Part shown: positions 1-64,000 of the stretch, piece after piece
Position numbering within the stretch: position 1 is the first letter of the stretch
How the letters are laid out: the number at the start of each line of letters is the position of its first letter
Assembly (NCBI GenBank): GCA_041600715.1
Contig: JBFIJM010000001.1
Span: forward strand, 387-64,386
Source: Candidatus Saccharimonadales bacterium
GTDB taxonomy: Bacteria > Patescibacteriota > Saccharimonadia > Saccharimonadales > 2-12-FULL-41-12
Reading direction: 5' to 3'
Length of the DNA stretch: 64,000 nt
Program-made: the position numbers and the translations under genes
Notes under the pieces: model-generated
What the model saw: only the letters and a program-made list of their open reading frames with translations
Databases searched by the model: none
What the model was told of the DNA's origin: nothing

Positions 1-1
1 C

Positions 2-3000
2 GGATTAACCTTTACCAGCGGTAACCTAGCTCTAGGCGGAGGCAATATAAGCGACGTTGGAACACTCGGTCTCTCCGGTGCCATCACCGGCGCAACAGCT
101 ACTAACACTATCAACGGCCTGATAATTAACTCGGGTGCCTTAAGTGGTATAACAGGCATAACCTTCACTAGTGGTGGTCTAAACCTAAACAGTGGAGGCA
201 TTACAAATGCTGGGGCTATAGCAGGGGCAACAACCATCTCTGCTTCTGGTTTGGTTACATCAGTTGGTCTCACCTCTGGTAGCGGGTTGATCCAAGGCAC
301 TGGTGGTCTAACTATTACTGGTGCCACAAACATCAATACAAGCGGTTCAACAGTAGTAAATATCGGTAATGCATCCACTCCGCTTACTATTACTTCAACA
401 GGCTTCAAAGTTACTTCTGGTGGTGCTATTACGGGAGTATCTACACTCGGTCTCTCCGGTGCCATCACCGGCGCAACAGCCACCAACACCATCAACGGTC
501 TAATAATTAACTCGGGTGCCTTAAGTGGTATAACAGGCATAACTTTCACTAGTGGCGCACTCAACCTAAACAGTGGTGGTATTACCAACACAGGCTCTAT
601 CGCTGGTGCCACTACACTTAACCTGTCCGGTGCCATAACGGGCGCAACAGCCACCAACACCATCAACGGTCTAATAATTAACTCGGGTGCCTTAAGTGGT
701 ATAACTGGTTATAGTCAGTCAAGCGGTAACTTCGCAATAAGCGGAACCGGAACATTCAGCACTGGTACCGGCGTGCTTACATTGAACGGGGCAACAAGTA
801 TAAGCGGATCTAATAACTTTAGTGTCGGCACTGGAACTGCAATATTCGGGGGGCGCATTAATGCTAATGCAGGAATCACAGTAGCTACCGGTCAAAGTCT
901 CACAGTCAACGGGGATGCGTTGACTGATTTAGTAGGTAACGGACTACAAAACACTGCAGGTGTACTTACTATCGATGCAACCACTGCTGGTACGGTAGCA
1001 GGTACCGGCTCAAACTCCGGTCTAGTGGTGTCAGCTGACGGGCTGAGTCTGCTCCGAGGTTGTGCCAATAACCAAATTCTTAAGTGGTCGACTACCGGAC
1101 CACAATGGAACTGCGCAGCAGATAATACGGGCGTATCTGATTCACGAGTTAAGAAAAATGTCGTAACTATTAATGATAATATTCTCGATACATTAAAAAA
1201 TATACGAGTTGTTGAGTTTGATTACATTTGTGAAAGTCCAGCGTTTGACACTCAGCATTGTGATATAGACCATCAGTTTGGAGTAATCGCTCAAGAGCTA
1301 CAGGCTCTCTTCCCTGAACTAGTGTTTGAAGACGCGAATGGTTATCTAAACGTTCGTTATGACATGCTTGGTATCTATAATCTCAAAGCAGTCACTAGAT
1401 TAGCTACACTGTTAAGCTATAACGGGGACGCTTGGTTAAACAATGTCAGTACGGGCAATACACTCCGCCTTACCAGCACCGGTCAGCTGCAAAACATCAC
1501 AGGACTCTCTATTACCTCAGGGGGTGCATCTATAGTGGGAGGTATAAACAACAATAACGGCGGTCTTACTAATACGGGGAGTATCGCGGGCGCTAGTACC
1601 ATAAACGCATCGGGGCTTATTACGACTACGGGTGGTCTTGTTACTTCTGGCGCAACAAGCAATATTAACGTTAGCTCTAACTTTGCAACGAATATTAATA
1701 CTGGCACTAGCACAGGAGCAATTAATATAGGTAATGGAACTGCTTCTAATACGGTCAATATAGGGAACGGTCTTACAGCTTTCTCATTGAATTCAACAGG
1801 GGTTGATATATCAAGTGCTGGTGTGATCAGTGGTATCACGGGATTATCCGCAAACGGCAACACTGGCAGTACTATCGCAACGTGTACAGCAGGTCAGTAT
1901 ATAGGTAATGGTGTGCGTGTAGATAATGGAATAATTACTGCAGGAACCTGTCGTAACGACGCGTCAGGTATCTCGGATGAGAGAGTTAAGAAAGATGTAG
2001 CCAGTGTAGGCTCTATTCTAGATAGGATAGCTGATATAAACGTCGTGAGCTTTAACTTCAAAGTATCTGAAATGCCACAACTTAATCTAGATCACGGCTT
2101 GCAGTACGGTGTTATTGCACAGCAACTAGAGCAGTTATTCCCAGAGCTTGTATCGCAACGTGAAGACGGATATAAAGAGGTGAACTTCCAAGGACTCAGC
2201 TTTTACAATCTCAAGGCGGTGAGTGAAATAGCTCAATACATAAATGCAGATGGTAGCGCGAGACTCCACAAGCTAAATGTTTCTGGAAACGTTAATGTAG
2301 CTGGCGTGCTGGAGGTTGGAACACTTCGGGTAGACAATATCGAAGGTCTTGATTATCTAGGCCGTATCGACGACCTGGAGAACCAGATCAATAGTAACGA
2401 AGCCCGCCTAACAGCGGTTGAGAATAACCAAAACCTTAATTTAGACCTAAATAACATTACATTAGGTAAGCTCACGGCAACTGCAGATACCTCTCTCCAG
2501 AAGCTAACCGTAAATCTTGATCTCATTGCGAAAGGTGCAATGGTTGTTAATGGCAATGCTACCTTCAAAGAAGCGGTACGATTCGAGAAAGATGTATTAT
2601 TTGAAGGGCAGATTAATGTTCTTGGCTACGCTAATGTACAGGGATTAACTGTAAATCTAGACCTTATTGTTAAGGGGTCAATGGTAGTCGAAGGCAATGC
2701 TACCTTCAAAGAAGCGGTACGATTCGAGAAAGATGCGCTTTTCGAAGGAGACGTTGCTGTGAAAGGTCAAACCACCTTCAATAACGATACTGCTGGTTTG
2801 GTCACCGTGAAGGCAGGGAGTACCACAACACAGGTCACCTTTGATAAAGAGAAGTCAAGGCCACCTATTATCGCTTTGACACTGGGCAATGGTAAGTTCG
2901 CTCAATACAGCTACCGTAATGTTACTAGCCAAGGGTTTGAAGTAGTGTTGGCGACTCCTGCGTTAGAAGACTTGACCTTCTCCTGGGTAGCTATTCAGAC

Positions 3001-3031
3001 TGAAGAAGTAGCCGGGGTAACAGCCCCTTGA
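2..3031 (+). CDS. Tail-fibre-like cell-surface protein (5' end outside window) with two internal peptidase-S74-type intramolecular chaperone domains and an H-type-lectin-like C-terminus
   Basis: The frame of track ORF 251..3031 stays open back to nt 2, so the track start is an internal TTG. G/T/S/N-rich fibre-like repeats. Two SD[SE]RVKK...GVIAQ[EQ]L..LFPELV...YNLKAV segments. Coiled-coil-like DDLENQINSNEARLTAVENN. Duplicated NATFKEAVRFEKD unit. C-terminal VTFDKEKSRPPII..NVTSQGFEVV..FSWVAIQ pattern. Confidence 0.8.
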   Translation, partial: GLTFTSGNLALGGGNISDVGTLGLSGAITGATATNTINGLIINSGALSGITGITFTSGGLNLNSGGITNAGAIAGATTISASGLVTSVGLTSGSGLIQGTGGLTITGATNINTSGSTVVNIGNASTPLTITSTGFKVTSGGAITGVSTLGLSGAITGATATNTINGLIINSGALSGITGITFTSGALNLNSGGITNTGSIAGATTLNLSGAITGATATNTINGLIINSGALSGITGYSQSSGNFAISGTGTFSTGTGVLTLNGATSISGSNNFSVGTGTAIFGGRINANAGITVATGQSLTVNGDALTDLVGNGLQNTAGVLTIDATTAGTVAGTGSNSGLVVSADGLSLLRGCANNQILKWSTTGPQWNCAADNTGVSDSRVKKNVVTINDNILDTLKNIRVVEFDYICESPAFDTQHCDIDHQFGVIAQELQALFPELVFEDANGYLNVRYDMLGIYNLKAVTRLATLLSYNGDAWLNNVSTGNTLRLTSTGQLQNITGLSITSGGASIVGGINNNNGGLTNTGSIAGASTINASGLITTTGGLVTSGATSNINVSSNFATNINTGTSTGAINIGNGTASNTVNIGNGLTAFSLNSTGVDISSAGVISGITGLSANGNTGSTIATCTAGQYIGNGVRVDNGIITAGTCRNDASGISDERVKKDVASVGSILDRIADINVVSFNFKVSEMPQLNLDHGLQYGVIAQQLEQLFPELVSQREDGYKEVNFQGLSFYNLKAVSEIAQYINADGSARLHKLNVSGNVNVAGVLEVGTLRVDNIEGLDYLGRIDDLENQINSNEARLTAVENNQNLNLDLNNITLGKLTATADTSLQKLTVNLDLIAKGAMVVNGNATFKEAVRFEKDVLFEGQINVLGYANVQGLTVNLDLIVKGSMVVEGNATFKEAVRFEKDALFEGDVAVKGQTTFNNDTAGLVTVKAGSTTTQVTFDKEKSRPPIIALTLGNGKFAQYSYRNVTSQGFEVVLATPALEDLTFSWVAIQTEEVAGVTAP
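62..235 (+). repeat. Intragenic 174-nt (58-aa) repeat, dispersed copy A
   Basis: TLGLSGAITGATATNTINGLIINSGALSGITGITFTSGGLNLNSGGITN.G.IAGATT. It is nearly identical at nucleotide level to 443..616. Confidence 0.85.
443..709 (+). repeat. Intragenic tandem repeat, copies B and C (partial), period 171-174 nt
   Basis: Copy B is 443..616 and partial copy C is 617..709. They share long identical nucleotide runs, for example caccaacaccatcaacggtctaataattaactcgggtgccttaagtggtataac. Confidence 0.85.
1136..1414 (+). other. Peptidase S74 / endosialidase-chaperone-like domain, copy 1
   Basis: SDSRVKKNVVTINDNILDTLKNIRVVEFDY...HQFGVIAQELQALFPELVFEDANGYLNVRYDMLGIYNLKAVTRLA. Ser and the Lys five residues later (the catalytic dyad spacing of the family) are present. 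Preceded by C..ILKW....W.C..D. Confidence 0.75.
1973..2233 (+). other. Peptidase S74 / endosialidase-chaperone-like domain, copy 2
   Basis: SDERVKKDVASVGSILDRIADINVVSFNF...LQYGVIAQQLEQLFPELVSQREDGYKEVNFQGLSFYNLKAVSEIA. The Ser/Lys(+5) dyad is present and a Cys pair precedes it. Confidence 0.75.
2504..2749 (+). repeat. Two 141-nt-period coding repeats (LTVNLDLI.KG.MVV.GNATFKEAVRFEKD.LFEG)
   Basis: Units start at 2504 and 2645. An identical 43-nt core ggcaatgctaccttcaaagaagcggtacgattcgagaaagatg occurs at 2552-2594 and 2693-2735. Confidence 0.85.
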
Positions 3032-3094
3032 TTGTTAAGAATAGATTAGCTATGCTGTTAAGCATAAGAGATTAATATAAGAGGGAGTGCCGTA

Positions 3095-3556
3095 GTGGCT
3101 AAATCTGATTCTTCGACTAAAGTAGAAAAGACAACTAAGAAAAGTAAATTCAATAAAACATATGCAATTATTGTGGTGTTAGTACTGTTAATCGCAGGCG
3201 GAAGCTATGTTGCATATAATAAGTATGACGATCTAAAGCAAGAGAATCAGCGACTTTCTGATCCACAAGAAGCAGCAAAGTCAGAGACACAACGTATAAA
3301 AAATGAAATTGCTAAGCTCATCGAAGTCCCGACCGATGAAGAACCTACTATCGCAACAGTTGTAGACCCTAAAAAACTAGGCGATCAAGCATTCTTCACT
3401 AACGCTCAAAAGGATGACCGTGTTGTTATCTACGCTCAAGCCAAAAAAGCAATACTGTATCGACCCAGTACTAAGCGTATTATAGAAGTTGCACCACTTA
3501 ACATTGGTGATAATCAGACTACAAACAAGCAACCAGCTTCAACAGAAGCAAGATAG
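3095..3556 (+). CDS. Hypothetical membrane-anchored protein (single N-terminal TM)
   Basis: GTG start with GAGGGAG 7 nt upstream. Basic N-terminus followed by YAIIVVLVLLIAGGSYVAY. No family recognised. Confidence 0.6.
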   Translation: MAKSDSSTKVEKTTKKSKFNKTYAIIVVLVLLIAGGSYVAYNKYDDLKQENQRLSDPQEAAKSETQRIKNEIAKLIEVPTDEEPTIATVVDPKKLGDQAFFTNAQKDDRVVIYAQAKKAILYRPSTKRIIEVAPLNIGDNQTTNKQPASTEAR

Positions 3557-3620
3557 AAACAAGCTTAAGTGTTTGACATGCGACCACTAGTGTGCTATTA
3601 TTAGCCTAGTTTCGTTCAAA

Positions 3621-3660
3621 AAGAGGGTTCTTCTGAGAAATCAGAAGGCCCTCTTTGTAT
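3621..3660 (+). terminator. Stem-loop after the 3095..3556 gene
   Basis: AAGAGGG-tt-CTTCTGA GAAA TCAGAAG-g-CCCTCTT, two 7-bp helices. The downstream T-tract is weak. Confidence 0.55.
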
Positions 3661-3702
3661 TACGACTCTATATAAGACTTATATAATAAGGAGTGTCACA
3701 CT

Positions 3703-3903
3703 ATGGCAGGTACAAAATTAGGCGGTAAAGCGGCTGCTTCAACAAACAAGAACAAGTATGGTTCTGACTTCTATGCACGTATTGGTGCAATGGGCGGTAA
3801 AAAAGGTAAAACCGGTGGATTCTTTGCCAACCGAGAACTTGCACGTGCTGCTGGTGCTAAAGGTGGCCGAATTAGCCGACGCACTAAAAAAGTAGAAGCC
3901 TAA
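3703..3903 (+). CDS. KGG-repeat general-stress-type small protein (YciG/GsiB-like)
   Basis: AAGGAG SD. The sequence GGKKGKTGGFFANRELARAAGAKGGRIS fits the GG..GGF...A..AG.KGG stress-induced repeat pattern. Confidence 0.6.
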   Translation: MAGTKLGGKAAASTNKNKYGSDFYARIGAMGGKKGKTGGFFANRELARAAGAKGGRISRRTKKVEA

Positions 3904-3922
3904 ATTTAAGTTAGGTTAACTA

Positions 3923-3954
3923 ACAAAGACACCCGGCTAACTGGGTGTCTTTGT
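3923..3954. terminator. Shared hairpin between convergent genes (bidirectional terminator candidate)
   Basis: ACAAAGACACCC-ggctaact-GGGTGTCTTTGT, a 12-bp perfect stem followed by ATTTATT. It overlaps the last codons of the minus-strand gene. Confidence 0.65.
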
Positions 3955-4401
3955 ATTTATTCTGTAGGATCTGCAGAATCTTGATTTGCTTACCCTCCAC
4001 TGCTGACCACAGTTGACGCATATATATGTGGAGTTATCTGTCTGTAGCCCCGTTTGCGAACATCTCGTGCAGGAACTACGTTTGTGTAACCAGTCTCTAT
4101 AACTATCAAGACAGTCTTCTATGTAGTCGTTTTCAATGGTTATATTATAATTCTTGGAAAGCTGTTTGGCATAAGTCCATGCCTCAGACTCCATTTTTAG
4201 AAGCTCTAGATCGTTTTTATATGTACTATGGCCTGCCTGCATATGCCCAATTTCATGCAGTACAGACCAGAGTATGTTTGGTTGCTCGAGATTATAGAAA
4301 ATCTGTTTTGATTTAGGATCCCATCTTGATTTGTTTGACGCTACAAACTTAACGTCTCTGTAATCTATCCTTATTTGTTGTAATATTTGCTTGTCTGTCA
4401 T
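3937..4401 (-). CDS. Putative zinc metallopeptidase (HExxH) with C-terminal CxxC...CxxC zinc ribbon (SprT/ImmA-like)
   Basis: VLHEIGHMQAGH motif. C-terminal CTRCSQTG...YICVNCGQQW. Confidence 0.5.
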   Translation of the reverse strand: MTDKQILQQIRIDYRDVKFVASNKSRWDPKSKQIFYNLEQPNILWSVLHEIGHMQAGHSTYKNDLELLKMESEAWTYAKQLSKNYNITIENDYIEDCLDSYRDWLHKRSSCTRCSQTGLQTDNSTYICVNCGQQWRVSKSRFCRSYRINTKTPS

Positions 4402-4637
4402 GGTAGCTATTGATCAGATTAAAATTTGTTCACTGATACTATTGATAAGTGTAACACGCATGCCCTAACTCTTTACATATGGGCGTTTAACAGATATCTC
4501 TCCGAGATATCGTCCGGTACTCGGTAAATCAAAGCAAGACTTTGATTTACCTCTGTTACTCTGATATAATATCTTTTAAGTCTGAACGGAGTACCAATCT
4601 ACGGATTGCCGCAGAAAATAAGGAGGCATGTAACAAC

Positions 4638-5699
4638 ATGTCAAAAGCAGTAACTATGGATGATCTACTTGCAGGTAGTGATATCCAACAATTAAAAACA
4701 GGAGATGTAATCGACGGAACGATTACGTCTGTTAAAAAACACGAGGTATGGGTAGATCTTGGCCCACATGGCGTTGGTGTTGTAATGCGACGCGAAATCG
4801 GTCATGGCCAAAGTCTCGAAGTTGGCCAGAGTGTCACTACTAGTGTTGTAGACCCAGAAATGGACGAGGGCTACTCTCTACTCAGTGTTCGACGCGCAGC
4901 GAAGGACCGAGGCTGGGACGAGCTTCAACGCGTATTCGAATCCGGCGAAGCAATCGAAGTTTCACCTTACGATGCAAACCGCGGGGGGTTATTAGTAGAA
5001 CTAGAAGGCATCAGGGGCTTTTTGCCAGTTTCCCAACTAGCAGCAGGTAACTATCCTCGAGTTTCAGGGGCTGATAAAGATGAAATTCTTCAGAAACTCA
5101 ACTCACTAGTTAACAAGCAAATAAAAGTTCGTATCCTTGATGTAAGCCGTAAGGACAACAAGCTGATCTTCTCTGAAAAAGAAGCTGTAAAGGACGATAC
5201 TCAGGCTCTTTTCTCTAAGCTTGCAGTAGGTGATATGGTGAAGGGTCTTGTAACAGGCGTTATTGACTTCGGTGCGTTCGTAAATGTTGACGGTATCGAA
5301 GGTTTAATCCATATATCTGAAATTTCATGGGAACGTGTAGAGAACCCGCGTGACTATATAAAGAATGGTGACCAAGTTGACGCCAAGATCATCGCCATCG
5401 ATAAAGATCGGCTTAGCCTTAGTCTTAAGCAGACAAAAGAAGATCCTTGGCTCAACGAAGTGAAAGCCTTTAAAAAAGGTGACACAGTAGAAGGCAAAAT
5501 CACTCGAATTACCCCATTTGGTGCATTTGTACAGCTTAGCGCTAGCGTTGAAGCCTTAGTACATGTTTCAGAAATGAGCAGTGACGATTCTGTTGACCCT
5601 GAAAAAGTGTTCCAGTTGAACGAGAAAAAAGAGTTTAAGGTGCTTGATATCGATACCGAATCACGCAAGATTGCTCTAAGTCTCAAAGAATCAAAATAA
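4638..5699 (+). CDS. rpsA: 30S ribosomal protein S1 (short, four S1 domains)
   Basis: Repeated S1/OB units (G.V..G.V..V...G.FV.L. .G..H.SE). The ATG at 4638 is preceded by AGGAGG (4621-4626), so the track start at 4542 is judged an upstream extension. Confidence 0.9.
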   Translation: MSKAVTMDDLLAGSDIQQLKTGDVIDGTITSVKKHEVWVDLGPHGVGVVMRREIGHGQSLEVGQSVTTSVVDPEMDEGYSLLSVRRAAKDRGWDELQRVFESGEAIEVSPYDANRGGLLVELEGIRGFLPVSQLAAGNYPRVSGADKDEILQKLNSLVNKQIKVRILDVSRKDNKLIFSEKEAVKDDTQALFSKLAVGDMVKGLVTGVIDFGAFVNVDGIEGLIHISEISWERVENPRDYIKNGDQVDAKIIAIDKDRLSLSLKQTKEDPWLNEVKAFKKGDTVEGKITRITPFGAFVQLSASVEALVHVSEMSSDDSVDPEKVFQLNEKKEFKVLDIDTESRKIALSLKESK

Positions 5700-5730
5700 G
5701 TACGTAAATGAAAGGTAAGGGAGCATACAT

Positions 5731-7488
5731 ATGTCTCGAACAATCCAAATCGAAGACGGCATCACTGTCGGCGCCCTTGCCGATAAGTTAGAAATACCTG
5801 TAACCACACTAATTGGTGAGCTATTTAAGAACGGTATAATGGCTACTGTTAACGAACGAATAGATTTCGATACGGCAACTATTATTGTCGAAGAACTCGA
5901 TGTACAAGACGTGACTTTAGAGAGGCAAGTTGTCGAGTCCACTCCGCTACATAAGAAAGAAAAGAATCTTACTGGCGATACCCGACCACCTGTTGTTGCT
6001 GTAATGGGTCATGTTGACCACGGCAAAACATCATTACTAGATGCAATTTGCGGGAGCAAGGTAGCTAGTGGTGAAGCAGGTGGAATTACTCAACATATAT
6101 CTGCTTATCAAGTCAAACGAGGCGACCGTAGTATTACTTTCCTTGATACCCCAGGTCACGAGGCGTTCGCTGCCATCCGCGAACACGGCGCTCATCTAAC
6201 CGATGTAGTGGTTATCGTTGTCGCTGGAGACGACGGCATTAAACCACAAACTGTCGAAGCAATACGATTCGCCACCAAAGCTGGCGCTAAGATTGTGGTT
6301 GCTATCAACAAAATGGACAAAGAAGGCGCGGATGCAAATCGTGTTAAACAACAGCTTAGTGAGCACAACCTACTTATTGAGGAGTGGGGTGGTGACACAG
6401 TAGTGGTAGAGGTATCTGCTCATACTAAAGATGGAATCGACAAACTTCTAGACATGATTCTACTCGTATCTGATGTAGAGGAGCTAAAAGCTGACGTAGA
6501 CGTTCCCGCTAAGGGCTTAATCATCGAGGCTCACATGGAACAGGGCAGAGGTCCTGTTGCAGTCGCTTTAGTGGAATCTGGAACCCTTAAAAAAGGCGAT
6601 TTTATAGTTGCCGGCAGTACGTATGCAAAGCTTCGTAACCTAGAGTCAACAAAAGGTGAGCCACTAGTTCATGCACTGCCTTCCACTCCAGTTAAAGTTA
6701 CTGGCTTTAAATCATTACCAGAATTCGGTAATGAATTCCAAGTAGTTGCCACAGAAAAGGCAGCTCGCGCTCTCGCTGAACAACAGGAACAATCAAGCGC
6801 AACCTCACATACAGGAAACGACATAAGCAGTAGCGAACTAATCCGTAAGATTAACCGCTCTAAAGAATTAAATGAACGCAATATTATTATTAAAGCAGAC
6901 GTCCAAGGCTCTCTTACCTCTGTGATCGACAGTCTTAAAACACTTAATACTGATGAAGTGGCTACTAGGGTCGTAGGTTCTGGAGTGGGAGTTATTACTG
7001 AAAAGGATCTACATTTAGCATCAACCAGTGACGCAATCATTTATGGTTTCAGCGTGGAAGTCCCGACTAGTATTCGCCAGCTTGCCGCCCGCGATAAAGT
7101 ATCTCTCCGTATGTTTAGTGTTATCTATGAGCTTATTGATGATGTTCGTAGTGAACTAACAAAATTACTACCCCCTGAGATTATTCGCACCGAATTCGGA
7201 CGACTCATTGTTCGAGGTGTATTTAAGATTACCAAAACAGATGTGATCTGTGGCGGTGAAGTAACTAAGGGTAAGCTTGTAGTCCCGGCTCGTGCTAGTG
7301 TGGTTCGGGATGGAGAGACTATCGCAGATGTTGAGATTACTAGTCTAAAACGGGGCCCTCAAGAAGCTAAAGAAGTTCAGACTAACGAAATGTGTGGAGT
7401 GAGCTTCAAATCAGAGTCGCGAGTTGACATAAAAGAAGGTGACCAGCTCGAATTTTACAGCATAGAAACGAAAGAACGAACTCTCTAA
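5731..7488 (+). CDS. infB: Translation initiation factor IF-2 (short N-terminus)
   Basis: GHVDHGKTSLLD, DTPGHEAF and NKMD G-motifs. AAGGGAG SD. Confidence 0.95.
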   Translation: MSRTIQIEDGITVGALADKLEIPVTTLIGELFKNGIMATVNERIDFDTATIIVEELDVQDVTLERQVVESTPLHKKEKNLTGDTRPPVVAVMGHVDHGKTSLLDAICGSKVASGEAGGITQHISAYQVKRGDRSITFLDTPGHEAFAAIREHGAHLTDVVVIVVAGDDGIKPQTVEAIRFATKAGAKIVVAINKMDKEGADANRVKQQLSEHNLLIEEWGGDTVVVEVSAHTKDGIDKLLDMILLVSDVEELKADVDVPAKGLIIEAHMEQGRGPVAVALVESGTLKKGDFIVAGSTYAKLRNLESTKGEPLVHALPSTPVKVTGFKSLPEFGNEFQVVATEKAARALAEQQEQSSATSHTGNDISSSELIRKINRSKELNERNIIIKADVQGSLTSVIDSLKTLNTDEVATRVVGSGVGVITEKDLHLASTSDAIIYGFSVEVPTSIRQLAARDKVSLRMFSVIYELIDDVRSELTKLLPPEIIRTEFGRLIVRGVFKITKTDVICGGEVTKGKLVVPARASVVRDGETIADVEITSLKRGPQEAKEVQTNEMCGVSFKSESRVDIKEGDQLEFYSIETKERTL

Positions 7489-7503
7489 GAGCTTAGGTTT
7501 CTT

Positions 7504-8940
7504 ATGAATCACGATCAAACCCCTCGGTGGGATGGAGATCAAAACGAGGAGAACAACTCTTACGACGTTTCGTCAGCTGACGAATCAGCTCAGGAATCTA
7601 CTCAATCGTGGTTATATGAATCTCATGATGACGACGAGGAAGCAGAATCAGCAGACGGTACCAAGAAGAAGAAAAGGTTTCGTAAACTTTTTAAGCGCTT
7701 ATTTCCAGCCATTGCATCTAAAGAAGAGGGGGAGCCACTTGCCAGATCACGATTTGAAAATTTCTTTTCCCCTCAAAAAGAACCAGAAACTACGCCGACC
7801 AACGTTACTGGTCTACGATCTGAGGCCGAACAACATAATGAGCCTTCCGGTGACAATGAGCAGACCAGTACAACATACGAAGCAGAGGGTGCTACTGGTG
7901 AAGCCTATAATGTGCAAGACAATGAATACGAATATAAAACAAAACCCGAGCCAATAGAACAGTCAGCTGATGTACTTCCCGAGCTGAACGTCCCTATAAT
8001 TGATCAAGCCAATTATTCAAACGATGCGCCCCCATCGCCACCACCTATATTCGATCAGACAATCTATACGAATGAAAAAAACCCTAAGTCTACCATGATA
8101 GATAAAATAAAAGCGCCATTAGCTTTAGTGACCTCTGGGGCGATATTAGCGGGAGAATACTTTGGTCGTAGGCGCGAACGAAAGCTAAGAAAAAGAGCAA
8201 AAAATCTGGAGAAACAATCGCTTGCACAGAAAAAAGAGCTGTTAACTCAAAAGAAAAAAGAGGAAGAACTGACAGAAAAAATCAATCGACAAGATAAAAA
8301 GATAGATCAACTTGAGAGTATATCTAAACACCCAGTAAAAGTGGAAGAAAAACCAGTCCTAGTTACGGAATACATCACTCCTGCAATAAGCCGTCTCGAG
8401 GCGCCTGATATTGAGGCCATACCTACTGAAAAAGAAAATAGACAGATAGACGATAGCCAAGAACAAGTTAATCAACCACATGCAAAGGAAGCTATAGAAG
8501 CTATAAAAATCAAGGAGCTAGAGGCTGACGAACATGTGCCTGACGAACCTCTTGAATTTATCGAAAAGAAGAAGGAAAAAGAACAGAACAAAAAAGAAAC
8601 CCACAGTATTATTCCTGAGCAGAAATATGTTCCGAGGGAACCCGTAGAAAAACGTAAAGAGATAGACTTTAGCAGGCACGAATTCAGGGATGAGCCCACA
8701 AAGGGTGCATCCTCGTTACGTACAGGCAGTTCTGGCCAATTCGGTCCAGCCGTAGCAATAGGGTCGGTACTTGCAGAAAAGAATATTCCTAAGCCACCAA
8801 ACAACGATGTTATATTTGAAACAACCAGAACTATGACGCCAAACAAACCTCCCACGTCGATATATCAGCAATCTATTAGCGCAGGAATGGCATTAGGCGT
8901 GATTATAACAGCCGTTATTGCTTTATATACTCTGTTATAA
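7504..8940 (+). CDS. Hypothetical acidic, K/E-rich low-complexity membrane protein (internal TM plus C-terminal tail anchor)
   Basis: D/E-rich N-terminus, PPSPPP, the hydrophobic segment APLALVTSGAILAGEYFG, a K/E coiled-coil-like stretch, and a terminal GMALGVIITAVIALYTLL. Confidence 0.55.
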   Translation: MNHDQTPRWDGDQNEENNSYDVSSADESAQESTQSWLYESHDDDEEAESADGTKKKKRFRKLFKRLFPAIASKEEGEPLARSRFENFFSPQKEPETTPTNVTGLRSEAEQHNEPSGDNEQTSTTYEAEGATGEAYNVQDNEYEYKTKPEPIEQSADVLPELNVPIIDQANYSNDAPPSPPPIFDQTIYTNEKNPKSTMIDKIKAPLALVTSGAILAGEYFGRRRERKLRKRAKNLEKQSLAQKKELLTQKKKEEELTEKINRQDKKIDQLESISKHPVKVEEKPVLVTEYITPAISRLEAPDIEAIPTEKENRQIDDSQEQVNQPHAKEAIEAIKIKELEADEHVPDEPLEFIEKKKEKEQNKKETHSIIPEQKYVPREPVEKRKEIDFSRHEFRDEPTKGASSLRTGSSGQFGPAVAIGSVLAEKNIPKPPNNDVIFETTRTMTPNKPPTSIYQQSISAGMALGVIITAVIALYTLL

Positions 8941-8973
8941 AATTGCTATTTATCCAACAATAGGTCAATATAG

Positions 8974-9002
8974 TTGACTTTTAGTGTTAAAAATGCTAAT
9001 AT
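8974..9002 (+). promoter_or_regulatory. Sigma-70-type promoter for the 9053 gene
   Basis: TTGACT (8974-8979), a 17-nt spacer, then TGcTAATAT (-10 hexamer at 8997-9002). An AAGGAA SD lies before the ATG at 9053. Confidence 0.6.
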
Positions 9003-9052
9003 TTAAACATAACCATATAAAAACCGTACACTTTTAGCAAGGAACTAACATA

Positions 9053-10414
9053 ATGAATAACCAGCCTCGCACAAATTACCAGGAAATTGATGACTTAATA
9101 AAAATCGGGTCTAATCCTGATAGCGTGACTTATCATAGGCCAGATGGTAAGTTTGTCTCAAATTATGAGCGTGACTTAGTTTACGAACATCAAGACATGA
9201 TTAGAGGTAATACTACTAAAACATCTGTTGACGAGCTCGATTCCTCGGTCTTTTCTAATCCTAATATTGTCCCAGATCTTGCTATGAGCCGGTTAAATGC
9301 TCTTAAGGCGATAGACACACCTGATGATATCCTTGAGGCGTTACCTGCCAGCTACTTTTATAGCCCAGAAACCGAAGGTTCAACAAGCGAAGAAATTCCT
9401 TCAGAACTCGCAGTCTGGCTCACTCAAGACCCCTCAAGAATAGATCGACTCGACCAGATCCTAAATCCTGTAAACGAGCAGGCTCATGATCCAGAAAAAG
9501 CTAAAGAGCTAATCGAAGGACTTGGCTTCAACGTTGGTGGACCCATATTGGTTCGAGTAGAGGGTAAAACTGACAACTCGCTAACTATAAAAGATGCATA
9601 CGTATCTAACGGTACGCCAATTTTCGTGCTAGAGCGAAAAATGGTTGATGCAGATGGTAATGAAAGCTTAGCTATAATCGAAACTAACACCCCTAAGCTA
9701 CTTAAATTTACAGAGTCCACAGATAAGTACATGGTATCCTTGCGTAGAAAACGCGATAAATCCGAAGCAGGACACGCTGATTTTCTATATGAAGAAGGTG
9801 CCCGATTGAGAAATGAATTACGCCGAAATCAGAATTCAGATCAGAAACAACGTGTTCCAATATCTGCTCGATTTGGCGCTTGGGTAAGTACTAAATGGTT
9901 ATCTAGTAAAGAAAAGTGGGCTAATCAAGGCAGAGCAGGGAAAATAGCGACTGTCGGTAGCGCAGTTGTGGCCATGGTGGCTACTGCGTACACTGCTAAT
10001 AAGTATGGATTATCAATGGTCGATAATACTCCGAGCGCAGAAGCTAGTGGTGCAGGTAGTCCTAATAAAGGCGGAATTTTCGATCAACTAACCGACCAGA
10101 TATCAGAAGTAAGCGATAAGTTTTCCCATCAGTCGGGTCCAGAACCTACAACACCAATCATAGAAGGCCGTTCATTTAATGTAGCTAAAAACGAAGGTTT
10201 TACTCAGTTATTTGAAAGACTGGCTGTTAACAGGGGTTATCACCCGTCTCCTGATCAGCTATATGAAATTTACCAGCAACTTCCTAACTTAGATACGCTC
10301 GACGGCACATATGTTCTGCCTAACGGTGACCTCGGAATAGACAGCAAAACCATTCGGCTCAATAGGGAACAGATGGAAGTATTTGAAAAGTTGTTAAAAG
10401 AAACCCGACAATAG
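9053..10414 (+). CDS. Hypothetical protein with one central TM segment
   Basis: Long ORF with its own promoter. Central IATVGSAVVAMVATAYTA. No family recognised. Confidence 0.6.
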   Translation: MNNQPRTNYQEIDDLIKIGSNPDSVTYHRPDGKFVSNYERDLVYEHQDMIRGNTTKTSVDELDSSVFSNPNIVPDLAMSRLNALKAIDTPDDILEALPASYFYSPETEGSTSEEIPSELAVWLTQDPSRIDRLDQILNPVNEQAHDPEKAKELIEGLGFNVGGPILVRVEGKTDNSLTIKDAYVSNGTPIFVLERKMVDADGNESLAIIETNTPKLLKFTESTDKYMVSLRRKRDKSEAGHADFLYEEGARLRNELRRNQNSDQKQRVPISARFGAWVSTKWLSSKEKWANQGRAGKIATVGSAVVAMVATAYTANKYGLSMVDNTPSAEASGAGSPNKGGIFDQLTDQISEVSDKFSHQSGPEPTTPIIEGRSFNVAKNEGFTQLFERLAVNRGYHPSPDQLYEIYQQLPNLDTLDGTYVLPNGDLGIDSKTIRLNREQMEVFEKLLKETRQ

Positions 10415-10447
10415 TTTGCTACAATAACGGTATAAGAAGGATAAAAT

Positions 10448-10774
10448 ATGTTCCAAATAGACGACAAATTTTTAGAATCACTAGGCCTTAGTTCGCTACC
10501 TCAAGAAGATAAAGAAAAAATGAAAGCTCACATTTACGAGACGTTAGAGATGCGTGTTGGTATGCGACTTGCTAGCGGAATGAGTGATGAGCAGTTGAGC
10601 GAGTTCGAGGGCTTGATGAATAATAACGATGAAGCTGGAGCGCTCAAGTGGCTTGAGACTAACTTTCCTGACTATAAAAAAGTCGTTGCAGATGAGCTCG
10701 AAAAACTTAAAAACGAGATTAAGGTAGCGGCACCACATATTATTGCCGAGGCAACAGGTCAACCTAACTCCTAA
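10448..10774 (+). CDS. Hypothetical small acidic protein
   Basis: 108-aa ORF with AAGAAGGA upstream of the ATG. No motif recognised. Confidence 0.5.
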   Translation: MFQIDDKFLESLGLSSLPQEDKEKMKAHIYETLEMRVGMRLASGMSDEQLSEFEGLMNNNDEAGALKWLETNFPDYKKVVADELEKLKNEIKVAAPHIIAEATGQPNS

Positions 10775-10778
10775 CTAC

Positions 10779-11681
10779 TTACAATTTGTAACCTAAAAGA
10801 AATGCCTGAATGGGCATTTCTTTTTTCCCTGCTGGTTTTAGTGAATCGATACTTAGTGATCCTGACCCACACTTTATTGAAAGAGTGTTGACATTCACCT
10901 GCACATCGCCAGGTTTTAAGCTGTTGTTGCCAGCCTGAATAACGTGAGCTTTGGTGATAATAACATCTTTCCCAGCCAGCTGAGTTCGGCTTTTTGGCCA
11001 CTCTATAAAAGCTCTGATTTCTCGTTCGATTTGATCAGCTGGTTTAATCCAGTCAATCACCCCGTCATCTTTACTGAGCTTGCGCGAATAAGTAGGGACG
11101 GGATCGATATTATGTAGTCCAGCATTAGCTTCCTGTGAAATTGGTATGATTTGATCAGCTGAGTAAAGGGGGATAGATTCCCTCAACAAACCATCACTGA
11201 GGTCTATTAGTTGAGACGTGAGTTCAGGTCCTGTTTGTGAGCTGATATCTATGGATCCAGAACTGAGGATCATACCTTCGTCCATTCCTGCAGAAAGTAA
11301 CATGAGACTTACGCCAGTTTCTTTCTGTCCACTTAATAGCGAAAAACTTATAGGGTCAGCTCCTCGCCACTGCGGTAAAAGACTAAAGTGGCTATTAATA
11401 ATCCCCTTAGGAAAGTAATCTATAGTTTTTTGGCTGACGATGATTCCAAAGTCTATCAATACGCCTAAGCGACTCGTAAATTTTTTTTCTTCGATTAGGT
11501 TTTCAAGCTCTTGCTTGGTTGCAACCGTATAGGTTGTGGCTCCAGGACAGGCTGTTTCCATCATTGATTTGGTGGTAGATTTTGTGATGATAGCTTCGAT
11601 ATCGCAGTGCTCTCTCAAAAGCTTGAGAGAAGCTGAGGCGACTGGTCCGCTACCAAAAAATATTACTCGTTCTCTGGCCAT
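10779..11681 (-). CDS. fmt: Methionyl-tRNA formyltransferase
   Basis: N-terminal RVIFFGSG, plus HFSLLPQWRGADPI (the HxSLLPxxRG motif). Lies downstream of def. Confidence 0.9.
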   Translation of the reverse strand: MARERVIFFGSGPVASASLKLLREHCDIEAIITKSTTKSMMETACPGATTYTVATKQELENLIEEKKFTSRLGVLIDFGIIVSQKTIDYFPKGIINSHFSLLPQWRGADPISFSLLSGQKETGVSLMLLSAGMDEGMILSSGSIDISSQTGPELTSQLIDLSDGLLRESIPLYSADQIIPISQEANAGLHNIDPVPTYSRKLSKDDGVIDWIKPADQIEREIRAFIEWPKSRTQLAGKDVIITKAHVIQAGNNSLKPGDVQVNVNTLSIKCGSGSLSIDSLKPAGKKEMPIQAFLLGYKL

Positions 11682-12241
11682 AATGTAGTACTATTTTCGA
11701 TATCTTTTTTATAGTCTAGGGGCTCTAGCTTACCTGATTCTGTTAGGGTAAAGAAAGCATCTTTCTCGGATTTAATGTGGTCGATGAACATTATGCCGTT
11801 GGTGTGATCTATCTCGTGTTGGAATACACGTGCCAAAAAACCTTCGGCTTTAATTCGTACTTCTTGCCCATGAATATTTAGGGCTTTTACACGCACTTTG
11901 GTATGACGAGGCACTAACCCATATACGTCCTTAATACTTAGGCACCCTTCATAGTCCTCTTCGATCACTCCTTCTAGCTTTGTAATCTCGGGGTTAATAA
12001 ATACCTGAAAACTACGGTCTGACTTGTTATCGAAGTTATTTCGAACTACGACCGCCCGCTGAAGGGAGTCAATCTGCACCGCAGCCAATGCTACTCCAAC
12101 CTCGTGCTCTCGGCCATCTTCCCATTCGAGGGTTGCTTTTTCCATGTCAGCGATGAGGGACCTGACAGCATCGGTCACGGTATTAATACGTTTTGATCGT
12201 TGTCTTAAGTGAGGGTTAGGTAGGGTTATTAATTTAGGCAT
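11663..12241 (-). CDS. def: Peptide deformylase
   Basis: GVALAAVQI, EGCLS and QHEIDHTNG motifs. Confidence 0.95.
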   Translation of the reverse strand: MPKLITLPNPHLRQRSKRINTVTDAVRSLIADMEKATLEWEDGREHEVGVALAAVQIDSLQRAVVVRNNFDNKSDRSFQVFINPEITKLEGVIEEDYEGCLSIKDVYGLVPRHTKVRVKALNIHGQEVRIKAEGFLARVFQHEIDHTNGIMFIDHIKSEKDAFFTLTESGKLEPLDYKKDIENSTTLWPENE

Positions 12242-12261
12242 GATAACAGTATAGCGTATCT

Positions 12262-14196
12262 CTATAGGAGGGTAGAAGGATCTAGGTCAGTCGTAGCTGT
12301 TTTTGGAACATGCTCGAGTAGAGCTATTAGGCTGGCGCGTTTTTTACTCTTGGCTACAACCTGCCAATGCCATTTGCCGGCTCTCTTCGAAAAGAATGAT
12401 GGTGAAGGGTCTAGAATCTCAACATCATCAGAACATTGACCAAGGAGTTGCTTGTGGAGCTGACGAGACGCTTTTTCTGCAGATGCTTCAGAAGCACGCG
12501 ATAGTTCTATCTTCATAAGATACCTGAAAGGTGGAAAACCGTACTTCTGCCGTGCGATAAGCTCTCTCTTGTAAAATGTTTCCCAACTATTTTTTTGTTC
12601 GCTTAATAAGGACAGTTCTTTAGCATTTCCATAGGACTGTAAAATTATTGTTCCAGAGCCGTGGCCTCGACCTACTCGACCCGACACTTGATGAAGTAAT
12701 TGGAATGATTTCTCCTCAGAGCTAAAATCTGGAAACTTTAAGGCATCCTCTGCAAGCAGTATGCTGACCAAACTGAGCTTGGGTAGATCATGGCCCTTAA
12801 CTACAAGTTGAGTGCCTATTAAAATATCGACTTTACCACTATGTATTTGCTCGTAGTTTTCCTGAAAAGTATCGCCCGTCTTGTTGTCTTTATCATAACG
12901 TCCGATTCTAGCAGTTGGAAAAAGCTTTCTTAAAGACGACTCAATCTGCTTTGTTCCGGGACTTTTAAAGATGATGTCAGAAGACTTACATTCGGCGCAG
13001 TTATTTGGCGCTCCTGTACTTTCCCCGCACGTATGGCAAACTAAAGAATGAGAATCTTCATGATATGTGTAGTTAATGTTACATCTGTCGCATATTGCCG
13101 ACCATCCACATTTTTGGCATAAGAGCTTGCGGGAGGTCCCTCGTTTGTTAAGAAAGAGAAGGCATTGTTTATTATCATCTAAGGTGTTTCGGACGGACTG
13201 AATAAGTGTTTTGGACAGTAAAGGATGGCTACTTTTTTCACTGGCATCACTTAGATCTACAACAACCGTTGTAGTAGTAAAAGTACTTGTTACTGCTTTT
13301 TCAGTTAATCGATGCACCTTTGCACCCTTTGAAACTGCATAAAAAAAGTCTTCAACGGGGGGTGTAGCAGAGCCAAGAATTAACCGTGCTCCATGTGAAC
13401 GAGATAAAGACGCAGAAACTCGCACTGCATTGTACCTTGGCGCCTGCTGTTGCTTATATGAACTATCATGAAACTCATCAACTACTATTAAGCCTATGTT
13501 TGGTATCGGATAGAAAAGTGCAGAGCGGGGACCAATAAGTACATGGGGCTGGTTGCTTCGAACAGAATTCCAAATTTTAGTGCGCTGTGCTGGTGTAATT
13601 TTGGAGTGCACTACGTGAACCATCGAGAAGCTCTTTTGGAGCGTGGCTAAAAGTTGAGGCGTTAAGTTAATCTCTGGGGTTAGAATAATGGCCGATTTGC
13701 CATCTGTTATACATTGCTTCATCAACTCTATGTATAGGCGTGTCTTACCCGTGCCTGTATCACCATGTACTATGTGTGTTCGCGTGTTACTGGATTGTAT
13801 ATCGGCTAATACTTTAGCTTGTTCCATTGTTAATGTCGGCAAGTTGGCATCGAGATATTCTGCAGGACTAGCAGATACTTTCTCTTCAGAGATTGTAGTA
13901 GTTGGAGGAAGCATTAAGCTCGCCACCGAAGATACTGGTACAGCGTAATATTGACTGATCCAATCGATGAACTTAAGGGACTCTTTAGAGAGCTGACTAT
14001 TTGTAACTACTTTATAGACTGGTTTAACATTAAATGTCGGCATATTAACCTTTTTAGTAACTACGGCTTTAATCTTTTTTGTACGAAGCATTACAACAAT
14101 TATCTGGCCTGACTTAAGCTGAAGGTCAGATGAATAGGTCAGACTACCAGAGCCTTTATAAGATCTGTCTGCAGGTATCACCTCATAGTAGTACAT
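12262..14196 (-). CDS. priA: Primosomal protein N' (replication restart helicase)
   Basis: GDTGTGKT Walker A, VVDEFH, Cys-rich zinc module CQKCGW..CDRC..CHTCG..CAEC, and the C-terminal helicase lobe. Confidence 0.9.
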   Translation of the reverse strand: MYYYEVIPADRSYKGSGSLTYSSDLQLKSGQIIVVMLRTKKIKAVVTKKVNMPTFNVKPVYKVVTNSQLSKESLKFIDWISQYYAVPVSSVASLMLPPTTTISEEKVSASPAEYLDANLPTLTMEQAKVLADIQSSNTRTHIVHGDTGTGKTRLYIELMKQCITDGKSAIILTPEINLTPQLLATLQKSFSMVHVVHSKITPAQRTKIWNSVRSNQPHVLIGPRSALFYPIPNIGLIVVDEFHDSSYKQQQAPRYNAVRVSASLSRSHGARLILGSATPPVEDFFYAVSKGAKVHRLTEKAVTSTFTTTTVVVDLSDASEKSSHPLLSKTLIQSVRNTLDDNKQCLLFLNKRGTSRKLLCQKCGWSAICDRCNINYTYHEDSHSLVCHTCGESTGAPNNCAECKSSDIIFKSPGTKQIESSLRKLFPTARIGRYDKDNKTGDTFQENYEQIHSGKVDILIGTQLVVKGHDLPKLSLVSILLAEDALKFPDFSSEEKSFQLLHQVSGRVGRGHGSGTIILQSYGNAKELSLLSEQKNSWETFYKRELIARQKYGFPPFRYLMKIELSRASEASAEKASRQLHKQLLGQCSDDVEILDPSPSFFSKRAGKWHWQVVAKSKKRASLIALLEHVPKTATTDLDPSTLL

Positions 14197-14250
14197 AGTA
14201 GTTAACAGTATACAACGCTAAGCCATAATAAGGTTTTTTATGAAAAAATG

Positions 14251-14279
14251 TTGAAATGATAGCGAGGACGGTCTATACT
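14251..14279 (+). promoter_or_regulatory. Promoter for the wHTH gene
   Basis: TTGAAA (14251-14256), 17-nt spacer, TATACT (14274-14279). Confidence 0.55.
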
Positions 14280-14311
14280 ACCCGTTGTTACAACAACATC
14301 GGAAAGAGCTT

Positions 14312-14596
14312 ATGTTAGACGTATTTATTACATCAAGGGTGAGACGCAAAATTATTGTGGTCTATGCTAAGTACCCAGACTTTAAAACACACGTTCGCGG
14401 TCTTGCTAAACTAATAAAAGAAGATGCAGGTAATATTCAGCGTGAACTCAAGCGTTTAGAGAAGATTGGCTTCTTGATGAGTGAGAAACAAGCGAATACC
14501 AAGATCTACTACACTAACAAGCAGTTTCCTATTTTTAAAGAGCTACAAAGCATTGTTCTGAAGTCGCAACGTGCTACTCAGAAAAAGCAACAGTAA
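14312..14596 (+). CDS. Small winged-helix (ArsR/MarR-like) DNA-binding protein, putative
   Basis: GLAKLIKEDAGNIQRELKRLEKIGFL resembles a wHTH recognition helix plus wing. The ATG at 14312 follows GGAAAGAG. The track start (TTG 14285) lies only 5 nt after the -10 box. Confidence 0.45.
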   Translation: MLDVFITSRVRRKIIVVYAKYPDFKTHVRGLAKLIKEDAGNIQRELKRLEKIGFLMSEKQANTKIYYTNKQFPIFKELQSIVLKSQRATQKKQQ

Positions 14597-14599
14597 CTC

Positions 14600-14628
14600 T
14601 TGTAATATATAAGTTTATCAGATACAAT
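14600..14628 (+). promoter_or_regulatory. Promoter of rpsU (near-leaderless)
   Basis: TTGTAA (14600-14605), 17-nt spacer, TACAAT (14623-14628). The ATG follows 8 nt later with no SD. Confidence 0.55.
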
Positions 14629-14636
14629 AATTCGCG

Positions 14637-14846
14637 ATGATACAAGTTACAAGAAAAGACTCTAAGGAGTCGACAGAAAATTTATTACGACGTTTTACTC
14701 GTAAGGTTCAGCAATCTGGAGTGATTGCCGAAGCAAAGTCTATTCAAAGATTTGAAAAGCCAATGAGCAAGCGAGACCGACGCCAAAAGGCGATTGTTCG
14801 TCGTGAGCGTAAAGCACTGAAGGTCAAAAAACTTAAGCTATCTTAA
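14637..14846 (+). CDS. rpsU: 30S ribosomal protein S21
   Basis: ESTENLLRRFTRKVQQSGVIAEAK..FEKPS-like..KRDRRQKA pattern typical of S21. Confidence 0.85.
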   Translation: MIQVTRKDSKESTENLLRRFTRKVQQSGVIAEAKSIQRFEKPMSKRDRRQKAIVRRERKALKVKKLKLS

Positions 14847-14855
14847 GTATCCTTC

Positions 14856-15308
14856 ATGATAAAGCAGACAATAGAATCTGACATAAAAAATGCAATGCTT
14901 GCTGGCGACAAGCAACTAGTATCTACGCTCCGAACAATTAAGAGCGTTATTCTTGATGCCGAAATAAGAGAAGGCGCAAGGGATAAAGGCTTGCCAGAAG
15001 AAGTAGTAGTGGCTTTGCTTCAAAAAGAAGCAAAGAAACGGTCAGAAGCTTCAGAACTTTATGCTAATGCAAACGACCAAGAGAGAGCCGACAAGGAACT
15101 TTACGAAAAAGACGTACTTCAAAAGTACTTGCCAGAGCAACTAGACGAAACTGCGATTACTGGTGTAGTTAATGAAGTGTTAGCCTCTATGGACAATCCA
15201 AATATTCAGATGATGGGGCAGGTCATAGGTGCTGTTAAGGCACGAACAGGTGCCTCTGCTGATGGAGCGGTAATAGCCAGAATTGTAAAAGAACGACTAG
15301 CAAAGTAA
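14856..15308 (+). CDS. yqeY: GatB/YqeY domain protein
   Basis: IKNAMLAGDK..V.TLR.IKS....EI and a C-terminal MGQVIGAVKARTGASADGAVIARIVKE pattern. Confidence 0.8.
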   Translation: MIKQTIESDIKNAMLAGDKQLVSTLRTIKSVILDAEIREGARDKGLPEEVVVALLQKEAKKRSEASELYANANDQERADKELYEKDVLQKYLPEQLDETAITGVVNEVLASMDNPNIQMMGQVIGAVKARTGASADGAVIARIVKERLAK

Positions 15309-15319
15309 GGGAAGAGTAA

Positions 15320-15853
15320 ATGATTGTTTTTATGGGTGTTGCAGGGGCTGGGAAGAGTGTGCAAGGTACATTGCTTGCTAAGGATATTGGGTATAAGTGG
15401 CTGTCGACTGGCGAGCATTTACGTGCAAGTATAAGTGGTGAGCGAAAAGCAGAAATGTTAAAGGGCAAGCTCCTTGATGACCAGGAAATAATCGATATAC
15501 TGATAGATTTTTTTAACAGTATTGAAGATACTGATCACTGCATTTTAGATGGATTCCCCAGGACGTTGCGTCAAGCAGAGTGGCTTTACGAGCAACATGA
15601 AAAAGGCGCTATAAAAGTGTCTGATGTTATATATCTTGATGCCTCACTAGAGGTTGTCGAGAAACGATTGTTAGCCCGAGGGCGACCTGATGATACAGAA
15701 GAAGTTATACACCGTCGTTTTGATGAGTATGAGAAGGCTACTTTGCCTATTATCGATTGGTTTAAGCAGAAGGGCATGCGTGTTCACGAAGTAAATGCAG
15801 AGAGAACTGTCGAAGAAATACATGCAGACATAATGGAACGGCTTCAGAGGTAG
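15320..15853 (+). CDS. adk: Adenylate kinase (short-lid type)
   Basis: P-loop GVAGAGKS, LDGFPRT, and RGRPDD as a short LID. Followed by map, as in spc-operon ends. Confidence 0.75.
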   Translation: MIVFMGVAGAGKSVQGTLLAKDIGYKWLSTGEHLRASISGERKAEMLKGKLLDDQEIIDILIDFFNSIEDTDHCILDGFPRTLRQAEWLYEQHEKGAIKVSDVIYLDASLEVVEKRLLARGRPDDTEEVIHRRFDEYEKATLPIIDWFKQKGMRVHEVNAERTVEEIHADIMERLQR

Positions 15854-15857
15854 AGAA

Positions 15858-16619
15858 GTGTTTACACGCATAAAGACAGAAGAAGAGCTGGATAACATGC
15901 GTCGTGCTGGAGGGATACTGGCATCTATTCACAGAACTCTAAAGAGCAATTTAGAGCCGGGTATTAGTACTAAAGAACTAGCAGACATAGCGCGAAAAGA
16001 ACTAAAGTCGCTGGGAGGTGTGCCGGCATTTTTAAACTATGGTCCAGCCAGCAATCCGTTTCCTGATGTTGTGTGTATATCGGTGAACGATGAAGTAGTA
16101 CATGGTGTTCCAAAGAAGAGTAAGATCGTACAGGAAGGCGATCTCGTTAGCTTCGACCTAGGTGTTAGTGTTAATGGCATGATTACTGACGCAGCAATCA
16201 CAGTTCCTTGTGGCACTGCCACACCCGAGCATTTAGAGTTTTTGGCTCATACTAAAAAATCATTAGATGCTGGGCTTAAAGTGCTCAAACACGGTTGTAA
16301 GGTAGGCGATATCGCTTTTGCTGTGCAGAAGTCCCTCGAAAAACATAACTACGGAATTGTGCGAGATCTTGTTGGGCATGGAGTAGGGCACTATGTACAT
16401 GAAGATCCGAATATTCCTAACTACGGTAGAAAAGGTACCGGACAACAGCTTGTAGCTGGTATGACCGTAGCAATCGAACCTATGGCAACGCTCGGTAATT
16501 ATGCAATTCACACAGACGATGACGGCTGGACAATAAAAACAAATGACGGGTCTTGGTCGGCTCACTTTGAACATACTGTTTTGATCACTGATAAGGGTTG
16601 TGAAATATTAACTGTGTGA
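15858..16619 (+). CDS. map: Methionine aminopeptidase, type I
   Basis: GTG start. The N-terminus IKTEEELDNMRRAGG, plus VVHG.P, D..V..NG...D, GHGVG...HE.P, and EHT at the C-terminus. TGA stop. Confidence 0.95.
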   Translation: MFTRIKTEEELDNMRRAGGILASIHRTLKSNLEPGISTKELADIARKELKSLGGVPAFLNYGPASNPFPDVVCISVNDEVVHGVPKKSKIVQEGDLVSFDLGVSVNGMITDAAITVPCGTATPEHLEFLAHTKKSLDAGLKVLKHGCKVGDIAFAVQKSLEKHNYGIVRDLVGHGVGHYVHEDPNIPNYGRKGTGQQLVAGMTVAIEPMATLGNYAIHTDDDGWTIKTNDGSWSAHFEHTVLITDKGCEILTV

Positions 16620-16673
16620 TCAGATAGTCTCACAGGCTTTTATCTTTTACGTTTACGCTTTATACTGATGATT

Positions 16674-17912
16674 ATGAGCGAACAACAGCCCACCTATTTC
16701 TTTGGGCTAGATATCGGTACAAGCGCAGTCCGTTGCGTAGTAGGCAGTCTCCATCTTACGAGCGAGGAGCCTCGTGTTTCTGTATTGGGCCACGGCGAAG
16801 CGCCAAACATGGGAATGAGAAAAGGACTCATCGTACACATCGATGAAGTAACTAGTGCTGTTAACCAAGCAGTGAGTGAGGCAGAACGTATTGCTGGAGT
16901 TCCAATCAGGAATGCCACAGTTAATATTAACGGTGCGCATATTGCGGGCGTAGACTCTCGGGGTGTAATTGCAATTAGTACCGCCAACAAAGAGATATCC
17001 TTGGAAGATAAGATTCGTGCCGAAGACGCAGCCACAATCATGCAAATACCGGCAAACCGCGAAATCATACAAGTATTCCCTAAGAATTACAGAGTAGACG
17101 GCCATGACAGTATTAAAGACCCTGTTGGGATGAGCGGAGTTCGCTTGGAGGTTGATACTCATATCGTCACCGTAGCCACTCCGAATATTCGCAGTCTAGA
17201 CGCAGTACTCGAAAAAGCCCACATCGAGGCTTCTCACCATACTGTTTCTGGGCTCGCTTCAGCCGAAGCTGTACTTAGCAGACAGCAAAAAGAGGCTGGA
17301 ACATTGGTCCTTGATATTGGTGCGGGAACAACCAATATGGCAATTATTGAAGACGGAGAAGTTCAGCATGTCGCTGTAATCCCGTTAGGTGGAATTAGCA
17401 TAACAAACGATTTAGCAATTGGTCTTAAGACAGAACTAGAAGTAGCCGAAGGAGTTAAGGTAAAACATTCGGCACTTGCTGACGCGGTCAAGGATGGTAA
17501 GGTGAGTTTTGAGTATGAACGACGGAATCATGTGTTTAATGCCAGTGAAGTTAACATGATAATTGAAGCGCGAGTTGAAGAGATATTTGAGTTTGTAGAC
17601 AAGGAACTTCGTAAGATTCACAAATCCCGAAAGCTCCCAGGAGGAGTTGTTTTGGTAGGCGGAACTTCAAATATACCAGGAATCGCTGAGTTCGCTCGTG
17701 AAAAACTTCAACTACCTGCTCGGCTTGGAAAACTAATTAATGTAGCTGGTATCACTGATAACGTGGAGAAGCCCGAATATGTGACTTCTGTGGGTCTTAT
17801 GCAACTGGATATGCTATTTGCTGAGCAAATGCTAGACAGCAAGCCTGCCAGAGCTGCTGTTAGAGGTTCTATAGTGGAAAACATCGGTAATTTACTCAGC
17901 AAATTTAAATAA
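16674..17912 (+). CDS. ftsA: Cell division protein FtsA
   Basis: Actin-fold motifs GLDIGTS, DIGAGTT and LVGGTSNIPG. The ATG at 16674 lies 7 nt after TATACT (16661-16666), whereas the track ATG at 16668 is only 1 nt after the box. Confidence 0.9.
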   Translation: MSEQQPTYFFGLDIGTSAVRCVVGSLHLTSEEPRVSVLGHGEAPNMGMRKGLIVHIDEVTSAVNQAVSEAERIAGVPIRNATVNINGAHIAGVDSRGVIAISTANKEISLEDKIRAEDAATIMQIPANREIIQVFPKNYRVDGHDSIKDPVGMSGVRLEVDTHIVTVATPNIRSLDAVLEKAHIEASHHTVSGLASAEAVLSRQQKEAGTLVLDIGAGTTNMAIIEDGEVQHVAVIPLGGISITNDLAIGLKTELEVAEGVKVKHSALADAVKDGKVSFEYERRNHVFNASEVNMIIEARVEEIFEFVDKELRKIHKSRKLPGGVVLVGGTSNIPGIAEFAREKLQLPARLGKLINVAGITDNVEKPEYVTSVGLMQLDMLFAEQMLDSKPARAAVRGSIVENIGNLLSKFK

Positions 17913-18018
17913 GTATGCAGATAATGTTGTTAATAGAAGATATACGTTTGAACCATAACTGTAGCTGCGCTATACTGCCAGGTACAGTTATAGACGAGCG
18001 AGAAGGAGATTCGTTGTT

Positions 18019-19329
18019 ATGCCTCAGGTTTCACCGGCTATAGAAACATTTGCACGTATTAAAGTTGTTGGCGTGGGCGGCGCTGGTGGTGCAGCCATTA
18101 ATCGCATGGTAGAAGCAGGCGTAGAGGGTGTAGAATTCATTGCAGTCAACACCGACGCCCAAGCGCTTCATCATTCTAAAGCAACTACTAAAATTCATAT
18201 CGGTCACGAATCTACTCGCGGACTCGGCGCGGGTGCTGATCCAAGCGTTGGTCAGCAAGCAGCAGAAGAGTCGTATGATGACATAAAAGCTGCCTTAGAG
18301 GGCGCAGACATGGTATTTATTACTATAGGCGCTGGTGGTGGCACAGGAAGTGGCGCTGGTCATATAGTAGCTAAGATAGCGCAAGACCTAAACTCTTTAG
18401 TTGTTGGTTTTGCAACTCGCCCCTTCGCGTTCGAAGGCGAGAAAAGAAAAGCTAATGCCGAAATAGCAATTTTAAACTTACGACACTGCGTGGATACGCT
18501 TATTATTGTTCCAAACGACAGATTGCTACAAACAATCGATCGTTCAACCCCGATCATGCAAGCCTTCAAGGTAGCAGACGATGTACTGCGCCAAGGGGTT
18601 CAAGGAATATCAGATCTTATTACAGTTCACGGTCTTATTAACTTGGACTTTGCAGATGTTAAGGCTGTCATGAGTAAAGCTGGTTCAGCGCTTATGGGTA
18701 TTGGCCGAGCGTCAGGAGATAACCGGGCAGTAGAGGCAGCTCAACAAGCAGTAGAATCTCCACTACTAGAAGTTTCAATTGATGGAGCAAGAGGCATCCT
18801 CTTTAACGTTATTGGCGGAAATGATATGTCTATGCACGAAATTAATACGGTTGCCGAAACAATCACAGCTTCTGCTGATCGTGATGCTAACATTATTTTT
18901 GGAGCTACCATCAACCCAGAATTAGACGGTGAGTTGATAGTAACTGTTGTAGCCACTGGGTTTGATGAATCATATTTTGCAAAAGGTAGTACAGGTAGTT
19001 CAGACACTGTCGTTAGTTCTTATACTCCACCCCGAAAAGAAGAACCAGCAACTACCTCTCAGGATGTTCCAGACGACATTAATATGGACCTGGACGAAAC
19101 AAAAGGCAAAGATGTATCCGATGATTTTCATGGCGAAAACAAAGTTCCTAATATCTGGTCACACATTGATTCCGAAGACGAGAAAGATAGCGGAACAGAT
19201 GCCGACAACGACACTGATAATAAGAGCACAAAAAATGTATACAACGACGAAGAGCTTGATAAGCCCTCATTTTTACGTCGGTTAACCCGCCGTAGTACAG
19301 ATAAAAAAGACGCCGAAGACGATAATTAA
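18019..19329 (+). CDS. ftsZ: Cell division GTPase FtsZ with long acidic C-terminal linker
   Basis: GVGGAGGAAINRM, GGGTGSGAG (tubulin signature), NDRLL, and the C-terminal peptide DKPSFLRRL. GAAGGAG SD. Confidence 0.97.
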   Translation: MPQVSPAIETFARIKVVGVGGAGGAAINRMVEAGVEGVEFIAVNTDAQALHHSKATTKIHIGHESTRGLGAGADPSVGQQAAEESYDDIKAALEGADMVFITIGAGGGTGSGAGHIVAKIAQDLNSLVVGFATRPFAFEGEKRKANAEIAILNLRHCVDTLIIVPNDRLLQTIDRSTPIMQAFKVADDVLRQGVQGISDLITVHGLINLDFADVKAVMSKAGSALMGIGRASGDNRAVEAAQQAVESPLLEVSIDGARGILFNVIGGNDMSMHEINTVAETITASADRDANIIFGATINPELDGELIVTVVATGFDESYFAKGSTGSSDTVVSSYTPPRKEEPATTSQDVPDDINMDLDETKGKDVSDDFHGENKVPNIWSHIDSEDEKDSGTDADNDTDNKSTKNVYNDEELDKPSFLRRLTRRSTDKKDAEDDN

Positions 19330-19358
19330 CTTACTGTAATTAATACAGCGGAAAATGC

Positions 19359-19387
19359 TTGCATTACGCTAGCTATGGGGCTATGAT
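19359..19387 (+). promoter_or_regulatory. Promoter of nrdR
   Basis: TTGCAT (19359-19364), 17-nt spacer, TATGAT (19382-19387). Confidence 0.5.
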
Positions 19388-19396
19388 CAATAGTAT

Positions 19397-19426
19397 ACAC
19401 GCTATATGTAGTAAAAAAGTATAGCG
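19397..19426 (+). promoter_or_regulatory. Candidate NrdR operator at the nrdR transcription start
   Basis: ACACGCTATATGTAGT resembles the 16-bp NrdR box (acaCwAtATaTwGtgt) in about 11 of 16 positions. Inverted repeat CGCTATA-N13-TATAGCG. Confidence 0.3.
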
Positions 19427-19471
19427 ATCGTACGTTGAAATTGAATAACTAAGGTGTGCAAGGAGGACGTA

Positions 19472-19945
19472 TTGAATTGCAATCGTTGCCATGCAGCCGA
19501 TACAAAGGTAATTGAGTCCCGCGAGGTGACAAACGGCAAAGCTATCCGCAGACGAAGAGTCTGCAGTAGCTGTCAGTACCGGTTTACAACCTACGAGCGA
19601 ATTGAACAGCCTCAGCTTATTGTTATAAAGAACAACAACGTTAGAGAGCTCTTCAATAGGGAAAAGTTAATTGCTGGTCTGTATCGAGCATGCGAAAAAA
19701 CACCCGTCACAAGTCTGCAGTTAGAACAACTTGTGTCTGACGTAGAGCAACAGCTTTACGAATGTGGTGAGAATGAAGTTCCTTCAACCAAAATCGGTGA
19801 GCTTGTCATGGACAATCTTTCCGCACTGGATGAAGTTGCATATGTACGTTTCGCAAGTGTCTATCGTCGATTCAAAGATATCGCTAGCTTTGAACGAGAG
19901 TTATCAGACATACGTAAACGTAAACGAGAGCTTATCGAAACGTAG
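19472..19945 (+). CDS. nrdR: Transcriptional repressor NrdR
   Basis: Zinc ribbon CNRC...CSSC followed by an ATP-cone. TTG at 19472 sits 5 nt after AGGAGG (19461-19466) and gives the canonical M.C..C N-terminus. The track GTG at 19454 is an extension. Confidence 0.9.
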   Translation: MNCNRCHAADTKVIESREVTNGKAIRRRRVCSSCQYRFTTYERIEQPQLIVIKNNNVRELFNREKLIAGLYRACEKTPVTSLQLEQLVSDVEQQLYECGENEVPSTKIGELVMDNLSALDEVAYVRFASVYRRFKDIASFERELSDIRKRKRELIET

Positions 19946-20015
19946 GCAATCTACGAGAAATTTCGATAGTTTTCCTCAACATTCAAATCAGGTGAATGGT
20001 GCGGAGAGCTGAATT

Positions 20016-20044
20016 ACATCTATATCCTAGAGACGTATAGATGT
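20016..20044 (+). promoter_or_regulatory. Inverted repeat upstream of the nrdJ promoter (candidate NrdR operator)
   Basis: ACATCTATA-N11-TATAGATGT. It ends about 4 nt before a TGACTC/18 nt/TATAAT (20072-20077) promoter and shares the CTATA..TATAG core with 19400-19426. Confidence 0.3.
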
Positions 20045-20095
20045 GAATGACTCTAACAAAAACCTAAAAAATATAATCTAAAAAGTGAGGGTATT

Positions 20096-22861
20096 ATGGG
20101 ACAAGCTACTAACTTAAGCGTAAGTAGGCTCTTTACTGAGCCGAAGACAAAAGGCTATGACAGCCTAAATTGGGTGTCGACTGATTCGGTCATTGCAAAC
20201 CCGATGACAGGTAAGAATGTGTTTGAGCAACGAGGCGTGGAATTTCCAGATTCGTGGTCTCAGAATGCGATTAATATCGTGGCACAAAAGTACTTTACCG
20301 GTACTCCTGGCACAAAAGAACGCGAAAGCTCGTTAAAAGACCTTATTAATAGGGTAGTAGACACCATAACTCGTCAAGGAATTCAGGAGAATTACTTTGA
20401 TAGCGAAAAAGAAGCTGAAGATTTTAAGGAAGAATTAAAGTACATTCTTGCGACTCAGCGTGCCGCATTTAATTCACCAGTTTGGTTTAACATAGGCGCA
20501 CCAGACCGAGCCCAGCAGGCAAGTGCATGCTTTATCTTAGGTATCGAAGACACTATGCCAGCAATCCTTAACTGGTATAAAGAAGAGGGGATGGTATTTA
20601 AGGGTGGTTCAGGCGCTGGGATTAATCTGAGCGTTATTCGTTCTTCCGTGGAATCACTAGGTAAAAGTGCCGGAACAGCTTCTGGACCTCTGAGTTTTAT
20701 GCGCGGTGCTGATGCTTCTGCTGGCGCGATCAAAAGTGGCGGAAAAACTCGTAGAGCAGCGAAGATGGTTATTCTTAACGCAGACCATCCCGACATAGAA
20801 GAATTTATTTGGTGCAAATCTCGAGAAGAAGAAAAAGCTCGCGTACTTCAGGCTAATGGCTTTGATATGAGTCTCGACGGCAAAGACATTCATTCTGTTC
20901 AATACCAGAACGCCAATAACTCGGTGCGTGTTACTGATGAGTTCATGCAGGCTGTAGAAGATGACGCAGACTGGGAGCTTAAGGCAGTGAAAGACGGCAA
21001 GACTGTGCGTACAGTTCGTGCCCGCGAATTATTCAGGCAGTTTGCAGACGCAGCATGGCGTTGTGCTGACCCAGGTATGCAATTCGACACTACAATCAAC
21101 CATTGGCACACAACCCCGAACGCAGGTAGGATCAATGGCTCAAACCCTTGTAGTGAGTATATGCACTTAGATAACTCTGCGTGTAATCTTGCCTCAATTA
21201 ATCTTCTTAAATATCTTAATGATGACGCAAGCTTCGATGTAGAAGGCTTTAAACACACAGTAGAAATGATTTTCACAGCTCAAGAAATTTTAGTTGGTTA
21301 TTCAGAATATCCAACAGAAAGCATTGGCAAGAACGCACGTGCTTATCGTGAGCTTGGACTTGGATATGCTAACTTGGGCGCGTTACTTATGGCTCAAGGT
21401 TTGCCTTATGATTCAGAAGAAGGTCGTGCGCAAGCTGCAGCTATTACAGCAATCATGACCGGACATGCTTATGCTACTAGTGCAAAAATTGCTCGCAAGA
21501 TAGGACCATTTGCTGGTTTCCATAAAGATCGAGAAGGTATGATTCGCGTGCTTAAGCAACACCGAGAAGCGGTAGACTCTATTAATCCATCGCTAGTATC
21601 CGAGAAGTTACTTAGTGCTGCTACTACTGCGTGGGACGACGCGGTAGAGCTGTCAGAGCTTTATGGTGTGCGAAACTCCCAGGCTTCAGTGCTCGCTCCA
21701 ACAGGAACGATCGGCCTTATGATGGACTGTGATACAACAGGTATTGAACCAGATCTTGGTCTTGTTAAGGTCAAGAAGCTTGTGGGCGGTGGAACGATGC
21801 ATATCGTTAACCAAACTGTCCCTCGCGCCCTAAAGGCTTTAGGTTATGACGCTCAGCAGATAGCTAAAATTGTAGAGTATATAGATATCGAAAAGACAAT
21901 TCTTGGTGCTCCAGCACTTAAGAAAGAACATGAGAATGTCTTTGCTTGTTCTATGGGCGACAACTCAATTCATTATCTAGGTCACGTGAAGATGATGTCA
22001 GCGGTGCAACCGTTCCTTTCTGGAGCGATAAGCAAAACCGTGAATATGCCAGAAGAAGCAACTATAGAAGATGTAGAAAAACTACATATCGACGCTTGGA
22101 AGATGGGCCTAAAAGCCGTAGCAATCTACCGCGACAACTGCAAGGTAGCTCAGCCTTTATCTATGGCTAAAAAAGAAGGCGCACAAGAGGCCAAGGAAAC
22201 ACCTGTTGATTCTGTTAACAATCAATATATTGTTAGGGGTGTGGTCCGCCGAGAGATGCCTAAATTCCGGAATGCTAAAACGTTCTCATTCGAGGTAGCA
22301 GGCAGTAAGGGTTACGTAACAGTTGGCGAATTTGAAGATGGCACTCCAGGTGAAGTATTTATGAAGATCGCTAAGCAAGGCTCTACCTTAGGTGGCGTAA
22401 TGGAAGCCTTGGCAGTATCTGTAAGTTATGGCTTGCAGTACGGTGTGCCTCTAAAGAGCTATGTTCACGCACTTACAAGCATGACATTTGCACCGTCAGG
22501 TATTACGGATGACGCAGAAATCCGTACGGCCACATCACTTGTCGACTATATCTTTAAGCGACTAGCTCTTAATTATCTATCATTTGATGATCTCTTAGAG
22601 TTGGGACTCGCGTCAATCGAGGATATGCCCGAAGCTCAGACTAGTTTACTAGTTGAAGCTCCGATAAAGAACGAGCCGATTCAGGCAGACACCGTGGCAG
22701 AAGCTCCAAAGCCTGTGGAGCAAAAGCCAGCAGAAACCTCTCGTCCTAAGGCAAAAAAAGACGATACGGCTCCAATGTGCTTTAACTGCGGTAATCAGAC
22801 ACAGCGTTCTGGTAGCTGTTATGTCTGCACATCGTGTGGTTCCACTACCGGCTGCAGCTAG
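20096..22861 (+). CDS. nrdJ: Ribonucleotide reductase, class II (adenosylcobalamin-dependent)
   Basis: Monomeric or dimeric class II architecture: ..NPCSEY.. active-site loop, SACNLASINL, APTGTIG, and a C-terminal CFNCG...CYVCTSCG zinc tail. Adjacent to nrdR. Confidence 0.9.
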   Translation: MGQATNLSVSRLFTEPKTKGYDSLNWVSTDSVIANPMTGKNVFEQRGVEFPDSWSQNAINIVAQKYFTGTPGTKERESSLKDLINRVVDTITRQGIQENYFDSEKEAEDFKEELKYILATQRAAFNSPVWFNIGAPDRAQQASACFILGIEDTMPAILNWYKEEGMVFKGGSGAGINLSVIRSSVESLGKSAGTASGPLSFMRGADASAGAIKSGGKTRRAAKMVILNADHPDIEEFIWCKSREEEKARVLQANGFDMSLDGKDIHSVQYQNANNSVRVTDEFMQAVEDDADWELKAVKDGKTVRTVRARELFRQFADAAWRCADPGMQFDTTINHWHTTPNAGRINGSNPCSEYMHLDNSACNLASINLLKYLNDDASFDVEGFKHTVEMIFTAQEILVGYSEYPTESIGKNARAYRELGLGYANLGALLMAQGLPYDSEEGRAQAAAITAIMTGHAYATSAKIARKIGPFAGFHKDREGMIRVLKQHREAVDSINPSLVSEKLLSAATTAWDDAVELSELYGVRNSQASVLAPTGTIGLMMDCDTTGIEPDLGLVKVKKLVGGGTMHIVNQTVPRALKALGYDAQQIAKIVEYIDIEKTILGAPALKKEHENVFACSMGDNSIHYLGHVKMMSAVQPFLSGAISKTVNMPEEATIEDVEKLHIDAWKMGLKAVAIYRDNCKVAQPLSMAKKEGAQEAKETPVDSVNNQYIVRGVVRREMPKFRNAKTFSFEVAGSKGYVTVGEFEDGTPGEVFMKIAKQGSTLGGVMEALAVSVSYGLQYGVPLKSYVHALTSMTFAPSGITDDAEIRTATSLVDYIFKRLALNYLSFDDLLELGLASIEDMPEAQTSLLVEAPIKNEPIQADTVAEAPKPVEQKPAETSRPKAKKDDTAPMCFNCGNQTQRSGSCYVCTSCGSTTGCS

Positions 22862-22875
22862 AAATCCACGCACAG

Positions 22876-22920
22876 CCCGGTCTGAACTCTGGCAAAGCCA
22901 GAAGTTCTGCCGGGATTTTG
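22876..22920 (+). terminator. Rho-independent terminator of nrdJ
   Basis: About 15-bp imperfect hairpin CCCGGtCtGAACTCTGG-caaag-CCAGAaGTTCtGCCGGG, followed by ATTTTG..TATTTTG. Confidence 0.7.
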
Positions 22921-23107
22921 GTGTATTTTGAATTTTTTATCTGCAGTGCTCAGGCGCGGTACCGTATGTACCGCTTCTTGCGCGCTTCGCTAAGAAAATC
23001 CAAACTACACTCAAGCGTGGACTTCTAGCTCGTCTCGGGAGCTTGAGGCTCAACTAATTCTTATTTCCTAATTCCCAGTTCCTATGAATTCCTATATACT
23101 AGTTCTT

Positions 23108-23422
23108 ATGAAAGTGGTGGTGCTTTATAGGCCAAACTCAGAGCACGGAAGAACGGTAGAATCATATGTCCGGGATCTAGAACGTGCTCATTACGGATGC
23201 AAGGTAGAAATGGTGAGTTTAGACACTAGAGATGGTGCGTCTACTGCCAGCCTTTATGACGTTATGCAATATCCAGCAATCCTTGCCTTGCAAGATAATG
23301 GACAACTACTAAAGAACTGGCAGGGTGAAAACCTGCCACTTATGAATGAAGTAGCCTACTATGCCAGTGGTGTTGGCAGTGGTATAATAGGCAATAGAAG
23401 CGCTTTGTCGGTCTTTGGCTAG
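23108..23422 (+). CDS. Hypothetical small protein (thioredoxin-fold-like, no CxxC)
   Basis: The ATG at 23108 lies 7 nt after TATACT (23095-23100). The beta-alpha-beta-like start MKVVVLYRP is only a weak resemblance. Confidence 0.45.
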   Translation: MKVVVLYRPNSEHGRTVESYVRDLERAHYGCKVEMVSLDTRDGASTASLYDVMQYPAILALQDNGQLLKNWQGENLPLMNEVAYYASGVGSGIIGNRSALSVFG

Positions 23423-23430
23423 ACAAATAA

Positions 23431-23600
23431 GTGGCTATCAACCACGAATGCCGAGGAAAGAAAAGTAAAATCTTAGTAGACTCCTCCGGGTAAGCCCGTC
23501 ATAGCAGTAAATAAGTGCCGGTAAGAACAAGCTCTTACTCTGGAAACTGGATGGTATCTCCCGAAAGGGATCCAGTAGCTAGAATAAGAGCTTTTTATTT
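23431..23600 (+). promoter_or_regulatory. T-box-like leader (Ile specifier) with antiterminator-type bulged helix and terminator
   Basis: Hairpin GTGG-CTATCAA-CCAC with AUC-A in the loop (23435-23441). CTGGA[TGGTATC]TCCC-GAAA-GGGA-TCCAG (23547-23575). Outer 9-bp helix AAGCTCTTA/TAAGAGCTT (23529-37/23585-93) followed by a T-tract. TGGTATAAT box at 23380-23388. Confidence 0.55.
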
Positions 23601-23616
23601 GGAAAGGAAAGCAAGG

Positions 23617-26475
23617 ATGAAATACCAAAAGGGAACCCGCAGGAGAGCGATCGAGTACGAGAAAGATCTGGTTAAATACTGGAAAGAAAATAAAATATTC
23701 GAAAAATCAATTGAGCAACGTCCGGCTGACAATGCCTTCGTATTTTATGATGGTCCACCGTTTATATCAGGCGCGCCACATCACGGAACACTGCTCTCCA
23801 GTATCGTAAAAGACGCTGTGCCTCGTTATCAAACAATGAAGGGTAAACGGGTAGAGCGTGTTTGGGGTTGGGACTGTCATGGTTTGCCGGCTGAGCGCTT
23901 CACCGAAAAGAAGCTGGGTATTCATTCTAGACAAGAGGTACTGGAGTATGGAATCGAAAAGTACATCAATGCGACTCGCGAGAATATGGTTCAAACTAGC
24001 GGTTTATGGGAAGAGTATGTTGATCGTATTGGTCGATGGGTGGACTTTAAGGGTGCCTACAAAACCATGGATAAAGACTACATGGAGTCCATTTGGTGGG
24101 CTTTCAAAACTCTTTATGAAAAAGGCAAGATCTACGAGGGTGAGAAAGTGCTCATGTACTGTACGCTCGACGGAACGCCGTTATCAAAAGCCGAAGTTAC
24201 TATGGACGCCGGGGCTTATCAGGACGTTACCGACCCAAGTGTTTATATAAAATTCAAACTTCAAGATGGCAGGTATTTGCTTGCTTGGACGACAACCCCT
24301 TGGACATTACCGGCCAACACTGCCGTTGCAGTTAATCGTGATGTAGATTATGTAGAGGTTCAGATTGATGGTCAGTCATTAATCCTTGCTAAAGACCTGG
24401 TCGAAAAAGTTATGACAGATGAGAAGCACCAACCTCTAGACTATAAAGTTGTTAATGAATTTAGGGGAGAAGATCTAGTGGGGCAAACATATGAGCCCCT
24501 TTTTGTGGATAGGGGTGAGAACGCTCACAAAGTTTGGCATGCTGACTACGTTGAGATCGAAGCCGGTACTGGTATTGTGCACTTAGCGCCAATTTACGGC
24601 GAAGAAGACTTTGAGCTTGCAAAACATGAAGGCTTCCCAGCGGTGCATGTTCTAGACCAGAATGGATTTTATACTGAGGGTGAATGGGAGGGTCAAAATG
24701 TTTGGGAGGTTAACAAACCGATAGCTAAAGAGCTGAAAGAGCGGGGTATTGTTTGGAAAATTGAGTATTACAGGCATAGTTACCCTCACTGCCATAGGTG
24801 CGGTACGAAGCTTATGTATCGAGCACACCCAAGTTGGTTTATGGACATCGATAGCCAGCGTGAAAAAATGCTAGAAGGTAACGAATCCATAAATTGGTTC
24901 CCTAAACACTTAAAATACGGCCGATTTGCAAAGACAATTGAACAAGCTCCAGATTGGAATATTTCTCGTGATCGGTTTTGGGCAACGGCAATGCCAGTAT
25001 GGAAAACAGAGTCAGGCAAGACGAGAGTTGTTGGAAGCTACGCCGAATTAAAAGAACTTTCTGGAGTTGAGCTAGAAGACTATCATCGCCCATGGGTAGA
25101 CGATGTAACCTTCGAGATCGACGGGGAGCTGTATACTCGCATAGATAAAGTTATGGACAGTTGGTTTGAGGCTGGATCTATGCCTTTCGCGCAACTCCAT
25201 TATCCGTTCGAAAATAAAGAAAAGTTTGAGGCAAATTTCCCTGGCGATTTCATTGTTGAGTACATCGCTCAAACAAGAGCGTGGTTCTACTATATGCATG
25301 CTGTCAATATTGCTTTGTTTGACACGTTCTCTTTTAAGAACGTAATTACTACAGGTACACTTGCCGGGAATGACGGTCGTAAGATGAGTAAAAGTCTTAA
25401 TAATTTTACTGATCCAAATGAACTAATGGACAAGTACTCGGCCGATGCTGAGAGGTTTTTGCTACTCTCTTGCCCAGTCTTAAATGGTGAGGACTATTCA
25501 TTGCAAGACAAGGAAGTTGGTGACGTTGCTCGTAAACTCTCCATGATATGGAACATGTACGACTTCTTCACGATGTATGCCGAAGTAGATGGCTGGGAGT
25601 TTACTGGTGATTTATCAGATCCATCTGAGAAGCTTACAAACCTTTTGGATATATGGATAGTTAGCAGGGTTCATCAACTGACAGGTCACATTGAAAAATA
25701 CATGGACGTGTATGATATACCGAATGCCCTAGAGCCAGTTTTGCCGTTCCTGGACGATGCGAGTAACTGGTACGTTAGAAGAAGCCGTCGGCGATTTTGG
25801 AAGTCAGAAGATGATGGTGACAAGAATGATGCATATAAGACTCTCCACTACGTATTAGTGAGACTTTCGCTTGTACTAGCCCCATTTACGCCATTCTTAG
25901 CAGAGGAGCTTTACAGGAAGCTTACAAACGGCGAGTCAGTACACTTAAATAACTGGCCAGAAATAGGCGCGATAGACGATCAACTGGTAGACCGAATGAG
26001 CGCAGTGCGTAATGTTGTGACAACTGGTCTTGCATGGAGAGCAAAACAAAACCTTAAAGTGAGACAGCCTCTTAGTTCGGTTTTTGTTCAACCGGAAGTT
26101 TTTGATCTTGTTAGTAGTTTTGAAGAGATAGTTTTAGAAGAATTAAACGTTAAGAGACTCGAGCAAGACTCTTCTTTGCCCGATGATCAAGTTGTTTTGG
26201 ACGCTGTGATTACAAAAGAGCTTAAAGCTGAGGGTTATATGCGTGAGATTGTGCGACATATTCAAAATGCCCGAAAAGAGGCTGGGCTGGAAGTAGATGA
26301 CAGAATAATAGTCTCGCTCGAATCGAACCACCCTGAACTTGCCGAGGCAATCATAACACACCTATCTGTTATCCACTCAGAAACGCTTGGTACCGCCGGG
26401 AAAGTTGTAAATGGTCATAGCGTAGTGGCTGTTGTAGACGGACAGGAACTTAAGATTGGTCTTGAGAAGGCTTAG
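23617..26475 (+). CDS. ileS: Isoleucyl-tRNA synthetase, type 2 (eukaryote-like)
   Basis: PPFISGAPHHGTLL (HIGH region of type-2 style), KMSKS, and the CP1 editing region. The ATG at 23617 follows GGAAAGGAAAGCAAGG. The track GTG at 23515 runs through the leader RNA. Confidence 0.93.
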   Translation: MKYQKGTRRRAIEYEKDLVKYWKENKIFEKSIEQRPADNAFVFYDGPPFISGAPHHGTLLSSIVKDAVPRYQTMKGKRVERVWGWDCHGLPAERFTEKKLGIHSRQEVLEYGIEKYINATRENMVQTSGLWEEYVDRIGRWVDFKGAYKTMDKDYMESIWWAFKTLYEKGKIYEGEKVLMYCTLDGTPLSKAEVTMDAGAYQDVTDPSVYIKFKLQDGRYLLAWTTTPWTLPANTAVAVNRDVDYVEVQIDGQSLILAKDLVEKVMTDEKHQPLDYKVVNEFRGEDLVGQTYEPLFVDRGENAHKVWHADYVEIEAGTGIVHLAPIYGEEDFELAKHEGFPAVHVLDQNGFYTEGEWEGQNVWEVNKPIAKELKERGIVWKIEYYRHSYPHCHRCGTKLMYRAHPSWFMDIDSQREKMLEGNESINWFPKHLKYGRFAKTIEQAPDWNISRDRFWATAMPVWKTESGKTRVVGSYAELKELSGVELEDYHRPWVDDVTFEIDGELYTRIDKVMDSWFEAGSMPFAQLHYPFENKEKFEANFPGDFIVEYIAQTRAWFYYMHAVNIALFDTFSFKNVITTGTLAGNDGRKMSKSLNNFTDPNELMDKYSADAERFLLLSCPVLNGEDYSLQDKEVGDVARKLSMIWNMYDFFTMYAEVDGWEFTGDLSDPSEKLTNLLDIWIVSRVHQLTGHIEKYMDVYDIPNALEPVLPFLDDASNWYVRRSRRRFWKSEDDGDKNDAYKTLHYVLVRLSLVLAPFTPFLAEELYRKLTNGESVHLNNWPEIGAIDDQLVDRMSAVRNVVTTGLAWRAKQNLKVRQPLSSVFVQPEVFDLVSSFEEIVLEELNVKRLEQDSSLPDDQVVLDAVITKELKAEGYMREIVRHIQNARKEAGLEVDDRIIVSLESNHPELAEAIITHLSVIHSETLGTAGKVVNGHSVVAVVDGQELKIGLEKA

Positions 26476-26499
26476 CAGTCTGTAGGGTTTACAGACTGC
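26475..26499 (+). terminator. Hairpin immediately after ileS
   Basis: GCAGTCTGTA-gggtt-TACAGACTGC, a perfect 10-bp stem with no clear U-tract. Confidence 0.45.
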
Positions 26500-26575
26500 T
26501 CCTAATCTGTTAATATCAACTAAGTCTATATAAAAATCTAGTATGTCATAATATGGCAACAACGTAAGGAATATA

Positions 26576-26884
26576 ATGAAAAAAGCAGTTATCGCCACCG
26601 GCGGAAAGCAGTATCTTGTCTCAGAAGGTGAAACTATCAAGGTTGAGCTCATTAAAGATGCAAAGTCTAAAATTAGTTTTGACGCACTTCTGGTTATCGA
26701 CGGTGAAAAAGCTACTGTTGGAACCCCGTTAGTTAAAGATATTAAAGTGAATACCACTGTTATTGATGAAAACTCACAACAAGACAAGGTTACGTCTATT
26801 CGCTACAAGGCGAAGAAGCGTGTTCGAACTGTGCGAGGCCACAGACAGCGGTTAATGACACTCAAAGTCGATACTATAAAGTAA
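26576..26884 (+). CDS. rplU: 50S ribosomal protein L21
   Basis: MKKAVIATGGKQYLVSEGETIKVE... and ..KKRVRTVRGHRQ, typical of L21. Confidence 0.93.
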   Translation: MKKAVIATGGKQYLVSEGETIKVELIKDAKSKISFDALLVIDGEKATVGTPLVKDIKVNTTVIDENSQQDKVTSIRYKAKKRVRTVRGHRQRLMTLKVDTIK

Positions 26885-26908
26885 GTATTTCTAATCAGTG
26901 CGAATACT

Positions 26909-26934
26909 ACCACCCACAATGGGTGGTTTTATTT
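26909..26934 (+). terminator. Rho-independent terminator of rplU
   Basis: ACCACCCA-caa-TGGGTGGT followed by TTTTATTT. Confidence 0.85.
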
Positions 26935-27035
26935 AATCAAGTTAACCCACCCTAAATAGCTAGTACTATACGGTTAGATAACACTTTATTTATGGTGTGC
27001 TTGTTATGGGCACATGGTGTACAATAACCTGTATC

Positions 27036-27875
27036 ATGGAGATCATAAGCAAGTTCAGGTGCCGTTTTGTTCGAATTAGTTTACTGTTGGCAATGGCTAC
27101 TTTTGTTGTGTTCCCTGCTGTAAATGAAGCCGCCACCCTGTCTACCAATTTTTCCGCAGGCGGAGAACTTGTTCAGGGTAATATAGTTAGTCTGGATAAA
27201 GATGGGCGTACGGTTATTAGGGCTAATCGCGATAATATCGCGAATCTACACGGTGTTGTTGTTAATTCAAGTGATGTGTCATTCTCGCAGAACAATGATA
27301 ATGGAGTCTCTGTCGCTAGTACGGGTGTTATTGAGACACTTGTTAGTGACGTTAATGGTGAAATTAACAGCGGTGACCCGATAACAGTGAATCTCATAGA
27401 AGGTATAGGTGAAAAAGCCTTAGGAGTAGGTAAGGTTATTGGTGTAGCACAAGGTTCATTTGATGGTACGAATGGCACAAGCTATACCTACACACAAGAC
27501 GGAGAAAGCAAAACAATAAAAATAGGCACAATTCCGGTCAAAGTTGAGGTAAGTAACTACGGCGGAAAACAGGGAAGTGCAAGTGCTCAGGATTCAAACC
27601 TTAATCGAAGTAAGATTTTACAAGTAGCCGATGGCCTTGCTGGAAAGCAGGTTAAGGCCATAGCTTTGATAATTGGTTTTCTGTTCGTTCTAATCGGCGG
27701 GTTTGTCGCTACATTCCTTATAACTTCATCAGGTTATGCGTCTATGATTTCTGTTGGGCGTAATCCTCTATCTGAAAAAAAGGTATTAAAGGCACTCGCT
27801 CGAGTCCTGCTGATTGCGATAGGAGTGTTCTTAACTGGGCTCTCCTTAGCTTACGTCACAATAAAACTTGTATAA
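27036..27875 (+). CDS. Secreted or membrane protein (signal peptide, beta-rich ectodomain, C-terminal TM pair), hypothetical
   Basis: The ATG at 27036 lies 10 nt after TACAAT (27020-27025). Signal-like RISLLLAMATFVVFPAVNEA. C-terminal AIALIIGFLFVLIGGFVATFLI and VLLIAIGVFLTGLSLAYV. Confidence 0.6.
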   Translation: MEIISKFRCRFVRISLLLAMATFVVFPAVNEAATLSTNFSAGGELVQGNIVSLDKDGRTVIRANRDNIANLHGVVVNSSDVSFSQNNDNGVSVASTGVIETLVSDVNGEINSGDPITVNLIEGIGEKALGVGKVIGVAQGSFDGTNGTSYTYTQDGESKTIKIGTIPVKVEVSNYGGKQGSASAQDSNLNRSKILQVADGLAGKQVKAIALIIGFLFVLIGGFVATFLITSSGYASMISVGRNPLSEKKVLKALARVLLIAIGVFLTGLSLAYVTIKLV

Positions 27876-27968
27876 AACTATTTACAAGTTCTAGGGTTGT
27901 GATTATAGTTATGGTTAGGTGATAAAAAATAAAAATACACCAAAAATAAAAACAAAGAAATTGTCCAG

Positions 27969-30900
27969 ATGGACGAACACCAAAAACAAACACCAATGAC
28001 AGATATTACCCCAGGCGTAAGGCGGGAGGGGTTTGCTGTAATTGATAGGAAGATAAGCGTCAAGAAAGCTCCAGTGAGACTATCTGTTGATGAAAGAGGT
28101 AGTGTACCAGCCTCTGGTGAGATAGATGCAACTTCAGAAGATTTATCGTTAGGCTCCAGCTCTACAGCGACAGTTGTAGTGCCAAACCCTGTAGCCTCAA
28201 ACGTACCTACACCTCAGGCGATGTACGACGGGCATAATTTTGCAGGCAAGGGATCTAAGAAAAGAATTATTTTAACCATTAGTGCGTGGATGGGTGTGTT
28301 TGTACTCATCTCAGCAATTATTTTTGCCGTTGTTTCATCTAGAAGTAATGACGAAAATGCAGAAAACAAAGTTCAACCAATAACTTCAATACCTAAAGAA
28401 GATCTGCTTAGTGCATCACAAAAAGACTTTGGAACACGTAGCGAAGTAACTATAAATGGTCCTCTCCAGGTAAAGAATAAATTTACAATCAGTCCGTCCG
28501 AAAAGCCATTGAATCCACAAGCAGGTCAGATATATTTTGATGGTAAAACAAAACAATTTGTATTTTATGATGGAGAAGGTTACCAAACTCTCATAACTAA
28601 TCAGCTGTCTGATCAGTTCGGTTCATTGAGTCGGGCAGGACCGGGGACGGGGTTGTCACTTAGTGGCACTCAACTTAATAATAGCGGAGTTTTAAGCATT
28701 CAAGGACAATCGGGTAACCTGACAATAACAGGTGGGCCCGGTTTAGTCGTTAACGGCCTACAACTAGCCAATACCGGCGTGCTGTCTGTTCAAGGAACGG
28801 CCGGTAATGTTGTATTTAGCGGTGGAGCAGGTATTGCAGTAAACGGAACACAGATTAGCAATACAGGCGTCTTGTCAGTCGTCGGTACCGCTAACCAGGT
28901 TAGTGTTAGCACGGCAGGTGGAGTAGTGACCGTTTCACTGCCGCAGAACATCTCGACTAATTCATCGCCACTATTCAATGGGCTCAACTTAACCAATGCT
29001 TTATCGGTAGCAAACGGTGGCACAGGATCAAGTGCTATCAACTTTGTTGCAAACGGTTCAGTATATTACGACGGAACACGACTTGTTTCTACTTCTGCAC
29101 CAGCTAGTGCTGGCCTTTGTCTGATTAGCACCGCTGGCGCCCCAGCGTTTGGCACATGTCCTGGCTCCAGTGCGAGTATAGGTGGTTCGGGAACGCCTGG
29201 TGCTATCCCCTACTTTGACTCTGCCAACACAATCGCTGATTCAATAATGGTACAATCCGGATCGACAGTAACAGTTGCCGGAACCTTAGATGCTACATTT
29301 CTAGTGGGAGATGGCTCCAGTGTCACTAATGTTGATGCAACAGCTTTGAGTGGTCAGGGTTCTGCATATTATAGAAACGCATCCAATATAAATAGCGGTA
29401 TACTCGCCACTGCTTACGGCGGCACAGGCTTGGCAACGACCCCTGCTAACGGACAATTATTAATTGGTAACGGATCTGGCTATAGCCTTGGTACAATCGG
29501 TAATGGTGGCGGATTAACTGTAACTAACGGAGTCGGTACTATCAGTGTTGCGGTAAATTATGGTTCAACCGCCAACACCTCGGCAGAAGGTGATAAACAG
29601 ATAACTGTAACTGCTGGAACTAACTTAACTGGTGGCGGTGTTGTGACAATTGGTGCTGGCGGAACACTGACACTGAATGTTGCGAGTAGTCCAACCTTCT
29701 CGGGTAATTTAAGTGTTCAGGGTGGGTCCGCTACACTTGGCACTGTGTCACAAGCAGGTTCATTAGTGCTAAATGACGGTGCAGGCAATATTGGGACTCT
29801 CCAGGTGGCTTCGCTTGGGCAAGGAACTATTTATACCTTGCCCGATCCAGGTGTAGCCACAGCGACCATTTGTCTAACGACCAACAACTGTGTTGGTCCT
29901 AATGGTGGTGGCGTTACTTCAACTGGAACAGCTAATAAACTAGTAATATTTAGCGGTGGCGCATATAGCCTAGCTGATTCAATCGTTACTCAGTCTTCCG
30001 GCCTTATTACAGTAGACGGTAATCTTTCTGCGACTGCCCTGCAGGGCAACGGAGCAGGATTAACTGACCTTGATGCCGGAAACATAACCACTGGTATATT
30101 ATCAATCGCACGAGGCGGTACTGGTATAAGTCTAACTCCGAACAATGGACAGCTTCTGATAGGTAATGGTACTGGTTATAGTCTAGCTACAATAACCAAT
30201 GCTGATGGCACGGTAGAAATAGTTACTGGCCCAGGTAGTATACAGATCTCGGTTCCAAGAGCTGACCAGTGTGCGACTTGTGCAGACTATACACTTAGCA
30301 ACTTAGCAGATGTAATAGCTATAAATAAATCTCTGCTACCTGCATCTGCAGGCAGTATCAGTCTCGGTGGCGCAGGATTGCCATATCAATATCTATACCT
30401 CTCAGGGGATGAAGTAGCCAATCCAGGGAGTAATTACTTTACTATTACCGGCGATGCTTCTGCTCAGCGAACAATTACCTTGCCGGATGCATCCGGTATA
30501 GTTTGTCTCGATAACGGTAACTGTGCAGGTGCGGGCGGCGGCATAGTCGGTAGTTCTGCAGGTACCACAGGGTATCTCCCAGTCTATACGGGTAGCTACA
30601 CTATAGCTGACAGTATTGTCAGTCAATCATTGGGGGTTCTGTCTGTCGGTGGAAATTTGAACGTAAGTGGTAACGTCTCAATAACTAATGGCTTGACAGT
30701 AACAAACAATATTTCTGCTGCATCATTTAATAACCTTACCCTAACCGCTCTAGCAGATGGCTTCAGCTTATTGGGTGGAACAACCTCTCGAACGCTAACT
30801 GTGCAAGGCAGTAACATTACACTTAATCAAAGCCTTCAGACAACAGACACCCCAAATTTCTCGGGCCTCACTCTTTCTAACTCCCTAGGTGTAGCCTATG

Positions 30901-33900
30901 GGGGTACTGGTATTCTCGGTGGGCCAACAGCCAACGGTCAACTGCTGATAGGATCTAGTACTGGTAACTATACACGCGCTACTTTGACAGCAGGTAGCGG
31001 AATTGTTATTACGAATTCAGCAGGCGGTATAACAGTTGCTGCGCCAACCGCGGGTACTTGTACTTCTGGTTGTGCCGACCAGTCATTGTCTAATCTTGCA
31101 GCAATAAACATCAACACAAGTTTGCTTCCTAACTCAGGCAATACAGTTAGTCTGGGTTCTCTTACTCGCCCATTCCAGAGCATTCGTCTTAATAGTACTG
31201 CTGGCGCTCAAGGATTTAATATTACAGGTACGAATGCCACCGGCACGGAGGTTACTATAGCCTTGCCAGTATTGAATGGTACCGTTGCTTTGGTGCAAAC
31301 CGCAGGTTCTAGCACTACTCAAAACGGGGATCTGAATATCGGTGGAAATATAATCGGCAATAGGTTGATTAGTGGTCTAGTCGGTACAGATGACGGTACT
31401 TCGTCTTCCAATGTAATGCTTAGAAGTGGCAATGCAAGCTCCGGGAATTCCGGCAATGTATCTATTGACTCAGGAAGCGCTAGTGGTACTGCTGGCACAA
31501 TATCCATAGCAACTGTTAATGCGAGCGGATTGACTCTTGGTCGAGCTGGAGTGCAAGTTTCTATTCCTGGCGGACTGAACACTCAAGGTAGCGATATTGT
31601 TAGCCAAAACGGTAACCTTAACCTAGGAACTGGGAGCATCACATCTGGTAATATCAATGGACAGACTATTAGTAGTAGTGCAAACTTCACTGGTACAGTT
31701 CTAATACAAGGAGCTGATGCTCTTACTTTAGGAACTTCTGGAGCCAACACAGGTGCGATCATTTTCCGTAACCTTAACGGTAGCAACAGTGTGAAGCTCA
31801 AGGCATCCGACCTTAACCCAGGATCCGATATAACATTTACTCTACCAAATGCGCTACCAGGAAGCACCGAGTGTGTGACGCTCAGCGCTACTGGCCAATT
31901 TGGATCACAAAACTGTAGCGGTGGCTTAACCGGTAGTGGTAGTGATGGCACATTCTCAATATTTACTTCAGGTGGTACTGCATTGACTGACTCTATACTG
32001 TCTCAGAGTAGCAATACCCTAACTATTCAAGGCTCAAGCAGTAATCTAGTCGTAAGTGGCGGAACATCTGGTGGATTGGGTAATAACTCCATATCACTAG
32101 GAACAGCATCGTCACGTACTGGTGGAATCAACTTTTATAATGAAAGTAACGCCAACGTAGCATCGATAGTAAGTGGAACATCTGCCAATAGTTACACGCT
32201 TATTCTGCCGACCGATCTAGATACAACCGGAAAGTGTCTAAACGTCGGCGCAGGTGGACAAATCGGCTACTTCTCATGTGTATCTAGCGGTGGCGGTGGT
32301 GGAACAGGAGTAACTGGAAGTGGTACGACTGACAGGTTAGTACGATGGACAGACGGCGGTTTATCTGTTGTAGGCGATTCAGTAGTTCGAGACAACGGAA
32401 CACGTGTCGGTATCGGTATTGCACCTGATGCAACTGCAGTGTTTGTAGTTGGAAGTAGTGGCGCATTCAAGGTAACAAATGCAGGCGCCTTGACCTCTGC
32501 CGGAATTACGAATAGTTCTGGAGGTATAGATAACAGCAGTAGTGGTATCACAAATACCGGAGCAATTTCTGGGGCTACAAGTGTCAGTGCCTCAGGCTTA
32601 ATCTCTACTAGCGCAAATAATCAGGCGCTTACACTCAGTGGTGCGCCGACTAATAGCGCAACGCAATCACTTCTACAGATTGGTAGTGCGATTGTGGGCG
32701 GTAATACATCGGCAAACGGTGGAACATACATAGGACTAAACGCGCCAAATAGTGGTGCTGGCTCTGTTGCAGATTTAATAAATCTTCAGAAGAACGGGGT
32801 CAGTCTCTTTAGGGTTGCAACAACCGGCGCCGTCACTGCAGGGACTTACAATAGTTTGTCATTACAAGCAAATGCCACAGGCTTTCAGGTTGCTGGCGGT
32901 ACGGCATCAAGACAGTTGACTGTAACAGCGAATGCTACGATTGATCAAAACTTGGCTGTAGGTAGTAACGTAAGTTTTGGTACGCTGACTCTAAGTACGG
33001 CATTAAGCCCAGCTAACGGTGGTACCGGAATCGCAGGTGGACCTACAGCTGATGGTCAACTACTCATTGGTTCTGCCGGAGGCACATATACACGGTCTAC
33101 CCTTACAGCTGGAAGCGGGATCAATATCTCTAATGCATCGGGCTCGATAACTATCAGTTCACCAAGTGCTGGATCTTGTTCTACATGTGCTGATAGACAG
33201 CTAAGCAATCTGACTGGAACCACAGCTATACCAGTAGATCTCTTGCCATCATCTGCAGGCACGATTAACATTGGCTCTGACACTGCTCCATTCAATAGTC
33301 TGTATGTAGGCACCGACGGTAACGCCTTCAGGATAACTGGCACAGCGACTTCAGATCAGACAGTGACTTTGTTTGATGCAGGCGGGCCAAGTGAAATATG
33401 TGTCAAATACAACGGCGGTGCCAACAGCAACTGTTCTGGTACCGGTGGTGGTATTACAGGTAGTGGAGCTGGCACATCGGGAACAATACCGGTGTATACT
33501 GGAAGTTATTCAATTGCTGATAGTATCTTGAGCCAGTCGGCCGGTGTAGTATCTGTAGCAGGTGGCTTAAGTGCTACTGGCGGTGTCAACTTCTCAAGTA
33601 CTCTTGCCGTAACCAATGCAGTTACAGGTGGAACTTTCAACGGGCTAACACTCACCTCAGCATCAGACGGATTCACCATAAATGGCGGTACTACTCCACG
33701 AACTCTGACAGTTCAAGGGGCAAATGTATCGATAAACCAGAGCTTACTGACATCTAGCAACGTCACATTTGCAGGAGTTACTGCATCTGGCAACCTGAGC
33801 ATTACAGGAACCAGCACACTCACTGGAGCAGTTACCGCATCGTCAATCGCTCCTCCAGCTTCAACAGCGTTTATTCTGGGTGCGAACGGTGCTGGACAGA

Positions 33901-35549
33901 CTACTAATCTTCAGGGTAGTACTATTACGTTCACTAACGGGGCTCGTACCTATGGATTCAATAGCGTTGCTTCTGGATCGCACACAATTTGTGATTCAAG
34001 TGGTAACTGCGCTAGCGCGGGCGGTGGTGTCACTACTGTCGGCGGTACTTTAAATAAATTAGCCAAGTTTAGTGGTTCGCAGACAATCGTAGACTCAGTA
34101 TTCAGTGATGATGGTACAAACGGTACAATCTCTGGGAGCTTGTCTATACAAGGAACAACCCTTTCAGGTAGCGGTGCACTGACGGTGGCTAGTACTGGTG
34201 GCGCCAACAACCTTACTCTTAACTCCGGTTCTGGCACTATTATCTTCGGTGCCAATACTTTCCAACGCACTGCAACCGGGGGTGTAACCTTCGACCTAGT
34301 TGATGTTAACCCGACTACGTTCACCGTAACAAATAGTCATGGTACTGGAGTTGCTAATCTGAGCGTGGAAGGCTCTGGCACTTTCGGTGCAGGAGTAACA
34401 TCAACTGGTGGAGTGGTAAATCTCAACGCCAGCTCAAACAACGCAACCAACATAAACACCGGTACTAGTACAGGAGCTGTCGCAATAGGTAATAGCGCTA
34501 CTTCAAGCCTGACCATCGAATCTGGCACGGGTACTACAAGTCTATTTAATGGAGCAACTGCTCACACTATAAACTTCGCTACTGGAGCGGCTTCTCAGAG
34601 TATAACAATAGGATCCATTAATACTACAAGTCTTACCAAGATCCAGGGTGGCGCAACAGGAAGTGTCAGCATCGGAGCGGTCCTGGCAGAGACTAACAGC
34701 TCAACAGTCAATATTGCAAACACGAGTAATGCAACAGGCACTCAGACGGTCAGGATTGGCTCAACCGCGAATTCTGCCAACTCCACTATTTTGCAGTCTG
34801 GATCAACCAACGGCGTTATCGTAAGGTCCGACGGCACCACTGGATTTAGAGTTCAAAATGCCAGCGGAAGTACGACTATATTTACCGTAGACAGCACCAA
34901 CTCCATAGTTACCATAGGTAGTGCCACAGGTTCACTTACAGGCAGAGACCTTGTAGTAGCAGATCTTGATGTTACAACTTCACTTCGTGTGGGTAATGGC
35001 ACAAACGGGGTGAGCTTCAATGATGCGACATCTGGTAAGTTCCGCCTCAGTGGTACAGCTCGTAACTCCAAGAAACTCTTGTTAACCGCAGAATATGCAG
35101 GCTTAGTTCTTGACCCAGACGGCAGTAACAACATAGGGTCTGCTACCAGTGCATTCGATGCAACCCAAAGGGAAAGCTACTATAACTGGAGTACAACTCA
35201 AGCGACAAATCAGGACTATGACTTTGTTGTTCAGGTGCCACTACCGAGCGATTTCGACGGACTTGATGGCAGTAATCCGATAACCATCGACCGCTGGACA
35301 AGCAATACTACTAACGGAACTATTACAGCCACACTTTTAGATACAGCTGGCTCAGCCGTAATTAACTGGAACTCATGTTCGCTTACCCCAGGTAGTTCAA
35401 GTACTTGGACAACTACAACTGGATGTTCGATATCAACAGGAACCTTCACTGCTGATGGAGTAATTACTCTACGGATAAAACTTCAGGCACCACAGAACGG
35501 CAACACAAGAATCGGTAATATAACAATAAATTACTTAAGTAAGTTCTAA
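27969..35549 (+). CDS. Giant (2526 aa) membrane-anchored surface protein built from concatenated tail-fibre-like modules
   Basis: Uninterrupted 7.6-kb ORF with an N-terminal TM (ILTISAWMGVFVLISAIIFAVV). Seven CysX5-13Cys plus Gly-rich junctions, each followed by a G..(N)KL..F(S/T)G....(A/V)DS.(V/L).Q motif. Four GGTG..NGQLLIG units. Three C..CAD..LSNL....LLP..G...(L/I)G units. A beta-sandwich-like C-terminus. Confidence 0.85.
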   Translation: MDEHQKQTPMTDITPGVRREGFAVIDRKISVKKAPVRLSVDERGSVPASGEIDATSEDLSLGSSSTATVVVPNPVASNVPTPQAMYDGHNFAGKGSKKRIILTISAWMGVFVLISAIIFAVVSSRSNDENAENKVQPITSIPKEDLLSASQKDFGTRSEVTINGPLQVKNKFTISPSEKPLNPQAGQIYFDGKTKQFVFYDGEGYQTLITNQLSDQFGSLSRAGPGTGLSLSGTQLNNSGVLSIQGQSGNLTITGGPGLVVNGLQLANTGVLSVQGTAGNVVFSGGAGIAVNGTQISNTGVLSVVGTANQVSVSTAGGVVTVSLPQNISTNSSPLFNGLNLTNALSVANGGTGSSAINFVANGSVYYDGTRLVSTSAPASAGLCLISTAGAPAFGTCPGSSASIGGSGTPGAIPYFDSANTIADSIMVQSGSTVTVAGTLDATFLVGDGSSVTNVDATALSGQGSAYYRNASNINSGILATAYGGTGLATTPANGQLLIGNGSGYSLGTIGNGGGLTVTNGVGTISVAVNYGSTANTSAEGDKQITVTAGTNLTGGGVVTIGAGGTLTLNVASSPTFSGNLSVQGGSATLGTVSQAGSLVLNDGAGNIGTLQVASLGQGTIYTLPDPGVATATICLTTNNCVGPNGGGVTSTGTANKLVIFSGGAYSLADSIVTQSSGLITVDGNLSATALQGNGAGLTDLDAGNITTGILSIARGGTGISLTPNNGQLLIGNGTGYSLATITNADGTVEIVTGPGSIQISVPRADQCATCADYTLSNLADVIAINKSLLPASAGSISLGGAGLPYQYLYLSGDEVANPGSNYFTITGDASAQRTITLPDASGIVCLDNGNCAGAGGGIVGSSAGTTGYLPVYTGSYTIADSIVSQSLGVLSVGGNLNVSGNVSITNGLTVTNNISAASFNNLTLTALADGFSLLGGTTSRTLTVQGSNITLNQSLQTTDTPNFSGLTLSNSLGVAYGGTGILGGPTANGQLLIGSSTGNYTRATLTAGSGIVITNSAGGITVAAPTAGTCTSGCADQSLSNLAAININTSLLPNSGNTVSLGSLTRPFQSIRLNSTAGAQGFNITGTNATGTEVTIALPVLNGTVALVQTAGSSTTQNGDLNIGGNIIGNRLISGLVGTDDGTSSSNVMLRSGNASSGNSGNVSIDSGSASGTAGTISIATVNASGLTLGRAGVQVSIPGGLNTQGSDIVSQNGNLNLGTGSITSGNINGQTISSSANFTGTVLIQGADALTLGTSGANTGAIIFRNLNGSNSVKLKASDLNPGSDITFTLPNALPGSTECVTLSATGQFGSQNCSGGLTGSGSDGTFSIFTSGGTALTDSILSQSSNTLTIQGSSSNLVVSGGTSGGLGNNSISLGTASSRTGGINFYNESNANVASIVSGTSANSYTLILPTDLDTTGKCLNVGAGGQIGYFSCVSSGGGGGTGVTGSGTTDRLVRWTDGGLSVVGDSVVRDNGTRVGIGIAPDATAVFVVGSSGAFKVTNAGALTSAGITNSSGGIDNSSSGITNTGAISGATSVSASGLISTSANNQALTLSGAPTNSATQSLLQIGSAIVGGNTSANGGTYIGLNAPNSGAGSVADLINLQKNGVSLFRVATTGAVTAGTYNSLSLQANATGFQVAGGTASRQLTVTANATIDQNLAVGSNVSFGTLTLSTALSPANGGTGIAGGPTADGQLLIGSAGGTYTRSTLTAGSGINISNASGSITISSPSAGSCSTCADRQLSNLTGTTAIPVDLLPSSAGTINIGSDTAPFNSLYVGTDGNAFRITGTATSDQTVTLFDAGGPSEICVKYNGGANSNCSGTGGGITGSGAGTSGTIPVYTGSYSIADSILSQSAGVVSVAGGLSATGGVNFSSTLAVTNAVTGGTFNGLTLTSASDGFTINGGTTPRTLTVQGANVSINQSLLTSSNVTFAGVTASGNLSITGTSTLTGAVTASSIAPPASTAFILGANGAGQTTNLQGSTITFTNGARTYGFNSVASGSHTICDSSGNCASAGGGVTTVGGTLNKLAKFSGSQTIVDSVFSDDGTNGTISGSLSIQGTTLSGSGALTVASTGGANNLTLNSGSGTIIFGANTFQRTATGGVTFDLVDVNPTTFTVTNSHGTGVANLSVEGSGTFGAGVTSTGGVVNLNASSNNATNINTGTSTGAVAIGNSATSSLTIESGTGTTSLFNGATAHTINFATGAASQSITIGSINTTSLTKIQGGATGSVSIGAVLAETNSSTVNIANTSNATGTQTVRIGSTANSANSTILQSGSTNGVIVRSDGTTGFRVQNASGSTTIFTVDSTNSIVTIGSATGSLTGRDLVVADLDVTTSLRVGNGTNGVSFNDATSGKFRLSGTARNSKKLLLTAEYAGLVLDPDGSNNIGSATSAFDATQRESYYNWSTTQATNQDYDFVVQVPLPSDFDGLDGSNPITIDRWTSNTTNGTITATLLDTAGSAVINWNSCSLTPGSSSTWTTTTGCSISTGTFTADGVITLRIKLQAPQNGNTRIGNITINYLSKF

Positions 35550-35551
35550 TC

Positions 35552-38500
35552 ATGAGCGAGCGTGAATACGAACTGATTAAACGAACTATACTCATCGAGA
35601 AACGAACGTTCTTGAATAATTCTAATAACGTCCAGAAATTTGTAAATAATAATAGAGTTAACAAAGTGTTTAGTCATATTTTGAGTCGTCATCCTCGACC
35701 ATTTATGTATTTATCACTTTGCTTGTTGCTACTATTTCAATCTGTTGGCATGGCTCTACTGCCTTCGCTAGCTAACCCTGACAAACTCTACAACCTCTCT
35801 GATGAGACCCAACAATTGACAGGCAAGACCAACGATACTTTATCCAAGAGACTAACCTACGACCCAGAAAAGAAGATCTACCAGTACAACAAAGAAGCCG
35901 CTCCAGCCGGAAACCCAGGTAGTCCAGAAGAAGCAATGGCTTCTGCTCAGCAAAGCCAAAAGGTAGGCGGAGGAGCTGACAACTACACTGTAGACTTATC
36001 CGTTGACCCAACCAAAGGCGTCACTGTCCGCGATGCTACCGATACTTCTGGCTCACTAGCCATCAGTATGGTTCCTCAGTTTGGAGCCCGAGAAGGTAAA
36101 CAAAAAGACGGACGTATAATCTATCCACTAAAAGGTAAGAAAGGTCACCTAGTCTACAGTGTTAAAGCCAATGGTCTCAAAGAAGATATTGTCCTAAGCG
36201 AAGAACAAGGCAATGACCTAGACTTTAGCTACAAACTAAACCTCCCAGAAAGCCTAGAAGCTAAACTACTAGATAACGGCAGTATTGGTATATACTCTGC
36301 CGACACCACACTGTTTGGTAACATCTCCTTTGGCTCAGACCAAGACAGAGATAGGGTAGAGAAAGCCAGAAAGAACGCCGAGAAGAACAACCTAGTCTTC
36401 AATATACCCGCACCAGTAGTAGTCCAAGCCAACAAAGATAACCAAACAAACAGCAAAGATAACCAACAAGACACCAACGAAACCAAGAAAGACAACACAG
36501 TAAAGTCTAAGTTTGAACTAAACGGAGACACCCTAACCGTCAAAACAACCGGACTAAAGAACGCTAACTACCCACTAAGCATAGACCCATCCGTAGCCGT
36601 AACCAGTGCCAGTGACTTCGCTAAAGGCAACCTAGAAGACGGCATAGAGATAGACACCACCAACAACCAGATAAAGAGAGCAGGACTGACTGGGGGGAGT
36701 GTGGGGTCGTGGACGACGGATGGCGGAACAAGCTTTAGTGGTACAAGAACATACGCCGGAACGGTGGCATATAACGGCTATCTTTATCTAATTGGCGGAT
36801 CAGGATCTGGAGGTTATCGGACAGATACTCAATACGCCCCCATAGATCCAAGTGGAGAGATAGGAGCTTGGACTACCAGCGCGTACTCTTTCACAACTGG
36901 TAGAGATAGATTTATGGCTGTGACATACAATGGCTACATTTACATCATGGGTGGCTTTGCTTCCAGTACTTACTACAGGGATGTGCAATACTCAAAAATA
37001 CAGTCAGATGGCTCAATAGGAGCTTGGTCGTCTCTTGCTAGTTTCAATACTCCAGCGCGGTTTGGACACGCAGGCTTTGCATACAACGGCTATATCTATA
37101 TTACTGGCGGGTGTACAGCTGATAACATCATATCTTGTACTGCCTGGACTACGAATGTCCAGTATGCTTCCATCAATGCGGACGGAACACTTGGAGCTTG
37201 GACAAATAACCCCAACAGTTTTCTCAGCGCTAGGTATGGTCACTCAGCCACCGTCTACAACGGTTATATGTACATCATGGGGGGAAATATACAGGGAGGA
37301 AACGCAAACATCATTCAGTACGCATCTATAAATGCTGACGGTAGCGTAGGTACGTTCGCTGTTAGTGCTAACAACTACACGACTAACAGGCAGGAGCACA
37401 CCACTATAGCACTAGCTGGATATCTATACGTCATGGGGGGGAACAACGGTGGTTCATTCCTTAATACTGTTCAGTATGCACCGATTAATGCGGACGGAAG
37501 TATCGGAGTCTGGTCGACATCCACAAATTTCACTACAGCACGCTTCGGTCATGCAAGCATCGCATATAATAACAAGTTGTATATCATTGGAGGTTGTAAT
37601 GCTGGAGCATGCAGTAGCTGGCTTGGAGACGTACAGTATACGTCGATTGATCCGGCGGGCGTTACCAGCACCTACTCTACAACTACATCTTTATCGTCCA
37701 CTAGGTTCGGACACGCATCGGTAACTTACAACGGATACTTATACGTCGTAGGGGGGAATGTAGGCGGTTCATTCAGCGGTAATATCTCCTATGCTCCAAT
37801 AAATTCTAACGGAACTGTTGGCGCTTGGGCTACCGCAGGAACATTTACCACAGCCAGATATCTTTTGACTGCCGTAGCCTATAACGGCCACATGTATATT
37901 ATGGGTGGAACAGACGGAACATACAGGAACATCACACAGTATGCACCCATAAACTCGAACGGCACTCTAGGTACCATAAATAGCACCACGACAACGTTTG
38001 CGGGTGTAAGATCTACTTTTGCATCGGTAGCATACAATGGATATATGTACGTTACTGGTGGCTATAATGGCACAACAAGCATAAGCAGTATCCAATATGC
38101 GCCTATAGATAGCAACGGTAATATAACAACAACTTGGACTGCAGGCACAAACATGTCTGCAAACATCAACGGTCACGCAGTCGTAGCATTTAACAACAAG
38201 CTATATCGCCTAGGAGGAAACAACAACGCGACCGTAGAATACCTTACTATTAATAGCGACGGATCTCTTAGCGCCAGTTGGACTGCTACGACAAGTTTTA
38301 CAACCGGTCGCACACAGTTCTCGGCTACGTTCGACAAGGGTTATATGTATATCTTTGGCGGAGGTAACAACAGTGGCACTTACTATAATGATGTTCAATA
38401 TGCCCTGGTAAATGCTGACGGTACTATCAGCGCTGGTGCATGGAAAACAACACAGAGCATTACCACGGCCCGAGATTTGATGGGGGCTGTGATCCACGGC

Positions 38501-40033
38501 GGTACAGCCTATATTACAGGAGGACGTCATGCCACTACTGATACTGCATGCCATGGTAGTTCAAGCCAATTTTGCTCTGACGTACAGTATGCTCGAGTAA
38601 ATAACGGAGGTACTGGCAGAATTGGAACCACGACAGAAGTTAGTAATTTTTCTAATGAGAGAGGAAGATCCGCGACCGTGGCCTATAACGGTTATCTGTA
38701 TGTGATAGGGGGGTTTCATACCCAAGCACCAGCAGGGGTATTGTCCGATGCACAGTATGCCCCAATCTTATCCGATGGGTCACTCGGAAGCTGGCAATCT
38801 GCGGGCACCGGTGGAACATTGGCGAGTAGCGTCCAGTGGGCTAAAGCACAAGCAAGAAATGGCTATATATATCTTTCGGGAGGCGTATCAAATTCTGGAG
38901 TGTTCCAGGGGGTTAACTACGCTCTAGTTTGCACAGGCGAGAATAACGGAGTACAGGGATGTAACTCAACGCCCGGCACTCTTGGTACATGGACTTCTGC
39001 CGAGGCCGGGGGCTCAATACCTGTTAAATCGTCTGGGAGTGCCATTGCTTTGGTTGACGACTATATATATGTGATGGGGGGCTGTACCAGTTATTCTGGC
39101 ACTAACTGCATATCATTATCTCAATCAGTATATTTCGCTCGTTTCAACTCTAATGGAACCTTGGGGGCTTGGCAATCTACAAATGCATATGGTAACTCAC
39201 GACATTATTACTCTACCTTCGCGTCAAATGGATATATATATCTAAGTGGCGGATGTAATATAGATTGTTCAACTAAGTACGCCGATGTTCAATATTCTAA
39301 AATCCAATCTGACGGGAGTCTAGCGGTTTGGCAAACAACCACAAGATTACCTGAAGCGTCAATATACGCTTCAGGCTCTTCGGCAAACGGGTATGCCTAC
39401 ATTGTGGGAGGTCAGAATTCTTCTGTTAGGTTAGCTTCGGTTTATTTTGCAACAATAAATTCTAACGGAACCATTGGCGACTGGTTTAAAGTGAGCACAA
39501 CTTTTGCCGGTGGTACAGGACTGGACCAAAGTGATGTAGCAAATTATAACGGTTATTTATATGCAACTGGAGGCATATATGACACAGGTAGCACTAATGA
39601 TGTCCATAAAATAGGTCTAAACTCAATTGACCGCAAAGGTTCGTATTCGTACTTGGTTGATCTGGCAGGAGACGGCGTATTAACCAAAATATTAGCACAA
39701 GGCTTAGCCACAAAAGGCTCGAAGATACATTTTGGAGGCAGGAACTCACTGGTTTCTAGTACTTCGTTTGGTGCGACTTCTTTTAACCTAGGTTTTTTAC
39801 CAGGCTCTTTAGTTACTATTCCCGCTACAGAGAGTCGATATAGACAGCTTAAATTTGTTTTAGATGATACTCAAAGCTCAGCATTCCCAGACATTATGAG
39901 CCCCCAGTCTACTCTAGATGATTTTGAGGCGTACTTCAGGGCAGCAACTGATGGTTCAGGCTCTAAACGCCTGAGAGGTGGTAAGACCTTCACCACAGAA
40001 CAGCAACGCTCCCTAGACGCTCAACCACAATAA
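35552..40033 (+). CDS. Large (1493 aa) membrane-anchored protein with about 18 Kelch-like beta-propeller blades
   Basis: The ATG lies 2 nt after the stop of the giant gene. TM FMYLSLCLLLLFQSVGMALL. The unit YNGY.Y..GG....(~15 aa)..QYA.I..DG..G.W......T.R.GH occurs 18 times. Confidence 0.85.
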   Translation: MSEREYELIKRTILIEKRTFLNNSNNVQKFVNNNRVNKVFSHILSRHPRPFMYLSLCLLLLFQSVGMALLPSLANPDKLYNLSDETQQLTGKTNDTLSKRLTYDPEKKIYQYNKEAAPAGNPGSPEEAMASAQQSQKVGGGADNYTVDLSVDPTKGVTVRDATDTSGSLAISMVPQFGAREGKQKDGRIIYPLKGKKGHLVYSVKANGLKEDIVLSEEQGNDLDFSYKLNLPESLEAKLLDNGSIGIYSADTTLFGNISFGSDQDRDRVEKARKNAEKNNLVFNIPAPVVVQANKDNQTNSKDNQQDTNETKKDNTVKSKFELNGDTLTVKTTGLKNANYPLSIDPSVAVTSASDFAKGNLEDGIEIDTTNNQIKRAGLTGGSVGSWTTDGGTSFSGTRTYAGTVAYNGYLYLIGGSGSGGYRTDTQYAPIDPSGEIGAWTTSAYSFTTGRDRFMAVTYNGYIYIMGGFASSTYYRDVQYSKIQSDGSIGAWSSLASFNTPARFGHAGFAYNGYIYITGGCTADNIISCTAWTTNVQYASINADGTLGAWTNNPNSFLSARYGHSATVYNGYMYIMGGNIQGGNANIIQYASINADGSVGTFAVSANNYTTNRQEHTTIALAGYLYVMGGNNGGSFLNTVQYAPINADGSIGVWSTSTNFTTARFGHASIAYNNKLYIIGGCNAGACSSWLGDVQYTSIDPAGVTSTYSTTTSLSSTRFGHASVTYNGYLYVVGGNVGGSFSGNISYAPINSNGTVGAWATAGTFTTARYLLTAVAYNGHMYIMGGTDGTYRNITQYAPINSNGTLGTINSTTTTFAGVRSTFASVAYNGYMYVTGGYNGTTSISSIQYAPIDSNGNITTTWTAGTNMSANINGHAVVAFNNKLYRLGGNNNATVEYLTINSDGSLSASWTATTSFTTGRTQFSATFDKGYMYIFGGGNNSGTYYNDVQYALVNADGTISAGAWKTTQSITTARDLMGAVIHGGTAYITGGRHATTDTACHGSSSQFCSDVQYARVNNGGTGRIGTTTEVSNFSNERGRSATVAYNGYLYVIGGFHTQAPAGVLSDAQYAPILSDGSLGSWQSAGTGGTLASSVQWAKAQARNGYIYLSGGVSNSGVFQGVNYALVCTGENNGVQGCNSTPGTLGTWTSAEAGGSIPVKSSGSAIALVDDYIYVMGGCTSYSGTNCISLSQSVYFARFNSNGTLGAWQSTNAYGNSRHYYSTFASNGYIYLSGGCNIDCSTKYADVQYSKIQSDGSLAVWQTTTRLPEASIYASGSSANGYAYIVGGQNSSVRLASVYFATINSNGTIGDWFKVSTTFAGGTGLDQSDVANYNGYLYATGGIYDTGSTNDVHKIGLNSIDRKGSYSYLVDLAGDGVLTKILAQGLATKGSKIHFGGRNSLVSSTSFGATSFNLGFLPGSLVTIPATESRYRQLKFVLDDTQSSAFPDIMSPQSTLDDFEAYFRAATDGSGSKRLRGGKTFTTEQQRSLDAQPQ
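36698..39622 (+). repeat. Array of about 18 Kelch-type repeats (period about 50-60 aa) within the 1493-aa protein
   Basis: I counted 18 occurrences of [YKHT].[YA][ILVRA].[GS]GG blade cores, from YLYLIGGS to YLYATGGI. Confidence 0.8.
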
Positions 40034-40117
40034 ACATCACCTTTGCAGGATTCGTTCTCGCAAAGACAAGGTGTGTGAAAATGTGTTATGCTAATGGTAT
40101 ATTTTCACGAGGGTGTT

Positions 40118-40888
40118 ATGAAACAAATAGTCGCAGTATTAAATCAGAAAGGTGGAGTAGGTAAGACAACTACTACACTAAACCTTGGTGCATATTTAGC
40201 AAAGATGGGCAATACGGTGTTGGTCGTAGATGCTGATCCTCAAGGTAATGCAACGAGCGGTTTGGGAGTCGACAAAACCAGGCTAGATGTAACATTGTGC
40301 GACGTGCTAGTTTCCGGTATCGACATGAACTCTGCTGTCATTCAGACTTCAACAAAAAATGTAAAATTATTACCAACCGATGCTCGTCTTGCTAGTACAG
40401 AGTTAGATATTGCAGATAACACTGACAGAGAGTTGAAATTAAAAAAAGCTTTGGTTGGACAAGATTACGATTATGTACTAATAGACTGTCCACCGTCACT
40501 GAGTCTTTTGACGATTAATGCATTAACAGCATCAGATCTAGTTCTTATTCCTGTGCAATCAGAGTATTATGCCTTAGAGGGGCTCAGTCAGCTACTGCAA
40601 GTTATGCAACAAGTACAACGTAGCCATAATCCTGATCTGGAGCTTTTAGGCGTGGTGATGACCATGTACGATAAGCGTACCGCACTAAGCCAGCAAGTGT
40701 ATGATGAGGTAGGTAAACATTTTGGCGATAAACTATTGAACACAATAATCCCCCGAAACATCAGGCTAGCAGAAGCACCAAGTCACGGCACGCCGATAAG
40801 TGAATACGATAAATGGAGTAAGGGCGCACGTGCGTATAAAAATCTTGCTAAGGAAATACATAGCCGAGTACAAGGAGGGCATAAGTAA
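40118..40888 (+). CDS. parA: Chromosome partitioning ATPase ParA/Soj
   Basis: Deviant Walker A NQKGGVGKTTT, and DCPPSL. The ATG at 40118 follows GAGGG; the track start at 40088 adds 10 non-conserved residues. Confidence 0.92.
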   Translation: MKQIVAVLNQKGGVGKTTTTLNLGAYLAKMGNTVLVVDADPQGNATSGLGVDKTRLDVTLCDVLVSGIDMNSAVIQTSTKNVKLLPTDARLASTELDIADNTDRELKLKKALVGQDYDYVLIDCPPSLSLLTINALTASDLVLIPVQSEYYALEGLSQLLQVMQQVQRSHNPDLELLGVVMTMYDKRTALSQQVYDEVGKHFGDKLLNTIIPRNIRLAEAPSHGTPISEYDKWSKGARAYKNLAKEIHSRVQGGHK

Positions 40889-41733
40889 TGTGCGCTAGAG
40901 GATTAGGAAAAGGTTTTGGCAGTTTATTGCCGGAAGATTTTGATCAGTCGGTAATGCTCGGGAAAGATGAACGAGTCCACAAGATACTTATAGAGGATAT
41001 TAAACCTGATCCAAAACAGCCTAGGCGTAATTTTGACCAACAGGCAATTGATGAGCTTGCGTCGTCAATTGAGCGCTATGGTATTCTGCAACCAATTGTT
41101 GTTACCAAGATTAATGATCAATACGTAATTATTGCTGGTGAGCGTAGATGGCGAGCTGCCCAGAAAACTAAACTTACACACGTACCTGCATTAGTCCGTA
41201 GCATTGAGGAGTTAGAACGCCTTGAAATCGGTTTGATTGAGAACATGCAACGTGTAGATTTGTCGCCAATTGAACAAGCTGTATCAATAGCGCGACTTAC
41301 TGAACAATTTAACGTAAGCCTGCAAGATGTAGCTACTCGATTAGGCAAAGCTCATACAACCGTCGTAAACACCGTGCGATTATTACAGTTACCTGATTTT
41401 GCACGTCATGCCTTGGAGAATAGCAAAATAAGCGAAGGGCACGCTAGAGCAGTGTTAGCGCTAAAAGACAACACCTCTGCTCAAAAAAAACTCGTTGATT
41501 CTATAGTAGAAAATAAATGGTCTGTCCGCCAAGCAGAAGCATACGTTACGCGTCTAAAAGAAGTTAAAACCATACCGTCGAAGGTCGTTAATAATCCTCA
41601 CAAATCAGAGCAAATACTTAGTGATAAATACGGTGGTATCGTGCGAATACGTACTGGAAAGAACGGTGGTGAAGTATCTTTCAAATTTAAAACGAACAAA
41701 GAGTTTACTCAGTTTTTACAGAGGTTAAACTAA
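40888..41733 (+). CDS. parB: Chromosome partitioning protein ParB/Spo0J
   Basis: GLGKGFGSLLP, P.QPRR.FD, GERRWRAA and an HTH region. The start overlaps the parA stop (TAATG). Confidence 0.92.
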   Translation: MCARGLGKGFGSLLPEDFDQSVMLGKDERVHKILIEDIKPDPKQPRRNFDQQAIDELASSIERYGILQPIVVTKINDQYVIIAGERRWRAAQKTKLTHVPALVRSIEELERLEIGLIENMQRVDLSPIEQAVSIARLTEQFNVSLQDVATRLGKAHTTVVNTVRLLQLPDFARHALENSKISEGHARAVLALKDNTSAQKKLVDSIVENKWSVRQAEAYVTRLKEVKTIPSKVVNNPHKSEQILSDKYGGIVRIRTGKNGGEVSFKFKTNKEFTQFLQRLN

Positions 41734-41735
41734 AA

Positions 41736-42419
41736 TTAAAACGTTTCCCACTTTTCAAAAGGAAAAATTCTAACTAATAGCTTCCCGACAATGTCTTGAG
41801 CTCTTACAGTACCAAGCCCACGTGAATCAAGTGAGTTAACTCTATTGTCTCCCATTACGAATATTTCATCTTCACCGACAAGTTCATCTACATTCCCGGT
41901 GGTCTCTGATATCACAGAAGCTTCAGGTCCCAGCTGGTCAACCAGAAACCCTTGCGGATGCTCGTCGTTATATATTGTCACAAGACTATTCTTTACTACG
42001 ACTCGATCACCAGGAAGCCCTATAACTCTTTTAATGAGTTGTTTTTCTTGGCTGTCATCACCGCCAAATCCACCCTTATGTGTAAATACAATAATGTCAT
42101 AACGATCTGGCAGGTATGGTTTGCCAGTAAATGATGACCATGTTTTTGGCAACTTATTAATAATTAACCTATCTTCGTTTTGAAGAGTTGTCTCCATGCT
42201 AGGTCCATCTACTTGATAAGTTCGAAAAACAAAGTTGATAATTAGGATGGCAAGTAGTGGCGCTGCTAGTAATATGAAAACAGTCGAAAGGTGCTCTTTT
42301 AGCTGTGAGTTTAAGCGGGGTGTGTGGTTAGACTCACCGCTGTCAGGATTAGTTTGCTCATTCATACTATATAAGAGCTTATCATAACTTAAACGTTTTG
42401 GGTTTACGAAACTAGCCAA
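41736..42419 (-). CDS. lepB: Signal peptidase I
   Basis: GPSMETTL (catalytic Ser), KRVIGLPGDRV (Lys) and GDNRVNSLDSR. The start is uncertain: TTG at 42419, or ATG at 42365 (MNEQT...). Confidence 0.88.
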   Translation of the reverse strand: MASFVNPKRLSYDKLLYSMNEQTNPDSGESNHTPRLNSQLKEHLSTVFILLAAPLLAILIINFVFRTYQVDGPSMETTLQNEDRLIINKLPKTWSSFTGKPYLPDRYDIIVFTHKGGFGGDDSQEKQLIKRVIGLPGDRVVVKNSLVTIYNDEHPQGFLVDQLGPEASVISETTGNVDELVGEDEIFVMGDNRVNSLDSRGLGTVRAQDIVGKLLVRIFPFEKWETF

Positions 42420-42456
42420 AAGCAGTTATACTTAATTGTCTTGGACTTTGTAATAT

Positions 42457-44112
42457 ATGGATAATTTTTCAAACAAACAACCAAACGGGCGACGCCCTTC
42501 AATTGATGGAGTTAGTAGTAAACCTAGAGTTCGCTTTAATCAGGGGCCTAGCGTCACACCTCGTTTTGGAGATGCTCCAAAACATTCTCGACCAGAAAAT
42601 CGTCAAGGTTCGCTCAATGATTTTTCCCGCGGGGAAGGATTCCACTCGACTAAACAGCGACAGATTGGCCCAAAGCCTGATTACCACGATCAACCGCTAT
42701 TTATCGAGAGAAAACCTGCTAGAAACCACTCGAAGTTATTGTTTTGGAAACGGGGCGGTGCTAAAAAAGAATTGACCAAGCGTGAAAAAATTAAAAGAGG
42801 CGTACTGGTTGTGGGCGCAAGCGGTACTTTGATATTCGGCGGACTATTAGCTATGGGTTATATTAACTTGCGTAAAGTCTTGCAAGGCGGTGGCGGTGCT
42901 GCGGCACTACAGCAGAACGTTGACCCATCTAAACTTAAAGGCGAAGGCGACGGTAGAGTTAATATTCTACTACTTGGTCGAGGTGGAGAGGGCCATGAAG
43001 GTGCTGATTTAACAGATACTATAATACTTGCGAGTATCGACCCGATAGCGAAGGAGGCTGCCCTAGTTAGTATTCCTCGGGATTTATACGTACCGGTTGT
43101 AGATAATGGATCAATGAAAATTAATGCTGTATTTTCTACTGGAAAACAGCTTTACCTTAATAATTTATCTAGAGAAACTAATCAAACGTATCGTCAGTCA
43201 GAAGACGCAGGCTTCAAATTACTAGAGGACACGCTCCAAGAATCATTAGGGGTGCCAATTCATTATCATGCAATGGTAGATTTCGCTGGGTTTGAAGAAG
43301 CTATTAATACCGTTGGGGGCGTTACAATTAATGCACCGAGCGCTGTGCAAGAAAGTCTTTATATAAATGGTCGGAATTATAATCTTGATGTGCAACCTGG
43401 CACTAGAAGTATGGACGGATTTGAAGCACTGGCATACTCTCGGTCGCGCTATACGAGCGCACGTGGTGACTTCGATCGCTCTGAGCGCCAACGTATTGTC
43501 TTGACCGCACTTAAGGACAAGATTATGTCTGCTGGCACTTTCGGTAATCCGCAGAAAATGACAGAGCTTGTAGGTAACTTCGGGAACCATGTATCCACTA
43601 ACTTTAGTGTTGAGGATCTGCAAAGGCTGTATCAGCTCAGCCAAGAAATTAACTCAAGTAAGATAAGCTCGATTGGGTTTGCCGATCCTCCAAATAGTTT
43701 TGTGACAACGTCTAATATTGGTGGGCAGTCTGTTGTTGTGCCAACCGCTGGTGAGGGGAACTTTAAAGACCTTCAGTCATATCTTCGAAATGTGCTACTT
43801 GATAGTTATCTAAAAAGTGAAAATGCAAGCGTGTTGGTACTTAACGGAACTAATGTGCCAGGACTAGCAAATGCTAAAGCCGAGGAGTTGAAATCTTTCG
43901 GATATAGAGTAGAAAGAGTTGAGAACGCACCAACAAAAGGTTATGAAAAGTCGGTTGTAGTTGACATGAGAGGTGGGGATAAGAAGTATACCAGGAACTA
44001 TCTAGAAAAAAGGTTTAGCGTACCTGCTGTTAACACTCTACCCGATAATACTATCCAGCCAGGTTCAGCTGACTTTGTTATAATTATCGGTAATGATAAC
44101 TCAAGTAACTAA
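42457..44112 (+). CDS. LytR-CpsA-Psr (LCP) family cell-envelope phosphotransferase with C-terminal LytR_C-like domain
   Basis: N-terminal TM, then NILLLGRGGEG...ADLTDTIILASIDP...SIPRDLYV and ..RSRY....GDFDRSERQ. Confidence 0.85.
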   Translation: MDNFSNKQPNGRRPSIDGVSSKPRVRFNQGPSVTPRFGDAPKHSRPENRQGSLNDFSRGEGFHSTKQRQIGPKPDYHDQPLFIERKPARNHSKLLFWKRGGAKKELTKREKIKRGVLVVGASGTLIFGGLLAMGYINLRKVLQGGGGAAALQQNVDPSKLKGEGDGRVNILLLGRGGEGHEGADLTDTIILASIDPIAKEAALVSIPRDLYVPVVDNGSMKINAVFSTGKQLYLNNLSRETNQTYRQSEDAGFKLLEDTLQESLGVPIHYHAMVDFAGFEEAINTVGGVTINAPSAVQESLYINGRNYNLDVQPGTRSMDGFEALAYSRSRYTSARGDFDRSERQRIVLTALKDKIMSAGTFGNPQKMTELVGNFGNHVSTNFSVEDLQRLYQLSQEINSSKISSIGFADPPNSFVTTSNIGGQSVVVPTAGEGNFKDLQSYLRNVLLDSYLKSENASVLVLNGTNVPGLANAKAEELKSFGYRVERVENAPTKGYEKSVVVDMRGGDKKYTRNYLEKRFSVPAVNTLPDNTIQPGSADFVIIIGNDNSSN

Positions 44113-44890
44113 AATCAAGCCTGGCAAAATATTGCCAAAGCTACCAGTACGTAAAATTAAACCAAAGCACGGGTTTGCTCACTTTTTTCACCTGAGCCTT
44201 GTTGCTATCATGCCTCCGGTAGTTTTCGTTTTCGTTAGACTAGAGTTCATTACTGTTGCAGTCGCAATCGTTCTGCTTAGTAAATGGCGAATGTTTGCCG
44301 TACAGCCTCGACATTGGATAGCACACATTCGCACCAACGCGGTCGATATTATCGTTAGTCTCTCCATCCTGAGTTTTATGATTAACTCTCATGATTCTAT
44401 GGCGATACAGTTACTATGGCTAGTGGTGTTCGAAGTATGGCTACTATATGTGAAGCCAGGAACGTCTACAGGGTTTATTGCAATCCAGGCGTTATTAGCA
44501 CAGTTTGCAGGAATGGTCGCAGTGTTTATAAGCTTCACGACGGCTCACTCATCTTTATATGTTTTTACTGCCGTATTAATAGCTTATTTTTCTGCTCGGC
44601 ATTTCTTTGGTGCATTTGAGGAAACGCATGTTATTCAGTATTCATGGCTCTGGGCTTTTTTTGCAACATCTCTTACTTGGATATTGTCACATTGGTTATT
44701 GTTTTATGGCGAGGTAGCACAGCCGGCACTGCTTCTTGGTATTATCGGTTACGGCTTAGCCGGACTTTATTATCTACATGATCGTGACAAACTAACGGCA
44801 ATAGTAAGACGTCAAATCATGTTTGTAGTTATAGCGTTAGTATTTGTGATTATTGCGCTTTCTAACTGGGGTGACGGTATTATCAAGTAG
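44093..44890 (+). CDS. Hypothetical polytopic membrane protein
   Basis: 265-aa ORF with about 7 hydrophobic segments. It overlaps the LCP stop by 20 nt. Confidence 0.55.
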   Translation: MITQVTKIKPGKILPKLPVRKIKPKHGFAHFFHLSLVAIMPPVVFVFVRLEFITVAVAIVLLSKWRMFAVQPRHWIAHIRTNAVDIIVSLSILSFMINSHDSMAIQLLWLVVFEVWLLYVKPGTSTGFIAIQALLAQFAGMVAVFISFTTAHSSLYVFTAVLIAYFSARHFFGAFEETHVIQYSWLWAFFATSLTWILSHWLLFYGEVAQPALLLGIIGYGLAGLYYLHDRDKLTAIVRRQIMFVVIALVFVIIALSNWGDGIIK

Positions 44891-44925
44891 TGTCTTAGCA
44901 GAATACTCTTTGCTATACTATAAAC

Positions 44926-46146
44926 ATGAAAAACGAAGTTAACGGCGAAGAAACATCTTTAAAAGAAATTACAGAACATAGCATTTCTAAGGAGCCAGTA
45001 GGTGCGTCAAAAGACCGTATCTTAGCGGTAATATTCTTATTGGTAGGTAGTGTAAGTGCTGGTTTTGTGGGTGGATATTTTGGTGCAGAACAATCTAATA
45101 ATCCATACAATTCATCCCATAATCAAAGTCAGCAAATAATTAGCAGTGAGGCAGAACTGATCACCAAGATTGCAAACGATGTAGGTGAAAGTGTAGTATC
45201 AATCGATGTCACAGAGCGACAGACTCAGCAATCGATATTCGGAGGAAGTAGATCTATAACACAGGCTAGTGCCGGAACGGGGATTATTATTAGTGAAAAC
45301 GGCACTATACTTACTAACAGACATGTAATACCGAAAGAGGCGACCTCAGTTAGTGTTACTCTGTCTGATGGTACAATTCTTGATGATGTAGAGGTTGTAG
45401 GAAGGACAAATGATGGCGACACGCTTGATATTGCTTTTTTAAAGATTAAAGACACCAAGGGCAAAAAGCTTAAACCAGCAAAAATAGGCGACTCTGCTAG
45501 TATGCAGGTAGGAGACAAGGTGATAGCAATAGGCAATGCTCTCGGCCAATTCCAGAACACTGTAACCAGTGGAATTATATCTGGATATGGTCGCGACGTA
45601 GAAGCAGGTGACGATCAAAGCAGTGAAGCTCTTCAAAATTTATTCCAAACTGACGCGGCCATTAACCAGGGAAATTCTGGCGGTCCTTTGGTAAATATTA
45701 ACGGTGAAATTATTGGACTTAACACGGCTGTAGCTGGAGGTGAAGCCCAGAATATCGGCTTTGCTATACCTATAGATGATGTAAAAGGACTAATCAAAAG
45801 CGTACTAGATAAAGGCCAGCTACTTAGGCCGTATCTAGGGGTTAGATATGTAATGCTCACTGATGATTATGCATTTGAATACAATCTCGATATAAAACGT
45901 GGTGCTTATATAGCACCTAGCCTAAGGGGTCAGAAGTCAATCTTAGAGAACAGTCCCGCTAGCAAAGCCGGTCTTAAAGAAAAAGACATTATTATTAAGG
46001 TAAACGATCGTCCAATAGACGAAAAGAACAGCCTTATATCTGTACTAGGTAGATTTAGTGTTGGAGACAAAGTAACGTTGACTATAATGAGGGACGGCAA
46101 AGAGCAAAAAGTGGATGTTAATTTAGAGGCTGCACCACAAAATTAG
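44926..46146 (+). CDS. htrA: HtrA/DegP-family serine protease with PDZ domain
   Basis: N-terminal TM, trypsin-like TNRHV / D..DIAFLK / GNSGGPLVN triad, and a C-terminal PDZ (GLKEKDIIIKVN). Confidence 0.9.
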   Translation: MKNEVNGEETSLKEITEHSISKEPVGASKDRILAVIFLLVGSVSAGFVGGYFGAEQSNNPYNSSHNQSQQIISSEAELITKIANDVGESVVSIDVTERQTQQSIFGGSRSITQASAGTGIIISENGTILTNRHVIPKEATSVSVTLSDGTILDDVEVVGRTNDGDTLDIAFLKIKDTKGKKLKPAKIGDSASMQVGDKVIAIGNALGQFQNTVTSGIISGYGRDVEAGDDQSSEALQNLFQTDAAINQGNSGGPLVNINGEIIGLNTAVAGGEAQNIGFAIPIDDVKGLIKSVLDKGQLLRPYLGVRYVMLTDDYAFEYNLDIKRGAYIAPSLRGQKSILENSPASKAGLKEKDIIIKVNDRPIDEKNSLISVLGRFSVGDKVTLTIMRDGKEQKVDVNLEAAPQN

Positions 46147-46946
46147 ATTCGTCGATAGTGCTGTGTCAGTATTTCGGTCTTTTCTAATCTATATCCTGCT
46201 TGTTCTGCAAGGTGTTGCATTGATGTATGTTGAGACTCGAGAGATTCTGTAATAACGTGGTGAGGCTTATTACCTGTGGTGCTAATTTGCGCCCAAAAAC
46301 TTTGATATAAATTCATACCATTTTCTCCTGCGAACAAGGCTATACGGGGTTCGGCCTCAATCTCGGGACTTGTAACGAGATGATCAGGCACATAGGGTAG
46401 GTTAGCTACTACTAAGTCGGCAATCTTTTTATCTAACAGACCTTCTAGTAAAAAGGTTTCATGCAGATCAATACTGACAGAATGCTTGTAGGCATTGGCT
46501 CTGGCTACTTCTAGAGCATCATGACTGACGTCTGTGGCTGTCACATGACAGCTTGGTAGCTCCAGAGCACAGCTGATTGCCAAACAGCCACTACCTGTAC
46601 CTACATCAATAATTGTTTGTGGATTAATCTGTTTAACAAAATCGATAATATTCTCGGATTCTGGCCTAGGTATGAGTACGTGTGGATTGACTATAAAAAA
46701 CCGCCCATAAAACCAAGCTTTCCCGCGGATATATGCCAGTGGTTCTCTCTTAACACGACGCTGTACGAGTTCATCCAAATGGCTTAGTTCATCATGGGTT
46801 AATATATGATCGTGATGGGCAAGCACCCAGGGGCGGTCTTTTTTTATTAAATCTTCCAGCAATACAAGAGCGTCACGTCGTGGCGAATCAACTCCAGCAG
46901 AGCCAAGCTCCTGCATTACCTTAAATAACCAAGTTGAAATAGTCAT
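46143..46946 (-). CDS. prmC: Release-factor glutamine N5-methyltransferase PrmC/HemK
   Basis: DVGTGSGCLAI SAM motif and VANLPYV (an NPPY variant). Immediately downstream of prfA. Confidence 0.85.
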   Translation of the reverse strand: MTISTWLFKVMQELGSAGVDSPRRDALVLLEDLIKKDRPWVLAHHDHILTHDELSHLDELVQRRVKREPLAYIRGKAWFYGRFFIVNPHVLIPRPESENIIDFVKQINPQTIIDVGTGSGCLAISCALELPSCHVTATDVSHDALEVARANAYKHSVSIDLHETFLLEGLLDKKIADLVVANLPYVPDHLVTSPEIEAEPRIALFAGENGMNLYQSFWAQISTTGNKPHHVITESLESQHTSMQHLAEQAGYRLEKTEILTQHYRRI

Positions 46947-46971
46947 TATAAAGCTCAGAATACCAGAAATA

Positions 46972-48024
46972 TTATTCTTTGCTAATCAATTCTCTTTCAT
47001 AAGCGTGGAGTTGTTCTATTAGATCATCTATGTCACCAGCCAGCGCACCTGGTATATTACTGCGAGAATATCCAATACGATGATCTGTTATGCGGTCCTG
47101 AGGAAAATTATATGTACGAATTTTTTCTGATCGATCTCCACTCCCAATCAGTTTTTTGCGTGCATCAGAAAGTTCCTTGGCTTCTGTGTCAATCTTGTGC
47201 TGAAGTAGCCGTGAACGGAGTACGCTCATGGCCTTCTCTTTATTTTTTATTTGAGACTTTTCGTCTTGATTAGATACGACCAATCCTGATGGTAAGTGGG
47301 TAATACGAACAGCTGAATCAGTAGTGTTAACGCTTTGACCGCCATGTCCACCTGCTCGGTAAACATCAATCCTTAAATCCTGCGCACGAATTTCTATGTC
47401 TGTTTCTTCTGCTTCTGGCATGACTGCAACTGTTGCTGTAGAGGTGTGAACGCGACCCTGGCTCTCTGTAACTGGGACACGTTGAACACGGTGCACACCA
47501 GCTTCGAACTTGAGGTACTTGTAGGCTTCATCGCCACGAACTGCGAAACTTACTTCCTTAAATCCGCCACTGTCGTTAGCACTCTCGCCAAAATGTTCTA
47601 CCTTGTAGTTATGGTTCTCTGCCCAACGCACGTACATCCGATATAGCTCACCTGCGAATAAGCTAGACTCATCACCACCCGCTGCAGCGCGAATTTCGAC
47701 GATGACATCGCGATCGTTATTTGGGTCTTTAGGGGTTAGCAACTCTTCGAGTAGTTCAGTTGTATGAGCTTTTTTTGTTTCTAGGGCAGGGAGTTCAAGT
47801 TCAGCGAGCTCGGCCAGCTCGCCTCCACCACCAATCATTTCTTTAGAAGCATCTAGCTCGCTGTTGAGTCTATGTAGTTCATTAAAAAGGACTAGCGTAT
47901 CTTCTAGCTGTTTCTGACGCTTGGCAAGTTTTGGATATTTAGGATCAGAATAAATAGAGGGATCTTCTAATTGTTTCTGTAGCTTTTCATGCTCATCCCG
48001 TAAGGCCTTCTCTTTTTCTTGCAT
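46972..48024 (-). CDS. prfA: Peptide chain release factor 1
   Basis: GGQSVN (GGQ) and the PVT tripeptide in [14 protein letters not shown]. The ATG lies 6 nt after TGgTATACT on the minus strand. Confidence 0.93.
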
Positions 48025-48117
48025 GATATCAGTATACCACCTCTGTTATGGAATGTCAGATTAACCATAAAATTGAACTGAAGGCGCTTGCTTAAATAAT
48101 TGTGATAACATGTGAAT

Positions 48118-49308
48118 ATGAGAAGGAGACAACAGATAGGCGTAGCTCATGAGACTGCATTGCAAGAACAACTTGCACCGTTTCACGAAGCAATGAAACA
48201 AAAGCATGAACGTCCTGATGGAGATGATGTTCGTATTAGGGCTTTTGCCGAGGGTGTTGGAGCGCTTATTAAGGAAGACAGACACATTGCTCAGTCGATT
48301 GTTGAGTATACAGGAATACGTCACAGGCTATCTCCCAATGTTCAGGTTAACTTACTGTTAAGAGCTCTATCTAAGCAATTTCTAAAAGATCCAGAAGGTT
48401 ATGGCGGGTATCCAGAAAAATATGACGATCCTAGAATGTGGTACAAGGGTGCCAATCGTGTAATGTACGAAAATAAAAATTCGATATCAACCGATAACTT
48501 CTACTTTGATTTATGGGCGCGTAACATTCAGAGTAACAAGTCAGAGCGATATAAAGTCTTGCCCTTGTTGAACGAAATCTATGCCGACCGATTCGCTGAT
48601 AGAAAAGTAAGTATTCTTGATGTTGGCGCAAGCCAGAACCAAGGGCTTAAACAGCTTAGGCAGTCGCAGAAGTTCCCTTTTAGCAGAGTGCGAACATATA
48701 CCGATACTGAATATAAGACCGATCCGCAAAAAAAGGTAATATGCGAAATAGTTAACAATGCAATATCAAAGGGTATAAATTTAGGAATGACGGTTGGTTC
48801 TGATATTGTTCCACCAAATGACCCTGAGGTTATAGAATGGACTAAAAGCTGTTCATTCTATCCTTCTGAGTTAATGGACAAAGAAAAAACTTCACGTTAT
48901 GATGCGCTTTCACGCGATGTTGAGGATGTAGATTTTGTATGTGCAGATGCAACCGAACCAGATCGGTTGCGCAGTGTTATTGATAAGGACAAATTTACGA
49001 TTACCTTTATATGTACAATGCTATATATGCTGGATAATAACCAGCGCAAAGAGGTAATTAAGGCAGGTGATAACTGCACAGAAGAAGATGGACTTGTAGT
49101 AGTGCAAGATTTTGCTCGCCCTGATCCCGAAGACCCAAGTAAGCTAATGTTTTATGATACTTGGACGCCGTGGCGATACAACACGATGATTTTAGATAAA
49201 ACAAAACCTGACCTGGGGTTCCAAGAAATAATCAACTGGAAAAATGGCCGTTGTGATGAATTGATGATCAAATTAGGTTCAAAAGCTACAGAGCTATTCT
49301 TTCGCTAG
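48118..49308 (+). CDS. Hypothetical protein, possibly Rossmann-fold SAM-methyltransferase-like
   Basis: VSILDVGASQNQG resembles motif I and VDFVCADATEP resembles an acidic loop; the resemblance is weak. The start may be ATG 48118 or GTG 48112. Confidence 0.35.
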   Translation: MRRRQQIGVAHETALQEQLAPFHEAMKQKHERPDGDDVRIRAFAEGVGALIKEDRHIAQSIVEYTGIRHRLSPNVQVNLLLRALSKQFLKDPEGYGGYPEKYDDPRMWYKGANRVMYENKNSISTDNFYFDLWARNIQSNKSERYKVLPLLNEIYADRFADRKVSILDVGASQNQGLKQLRQSQKFPFSRVRTYTDTEYKTDPQKKVICEIVNNAISKGINLGMTVGSDIVPPNDPEVIEWTKSCSFYPSELMDKEKTSRYDALSRDVEDVDFVCADATEPDRLRSVIDKDKFTITFICTMLYMLDNNQRKEVIKAGDNCTEEDGLVVVQDFARPDPEDPSKLMFYDTWTPWRYNTMILDKTKPDLGFQEIINWKNGRCDELMIKLGSKATELFFR

Positions 49309-49854
49309 CTAACTGATAGTTTTAGAGACCACTTCTGTGTATTTTTCCATGAACTTGTTATGGCTTGAGCCAACAGATTGTTTTGGTTGATAGTAGCTAA
49401 ATATAAGTGCTCCGGTGAGTTTATTATTTTTCCATGGGAAAACATAACTGCAGTCTATTCCTGCGCCCTTCTGATTGGTTCTTGCTTGTTGGTCAGCAAG
49501 AACTGGCGTAAATAATGTAGCCCAATCCTCCGTAGACTGAGTATCACCAGACTTAATGGCCTCCGCGATTGAATTGTCTTTTGCGTCGACGGGAATTTGA
49601 ATTTTATCAAAAGGAACCACTGATGCCATTAAAGCGCCTTTTGCTGAGTCGGTCTCCGAAAGCGCAATCCGATCAATGGTTTTATTTCTTTTGATAAGTA
49701 GTACTACTACGCCAAGGTCCAGCATAGTGGCAGCGAGGTTAAATTTAAAGGGAGCGTTTACAATTGTTTTGTAACGTGAAGATTTGGTTTTCTCAGACAA
49801 AATCATCTGCTCAAGAACTGTGTAGTCAAAATCAGGCAGATTAGAGTATGGCAT
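49309..49854 (-). CDS. Hypothetical protein
   Basis: 181-aa ORF convergent with, and abutting, the previous gene (stops form TAGCTA). No motif recognised. Confidence 0.5.
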   Translation of the reverse strand: MPYSNLPDFDYTVLEQMILSEKTKSSRYKTIVNAPFKFNLAATMLDLGVVVLLIKRNKTIDRIALSETDSAKGALMASVVPFDKIQIPVDAKDNSIAEAIKSGDTQSTEDWATLFTPVLADQQARTNQKGAGIDCSYVFPWKNNKLTGALIFSYYQPKQSVGSSHNKFMEKYTEVVSKTIS

Positions 49855-49902
49855 TAGCGTATATTACCAATTAATATCTCGGTAATAAATACCAATCTTA
49901 TT

Positions 49903-50229
49903 TTATTTGCCAAGTTTCTGGGATTCTGCTTTTCGAAGCTTATCAGCTTTTTTACCGGAGGCTTGCTTTGCTTCTCGCGCCTTTGCAGCCGCTTCTGATC
50001 GAGCCTTAAACTTATCTACTCGTCCCTCAATATCAACTAACTTTTCCTGACCAGTAAAGAACGGATGAGACGCGCTACTAATATGAACCTTCACGAGAGG
50101 GTAGTCAACACCATCAAGCTTAATAGTTTCTTCTGCTTTAACAGTAGATTTAGTTAAAAACGTACTATTATTGCTGAGGTCTTGGAACACTACGTGGCGG
50201 TAGTTGCTCGGATGGATATCTTTTTTCAT
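49903..50229 (-). CDS. rpmE: 50S ribosomal protein L31, type B (no zinc-binding cysteines) with K/A-rich C-terminal tail
   Basis: [29 protein letters not shown]...HPFFTG. The CxxC motifs are absent. Confidence 0.88.
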
Positions 50230-50325
50230 TATTATCTCCAGCTTATTATTTATCCGGTCGGTTAGCAGAATAAGCCACTGTCTGCAGTCGAAATTACCCG
50301 GCTTTATGATTATCTTCTTTGCACG

Positions 50326-50375
50326 ATTATAACTTAGAAAGAGCTATTGATCAATAGTCTGTAATCTGTTACACT
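50326..50375. promoter_or_regulatory. Back-to-back divergent promoters (rpmE and rpsB) sharing a palindromic -35
   Basis: The perfect palindrome CTATTGATCAATAG (50344-50357) reads TTGATC on both strands. 17 nt away on the plus strand is TACACT (50370-50375). 17 nt away on the minus strand is TATAAT (complement of 50326-50331). Confidence 0.45.
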
Positions 50376-50479
50376 AATCTCACTAACAACTAAGCAATCT
50401 TTAGATCCATTCCTCCAATGAGGTTTCCGTGCAGGAACTCGGCGGTACTAAAGACGAAGAACAAGGAAAGAAGGAAATT

Positions 50480-51211
50480 ATGGCATCAGTAGATGTTGAT
50501 ATTAAAAAATTACTAGAAGCTGGGTCGCATTTTGGGCACAAATCAAGTCGTTGGCACCCTAAGATGGCACAGTACATACATAGTAAGCGGGCAGGTAGCC
50601 ACGTTATTGATCTAACAAAAACTGTAGAGAATCTTGAAACAGCGCTTAGTTTCTTAGATAAGACCGCCAGTAGTGGCAAACAAGTTTTACTTGTTGGTAC
50701 AAAAAGACAGAGCAAAGATATTATAAAAAAAGCAGCTGATGATACTGGCATGCCATATGTTGTAGAGCGCTGGATCGGCGGTATGCTAACAAATACCACG
50801 ACAATAAATGGTCGTATCAAGCACTTAAAAGATCTTGAGGTCCGAATGGATAGTGGCGCTCTAGAAGTAAAATATAATAAGCTAGAGGTGCAACGTTTTC
50901 AGGAAGAAATTGACCACATGAACCACCAGTACGGTGGAATTAAGCATATGGCTAATCGCCCTGGGGCATTGTTTGTGGCTGACGTAAATAACGAAATGAA
51001 TGCCATTAAAGAAGCGCGTAAACTTAATATCCCAATAGTCGCTATTGTAGACACAAATGCCGATCCGAGCCTAGTCGACTACCCGATTCCTGCTAACGAT
51101 GATGCTATCAAATCTGTTCAGTTGATTACGGATTACGTGGTTTCTGCAATAAATGCGGGCAAATCCAAGATAAAGTCATCTGACAAAGACGAAACAGAAA
51201 AGAAGGACTAG
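50480..51211 (+). CDS. rpsB: 30S ribosomal protein S2
   Basis: LLEAGSHFGH...RWHPKM, VLLVGTKRQ and the D.N.DP....YPIP.NDD patterns. The ATG at 50480 follows AAGGAAAGAAGGA. Confidence 0.93.
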   Translation: MASVDVDIKKLLEAGSHFGHKSSRWHPKMAQYIHSKRAGSHVIDLTKTVENLETALSFLDKTASSGKQVLLVGTKRQSKDIIKKAADDTGMPYVVERWIGGMLTNTTTINGRIKHLKDLEVRMDSGALEVKYNKLEVQRFQEEIDHMNHQYGGIKHMANRPGALFVADVNNEMNAIKEARKLNIPIVAIVDTNADPSLVDYPIPANDDAIKSVQLITDYVVSAINAGKSKIKSSDKDETEKKD

Positions 51212-51322
51212 AAAGTGACATGTAGCGCTTGATTAGCACTACTAACAACGAGAGTGCGAGATAAATCGCACACAGCTATTCTTGATCGTAGCGAACGGAC
51301 AACTAAAATTAAGGAGAATATT

Positions 51323-51913
51323 ATGGACATTGAATCAATAAAGCGACTTCGTGAACTCACAGGTGTGGGAATCACAGATGCTAAGAAAGCGCTTGTAGAC
51401 GCTAATGGTGATTTTGATGTTGCACTTTCAGAAATGCGTAAGAAAGGCATGACCAAAGCAGAGAAACGAGGCGAAAAAGAAGCGCGGGAAGGTGTTATTG
51501 GTACCTATAGCCATGACGGGCGTATCGGCGTGTTGGTAGAAGTTAACTGTGAGACTGACTTTGTTGCTCGTGGAGAGATTTTTGCGGAACTAGTGAAAGA
51601 CTTAACAATGCATATCGCTGCTATTTCACCGCTTTATGTCAGTGCAGACCAAGTGCCAGCTGAAGAACGCGATAAAGTACGTGCAGAATTTTTAGACAAG
51701 GCGAAGGGCGAAGGGAAGCCGGAAAACATGATTGAACAAATTGTTGAAGGGATGCTAAAAAAGTATTTTGCTGAGCGTTGTCTTATGGATCAGCCTTTTG
51801 TTAAAAATCCGGATATTACTGTCGCACAGCATGTAAAAGAGAATGCAGCTCGAATGAATGAGAACGTTGTCGTTAGACGTTTTAGCCGTTTAGCACTAGG
51901 AGAAGTAGAATAA
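51323..51913 (+). CDS. tsf: Elongation factor Ts (short form)
   Basis: IKRLRELTGVGITDAKKAL (UBA-like) and VEVNCETDFVAR. The ATG at 51323 follows AAGGAG. Confidence 0.92.
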   Translation: MDIESIKRLRELTGVGITDAKKALVDANGDFDVALSEMRKKGMTKAEKRGEKEAREGVIGTYSHDGRIGVLVEVNCETDFVARGEIFAELVKDLTMHIAAISPLYVSADQVPAEERDKVRAEFLDKAKGEGKPENMIEQIVEGMLKKYFAERCLMDQPFVKNPDITVAQHVKENAARMNENVVVRRFSRLALGEVE

Positions 51914-51916
51914 TAC

Positions 51917-51946
51917 TTGACAGAACAGCATAAACTGTAGTATAAT
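51917..51946 (+). promoter_or_regulatory. Promoter giving a leaderless transcript for the 51953 gene
   Basis: TTGACA (51917-51922), 18-nt spacer, TATAAT (51941-51946). The ATG begins 7 nt after the hexamer. Confidence 0.65.
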
Positions 51947-51952
51947 AGTAAG

Positions 51953-52372
51953 ATGTCAAAAGAGCATTTACAGCTTATTGAAGGTGGCGGTACAACTAGT
52001 CCCGTAACACCTATTGAAGAAGTTGAGAGAATACTAACAACCCACTCAGAGATTGCTAGACGAAGTCTAAATGATGCGTTTGAAGAAGTAGGCCATGCGC
52101 ATAAGGGCTACAAAGATGGTCATTTGGACTGCGAAGAAGCCAGAGACATTATGGAGCGTAATGCCCGATACTTTAAGAGAAACGCAGGTCTTGCTAAAGT
52201 TGCCGGATTAACTTCTGATAATTTGTATAATTCAGGAGGAGTGATATATATTCACCCAACAGTAGCTAAGGAATATGATCGACAAAACGAACAGCTTAAA
52301 AAAGAGCCTCAGAAAGTACATAGGTCGCTGTTTTCTACTGCCTTAAATTTAGTAATGCGCCGTGAACGATAA
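51953..52372 (+). CDS. Hypothetical protein (occupies the position where pyrH usually sits)
   Basis: 139-aa ORF with a strong dedicated promoter. No kinase motifs. Confidence 0.55.
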   Translation: MSKEHLQLIEGGGTTSPVTPIEEVERILTTHSEIARRSLNDAFEEVGHAHKGYKDGHLDCEEARDIMERNARYFKRNAGLAKVAGLTSDNLYNSGGVIYIHPTVAKEYDRQNEQLKKEPQKVHRSLFSTALNLVMRRER

Positions 52373-52586
52373 AGAACCTATCGACATCGCTAAGGAGGCT
52401 TACCAGACACTCGATAGTCATTACAGATCATTGCCACTAGACCAAATACCAGCGGATGACTTCTCAAGCATGATGGACGCACTTAATCATCGAATTCATA
52501 CTCATGACGAAGGTGATATTAATAAATCTTCTGGAATCAAAGATAGGGTTTCGAATTTTTTGGGACGAGTTGTTAGTAGACCATAA
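52362..52586 (+). CDS. Hypothetical small protein
   Basis: 74-aa ORF with a GTG start overlapping the previous stop by 11 nt. Confidence 0.4.
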   Translation: MNDKEPIDIAKEAYQTLDSHYRSLPLDQIPADDFSSMMDALNHRIHTHDEGDINKSSGIKDRVSNFLGRVVSRP

Positions 52587-52601
52587 GGTATACTTAATTA
52601 C

Positions 52602-53165
52602 ATGAATCCACAACAACTTATATCGCAAACTGATACAAAACTTAAGTCAGCCGTCGAGCACTTTGAGGGAGAGCTAAAAAAGCTTCGCACAGGTCGTGCC
52701 CACCCGAATATGCTGGAAGGGGTTATAGTCGAGGCTTACGGTACGCCAATGCCACTTAACCAGCTGGCTACCATTACAACTCCTGAAGCTCAGCTTATAC
52801 AAATATCTCCCTTTGACCCAAGCAATCTACAGGCGATAGCCAATGCTATACGTGATAACCACAGTCTAGGAATGAACCCTATGGACGATGGAAATGTAGT
52901 TAGAGTTCCTATACCTCCACTCACAGAAGAGAGACGACGGCAAATAGTAAAACAACTTAGTGAAAAAATTGAAGATTGTATGATTGTACAGCGTGGTATA
53001 CGCCGAGATGTGATAACGGAATTTGATTCAGCTAAAAAAGACAAGGACATTGGCGAAGACGAGCATAAGCGTCTAGTTAAACAAGTCGATGATCTTATGA
53101 CGCAATACAAAAACAAAGTCGATATTATAGCAAAAGCCAAAGAAACCGAAATTATGACCGTGTAA
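52602..53165 (+). CDS. frr: Ribosome recycling factor
   Basis: L.K.RTGRA.P..L..V.V.AYG...PL.Q.A.I, and the ..IPPLTEERRR...K pattern. Confidence 0.95.
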   Translation: MNPQQLISQTDTKLKSAVEHFEGELKKLRTGRAHPNMLEGVIVEAYGTPMPLNQLATITTPEAQLIQISPFDPSNLQAIANAIRDNHSLGMNPMDDGNVVRVPIPPLTEERRRQIVKQLSEKIEDCMIVQRGIRRDVITEFDSAKKDKDIGEDEHKRLVKQVDDLMTQYKNKVDIIAKAKETEIMTV

Positions 53166-53214
53166 TTTTGTTATTGACGTTAAGTGCCTGAGTTATGCAT
53201 AATGCTACATAAGT

Positions 53215-53787
53215 ATGAAGGGTATGCACGGCAATCAATTGCTTGTAGTAGAGGCAAACACCCAATCAGATTTTTCTGATCCTCTCATTCTGTTTAGAGA
53301 CCATCTTGAGAGTGCAGATACGCCATATGAAGGCGCCGTTAGCTATAGTCAAGTTGCGATCGATGGCCTGAACAGAGCGAGACACTCTGGTGAATTTGAT
53401 TCCGCGATGGCTTGTGTTCTTAATCCAGAAATTGCCACTCAGATACACAGAATAGACGATGATTATAGACCTGAAAAAATGCCTCGGATTATCGGACAAG
53501 ACCTCGGTAATCGGATTGCTAGAGAAGTACTAAATTTTGCAGATAATGTACCTTCAGATCCACGGGGGGGCTTGGAGAGTTGGGCCAAGCGTCGAAAAGA
53601 GTTTGTGAATGGTTCAAAAATCAGAGAGTTTGATATGAAGATTTTCCACAGTTCAATGAAAGTTATTTTTAGAAATGAACTTCTTGTTATCAAGCAGTCA
53701 GGTGCTGATATATTATCGCCGAGAGCACGTGTTGCAACTGATGCGGTGAGCGTGCTTAACATGGGGAAGTTTATTAAACGTTCATAG
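53215..53787 (+). CDS. Hypothetical protein (occupies the uppS/cdsA/dxr position)
   Basis: 190-aa ORF. Upstream are TTGACG (53174-53179), an 18-nt spacer and CATAAT (53198-53203). Confidence 0.5.
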   Translation: MKGMHGNQLLVVEANTQSDFSDPLILFRDHLESADTPYEGAVSYSQVAIDGLNRARHSGEFDSAMACVLNPEIATQIHRIDDDYRPEKMPRIIGQDLGNRIAREVLNFADNVPSDPRGGLESWAKRRKEFVNGSKIREFDMKIFHSSMKVIFRNELLVIKQSGADILSPRARVATDAVSVLNMGKFIKRS

Positions 53788-53870
53788 ATTCTTGGATAGA
53801 AGTGTTAATAACGCCAGAACATGAAATAATGCGAATGCAATGATCCCTGTTGTGGTAAAATAAGGTTCGA

Positions 53871-54998
53871 ATGTCGGGACTTTATCTTTTTATAGCGTTT
53901 GTATTATTTGTGGGCCTGGTGGTCGTACACGAGTGGGGGCATTATATTGCTGCGCGCAGAGGCGGTGTAGATGTAGAAGAATTTGGTATCGGATTTCCAC
54001 CAAAAATATGGGGCAAACAAGTTTCCACTAAAAATGGCAGTAAATTTTTGTTTAGCATCAACCTATTACCGCTCGGTGGGTTTGTACGCTTAAAGGGAGA
54101 AAACGATGCGGATAAACGGCCAGGTAGCTTTGGAGCATCTAATCTAAGCACAAAAGTTAAAGTGATGCTAGCTGGTGTAACCATGAATTTAATAGTTTCT
54201 TTTGGATTGTTTACAATACTGGCACTTATTGGAATGCCTAAGCTAGTCGATAATCAATTTACAGTTCAGAGCGATACAAAATTAGCTCAAGAAATTAAGA
54301 ATCCAGGGTTAGTACTTATCGACAGCGTGGGCGACAATACCCCTGCCTCCAAGATTGGTCTAGAAAAAGGCGATAGAATAGTGAGTATAGCTGGAGAGAA
54401 GGTTACTAATGTCTCTGGTGTTGGTGAAACAACTCGTCAGAATTCTGGTAAGACCATCCCTATTACAATAGAACGATCGGATCAGACTTTTACTTATAGT
54501 GTCACGCTGAATGCAGAGAATAACGGCGAAGGCTATCTAGGAGTAACAAGTCGTTCTGGAGAAGAGGGTCGAGAAGTTCGAAGGTCTACATGGTCAGCAC
54601 CGATAGTAGCTGGAGGAATTACAGTTCAGTTTACTCAGCTGACTCTCAAAGGTCTAGGAACTGCGATTGGTAGCTTGGTTCAGGGCGATACAGAAAAAGC
54701 CAAGGAACAAGTCGCTGGTCCAGTTGGTATTGCTTATATACTCAACGAAGTAAGTAAAGTTGGATTCAACTTTGTGCTTATGGTTATTGCTATCATCTCT
54801 CTGACGCTGGCGATAATTAACGCCCTTCCAATCCCAGCACTCGACGGGGGGCGACTATTCGTACTATTACTCTTTAGGGCACTTAAAAAACCTCTTACAA
54901 AAGAGCGTGAAGAAATTATTCATGGAAGTGGTTTCTTGGCGCTAATGGGATTATTTGTACTAATTACCATCGTTGATGTTAATAGATTTATACGTTAA
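53871..54998 (+). CDS. rseP: Site-2 (M50) intramembrane zinc metalloprotease RseP/RasP with PDZ
   Basis: VVHEWGHYIAARR (HExxH in TM1), a PDZ (GLEKGDRIVSIAG), and NALPIPALDGG. Confidence 0.92.
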   Translation: MSGLYLFIAFVLFVGLVVVHEWGHYIAARRGGVDVEEFGIGFPPKIWGKQVSTKNGSKFLFSINLLPLGGFVRLKGENDADKRPGSFGASNLSTKVKVMLAGVTMNLIVSFGLFTILALIGMPKLVDNQFTVQSDTKLAQEIKNPGLVLIDSVGDNTPASKIGLEKGDRIVSIAGEKVTNVSGVGETTRQNSGKTIPITIERSDQTFTYSVTLNAENNGEGYLGVTSRSGEEGREVRRSTWSAPIVAGGITVQFTQLTLKGLGTAIGSLVQGDTEKAKEQVAGPVGIAYILNEVSKVGFNFVLMVIAIISLTLAIINALPIPALDGGRLFVLLLFRALKKPLTKEREEIIHGSGFLALMGLFVLITIVDVNRFIR

Positions 54999-55811
54999 AT
55001 GGATGATCCATTAAAACTTTTCGAGCCTGACGCAAAAAAAAGAATGTATTTTTACTCCCCTAAAAAGTCTAAGATTAAAGGCTATGGCCCTGTGTCTGCA
55101 ATTTTGGTGGTTATCTTGGCCTATTTTGGCTCGCAAATTGTAGCGGGAATACTCATAGGTTTAGTAGGTTCAATTTTTGGGCAAAATGTGGAGACTACCC
55201 TAAAGAGTTTAGAGGATTCTGCACTCATGCAATTTAGCTATATTGCAATTATTGAAGTCGTTAGCCTCTCCATATTGTGGAATTTTATGAGGCAACGTTC
55301 AATAAGTTTTTCAGACATCGGTCTTGGTCGAAAACCATTAAAAAAAGATCTCAGTCCAGCTTTTGTGACTTTTGTAGTCTACTTCACAGCATTAATTGTT
55401 GTTACTGCGATAGTTTCTAAGTTGATTCCTGGACTTGATTTAGACCAAGAACAACAGCTTGGATTTGATACTATCACATCAAACACTGATCTGGTTTTTG
55501 TATTTATTAGCTTGGTGATATTGCCCCCAATTGTTGAAGAAATCATGGTTAGAGGATTCTTATACACCGGTCTCAGGAAAAAGTTTAAAAAAATTTCCTC
55601 TGCCATAATCGCGAGCTTAATTTTCGGATTTGCACATTTGCAACTAGGTTCTGGAGTTGCGCCATTATGGATTGCTGCTATAGACACGGCACTGTTATCT
55701 CTGTTTCTTATTTATTTACGCGAGAAAACAGGAGCCCTATGGGCGCCAATGATGGTGCATGCTATAAAGAATGGGTTAGCTTTCTTTTTGCTTTTTCTTA
55801 TAAAAGTATAG
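54999..55811 (+). CDS. CPBP-family (CAAX/Abi) intramembrane glutamic protease
   Basis: PPIVEEIMVRGFLY (EExxxR), FGFAH and HAIKN motifs in a polytopic protein. Confidence 0.85.
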   Translation: MDDPLKLFEPDAKKRMYFYSPKKSKIKGYGPVSAILVVILAYFGSQIVAGILIGLVGSIFGQNVETTLKSLEDSALMQFSYIAIIEVVSLSILWNFMRQRSISFSDIGLGRKPLKKDLSPAFVTFVVYFTALIVVTAIVSKLIPGLDLDQEQQLGFDTITSNTDLVFVFISLVILPPIVEEIMVRGFLYTGLRKKFKKISSAIIASLIFGFAHLQLGSGVAPLWIAAIDTALLSLFLIYLREKTGALWAPMMVHAIKNGLAFFLLFLIKV

Positions 55812-55836
55812 TGGTTACTAGGTTACAATATAAAAC

Positions 55837-57093
55837 ATGACTGGAATAAGACTATCTCAACTCTTTACTAAAACATCTAAGACCCACCCTGCAGACGAAA
55901 CTTCACGTAATGCCCAATTGCTTATACAAGCAGGCTATGTATACAAAGTTATGGCAGGAGTGTACGCTTACACGCCCTTAGGGCTAAGAGTAGTAGAAAA
56001 TATCAAAAAGATAGTTCGGGAAGAAATGAACGCAATTGGTAGCCATGAACTTATCATGTCTAGCCTCCAAACGCCCGAGCCTTGGCAGACAACAAATAGA
56101 TGGGATGATGAAACTGTAGACGTTTGGTTCAAGTCGAAGCTCAAAGACGGTAGTGATGTCGGATTCGGCTGGTCACATGAAGAGGCAATTATGCAGATGA
56201 TGCGCCAGTACATCCATAGTTATAGAGATCTTCCTGCAAGTATGTATCAATTTCAGACGAAACTGCGAAACGAACTAAGAGCTAAGAGCGGTATTATGCG
56301 AGGTCGTGAATTTGTGATGAAAGACATGTACTCGCTACATGCGTCGCAGGAAGACATGGACCAATATTATGAAAAAGCGATCGAAGCATACAAAAAAGTG
56401 TTTAAACGGATGGGAATAGGCGATAGTACGTTTGTAACATTTGCAAGCGGTGGGGCTTTTACAAAGTTCAGTCATGAATTTCAGACTATCTGTGATGCAG
56501 GGGAAGATGTTTTATACATTAACCAGGATCAGACGGTTGCTGTTAATGAAGAGGTTCTAGAAGATGCGACTTCGGAATTAGGGGTTGATAAAAGTACTTT
56601 ATCGCCAATCAAAACAGCGGAAGTCGGTAATATATTTAAGTTTGGTACAGAAAAATCTGAGCAGATGAACATATATTTTACAGATGTTGATGGTAGTCAA
56701 AAGCCGGTATACTTAGCCTCCTACGGGATTGGTATCACGAGAGTAATGGGCGTACTAGCCGAAAAACTCTCCGATGATAAAGGCTTAGTTTGGCCAAAAA
56801 GTATTGCACCGGCTCAAGTTTACATAGCGCGACTTGGCGATGAGCCAGAAGTTATAAAAACTGCAGATGCACTGTATAGCACTTTGCAAGCCGTTGGTAC
56901 TGATGTACTATATGACGATCGTGACGTACGGCCCGGGCAGAAATTCGGTGACGCGGATCTTTTAGGGATACCGTACCGTGTTGTGATAAGTAAAAAAACA
57001 ACCGAAAGAGGCATTCTTGAACTCAAGGAACGTATAAATTACGAATCTAGTGAAGTATCAGAATCAGAACTACTAAAAATTATTAAATCATAG
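55837..57093 (+). CDS. proS: Prolyl-tRNA synthetase, bacterial type but lacking the INS editing domain
   Basis: The N-terminus RLSQLFTKTSKTHPADETSRNAQLLIQAGY, class II motifs (REF.MKD.YS, GYGIG.TR) and an anticodon-binding C-terminus. It is only 418 aa, with about 25 aa where INS normally lies. Confidence 0.9.
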   Translation: MTGIRLSQLFTKTSKTHPADETSRNAQLLIQAGYVYKVMAGVYAYTPLGLRVVENIKKIVREEMNAIGSHELIMSSLQTPEPWQTTNRWDDETVDVWFKSKLKDGSDVGFGWSHEEAIMQMMRQYIHSYRDLPASMYQFQTKLRNELRAKSGIMRGREFVMKDMYSLHASQEDMDQYYEKAIEAYKKVFKRMGIGDSTFVTFASGGAFTKFSHEFQTICDAGEDVLYINQDQTVAVNEEVLEDATSELGVDKSTLSPIKTAEVGNIFKFGTEKSEQMNIYFTDVDGSQKPVYLASYGIGITRVMGVLAEKLSDDKGLVWPKSIAPAQVYIARLGDEPEVIKTADALYSTLQAVGTDVLYDDRDVRPGQKFGDADLLGIPYRVVISKKTTERGILELKERINYESSEVSESELLKIIKS

Positions 57094-57181
57094 GCAAGAC
57101 ACTGCACTCATCTGGTATAATCGAAGTGTCGAATTAATACAAAGATCATTCGATCCGCCTTAAAGACTAGGAGACTATATT

Positions 57182-57643
57182 ATGAAAAAACAATTCCGAT
57201 TGACCCAAGAAGGCGTTAACGAATTAAAGACCGAACTAAAAGGTTTAATTGGTCGACGCAGTGAAATCGCCGACTCCATAAAAACAGCCCGAGAGCAGGG
57301 TGATTTATCAGAAAACGCAGAGTACCACGCAGCTAAAGATGATCATGAGCGAAACGAGAGTCGTATTGGAGAGATAGAAGCAATCCTGGCTAGTGTCGAG
57401 ATTATCAAAAAGCCAAAGGGAGAAGGTAAGGTTCTTCTAGGAAGCACTGTAACTCTTAAAAATGAAGCAGGGAAAACAAAAGAATTCCAGGTTGTGGGCA
57501 CAGTAGAAGCAGACCCACTTGAAGGCAAGATATCTGACGAGTCGCCAATTGGACAGGCACTGCTAGGCAAAAAAGAAGGCGAAGAAGTTGAGATTGTAAC
57601 TCCTGCTGAAACAGCAACGTATAAAGTTGCTCATATAAGCTAA
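57182..57643 (+). CDS. greA: Transcription elongation factor GreA
   Basis: LT.EG...L..EL..L......I...I..AR..GDLSENAEY.AAK. An AGGAG SD, and a TGGTATAAT promoter at 57113-57121. Confidence 0.93.
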   Translation: MKKQFRLTQEGVNELKTELKGLIGRRSEIADSIKTAREQGDLSENAEYHAAKDDHERNESRIGEIEAILASVEIIKKPKGEGKVLLGSTVTLKNEAGKTKEFQVVGTVEADPLEGKISDESPIGQALLGKKEGEEVEIVTPAETATYKVAHIS

Positions 57644-57667
57644 ATAGTATAATCAGGAGCATCATTG

Positions 57668-58375
57668 ATGATCCAACCGCATACATTACTACCACACGAG
57701 ATACTGCCACATACTCCAGAACTTGAGAAGGCTATGCCCGAAGCTTCAGATGTAGGGCACTCGTTTGTTGCCAACGGTATCGGTTCCTTGGCTTTAGAAG
57801 CCATGGTTCATGAGGCTAATAGTTTGAGTATGGAAGAAGGTGACCACATAGCTAGCCCTATATATGCAGGTACAAAGAAAGAAATTCGGCAACTACATGA
57901 TCGTTCTTATCATGCCATTGGCGATGATGAAGTGCCTTTTGCGACCAAAGTAACCAGGCAGTTAGCGGTGCATGTTAGACAACTTTCTAGGGTATATCCT
58001 GAACTCAAAGAATGGATGGCAACAGAGGCTGGCTACCAGCTCTACAAGAATGACCCAGAACATGATTATCATATTTCTAGACACAGAGACCGCAGAAACG
58101 ATCACTTACTCTCGGCAACGATAACCGTAACTGGCAGTGCATTAGTAAAGATGTATGAACCGATAAATGATCCTGACGACTATACAGATGAAAACATGTG
58201 TCAGATAGATGAACACATTACTCTTCCTGGAGATATTATGTTCCTTCGGGCACCCGGGTTGAATACCGGTGTTCAGACTATCCACGAAGTGCTACCCCCG
58301 CGAGGAAATGACGATCGTCTGATTCTAAATCTGCGAATGCGTGATGATATCCTTCCTGCACCTGAAGAAGTTTAA
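57668..58375 (+). CDS. Hypothetical protein, possible 2OG-Fe(II)-oxygenase-like (HxD...H...R)
   Basis: ISRHRD (HxD), then about 70 aa later TIHEV, then RLILNLR. An AGGAG lies 8 nt before the ATG at 57668. Confidence 0.35.
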   Translation: MIQPHTLLPHEILPHTPELEKAMPEASDVGHSFVANGIGSLALEAMVHEANSLSMEEGDHIASPIYAGTKKEIRQLHDRSYHAIGDDEVPFATKVTRQLAVHVRQLSRVYPELKEWMATEAGYQLYKNDPEHDYHISRHRDRRNDHLLSATITVTGSALVKMYEPINDPDDYTDENMCQIDEHITLPGDIMFLRAPGLNTGVQTIHEVLPPRGNDDRLILNLRMRDDILPAPEEV

Positions 58376-58403
58376 AACCAATCTGGTATAATACCGGTCA
58401 TAT

Positions 58404-59927
58404 ATGGCTACACTAAAAGACTATCGTGATGAGCGGTTGAGAAAATTAGCCGAGCTTAAAGAGCTCGGCTTTAACCCATACCCAGCAAAAGTCCATAGAA
58501 CGCATGTGATAGATGAGATAATAACTCAATTTGAAAACCTACAAAATCAGTCAGTAACCATAACAGGGCGAATTGTCAGTATTCGTAAATTTGGCAAGAT
58601 CGCATTTATTGTAATTAAGGATGCTAGCGGGCAAGTGCAACTTTTCCTTCGTAGTGGAGAAGTATCAGTAACAAATGGCTCTCAAAACTTGGTCGGTATT
58701 GAGAATCTGCCATTGCTAGACACCGGTGATTTTCTAGAAGCAAGAGGTACTGTCATAAAGACTCAAACTGGTGAGATTAGTATTGGTACCAGCGAGATGC
58801 GTTTGTTAGTAAAATCTCTTCGTCCACTCCCGAACGAACAAGAAGGGTTCACTAACAAAGAAGAACGTATGCGTCGAAGATATGTCGACACAAATGTGAA
58901 TAAAAATGTGTATGAGCGTTACTTACGTCGTAGCAAGTTTTGGCAGTCTGCGCGTGAGTTCATGATAAATCAAGGCTTCATAGAAATGAGCATTCCTGTT
59001 CTAGAAAATACTGCAGGAGGTGCTGATGCCAATCCGTTTGTGACACATATGGACGCTCTAGACCAAGATTTTTATCTACGAATAAGTCACGAACTTCCCC
59101 TAAAGAGACTACTTGGCGCTGGTTATGAAAAGGTATTTGATATTGGGCCACGTTTCCGCAACGAGAACTACAGCGATGAACACCTGCCAGAGCACGTTGC
59201 TATGGAGTGGTATTGGGCGTATGCAGATTGGAATGATGGAATGTCATTAACTCAAGACTTTATACGCTATATTGCTGACAATACATGGGGTACTAGACAA
59301 TTTACTCTAGCTAATGGAATGGAAATTGATCTTGGGGTAGACGGTCAAGACTGGCCAAAAATAAGCTTTGTTGACTTGATAAAAGATCGTTATGGAATTG
59401 ATGTGTTTGAAACCAGCTTGGATCATGTGCAGTCAGTTGTGAAGCAAAATGGAATAGAAGTAGAGAATGCAGATAATGTTAATCGATGTATAGATAAGTT
59501 ATGGAAAAAAATTCGGGTAGAGATTACAGGACCCGCCTTTCTAGTCGACGTGCCAGTGTTTTTACAGCCACTTGCAAAAGTCCAGGCCACTGATCCTCGC
59601 CTGAGTGAACAGTTTAATCTACTGCTTGCAGGAACAGAAGCGTGCAAAGCATATAGCGAACTTAATGATCCAATAGATCAGCTTGAAAGGTTTGTTGAAC
59701 AGCAACAAATGCGTGATGCTGGAGATGACGAAGCAATGATGCTGGATATAGATTTTGTAGAAATGCTCGAGTACGGCATGCCACCAGCCTGTGGCTACGG
59801 TCACAGCGAGCGTATCTTCTGGCTACTTGAAGGAGTTACGGCACGTGAAGGTGTGCCTTTCCCTCAGCTTCGTCGTGAAATTGACGAAACAACCAAGAAA
59901 ATATATCCTGATCTGCACTTAGATTGA
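58404..59927 (+). CDS. lysS: Lysyl-tRNA synthetase, class II
   Basis: N-terminal OB anticodon domain, class II motifs (FRNE..D..H.PE, GYGHSERI) and ELNDP. Confidence 0.93.
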   Translation: MATLKDYRDERLRKLAELKELGFNPYPAKVHRTHVIDEIITQFENLQNQSVTITGRIVSIRKFGKIAFIVIKDASGQVQLFLRSGEVSVTNGSQNLVGIENLPLLDTGDFLEARGTVIKTQTGEISIGTSEMRLLVKSLRPLPNEQEGFTNKEERMRRRYVDTNVNKNVYERYLRRSKFWQSAREFMINQGFIEMSIPVLENTAGGADANPFVTHMDALDQDFYLRISHELPLKRLLGAGYEKVFDIGPRFRNENYSDEHLPEHVAMEWYWAYADWNDGMSLTQDFIRYIADNTWGTRQFTLANGMEIDLGVDGQDWPKISFVDLIKDRYGIDVFETSLDHVQSVVKQNGIEVENADNVNRCIDKLWKKIRVEITGPAFLVDVPVFLQPLAKVQATDPRLSEQFNLLLAGTEACKAYSELNDPIDQLERFVEQQQMRDAGDDEAMMLDIDFVEMLEYGMPPACGYGHSERIFWLLEGVTAREGVPFPQLRREIDETTKKIYPDLHLD

Positions 59928-60112
59928 CTCCTTACAAATATATTAAATTAGTTCTTCATCAGGTAGCACTTATCCAAGTAGTGATAAACTACTATTGTAA
60001 ATAACCTCCAAAAGATTAGGTGAATAATGAACGCATTAGAAACCGAACAAGATTTACATAAGAAATCTATGATTAGGGCACAATATAGTATCCTGCCAGG
60101 GACAGAACTGTA

Positions 60113-60601
60113 ATGGCATTACAGAAGGCAACATTGGGTGCAGGTTGTTTCTGGGGCGTACAATATTATTTCGATCAAATCCCAGGAGTTATCAAATCTA
60201 CTGTAGGGTACACCGGAGGTACCACAGAAAATCCAACCTATGAACAAGTTTGTAGTCATAAAACAGGTCATGCAGAAGCGGTAGAATTAGAATATGACCC
60301 TGATCTAGTTAACTTCGACACGATTCTAAAGCATTTTTTTCATATGCACGATCCTACACAGCTAAATAGACAAGGTCCAGACGTGGGCGATCAGTATCGT
60401 TCGGCAATTTTTTACCATGACGAACCGCAGAAAATCGTCGCCGAAATTGTTATAAAGAATGTATCTAAAGATTTTAAGAAACCAATCGTAACTACTTTAG
60501 AGCCAGCAACAATTTTTTATCCTGCAGAGAAAGAGCATCAGAAGTATACAGAAAACACTGGACACGGAATGTGCCACATAGAATACAAGAGCCTGTATTA
60601 A
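60113..60601 (+). CDS. msrA: Peptide methionine-S-sulfoxide reductase MsrA
   Basis: GAGCFWGVQ active site, GYTGG....PTYE.V, and HAE.V.. .YDP. Confidence 0.93.
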   Translation: MALQKATLGAGCFWGVQYYFDQIPGVIKSTVGYTGGTTENPTYEQVCSHKTGHAEAVELEYDPDLVNFDTILKHFFHMHDPTQLNRQGPDVGDQYRSAIFYHDEPQKIVAEIVIKNVSKDFKKPIVTTLEPATIFYPAEKEHQKYTENTGHGMCHIEYKSLY

Positions 60602-60663
60602 CCCAGCTAGCTAAGGTATGTTATAGTGTTGGCATACGAATCTAACAGGGAGATTAAGGGATT

Positions 60664-61611
60664 ATGGCCACAAAAGCCAAGAAACCAGCCGTCAAAAAAA
60701 CGGCTAAAAAGCCAGCTACAAAGTCTGTCGCTAAAACTAGTAAGACTGTAGTAAGTAGAAAAGTTGCCAAAAAATCAGCACCGAAGAAATCTAAATCTAA
60801 GCCAAGCGTAGCAGTGACAACCAAGGTTACTAGATCAAAAGTTGTTTTGACGCCTCTAGAACGGATACGAAGCACACATCTTTCCGTCGCAATTACGAGT
60901 GTCTTTTTTGCTGTTATGACAGCATTCTTTGTTGGATCTGCAAGCTCGGAAATAATGCTTGCTTCACAAGCACGCGACGCTTTTACTAACACAGAGTCAG
61001 TAGTACTTAGTTCTGCCAGCGAAGTTTTATTTAGTCTAGAATATAAGTATATTCTGATTGCTATCCTAGCTTTTAGCGCAGTCGGTTCATTATTACTCGC
61101 TACTAAATTACGAACTAGATATGAATTATCAGTTAAATCTGGTGTATCAGGATTTAGGTGGCTTCTAGTAGGGTTAACGGCTGGGCTAACTCTACAGCTA
61201 GTAAGCTTTATTGGTGGCGTCCAAGATCTGATGACTCTTAAACTGATTGGTGCTCTAATTGTGGCTACAGTATTGCTGGGATGGGTTGCAGACAGAGATA
61301 ATGCTACGAGTAAAAAACCAAAATGGTTAGCTTTTATCGCTAGTCTTTACACTGGTGCATTAGCTTGGTTTCCACTTGTAGGCTCAATGATCGGTACAAC
61401 CGTATATGGTAGTGAAAGATTTGGATGGCATGTTTATGCCCTCGCAGGTGTTGCACTTGCTGGTTTTACAGGCTTCGCCGTAACTCAGTATTTATCAATC
61501 AAGAACAAGAATTCCTTAGAATATACAGTTTATGAACAACGTTATCTACGAATCGATCAACTTACTAAGTTTTTGGTAGTCGTTATTGTATTCAGTGCCT
61601 TTGCTAAATAA
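60664..61611 (+). CDS. Heliorhodopsin-family 7-TM protein with lysine-rich (H1-like) N-terminal extension
   Basis: Seven hydrophobic segments. Landmarks shared with the reference heliorhodopsin (recalled from memory): RI...HL, RY....FRW, LLGW, TQYL.IK.K and E.RY, then eight residues later a TM7 lysine (K302). The N-terminal 62 aa are AKKPAVKKTAKKPATK... type. Confidence 0.65.
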   Translation: MATKAKKPAVKKTAKKPATKSVAKTSKTVVSRKVAKKSAPKKSKSKPSVAVTTKVTRSKVVLTPLERIRSTHLSVAITSVFFAVMTAFFVGSASSEIMLASQARDAFTNTESVVLSSASEVLFSLEYKYILIAILAFSAVGSLLLATKLRTRYELSVKSGVSGFRWLLVGLTAGLTLQLVSFIGGVQDLMTLKLIGALIVATVLLGWVADRDNATSKKPKWLAFIASLYTGALAWFPLVGSMIGTTVYGSERFGWHVYALAGVALAGFTGFAVTQYLSIKNKNSLEYTVYEQRYLRIDQLTKFLVVVIVFSAFAK

Positions 61612-62876
61612 TGCCAAAGGCCCCAGAACTTCTTAAGGTAACAATAGACAAGCTCGTCCATGGCGGGCAAGGAATCGGTACGCTTGAAAACGGGAAAAAA
61701 GCCTTAGTTTGGGGCGTACTACCGGGGGAGAAAGTCACTTTTTACGCTACTAAAGTTCGCAGGGATTTTGTGGAAGGCGTAGTGAAAGATGTTGTAAAAG
61801 CATCAAGCCATCGCATAGACCCTAGGGACGATTTATATATAAGCACAAGTCCTTGGCAAATTATGCCTTATGATCTCGAAAATGATACTAAGAAGCAAAT
61901 TCTTGCCGATACTTTAGCTAGAGCCGGTATTAATTATGATAAGCCTCTAACGTTCCACTTTAACGCCGAACAATGGAATTATCGAAATAAGATGGAGTAC
62001 AGTTTTTACGGAGATGACGACGGACTTCACCTTGCATTATTTAACCGTGGTAGCCACCGGAAACAAGCTGTCGATGGAAGTAGCCTGGCTAGACCTGAGA
62101 TAGATATTGTAGCTAACAAGATCTGTAAGATCTTAGACAAAAACAAAATCCGGGCAAGTGATTTGAAGAGCGTAGTCATTCGTTGCGATCAAAAGGGCGC
62201 ATGTGTAGTAGCAGTATACGTGCGTAATCAAGAATTCAAGGAAATAGCCGGGCTAAACAATGTGGCTAAGGGTATTGTTGTAACTTACTCTAATCCTAAA
62301 AGCCCAGCAAGTGTTAGAACTCAAGACTTATATAAATTTGGAGATATATCCTTAACCGATACACTGCTGGTTAAGCCAGTATCATACGATGTTTTTTCTT
62401 TCTTCCAGGGTAACTTACCGATATTTCAGAAGACTTTAAAAGATATCTCTGATGAAGTAAATGAAAGCCCAGCTATAGATATGTTTAGTGGGGTAGGGGC
62501 TATCGGTTTATCATTACCTAGCGTTAGTATTCTCGTAGAAAGTGATGCGAATAACGTGGTCTGGGCTCGCAAGAATACCGGCTTAGAACGTTCTGCAGAA
62601 GTAATACACGCGACTAGCGAACGAGCTCTCGAGTATATCGATAGTATGCATGTATTGATCGTTGACCCGCCACGTTCTGGTTTACATAAAGACCTAACAG
62701 ACCAGATATTAAATGCCGAACCTCCCAAAGTTTTATATTTGAGTTGTAACCCAAGTACGCAGGCAAGAGATCTTTCTATTCTTCAAGAAAGATATGCTAT
62801 CAAGCAAATAACTGGCTATAATTATTTTCCACGCACCCCACACATCGAATCTTTAGCTATACTAGAACTAAGATGA
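61611..62876 (+). CDS. TRAM-domain RNA (uracil-C5)-methyltransferase, RlmD/TrmA family
   Basis: N-terminal TRAM (KLVHGGQGIG...), then DMFSGVGAIG, DPPRSGL and a YLSCNP catalytic Cys region. No Fe-S cysteine cluster. The start overlaps the upstream stop (TAATG). Confidence 0.8.
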   Translation: MPKAPELLKVTIDKLVHGGQGIGTLENGKKALVWGVLPGEKVTFYATKVRRDFVEGVVKDVVKASSHRIDPRDDLYISTSPWQIMPYDLENDTKKQILADTLARAGINYDKPLTFHFNAEQWNYRNKMEYSFYGDDDGLHLALFNRGSHRKQAVDGSSLARPEIDIVANKICKILDKNKIRASDLKSVVIRCDQKGACVVAVYVRNQEFKEIAGLNNVAKGIVVTYSNPKSPASVRTQDLYKFGDISLTDTLLVKPVSYDVFSFFQGNLPIFQKTLKDISDEVNESPAIDMFSGVGAIGLSLPSVSILVESDANNVVWARKNTGLERSAEVIHATSERALEYIDSMHVLIVDPPRSGLHKDLTDQILNAEPPKVLYLSCNPSTQARDLSILQERYAIKQITGYNYFPRTPHIESLAILELR

Positions 62877-63556
62877 GAATACATAGATTTTACGTAGGGA
62901 ATGAAGTAAGCCTGAAAAAAGATTTTTGGCTCCATGGTGAAGCTCTTTTATGGCAATGGAACAAGGTCTTAAGATTTCAAGAAGGACAGCAGGTCATTCT
63001 GTTTGACACTAATCTTACTGAGAGACTCTATAATATTGAGAAGCTTTCCAAAACCGAAGCCCACTTATTAATGATCACTGAGTATGAACCCAGGCTACCG
63101 TCTAAGCATGTTTATTTATTCTGGAGCTTACTAAAACGGGATAACAACGAACTAATTTTGCAGAAAGCAACCGAGTTAGGGGTATCAAACTTCATACCAC
63201 TCATTACTGATCGAACAATCAAGAAAGATTTTAATTTTGAGAGAGCAAAAAAGATTATTATAGAAGCATCAGAACAATGCGGTAGAACATCTATCCCTCA
63301 CGTTCGCGAGCCTATCCATCTTCAAAAAGCGTTACCTGAATATAGTGATAAGTTCCCGATATATGTATGTCAGCAAGGCCATGACAGGGTAGATGTAAAA
63401 GAGAAAAAACTCGGACTACTTATCGGCCCAGAAGGTGGCTGGTCAGCGAATGAACTTGCATTCTTTTCAGATAATAACTATCAGCACCTGAGCATTAGCG
63501 ACTTTGTACTACGTGGCGAAACCGCCTCAATAGTAGCGACATCGAAAGTCCTATAA
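62873..63556 (+). CDS. rsmE: 16S rRNA (uracil1498-N3)-methyltransferase RsmE
   Basis: MRIHRFYV start, and LLIGPEGGWS near the C-terminus. The start overlaps the upstream stop (ATGA). Confidence 0.85.
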   Translation: MRIHRFYVGNEVSLKKDFWLHGEALLWQWNKVLRFQEGQQVILFDTNLTERLYNIEKLSKTEAHLLMITEYEPRLPSKHVYLFWSLLKRDNNELILQKATELGVSNFIPLITDRTIKKDFNFERAKKIIIEASEQCGRTSIPHVREPIHLQKALPEYSDKFPIYVCQQGHDRVDVKEKKLGLLIGPEGGWSANELAFFSDNNYQHLSISDFVLRGETASIVATSKVL

Positions 63557-63574
63557 CTGTTACAATATAAATCA

Positions 63575-64000
63575 ATGAGTTACCGTAGTACCTATACACA
63601 ACCCTATAAACCAGGACAAAACACACCGTTTAAGGTGAGCCGTACTAAAATTGAGGATTTTCGCACATGCCCAAGGTGTTTTTGGCTAGACCGTAGGTTA
63701 AAGATTACTCGGCCGAGTACTCCGCCTTTTAATATCAATAAAGCGATCGACGAACTATTCAAAAAAGAGTTCGATAGCTTTCGTGAAAAGGGTGAACAGC
63801 ACCCACTTCAGAAACAGTTTAAGATTAATGCTAAGCCTTTTGCTCATAAAGATCTCGATACATGGAGAGAAAATTTTACCGGAGTACAGGCTTTGCATGA
63901 ACCGACAAACTTGCTTGTTTTTGGGGCGGTTGATGATGTTTGGGTTAATGATAAAGACGAGTTGATAGTGGTGGATTATAAAGCGACCGCCAAGGATAAA
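63575..64000 (+). CDS. PD-(D/E)XK (Cas4/RecB-like) nuclease family protein, 3' end outside window
   Basis: Not in the ORF track because it has no stop. This frame is open from ATG 63575 to nt 64000 (142 codons). It contains CPRCFWL, and D(D)VW...DELIVVDYK (the D...(D/E)xK motif). TACAAT lies 8 nt upstream. Confidence 0.6.
   Translation, partial: MSYRSTYTQPYKPGQNTPFKVSRTKIEDFRTCPRCFWLDRRLKITRPSTPPFNINKAIDELFKKEFDSFREKGEQHPLQKQFKINAKPFAHKDLDTWRENFTGVQALHEPTNLLVFGAVDDVWVNDKDELIVVDYKATAKDK

What the first reader, a model, noticed from the sequence alone, without database searches (positions are those of the whole stretch)
35552..40033. About 18 Kelch-like blades (enough for three six-bladed propellers) in a membrane-anchored protein translationally coupled to the giant fibre gene
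Seen: the ATG at 35552 lies 2 nt after the stop of the 2526-aa gene. A cytoplasmic 50-aa N-terminus is followed by one TM, then a region of about 300 aa (a ..DG.IIYPLKGKKGHLVYSVKANGLKEDIVL...F.YKLNLPE.L.AKLLDNGSIGIY....LVFNIPAPVV...YPLSIDPS pattern with an N/Q/K/D-rich insert). After that, 18 units share the core (Y)NGY.Y..GG and the connector QYA.I..DG..G.W......T.R.GH (36698-39622). A tail of about 136 aa follows. Known: Kelch motifs of 44-56 aa with a GG doublet and conserved Y/W/R form blades of beta-propellers, usually 6 or 7 per propeller. Inference: this is a tandem triple propeller displayed on the cell surface, co-expressed with the fibre protein. It could be a binding platform for carbohydrate or protein, or a partner of the fibre. 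Prokaryotic proteins with this many Kelch blades in one chain are uncommon to my knowledge.
Basis: partly seen in the sequence, partly recalled or inferred. Interest (0 to 1): 0.6.

Follow-up and report, generated by a model that had tools for sequence, protein, structure and literature searches.

The report
Triple Kelch propeller partnered with surface fibre
This gene from a Saccharimonadales-like (ultra-small, host-dependent) bacterium encodes a membrane-anchored surface protein predicted to form three six-bladed Kelch propellers, one of a large uncharacterised family that usually sits directly after a very variable tail-fibre-like gene, so the two probably form one surface appendage.

Summary
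ORF 35552-40033 (1493 aa) starts 2 nt after the stop of the 2526-aa gene. It has a basic N-tail, one hydrophobic helix, a conserved ~270-aa N-domain, exactly 18 Kelch units and a ~115-aa beta-rich C-domain.

AlphaFold2 models residues 345-1493 with pLDDT 89.7 and pTM 0.90. The best structural matches are closed six-bladed Kelch domains (TM 0.83). Homologues carry about 18 or about 24 units, and odd connectors follow units 6, 12 and 18. Together these point to three six-bladed propellers.

The protein is not rare. At least 699 similar proteins exist, almost all Saccharimonadales (CPR), and none is characterised. The N- and C-domains match nothing in Pfam, NCBIfam or PDB.

The upstream fibre varies greatly except for its last ~190 aa. 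That domain occurs in 1137 protein clusters, always at the C-terminus. Fibre-then-Kelch adjacency recurs in 9 of 13 Kelch-centred loci. A Kelch-family gene lies next to or near the fibre gene in 26 of 51 fibre-centred loci.

Best reading (inferred, about 0.45): the Kelch protein is the conserved membrane-side partner, as dock or assembly platform, of an exchangeable fibre. An independent host-binding adhesin remains a strong rival. Function is untested.

The parts
27881..27909 (+). Best sigma-70-like promoter match in the region (TTTACA-17-TATAGT), 60 nt upstream of the fibre gene. Possible operon promoter.
   Evidence: This is a consensus match only, and the number of matches in the region does not exceed the shuffled expectation.
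27969..35549 (+). Upstream partner gene: a 2526-aa fibre-like surface protein. It has a ~97-aa N-tail, one TM helix (residues 98-122, nt 28260-28334), a G/T/S/N-rich repetitive body and a conserved C-terminal domain.
   Evidence: No Pfam or NCBIfam match. The body matches the PHROG tail-fibre family phrog_31660 at E 2.9e-10 over 3 stretches.
34932..35546 (+). Conserved C-terminal ('CT') domain of the fibre (residues 2322-2526). It is the only part of the fibre shared with relatives.
   Evidence: A full HMMER scan found 1137 cluster representatives at E<=1e-3, and in every one of the 150 best hits listed the domain is at the extreme C-terminus of proteins of 183-3140 aa. A profile finds it in the gene directly upstream of the Kelch gene in 8 other loci, at E 1e-35 to 1e-85. 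It is absent from Pfam and from PDB sequences.
35550..35551 (+). 2-nt spacer between the fibre stop codon (TAA 35547-35549) and the Kelch ATG (35552).
   Evidence: Junctions of 2 and 5 nt occur in L008 and L010. In many metagenome loci the stop-to-stop frames overlap.
35552..35701 (+). Basic N-terminal tail (residues 1-50), predicted cytoplasmic.
   Evidence: It has 10 K/R against 4 D/E. Basic tails of variable length precede the hydrophobic segment in 113 of 120 homologues.
35702..35770 (+). Single hydrophobic helix (residues 51-73), a predicted signal-anchor.
   Evidence: No conserved AxA cleavage motif appears across the family. Cleavage after 'SLA' at residue 74 is not excluded.
35774..36586 (+). 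Family-specific N-domain (residues ~75-345), mostly beta. It is the best-conserved part of the protein.
   Evidence: AF2 gives pLDDT >90 for most of residues 145-345. It is 34-47% identical in 13 loci. It has no Pfam hit and no significant PDB fold match, with best E 0.0098. One viral fold match was found: A0A8S5MN12, E 6e-6.
36425..36494 (+). A 21-nt tandem repeat (3.3 copies) encoding the N/Q/K/D-rich insert in a loop of the N-domain.
   Evidence: AF2 confidence is low at residues ~300-320.
36587..36757 (+). Linker plus a partial Kelch unit (G-S-W...T-R-T-Y, residues ~381-402) ahead of blade 1. It is a candidate 'velcro' strand that closes propeller 1.
   Evidence: Most homologues give one extra partial unit hit, 19 rather than 18. 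AF2 places a strand at model residues 36-40. The closure role is inferred.
36758..37714 (+). Kelch units 1-6 (residues 403-721), inferred to be propeller 1. It ends in an atypical connector 'IDPAGVTSTYSTT' that lacks the usual W.
37715..38671 (+). Kelch units 7-12 (residues 722-1040), inferred to be propeller 2. It ends in an atypical connector 'VNNGGTGRIGTTTEVSNFS', which AF2 models as a long strand.
   Evidence: The same atypical connectors appear in the family consensus.
38672..39685 (+). Kelch units 13-18 (residues 1041-1378), inferred to be propeller 3. Its blades are longer and more irregular.
39686..40030 (+). C-terminal beta-rich domain (residues ~1379-1493). It includes the conserved tail motif RLRGGKxF...LD at nt 39968-39985.
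   Evidence: AF2 models strands with pLDDT 69-93, dropping below 55 for the last ~30 residues. Conservation is shown. It is not in Pfam or PDB and is not homologous to the fibre CT domain (hhalign probability 0.2%).

Best explanation
What it is (well supported): a type-II (N-in) membrane-anchored extracellular protein of a Saccharimonadales-like CPR bacterium. From N- to C-terminus it has a basic cytoplasmic tail, one TM helix, a novel conserved N-domain sitting directly on the membrane, three rigidly packed six-bladed Kelch propellers and a small beta-rich C-domain. It belongs to a large, uncharacterised family restricted mainly to Saccharimonadales.

How it most likely works (inferred): it is the conserved, membrane-side component of a two-gene surface appendage. 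The upstream gene supplies a long fibre that resembles a phage tail fibre. The fibre body varies freely in length and sequence, but its last ~190 aa (the CT domain) are conserved. The Kelch protein recognises that conserved CT domain. It does so either as a permanent dock or as a platform that captures and assembles fibre C-termini as they leave the Sec translocon. The variable fibre body is what faces the host bacterium or the environment. The two are made together from one transcript.
For: Architecture.

Family: at least 699 homologues, mostly 1375-1560 aa, 32-43% identical over 85-100% of the length. Source names, where given, are mostly Candidatus Saccharimonadales or Saccharibacteria.

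Conserved pairing seen from the Kelch side: a gene ending in the CT domain lies immediately upstream on the same strand in the window and in L001, L002, L003, L006, L007, L008, L010 and L013. That is 9 of 13 informative loci, with gaps of 2-135 nt, in at least three different genomic neighbourhoods.

Conserved pairing seen from the fibre side: of 51 informative metagenome loci found with the CT domain, 19 have a Kelch-family gene directly downstream on the same strand. Three more have it directly downstream but convergent, and 4 have it within 0.7-2.4 kb.

Conservation pattern: the fibre body cannot be aligned between loci, whereas the CT domain is 40-60% identical. The Kelch protein (34-42%) is conserved to a degree approaching housekeeping neighbours such as LCP (29-49%) and ParB (47-52%).

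Co-variation: across 15 loci, pairwise distances of the CT domain and the Kelch N-domain correlate at r 0.76. The partial r after controlling for ParA is 0.58, with permutation p 2e-4.

Background knowledge: Kelch propellers are protein-interaction platforms, and conserved gene order across divergent genomes predicts physical interaction.
Against: No direct evidence of binding exists. The co-variation could result from the two genes being linked and inherited or transferred together, and partial Mantel tests are permissive.

The pairing is not obligatory. Four Kelch loci lack a CT-fibre within 10 kb: L004, L009, L011 (three tandem Kelch genes) and L012. Of the CT-fibre loci, 25 of 51 lack a Kelch gene nearby, and in 8 of those the fibre is followed directly by parA.

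In this window the fibre has its own N-terminal TM anchor, so its CT domain would be the distal end. That fits transient assembly better than permanent docking.

Relatives with four propellers also pair with fibres (L008). A simple match of three propellers to one trimer therefore does not hold.
Confidence: 0.45

Rival explanations
1. It is an independent adhesin or lectin. The 18-blade ectodomain binds a repetitive ligand on the host cell wall (glycan or protein) with high avidity. It is co-expressed with the fibre because both serve attachment, but the two do not bind each other.
For: The predicted topology is extracellular. Beta-propellers serve as surface adhesins in Saccharibacteria, for example PilX2 (PMC11623550). 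The Kelch gene occurs without an adjacent fibre in L011 and L012, and as tandem paralogues in L011 and L013. A Kelch-like stretch occurs in a Bacillus phage tail-fibre protein.
Against: The invariant residues are the canonical structural Kelch positions (GG, Y, W, R), and no extra repeated polar motif suggests one binding site per blade. The protein sits directly on the membrane with almost no stalk, which is a poor position for reaching a host. Its conservation is closer to housekeeping level than to an arms-race adhesin. This reading does not explain the fixed fibre-then-Kelch order or the conserved CT domain.
Confidence: 0.3
2. It is a structural envelope component, such as an S-layer-like lattice or cell-wall-organising scaffold. 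It would be encoded in a core chromosomal region next to parAB, signal peptidase and an LCP cell-wall ligase.
For: The position between L21/IleRS and parA-parB-SPase-LCP is conserved in several genomes. Conservation approaches that of housekeeping neighbours. AF2 predicts a rigid multi-domain body (pTM 0.90). S-layers are reported in Patescibacteria, and a beta-propeller S-layer protein exists in Dehalococcoides (bioRxiv 10.1101/2024.05.28.596244).
Against: The gene is absent from the cultured oral species Southlakia epibionticum, where L21 directly precedes parA and no Kelch annotation exists, so it is not a universal envelope requirement. The family also occurs in unrelated neighbourhoods (L008, L010, L011, L012). 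No lattice-forming evidence is available.
Confidence: 0.12
3. It is an enzyme of the Kelch class, such as a sialic-acid mutarotase (as JGI auto-annotates some homologues) or a galactose-oxidase-like oxidase.
For: Some homologues are labelled 'N-acetylneuraminic acid mutarotase' by JGI. There is a weak generic hit to Kelch_4, described by Pfam as 'Galactose oxidase, central domain'.
Against: No NCBIfam match was found, so there is no NanM equivalog. The accessory domains of galactose or glyoxal oxidase are absent. NanM is, from my own knowledge, a single ~370-aa propeller, whereas this protein has 18 blades plus two novel domains. The JGI label is most likely a generic Kelch-based annotation carried over from NanM (my reading, not checked).
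Confidence: 0.03

Closest known systems
Eukaryotic six-bladed Kelch domains (LZTR1, KLHL12/20, KEAP1, NS1-BP, KLHDC10) and designed SAKe6 propellers
   Same: They share the repeat motif and fold. Pfam Kelch_1 and PF24681 score well above their cut-offs. PDB sequence hits reach 4.6e-16. Foldseek gives TMt 0.79-0.83, with rmsd ~3 A for LZTR1.
   Different: Those are single intracellular propellers fused to BTB/BACK or similar adaptor domains. This protein has three in tandem, is extracellular and TM-anchored, and carries unrelated N- and C-domains.
Phage tail fibre followed by its assembly or adhesin gene (T4 gp37-gp38, lambda Stf-Tfa); known from the literature, not tested here
   Same: A long variable fibre gene is followed immediately by a second gene. 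The fibre body here matches a PHROG tail-fibre family. The conserved C-terminal part of the fibre is a likely assembly nucleus.
   Different: Tfa and gp38 are small soluble proteins. Neither Pfam nor PHROGs assigns the Kelch protein to an assembly-chaperone family. The locus is chromosomal and has no relatives in phage genomes or IMG/VR.
Multi-propeller scaffolds (DDB1, CPSF160, megalin/LRP2)
   Same: They carry several beta-propellers in one chain and appear among the Foldseek hits.
   Different: TM-scores are only 0.14-0.22. Their blades are of the WD40-like or YWTD type rather than Kelch, and the propeller arrangement differs.
NanM (YjhT) sialic-acid mutarotase, a bacterial periplasmic Kelch propeller
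   Same: It is a bacterial, exported, six-bladed Kelch protein, and it is the source of the JGI label on some homologues.
   Different: It is a single-propeller enzyme. There is no NCBIfam hit here, and the architecture differs.
Saccharibacterial pilus-tip propeller adhesin PilX2 (RCC1-type, seven blades)
   Same: It is a surface beta-propeller implicated in host binding in the same phylum (PMC11623550).
   Different: It has a different repeat class, forms part of a type IV pilus, and is found in oral strains. The one oral species checked here (S. epibionticum ML1) lacks this Kelch family.

Membership tests
Kelch-repeat beta-propeller superfamily | Repeats of 44-56 aa with a hydrophobic stretch, a GG doublet and spaced Y, W and R residues | tested here: met
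   There are 18 units of 48-66 aa carrying these residues. The family consensus shows the same pattern.
Kelch-repeat beta-propeller superfamily | Scores above the curated Pfam thresholds | tested here: met
   Kelch_1 scores 151 bits against a cut-off of 20.1. PF24681 scores 183.8 against 50. PF24981 scores 87.5 against 50.
Kelch-repeat beta-propeller superfamily | Folds into closed 6- or 7-bladed propellers | tested here: met
   The AF2 model has pLDDT 89.7 and pTM 0.90. Six-bladed Kelch crystal structures superpose at TMt up to 0.83 with rmsd 3.1 A. This is prediction only, and the coordinates were not inspected.
BTB-Kelch (KLHL) substrate adaptors | N-terminal BTB and BACK domains | tested here: not met
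   Pfam finds no BTB or BACK domain. The N-terminus is a TM anchor followed by a novel domain.
NanM / YjhT mutarotase | Single ~370-aa propeller that matches the curated NCBIfam model | tested here: not met
   There is no NCBIfam hit at E<=0.01. The protein is 1493 aa with 18 blades.
NanM / YjhT mutarotase | Conserved catalytic residues | not tested
   No structure-based alignment to NanM was made.
Galactose / glyoxal oxidase | Seven-bladed propeller with accessory domains (Glyoxal_oxid_N, DUF1929) and a copper site | tested here: not met
   Only generic Kelch models hit, and no accessory domains were found.
Phage tail-fibre assembly proteins (Tfa / gp38) | Match to a Pfam or PHROG assembly-chaperone family | tested here: not met
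   The Kelch protein matches only an unannotated PHROG, phrog_12615. Pfam gives Kelch models and one marginal DUF421 match, and no assembly-chaperone family.
Sortase-anchored (LPXTG) surface proteins | C-terminal LPXTG motif followed by a hydrophobic segment and a basic tail | tested here: not met
   Neither protein contains LP.TG. The C-terminus is hydrophilic.
Saccharimonadales TM / N-domain / 3x6-Kelch / C-domain family (unnamed, defined here) | Full-length collinear similarity, including the N-domain and the C-terminal RLRGGK tail | tested here: met
   All 55 aligned homologues share the architecture. The N-domain is found in 13 of 13 loci.

The most novel reading that the evidence does not exclude
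Environmental Saccharimonadales carry a modular two-component host-recognition appendage that has not been described. A conserved membrane-embedded triple (sometimes quadruple) Kelch-propeller base accepts or assembles interchangeable phage-tail-fibre-like fibres through a novel conserved ~190-aa C-terminal domain. Fibres could then be swapped or diversified without changing the base. That would give a molecular handle on how CPR epibionts choose their hosts.
Probability: 0.35. Interest if true: 0.75.

Novelty: new variant of a known kind. Interest (0 to 1): 0.55.

Why it matters
How CPR/Patescibacteria epibionts recognise and hold on to host bacteria is largely unknown beyond type IV pili. 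The genetic work so far comes from oral strains, and the one oral strain checked here lacks this gene pair.

If correct, the work defines three things:
- A widespread, uncharacterised surface-protein family with two domains absent from Pfam.
- A second novel domain that marks more than a thousand clusters of hypervariable fibre proteins.
- A conserved genetic link between the two families.

That yields a concrete, testable candidate for a host-range determinant in environmental Saccharimonadales. It also adds an unusual rigid three-propeller Kelch scaffold to the structural repertoire.

Tried and rejected
- Looking up the exact protein to name the source genome failed. It is not on record by gene call. 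Cluster look-ups gave only 'NCBI, Logan, 771-kb contig' with no name.
- An alignment-based scan of genome contigs failed because no stretch was conserved enough. The single-protein scan gave only 6 loci.
- Word-index searches with the fibre CT domain and with the Kelch N-domain returned almost nothing. The full HMMER scan was needed to find the CT family.
- I tested for a period-6 signal in unit-to-unit similarity, as expected from a recent triplication of one propeller. None was found.
- I considered that three propellers might match a trimeric fibre. I rejected this because relatives with about 24 units also pair with fibres.
- I tested whether the Kelch C-domain is homologous to the fibre CT domain. 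It is not (hhalign probability 0.2%).
- I checked for a phage or prophage origin. Nothing was found in 50,697 phage genomes or in IMG/VR, except one weak Kelch hit in a Bacillus phage tail-fibre gene.
- I checked whether the 292-aa ORF upstream of the fibre belongs to the module. It is not conserved in any related locus.
- Literature searches for Kelch or propeller together with Saccharibacteria, CPR or Patescibacteria found nothing on this family.

Full report
**Observation**

The window carries an ORF at 35552-40033 (+) of 1493 aa. The preceding 2526-aa ORF ends with TAA at 35547-35549, so two bases separate the stop from the ATG.

The protein starts with a basic tail (10 K/R against 4 D/E in residues 1-50). 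A 23-residue hydrophobic segment follows at 51-73, and AlphaFold2 models a helix at 48-73. By the positive-inside rule (background knowledge), this gives an N-in orientation with the rest of the protein outside the cell.

A regular-expression scan finds exactly 18 cores of the type NGYxYxxGG at residues 409-1334, spaced 48-66 residues apart. Pfam confirms Kelch identity: Kelch_1 at E 5e-45 over 13 stretches, PF24681 at E 3.6e-54 and PF24981 at E 1.2e-24, all far above their curated cut-offs. PDB Kelch domains match by sequence down to E 4.6e-16.

The units repeat only at protein level. Tandem Repeats Finder sees no DNA repeat with the period of a unit.

**Structure**

I aligned residues 345-1493 with 55 full-length homologues and ran AlphaFold2. 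The model has mean pLDDT 89.7 and pTM 0.90 over 1149 residues. That indicates a confidently predicted, rigid arrangement of all domains.

Foldseek against the PDB returns closed six-bladed Kelch domains as the best-superposing targets. LZTR1 gives TMt 0.83 at rmsd 3.1 A. NS1-BP and the designed SAKe6 proteins give 0.79, and KLHDC10 gives 0.71. Multi-propeller proteins such as DDB1, CPSF160 and megalin reach only TM 0.14-0.22.

Three further observations point to three six-bladed rings.
- An HMM built from the 18 units counts 18-19 units in 87 of 120 homologues and 24-25 in 11. These are multiples of six plus one partial unit.
- The connectors after units 6 ('IDPAG...', no Trp), 12 ('NNGG...') and 18 are atypical, both here and in the family consensus.
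- A partial unit precedes blade 1, as expected for a 'velcro' closure.

I could not open the coordinates, so the propeller count is inferred. Units i and i+6 are no more alike than other pairs, so any triplication is ancient.

Residues 1-413 were modelled separately, giving pLDDT 80.3. The model shows the TM helix followed almost at once by a beta-rich domain (residues ~145-345, pLDDT mostly >90). This N-domain has no significant PDB fold match, the best being E 0.0098.

The C-terminal ~115-150 residues are modelled as beta strands with pLDDT 69-93. They end in a family-conserved motif, RLRGGKxF...LD.

Neither flanking domain is in Pfam, NCBIfam or PDB sequences.

**Family and organism**

A capped search found 699 proteins at E<=1e-3. 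The 120 best are mostly 1375-1560 aa and cover 85-100% of the query at 32-43% identity. Where a source gives a name, it is mostly Candidatus Saccharimonadales or Saccharibacteria. Five of the six genome loci found are also Saccharimonadales or Saccharibacteria MAGs.

An identical protein is recorded on a 771-kb NCBI contig, without a name. The window itself encodes IleRS, ribosomal protein L21, class II RNR, FtsA, FtsZ, ParA, ParB, signal peptidase and an LCP protein. The order of these genes matches that in Saccharimonadales contigs.

In 113 of 120 homologues a hydrophobic segment follows a basic tail of variable length, with a median start at residue 36. The conserved ectodomain begins within about ten residues of it, and no conserved AxA site is present. 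They are common but uncharacterised.

The cultured oral species Southlakia epibionticum lacks the gene. Its Tn-seq table shows L21 directly followed by parA, and no Kelch annotation appears in the supplementary tables (PMC10633639).

**The upstream partner**

The 2526-aa protein has no Pfam or NCBIfam hit. It matches a PHROG tail-fibre family at E 2.9e-10. It has a ~97-aa N-tail and one TM helix.

Only its last ~190-205 residues are shared with relatives. A full HMMER scan of 1.84 billion cluster representatives with this stretch found 1137 proteins at E<=1e-3 and 114 at E<=1e-30. In every one of the 150 best hits listed, the match lies at the extreme C-terminus of proteins from 183 to 3140 aa, with a median of 874 aa.

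This 'CT' domain has no Pfam or PDB relative. Carriers fall into two N-terminal classes. One has a cleavable signal peptide followed by a conserved 'NFQARL' mature end. The other, which includes the window, has a long tail plus a TM helix.

**Linkage**

A profile of the CT domain shows that the gene immediately upstream of the Kelch gene, on the same strand, ends in this domain in the window and in L001, L002, L003, L006, L007, L008, L010 and L013. E-values run from 1e-35 to 1e-85 and gaps from 2 to 135 nt.

These loci lie in different neighbourhoods. Several sit next to parAB. L008 and L010 do not.

Four loci lack a CT-fibre within 10 kb: L004, L009, L011 (three tandem Kelch genes) and L012.

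In the reverse direction, a metagenome scan with a CT alignment gave 66 loci, of which 51 have at least 1.5 kb downstream.
- 19 have a Kelch-family gene (N-domain plus Kelch units) directly downstream on the same strand, often with overlapping frames.
- 3 have it directly downstream in convergent orientation.
- 4 have it within 0.7-2.4 kb.
- 25 have none. In 8 of these the fibre is followed directly by parA.

Some of these loci are near-duplicates of each other. Even so, I judge this adjacency far beyond chance for families present in a few copies per ~1-Mb genome. This is my estimate and was not computed.

Across 15 loci that contain the CT domain, the Kelch N-domain and ParA, the CT and N-domain distances correlate at r 0.76. 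The partial r controlling for ParA is 0.58, with permutation p 2e-4. This supports co-evolution, but physical linkage of the two genes could also produce it.

**Mechanism**

Shown:
- the domain architecture;
- the predicted topology;
- Kelch identity;
- the breadth of the family;
- the conserved gene pairing;
- the contrast between a hypervariable fibre body and a conserved CT domain.

Also shown is the degree of conservation of the Kelch protein. It is 34-42% identical between loci, compared with LCP at 29-49%, ParB at 47-52% and ParA at 56-61%.

Inferred: the Kelch protein is the conserved membrane-side partner that recognises the CT domain. Two variants remain open.

(a) Permanent dock. This is attractive for fibres with a cleaved signal peptide, since they would otherwise have no obvious anchor.

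(b) Transient assembly platform. It would capture C-termini as they emerge last from the translocon and nucleate oligomerisation. This fits the window better, because here the fibre has its own N-terminal anchor and its CT domain is the distal end.

I give the partnership reading about 0.45 overall.

The main rival, at 0.3, is an independent multivalent adhesin that is merely co-expressed with the fibre. Solo and tandem Kelch genes fit this reading. A structural envelope or S-layer-like role (0.12) and an enzymatic role (0.03) are less likely, for the reasons given in the rival entries.

**Comparison and novelty**

The protein is a bona fide member of the Kelch superfamily. It fails the tests for BTB-Kelch adaptors, NanM, galactose oxidase, phage Tfa-type chaperones and LPXTG proteins.

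Functionally, it most resembles the phage arrangement of a fibre gene followed by an assembly or adhesin gene. It shares no homology with those phage proteins, and it is chromosomal.

Literature searches found no description of this family, of the CT domain, or of the pairing. I rate it a new variant of a known kind, with moderate interest. It is not biologically surprising in itself. It does provide a concrete candidate surface module for host interaction in environmental CPR bacteria.

Noticed in passing
window 251-3031 (+): A 926-aa ORF carries a Peptidase_S74 domain, the endosialidase / tail-spike intramolecular chaperone (E 2.3e-29, 2 stretches). This is a second phage-fibre-like surface protein of a different class in the same cellular genome. 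A 2245-aa S74 protein also lies near a CT-domain gene in L014.
   Followed up: partly
window 36425-36494: A 21-nt tandem repeat (3.3 copies, 78% matches) encodes the N/Q/K/D-rich insert of the Kelch protein's N-domain. It falls in a low-confidence loop and is longer than in the family consensus, so it looks like a recent microsatellite-type expansion.
   Followed up: partly
window 39968-39985 (Kelch residues 1473-1478): The near-C-terminal motif RLRGGK is conserved across the family (consensus RLRGGKxF...PLDT). It is identical to the RLRGG tail of ubiquitin and lies in a low-pLDDT segment. This may be coincidence, or it may be a recognition or processing site.
   Followed up: no
window 34932-35546 and proteins P0131-P0280: The fibre's C-terminal domain defines a large undescribed family of 1137 clusters at 50% identity, always C-terminal. 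Carriers have two alternative N-termini: a cleavable signal peptide plus a conserved 'NFQARL' mature end, or a long tail plus a TM helix as in the window.
   Followed up: partly
window 26997-27875 (+): A 292-aa ORF lies between L21 and the fibre gene. It has a signal-peptide-like N-terminus and two C-terminal hydrophobic helices. It has no Pfam, NCBIfam or PHROG hit and no counterpart in any related locus.
   Followed up: partly
window 28001-40000 versus flanks: The fibre and Kelch genes are 45-48% GC, against 40-43% in the flanking housekeeping genes. This could reflect their G/A/T/S-rich amino-acid composition or foreign origin.
   Followed up: no
L011 10001-24359; L013 4566-13137: There are tandem paralogues of the Kelch family. 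L011 has three genes overlapping by 4 nt with no fibre gene within 10 kb. L013 has two genes after one fibre gene.
   Followed up: partly
L017-L020, L024, L027, L058, L059: CT-domain fibre genes are followed directly by parA, with no Kelch gene. This is the same chromosomal site as in the window but lacks the Kelch partner. In Southlakia epibionticum ML1 both genes are missing, and L21 abuts parA.
   Followed up: partly
Kelch N-domain model (residues 1-413): The only significant fold match is an uncharacterised 1379-aa protein of 'Siphoviridae sp. ct89Z21' (A0A8S5MN12, E 6e-6, 312 columns, 10% identity). Its length is similar to that of the family. It may be a distant relative or a mis-binned CPR contig.
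   Followed up: no
Bacillus phage vB_BspM_AgentSmith MW749006.1 129096-129896: A gene annotated 'putative tail fiber protein' contains a Kelch-like stretch. It is 24.5% identical to Kelch residues 423-698 (E 1e-5).
   Followed up: no
L004 (contig labelled Omnitrophota), P0102 (Omnitrophica), P0059 (Dongiaceae): A few family members sit on contigs assigned to non-CPR phyla. This could be mis-binning or horizontal transfer. L004 lacks the fibre partner.
   Followed up: no

Follow-up and report, generated by a model that had tools for sequence, protein, structure and literature searches.

The 315-residue protein encoded at nucleotides 60664–61611 of the window (the whole 64,000-nucleotide stretch of DNA analyzed here) is a heliorhodopsin-family (HeR) seven-helix membrane protein that retains the Schiff-base lysine, and it belongs to a clade in which the acidic residue of the retinal pocket appears to have moved from helix C (TM3) to helix G (TM7). 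We consider it probable (at roughly 0.6) that the protein is a retinal-binding, HeR-type photoreceptor, with Asp298 as its counterion and a cytoplasmic polycationic tail as a tether or recruiting arm. The gene comprises a tail and a core:

60664–61611, forward strand: heliorhodopsin-family ORF, 315 aa, span including the stop codon (PF18761, phmmer, hhalign)
60664–60849, forward strand: polybasic, predicted disordered cytoplasmic tail, residues 1–62, pI ~12 (composition, AlphaFold)
60853–61602, forward strand: seven-helix core, residues 64–313, with a β-hairpin in the A–B loop (AlphaFold, Foldseek)

The ORF is present as initially annotated, and its assignment to the heliorhodopsins is borne out by a Pfam PF18761 match over residues 84–311 (83.2 bits, gathering cut-off 26.7), by a phmmer match to TaHeR (6is6, E = 2e-12) and by alignment of the family profile with canonical HeRs (hhalign probability 100, E = 3.5e-45 over 250 columns; E = 1.5e-24 for the A1 profile against TaHeR). 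The NCBIfam HeR equivalog NF038020 scores 78.7 bits, below its cut-off of 100, which a TM3-acid relative (P0097) clears with 105.8; a Pfam search gave no match of the 315-aa protein to PF01036 (Bac_rhodopsin, the type-1 microbial rhodopsins) at E ≤ 1. A 771-kb contig in public data encodes an identical protein (P0001), and PF18761 is carried by all 59 relatives; what had been taken for a single odd gene belongs instead to a family that numbers at least about 60 sequences and lies within a larger Saccharimonadia HeR radiation. The landmarks by which the protein had been recognized (RY-x10-FRW, LLGW, TQYLSIK and E-x-RY-x7-K) align as proposed, with the exception of the TM1 landmark, which lies seven residues out of register (hhalign pairs H72 with N16 of 48C12, not with H23). 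An antisense ORF at 60654–60992 was set aside as a shadow of the lysine-rich coding strand.

The AlphaFold model (overall pLDDT 87, core mostly >90) forms the seven-helix bundle foreseen from the hydrophobic segments, with helices at residues 64–89, 127–146, 163–183, 189–214, 222–248, 255–280 and 287–313, and strands at 94–102 and 117–126 in the A–B loop. Foldseek superposes this model on TaHeR (6is6) with a TM score of 0.89 and rmsd of 2.1 Å, and on 48C12 with TM 0.83–0.87, as against TM ~0.4–0.7 and rmsd 5.5–11.6 Å for type-1 rhodopsins. A cytoplasmic N-terminus (inverted, N-in topology), suggested at the outset, is likewise predicted by the positive-inside rule, the predicted cytoplasmic segments holding 29 Lys and Arg and the outside segments 3 (8 and 3 when the tail is discounted).

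The evidence supports the tail as a real, conserved and, by the positive-inside rule, cytoplasmic element. Residues 1–62 hold 19 Lys and 2 Arg with no Asp or Glu, are rich in Lys (31%), Ala, Thr, Ser and Pro with KKPA/PKK motifs, and are modeled at pLDDT ~50 without secondary structure. The same fusion, which the initial annotation had asked after in related genomes, recurs there: the tail, with a conserved M-A-T start, is found in nearly all of the 54 relatives compared (Saccharimonadia MAGs, 38–72% identity) and extends beyond the D298 clade: in the wider Saccharimonadia HeR radiation, 87 of 135 representatives have one. Tails of the wider radiation are rich in Lys, Thr, Ala and Ser and contain just 4% Pro, which marks them as generic polycations. 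Such a tract is essentially confined to the HeR among ~265 ORFs scanned, so that lysine-rich tails are not a genome-wide habit; nor is the tail tied to the counterion swap described below, because TM3-acid relatives carry it as well. The likeness to histone H1 originally remarked upon holds for composition (lysine-rich and free of Asp and Glu) and fails for homology: NF038053 (histone-H1-like) gives the tail alone 13.5 bits (E = 0.065) against a cut-off of 80, the PDB histone H2B gives E = 2.2, a Pfam search of the tail returned no match, and profile searches detected no homology to DNA-binding families.

It could be argued that the lysine-rich tract is an annotation artefact and that translation truly starts near TM1, given that an in-frame TTG (L62, 60847–60849) lies just ahead of TM1 and that the gene calls of a few relatives lack a tail. 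We reject such a mis-called start as extremely improbable on the conservation of M-A-T, the persistence of the open frame (40–100 lysine-rich codons in more than 50 relatives of 38–72% identity, and the same 87 of 135 wider representatives) and the lack of any internal ATG ahead of TM1. Purine-rich AGGGAG/AAGGGA motifs also sit directly 5′ of the ATG, and the composition of the tail is held while its sequence drifts, as expected of a selected disordered region.

Surveys have recognized HeRs by a motif of E-S-L in TM3 and SxxxK in TM7 (PMC8612252, PMC9166423, PMC9601134). The canonical arrangement (E107 on helix C and a Ser four residues before the Lys) is replaced in this protein by L168 and D298, two departures that the initial annotation had singled out and that stand on codons read directly and on alignment to E107 and S237. 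K302, put forward as the Schiff-base lysine, indeed aligns to K241 of 48C12. The positions concerned are these:

60898–60900, forward strand: S79 codon, in place of 48C12 H23 (hhalign register, with which MAFFT agrees)
61087–61089, forward strand: S142 codon, in place of 48C12 H80 (hhalign; Ser in 47 of 54 relatives)
61165–61167, forward strand: L168 codon CTA, canonical TM3 counterion site (48C12 E107, BR D85; alignments)
61549–61551, forward strand: R296 codon, clade-specific Arg in helix G (48C12 V235; Arg in 44 of 54 relatives)
61555–61557, forward strand: D298 codon GAT, site of 48C12 S237 and BR D212, proposed relocated counterion (hhalign)
61567–61569, forward strand: K302 codon AAG, Schiff-base lysine position (48C12 K241; alignments)

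Along with K302, the pocket keeps W166 (W105), W235 (W173), F268 (F206) and Q275 (Q213), as well as R165, E291, Y153 and D210. In 48C12, the side chain of S237 hydrogen bonds directly to the Schiff base (Kovalev et al, 2020, PMC7049168), H80 is the proposed secondary proton acceptor (Tsujimura et al, 2022, PMC9726877), and in E107 mutants bound anions can stand in for the carboxylate (PMC7049168). The argument for D298 proceeds by alignment to residues of published contacts.

Across the 54 relatives, the TM3 site is never acidic (18 Leu, 11 Phe, 11 Ala, 5 Ile, 4 Val, 4 Ser and 1 Thr), whereas TM7 site 298 is acidic in 51 (49 Asp and 2 Glu, with 3 others) and K302 is kept in 52; both family members without the lysine (P0014 and P0016) also lack D298. 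The alignments support the apparent TM3-to-TM7 acid swap as a conserved character of the clade. Over the wider radiation, sampled as 105 Lys-bearing representatives clustered at 50% identity, the acid is found in TM3 only in 69, in TM7 only in 26, in both in 3 and in neither in 7. The two acids are almost mutually exclusive (Fisher p = 4e-15, in a calculation that ignores shared ancestry), a pattern that fits a relocated counterion, and it is from this split that the move from TM3 to TM7 first proposed by the initial annotation draws good comparative support. Most of the TM7-acid sequences fall in one large clade, and a few cases are scattered. A carboxylate is not strictly required, since seven representatives retain the lysine with no acid at either site; 23 of the 30 representatives without an acid at either site also lack the lysine, which is lost in 37 of 142 representatives of the wider radiation.

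The gene lies in a conserved locus of msrA, HeR, TRAM/U5 RNA methyltransferase and rsmE, laid out in the window as follows:

60113–60601, forward strand: msrA, peptide methionine sulfoxide reductase (PF01625, E = 1.5e-63)
60598–60627, forward strand: promoter-like match TTAACC-18-TATAGT with upstream TG (TGtTATAGT), weak and not enriched over shuffles
61611–62876, forward strand: TRAM/(uracil-5) RNA methyltransferase (PF05958 + PF01938)
62873–63556, forward strand: rsmE-type RNA methyltransferase, next in the array (PF04452 + PF20260)

As first described, msrA ends (at 60601) 62 nt 5′ of the HeR gene, whose stop codon TAA (61609–61611) shares 1 nt with the methyltransferase ATG, rsmE following. 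Of 13 distinct Saccharimonadia loci, 8 have msrA beside the HeR gene (two of them with divergent orientation), the TRAM/U5 methyltransferase is found immediately 3′ in 10 of the 12 loci whose downstream side is visible (the two genes often overlapping or nearly abutting), and rsmE is syntenic in most; the genome and metagenome scans by a single peptide pattern, which yielded 5 and 4 loci, serve synteny and are not a census. TM3-acid and TM7-acid forms occur at this same locus and are therefore positional orthologues: P0097, a tail-bearing TM3-acid relative annotated “heliorhodopsin HeR”, occupies it, and P0057, the one D298-clade member whose NCBI name was seen, is annotated “hypothetical protein”. 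The TGtTATAGT box exists as initially read but is not evidence of a promoter belonging to the HeR gene, since the region has no more promoter-like matches (5) than shuffles predict (9.7). The MsrA protein is acidic (pI 5.65). In a compact genome, genes that adjoin in an operon may have unrelated functions.

In the photoreceptor that we favor, retinal would probably come from outside the cell, as in other Saccharibacteria rhodopsins, and would be linked to K302 through a protonated Schiff base. The negative charge stabilizing this Schiff base would be supplied by D298 of helix G, one turn below K302, the helix-C Glu having been replaced by Leu. Because both histidines of the canonical relay from E107 to H80/H23 are gone (S142 and S79), D298 would also be the likely primary proton acceptor. 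A cytoplasmic-side network (H72(N16)–Y153–E291–R165–D210) is kept, and its equivalent in 48C12 is thought to open on illumination, so that a light-induced change may still be delivered to the cytoplasmic face. The 62-residue tail would most plausibly tether or recruit an anionic partner electrostatically, with acidic enzymes such as the neighboring MsrA, RNA or ribosomes, DNA, and anionic lipid all conceivable; three reports (PMC9529153, PMC9769723, PMC11109279) describe HeRs that act through bound partner enzymes. The analysis itself establishes the family, the fold and the residue correspondences, the conservation pattern with its two mutually exclusive acid sites, the conserved and predicted disordered tail, and the synteny; that retinal is bound, that D298 serves as counterion and acceptor, how the signal runs and which partner the tail might have are inferred.

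The position of D298 at the site of BR D212 lends itself to a different reading, in which the protein, instead of sensing light, transports ions or protons in a light-driven or light-gated manner, and the type-1-like DxxxK together with a polar or acidic outer helix C, a region that is normally hydrophobic, forms the conduction path. Consistent with this, position 178 in the outer half of helix C (V117 of 48C12) is Glu in 27 of 54 relatives, K193 and an ERFGWH motif are conserved close to the outer face, and a precedent exists in the proton-transporting viral heliorhodopsin V2HeR3 (PMC9448325). In the present protein, however, position 178 is Gln and no titratable chain spans the membrane (L168, V169 and Q178 sit in helices that are otherwise hydrophobic), the equivalents of BR D85 and D96 hold no acid, and the fold and cytoplasmic network are those of non-transporting HeRs, leaving transport quite improbable. 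The supply of chromophore raises a further alternative, that of a retinal-free, light-independent opsin-fold protein (for example, a tail-anchored scaffold or membrane organizer). A Pfam scan of 34 ORFs of the window turned up no retinal-synthesis gene, Saccharibacteria generally lack such genes (Jaffe et al, 2022, PMC9296517), and the lysine is gone in the 37 of 142 representatives noted above; yet Saccharibacteria type-1 rhodopsins take up external retinal within seconds (PMC9296517), the residues of the retinal pocket are conserved, and in the clade itself K302 and the acid at 298 are retained in 52 and 51 of 54 relatives, respectively, and are lost together. We judge a retinal-free role to be improbable.

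As to the tail, a role specifically as a nucleoid or ribosome tether, that is, an H1-like DNA/RNA arm coupling light to nucleic-acid transactions, is possible if unlikely. It would account for an operon with two RNA methyltransferases, the TRAM/U5 enzyme being so regularly placed directly 3′, and the lysine content of the tail, with its Ala, Thr, Ser, Pro and KKPA/PKK motifs, resembles that of H1 C-terminal domains and bacterial H1-like proteins, in line with the weak compositional match to NF038053. That match nevertheless falls far under its cut-off, the proline-poor tails of the radiation look like generic polycations, the order of genes in a streamlined genome is weak evidence that they share a function, and anionic lipid or acidic proteins would serve equally well as partners.

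The photoreceptor reading of the D298 clade that we prefer bears on both the general function of HeRs and their primary proton acceptor, matters open since 2018. A natural clade without the helix-C Glu and both cavity histidines, and with an Asp in the position that contacts the Schiff base, amounts to an evolutionary “mutant” of HeR photochemistry, and positional orthologues with the ordinary arrangement exist beside it. The tail provides a concrete handle on HeR partners, and does so in Saccharibacteria, which rely on borrowed retinal for their light biology. A wider proposal, that tailed HeRs across the Saccharimonadia couple light to an anionic partner and that one clade was rebuilt around a helix-G Asp serving as both counterion and acceptor, is rather unlikely; were it true, the proton acceptor of a HeR could be identified and its output module would be physically tractable. 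The partners considered under that proposal are ribosomes or RNA, the nucleoid, and acidic repair enzymes such as MsrA. HeR diversity in the CPR is probably under-counted, because SxxxK surveys and the NCBI equivalog cut-off miss proteins of the D298 clade. Saccharimonadia HeRs were known before; in open-access text on lysine-rich or disordered HeR tails, DxxxK HeRs and natural E107/S237 variants, we found no report of this clade or its tail.

Compared with 48C12 and TaHeR (6su3, 6uh3, 6is6), the protein shares the Pfam family, the fold with its A–B β-hairpin and the predicted N-in topology, and keeps equivalents of the Schiff-base Lys, R104, W105, Y92, E230, E149, F206, Q213 and S76, at an identity of only 16–22%. 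It departs from them at E107 (L168), S237 (D298), H23 (S79), H80 (S142) and Y108 (V169), in the outer Q26/S242/W246 cluster (F82/F303/V307 here), in R296 and K193, which are new and conserved in the D298 clade, and in its 62-residue polybasic N-tail, where canonical HeRs have ~10 residues. Earlier CPR surveys reported 80 HeRs from Saccharimonadia (Chiriac et al, 2022, PMC9166423; Bulzu et al, 2021, PMC8612252), with which our protein shares host lineage and a proposed link to oxidative-stress genes; the motif in those surveys is SxxxK (most commonly SLVAK, SLIAK and SFVAK), whereas the D298 clade has D-x3-K and a TM3 without acid. At least 10 N-terminal extension variants of HeRs have been described (Bulzu et al, 2021, PMC8612252), and the cytoplasmic additions of MORN-HeR and Zn-ribbon-HeR were there read as signaling or recruitment modules; the addition in our protein, unlike these, is an unfolded low-complexity polycation without a profile match.

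The protein is set apart from type-1 rhodopsins by the lack of a PF01036 match, the opposite (predicted) orientation and Foldseek TM scores of ~0.4–0.7. In halorhodopsins and anion channelrhodopsins, only the Asp of helix G (BR D212 site) provides a Schiff-base carboxylate, and the D298 clade has in common with them both the helix-G D-x3-K and a non-acidic BR D85 site, a likeness to type-1 rhodopsins that is convergent. Hc1, AlgP and HupB tails exemplify the bacterial H1-like lysine-rich proteins, and the tail is, like them, a disordered, acid-free polycation rich in Lys, Ala, Pro and Thr; in contrast to these soluble nucleoid proteins (NF038053, 13.5 bits against 80), it is joined to a seven-TM membrane protein.

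The heliorhodopsin (HeR) gene and its diagnostic codons, read from the DNA, are as follows.

60664-61611, + strand: HeR ORF, 315 aa, ATG start
61165-61167, + strand: CTA, Leu168
61555-61557, + strand: GAT, Asp298
61567-61569, + strand: AAG, Lys302

These, the lysine-rich tail (residues 1-62) and the neighboring genes all lie where the initial annotation had placed them; 62 nt separate the end of msrA from the ORF, and the TAA stop shares one base with the ATG of the downstream gene. The promoter-like TGtTATAGT string 5' of the gene is likewise present but statistically unremarkable, so a promoter of the gene's own is not evidenced.

Assignment of the protein to the HeR family is well supported by comparative evidence. 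A Pfam scan matched PF18761 (Heliorhodopsin) over residues 84-311 at 83.2 bits (cut-off 26.7) and gave no type-1 rhodopsin match at E<=1; HeRs were the sole phmmer matches among PDB sequences (TaHeR, 6is6, 2e-12; 48C12, 5e-7). A profile built from 54 relatives reached TaHeR at 1.5e-24 and, in hhalign, aligned with canonical HeRs over 250 columns (probability 100, E 3.5e-45). The NCBI HeR equivalog model scored 78.7 bits, under its cut-off of 100. An AlphaFold model made from the family alignment (mean pLDDT 87, residues 64-315 mostly >90) has seven helices plus a two-stranded hairpin in the A-B loop, a feature typical of HeRs, with residues 1-60 devoid of secondary structure (pLDDT ~50). Foldseek against the PDB ranked TaHeR first (TM 0.89, rmsd 2.1 Å) and 48C12 second (TM 0.83-0.87), whereas type-1 rhodopsins were lower matches (TM ~0.4-0.7, rmsd 5.5-11.6 Å). 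Lys+Arg residues on the model loops number 29 on the predicted cytoplasmic side versus 3 outside (8 versus 3 excluding the tail), an excess that supports an N-in orientation, as in heliorhodopsins.

Residue correspondences with 48C12 were taken from the hhalign register, which is consistent with both the phmmer alignment and an alignment of 150 representatives (described below). Lys302 aligns with K241, the Schiff-base lysine, as had been proposed; equally, Leu168 occupies the position of the canonical TM3 (helix C) counterion E107, and Asp298, four residues before the lysine in TM7 (helix G), that of S237. In 48C12 the Schiff base hydrogen bonds directly to E107 and S237, which sit where bacteriorhodopsin has D85 and D212, respectively (Kovalev et al, PMC7049168). 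Residues R165, W166, Y153, E291, S138, F268, Q275 and W235 are kept (48C12 R104, W105, Y92, E230, S76, F206, Q213 and W173), as is the acid at D210 (E149); two histidines are lost (S142 for H80, S79 for H23). The TM1 register of the initial annotation, which had paired H72 with H23, proves to be seven residues out, because the alignment sets H72 on N16.

The protein does not stand alone but belongs to a family: 58 close relatives (~290-336 aa, 38-100% identity), all carrying PF18761, were retrieved from 5.8 billion clustered proteins. A source is named for just one of them, Candidatus Saccharimonadales, and the relatives' genome loci are all from Saccharimonadia or Saccharibacteria MAGs. In an alignment of 54 of these, the E107 column is never acidic (L18, F11, A11, I5, V4, S4, T1), and the S237 column holds D49 and E2, then H, N and G once each. 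Lysine is retained at K302 in 52/54, Arg at R296 in 44/54 and Ser at S142 in 47/54; both lysine-less members also lack the aspartate (TM3-TM7-Lys triplets L-H-L in P0014 and L-N-M in P0016). The clade has further conserved polar features of its own: K193, R296 and, at the E-F loop, the motif ERFGWHVY. Separately, column 178 (48C12 V117, in the outer half of helix C and hydrophobic as a rule) holds Glu in 27/54 members and Gln in the window protein (Q178, 61195-61197).

Of 1.84 billion 50%-identity representatives searched exhaustively with HMMER, 503 matched at E<=1e-3, and the best 150 were aligned together with 48C12. Among the lysine-bearing representatives of these 150, an acid is present at TM3 only in 69, at TM7 only in 26, at both in 3 and at neither in 7 (Fisher p 4e-15 for exclusivity, uncorrected for phylogeny); those of the 150 with an acid at neither site mostly lack the lysine too (23/30). 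On a neighbor-joining tree, TM7-acid representatives group in a single large block that includes the window gene, apart from a few scattered cases (among them K-E-K, G-D-K, Y-D-K and S-D-R). The two forms are positional orthologues: TM3-acid genes (P0127, E-N-K; P0097, D-S-K, named "heliorhodopsin HeR" by NCBI) and TM7-acid genes (P0067, M-D-K, the window gene and several MAG loci) alike lie directly 5' of one and the same TRAM/(uracil-5) RNA methyltransferase gene. This pattern of acids is that expected if a single negative charge beside the Schiff base were required and this lineage had shifted it from helix C to helix G. Relocation of the counterion to helix G, raised in the initial annotation, is thus a candidate reading well supported by comparative sequence evidence, namely the near-exclusivity of the two acids and conservation within the clade.

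In a large sister group (P0097-P0200), made up of Saccharimonadia HeRs that also bear tails, the TM3 counterion site holds Asp instead of Glu, and the residue ahead of the lysine is Asn, Ser or Gly, often as NxxxK; the group's genes occupy the same locus 5' of the methyltransferase (L009, 3093-4136; L010, 3200-4144), and some of its tails reach 100-130 aa. In 11/142 representatives Arg replaces the Schiff-base lysine (P0096, P0105, P0116, P0121, P0134, P0141, P0158, P0169, P0177, P0128, P0151); a TM3 or TM7 carboxylate is retained in 9/11 of these versus 5/26 with other lysine replacements, and in heliorhodopsin-like proteins free of retinal, such an Arg-carboxylate pair may stand in for the protonated Schiff base with its counterion.

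Acidic residues are absent from the tail, which has 19 Lys and 2 Arg. Its M-A-T start is kept in the family, followed by 38-89 residues alike in composition but drifting in sequence, and the query ORF lacks a second ATG ahead of TM1; this conservation and the lack of an internal start are evidence that the tail is translated. N-terminal extensions of at least 30 aa occur in 87/135 representatives of the wider Saccharimonadia radiation (median 57 aa; K+R 30%, D+E 1.8%; overall K 26%, T 19%, A 16%, S 11%, V 8%, P 4%), and the tail is therefore older than the counterion swap and independent of it. Across ~100 window ORFs and ~165 ORFs of related loci, such tracts are confined to HeR ORFs, bar one protease and some antisense shadows; the tail is specific to the HeR gene. 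Its likeness to histone H1 extends to composition but not to homology, which is ruled out by a score of 13.5 bits against NF038053 (histone-H1-like, cut-off 80), the lack of any Pfam domain in a scan of the tail and a PDB histone match, to H2B, of E 2.2; "H1-like" should rather read "polycationic disordered". HeRs carry at least 10 kinds of N-terminal extension, with just Zn-ribbon and MORN fusions assigned (Bulzu et al, PMC8612252). An antisense ORF over the tail-coding region (60654-60992, - strand, 112 aa) was rejected as a gene: its Leu/Phe richness mirrors a coding strand rich in AAG/AAA. A seven-A run within the same region (60693-60699, GTC AAA AAA ACG) could be prone to slippage.

The window, at 43% GC, is a housekeeping region of a Saccharibacteria chromosome and encodes S2, EF-Ts, RRF, RseP, a class II aminoacyl-tRNA synthetase, GreA, LysRS, FtsA, FtsZ, ParAB and RNR; a Pfam scan of 34 of its ORFs detected neither a type-1 rhodopsin nor a gene for retinal synthesis. 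Elsewhere in the window, a 2526-aa ORF without a Pfam match (27969-35549, +) is followed directly by a 1493-aa protein rich in Kelch repeats (35552-40033, +), the two possibly being giant surface proteins of an episymbiont. A 926-aa protein (251-3031, +) matches Peptidase_S74 in two stretches; this domain serves endosialidase and tail-spike proteins as an intramolecular chaperone and is usual in phage tail or surface fibers. Between greA and lysS sits a 236-aa acidic ORF (57665-58375, +; pI 5.1) with no Pfam match and no tblastn match in related loci.

The methyltransferase gene lies directly 3' of the HeR gene in 10/12 loci. It is missing from that position in locus L008, where a greA homologue (3279-3741) matches as two overlapping pieces in different frames, which suggests a frameshift or assembly error. 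msrA adjoins the HeR gene in 8/13 distinct loci and is divergent in two. This link fits a published proposal tying HeRs to photo-oxidative stress (PMC9166423), as well as precedents of HeRs that act through the proteins they bind, namely glutamine synthetase, photolyase and an ABC transporter (PMC9529153, PMC9769723, PMC11109279).

That HeRs occur in Saccharimonadia is known already, 80 having been reported (Chiriac et al, PMC9166423), and surveys give SxxxK as the HeR motif, with the SLVAK type commonest (PMC8612252, PMC9166423). A clade that has Asp on helix G and lacks a carboxylate on helix C, and a polybasic HeR tail, are apparently new: we found no description of either in the open-access full-text literature, and the sole clade member with a visible NCBI name (P0057) is a "hypothetical protein". 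For rhodopsin specialists, the clade offers a natural swap-back system together with a tractable putative output module. In 48C12, conformational change spreads via H80-H23-Q26-W246 and H80-N16-Y92-E230-R104-E149 (Tsujimura et al, PMC9726877). Relative to 48C12, the first three relay residues are swapped for L168, S142 and S79, and the outer network has F82, F303 and V307 in place of Q26, S242 and W246, whereas the cytoplasmic network is unbroken.
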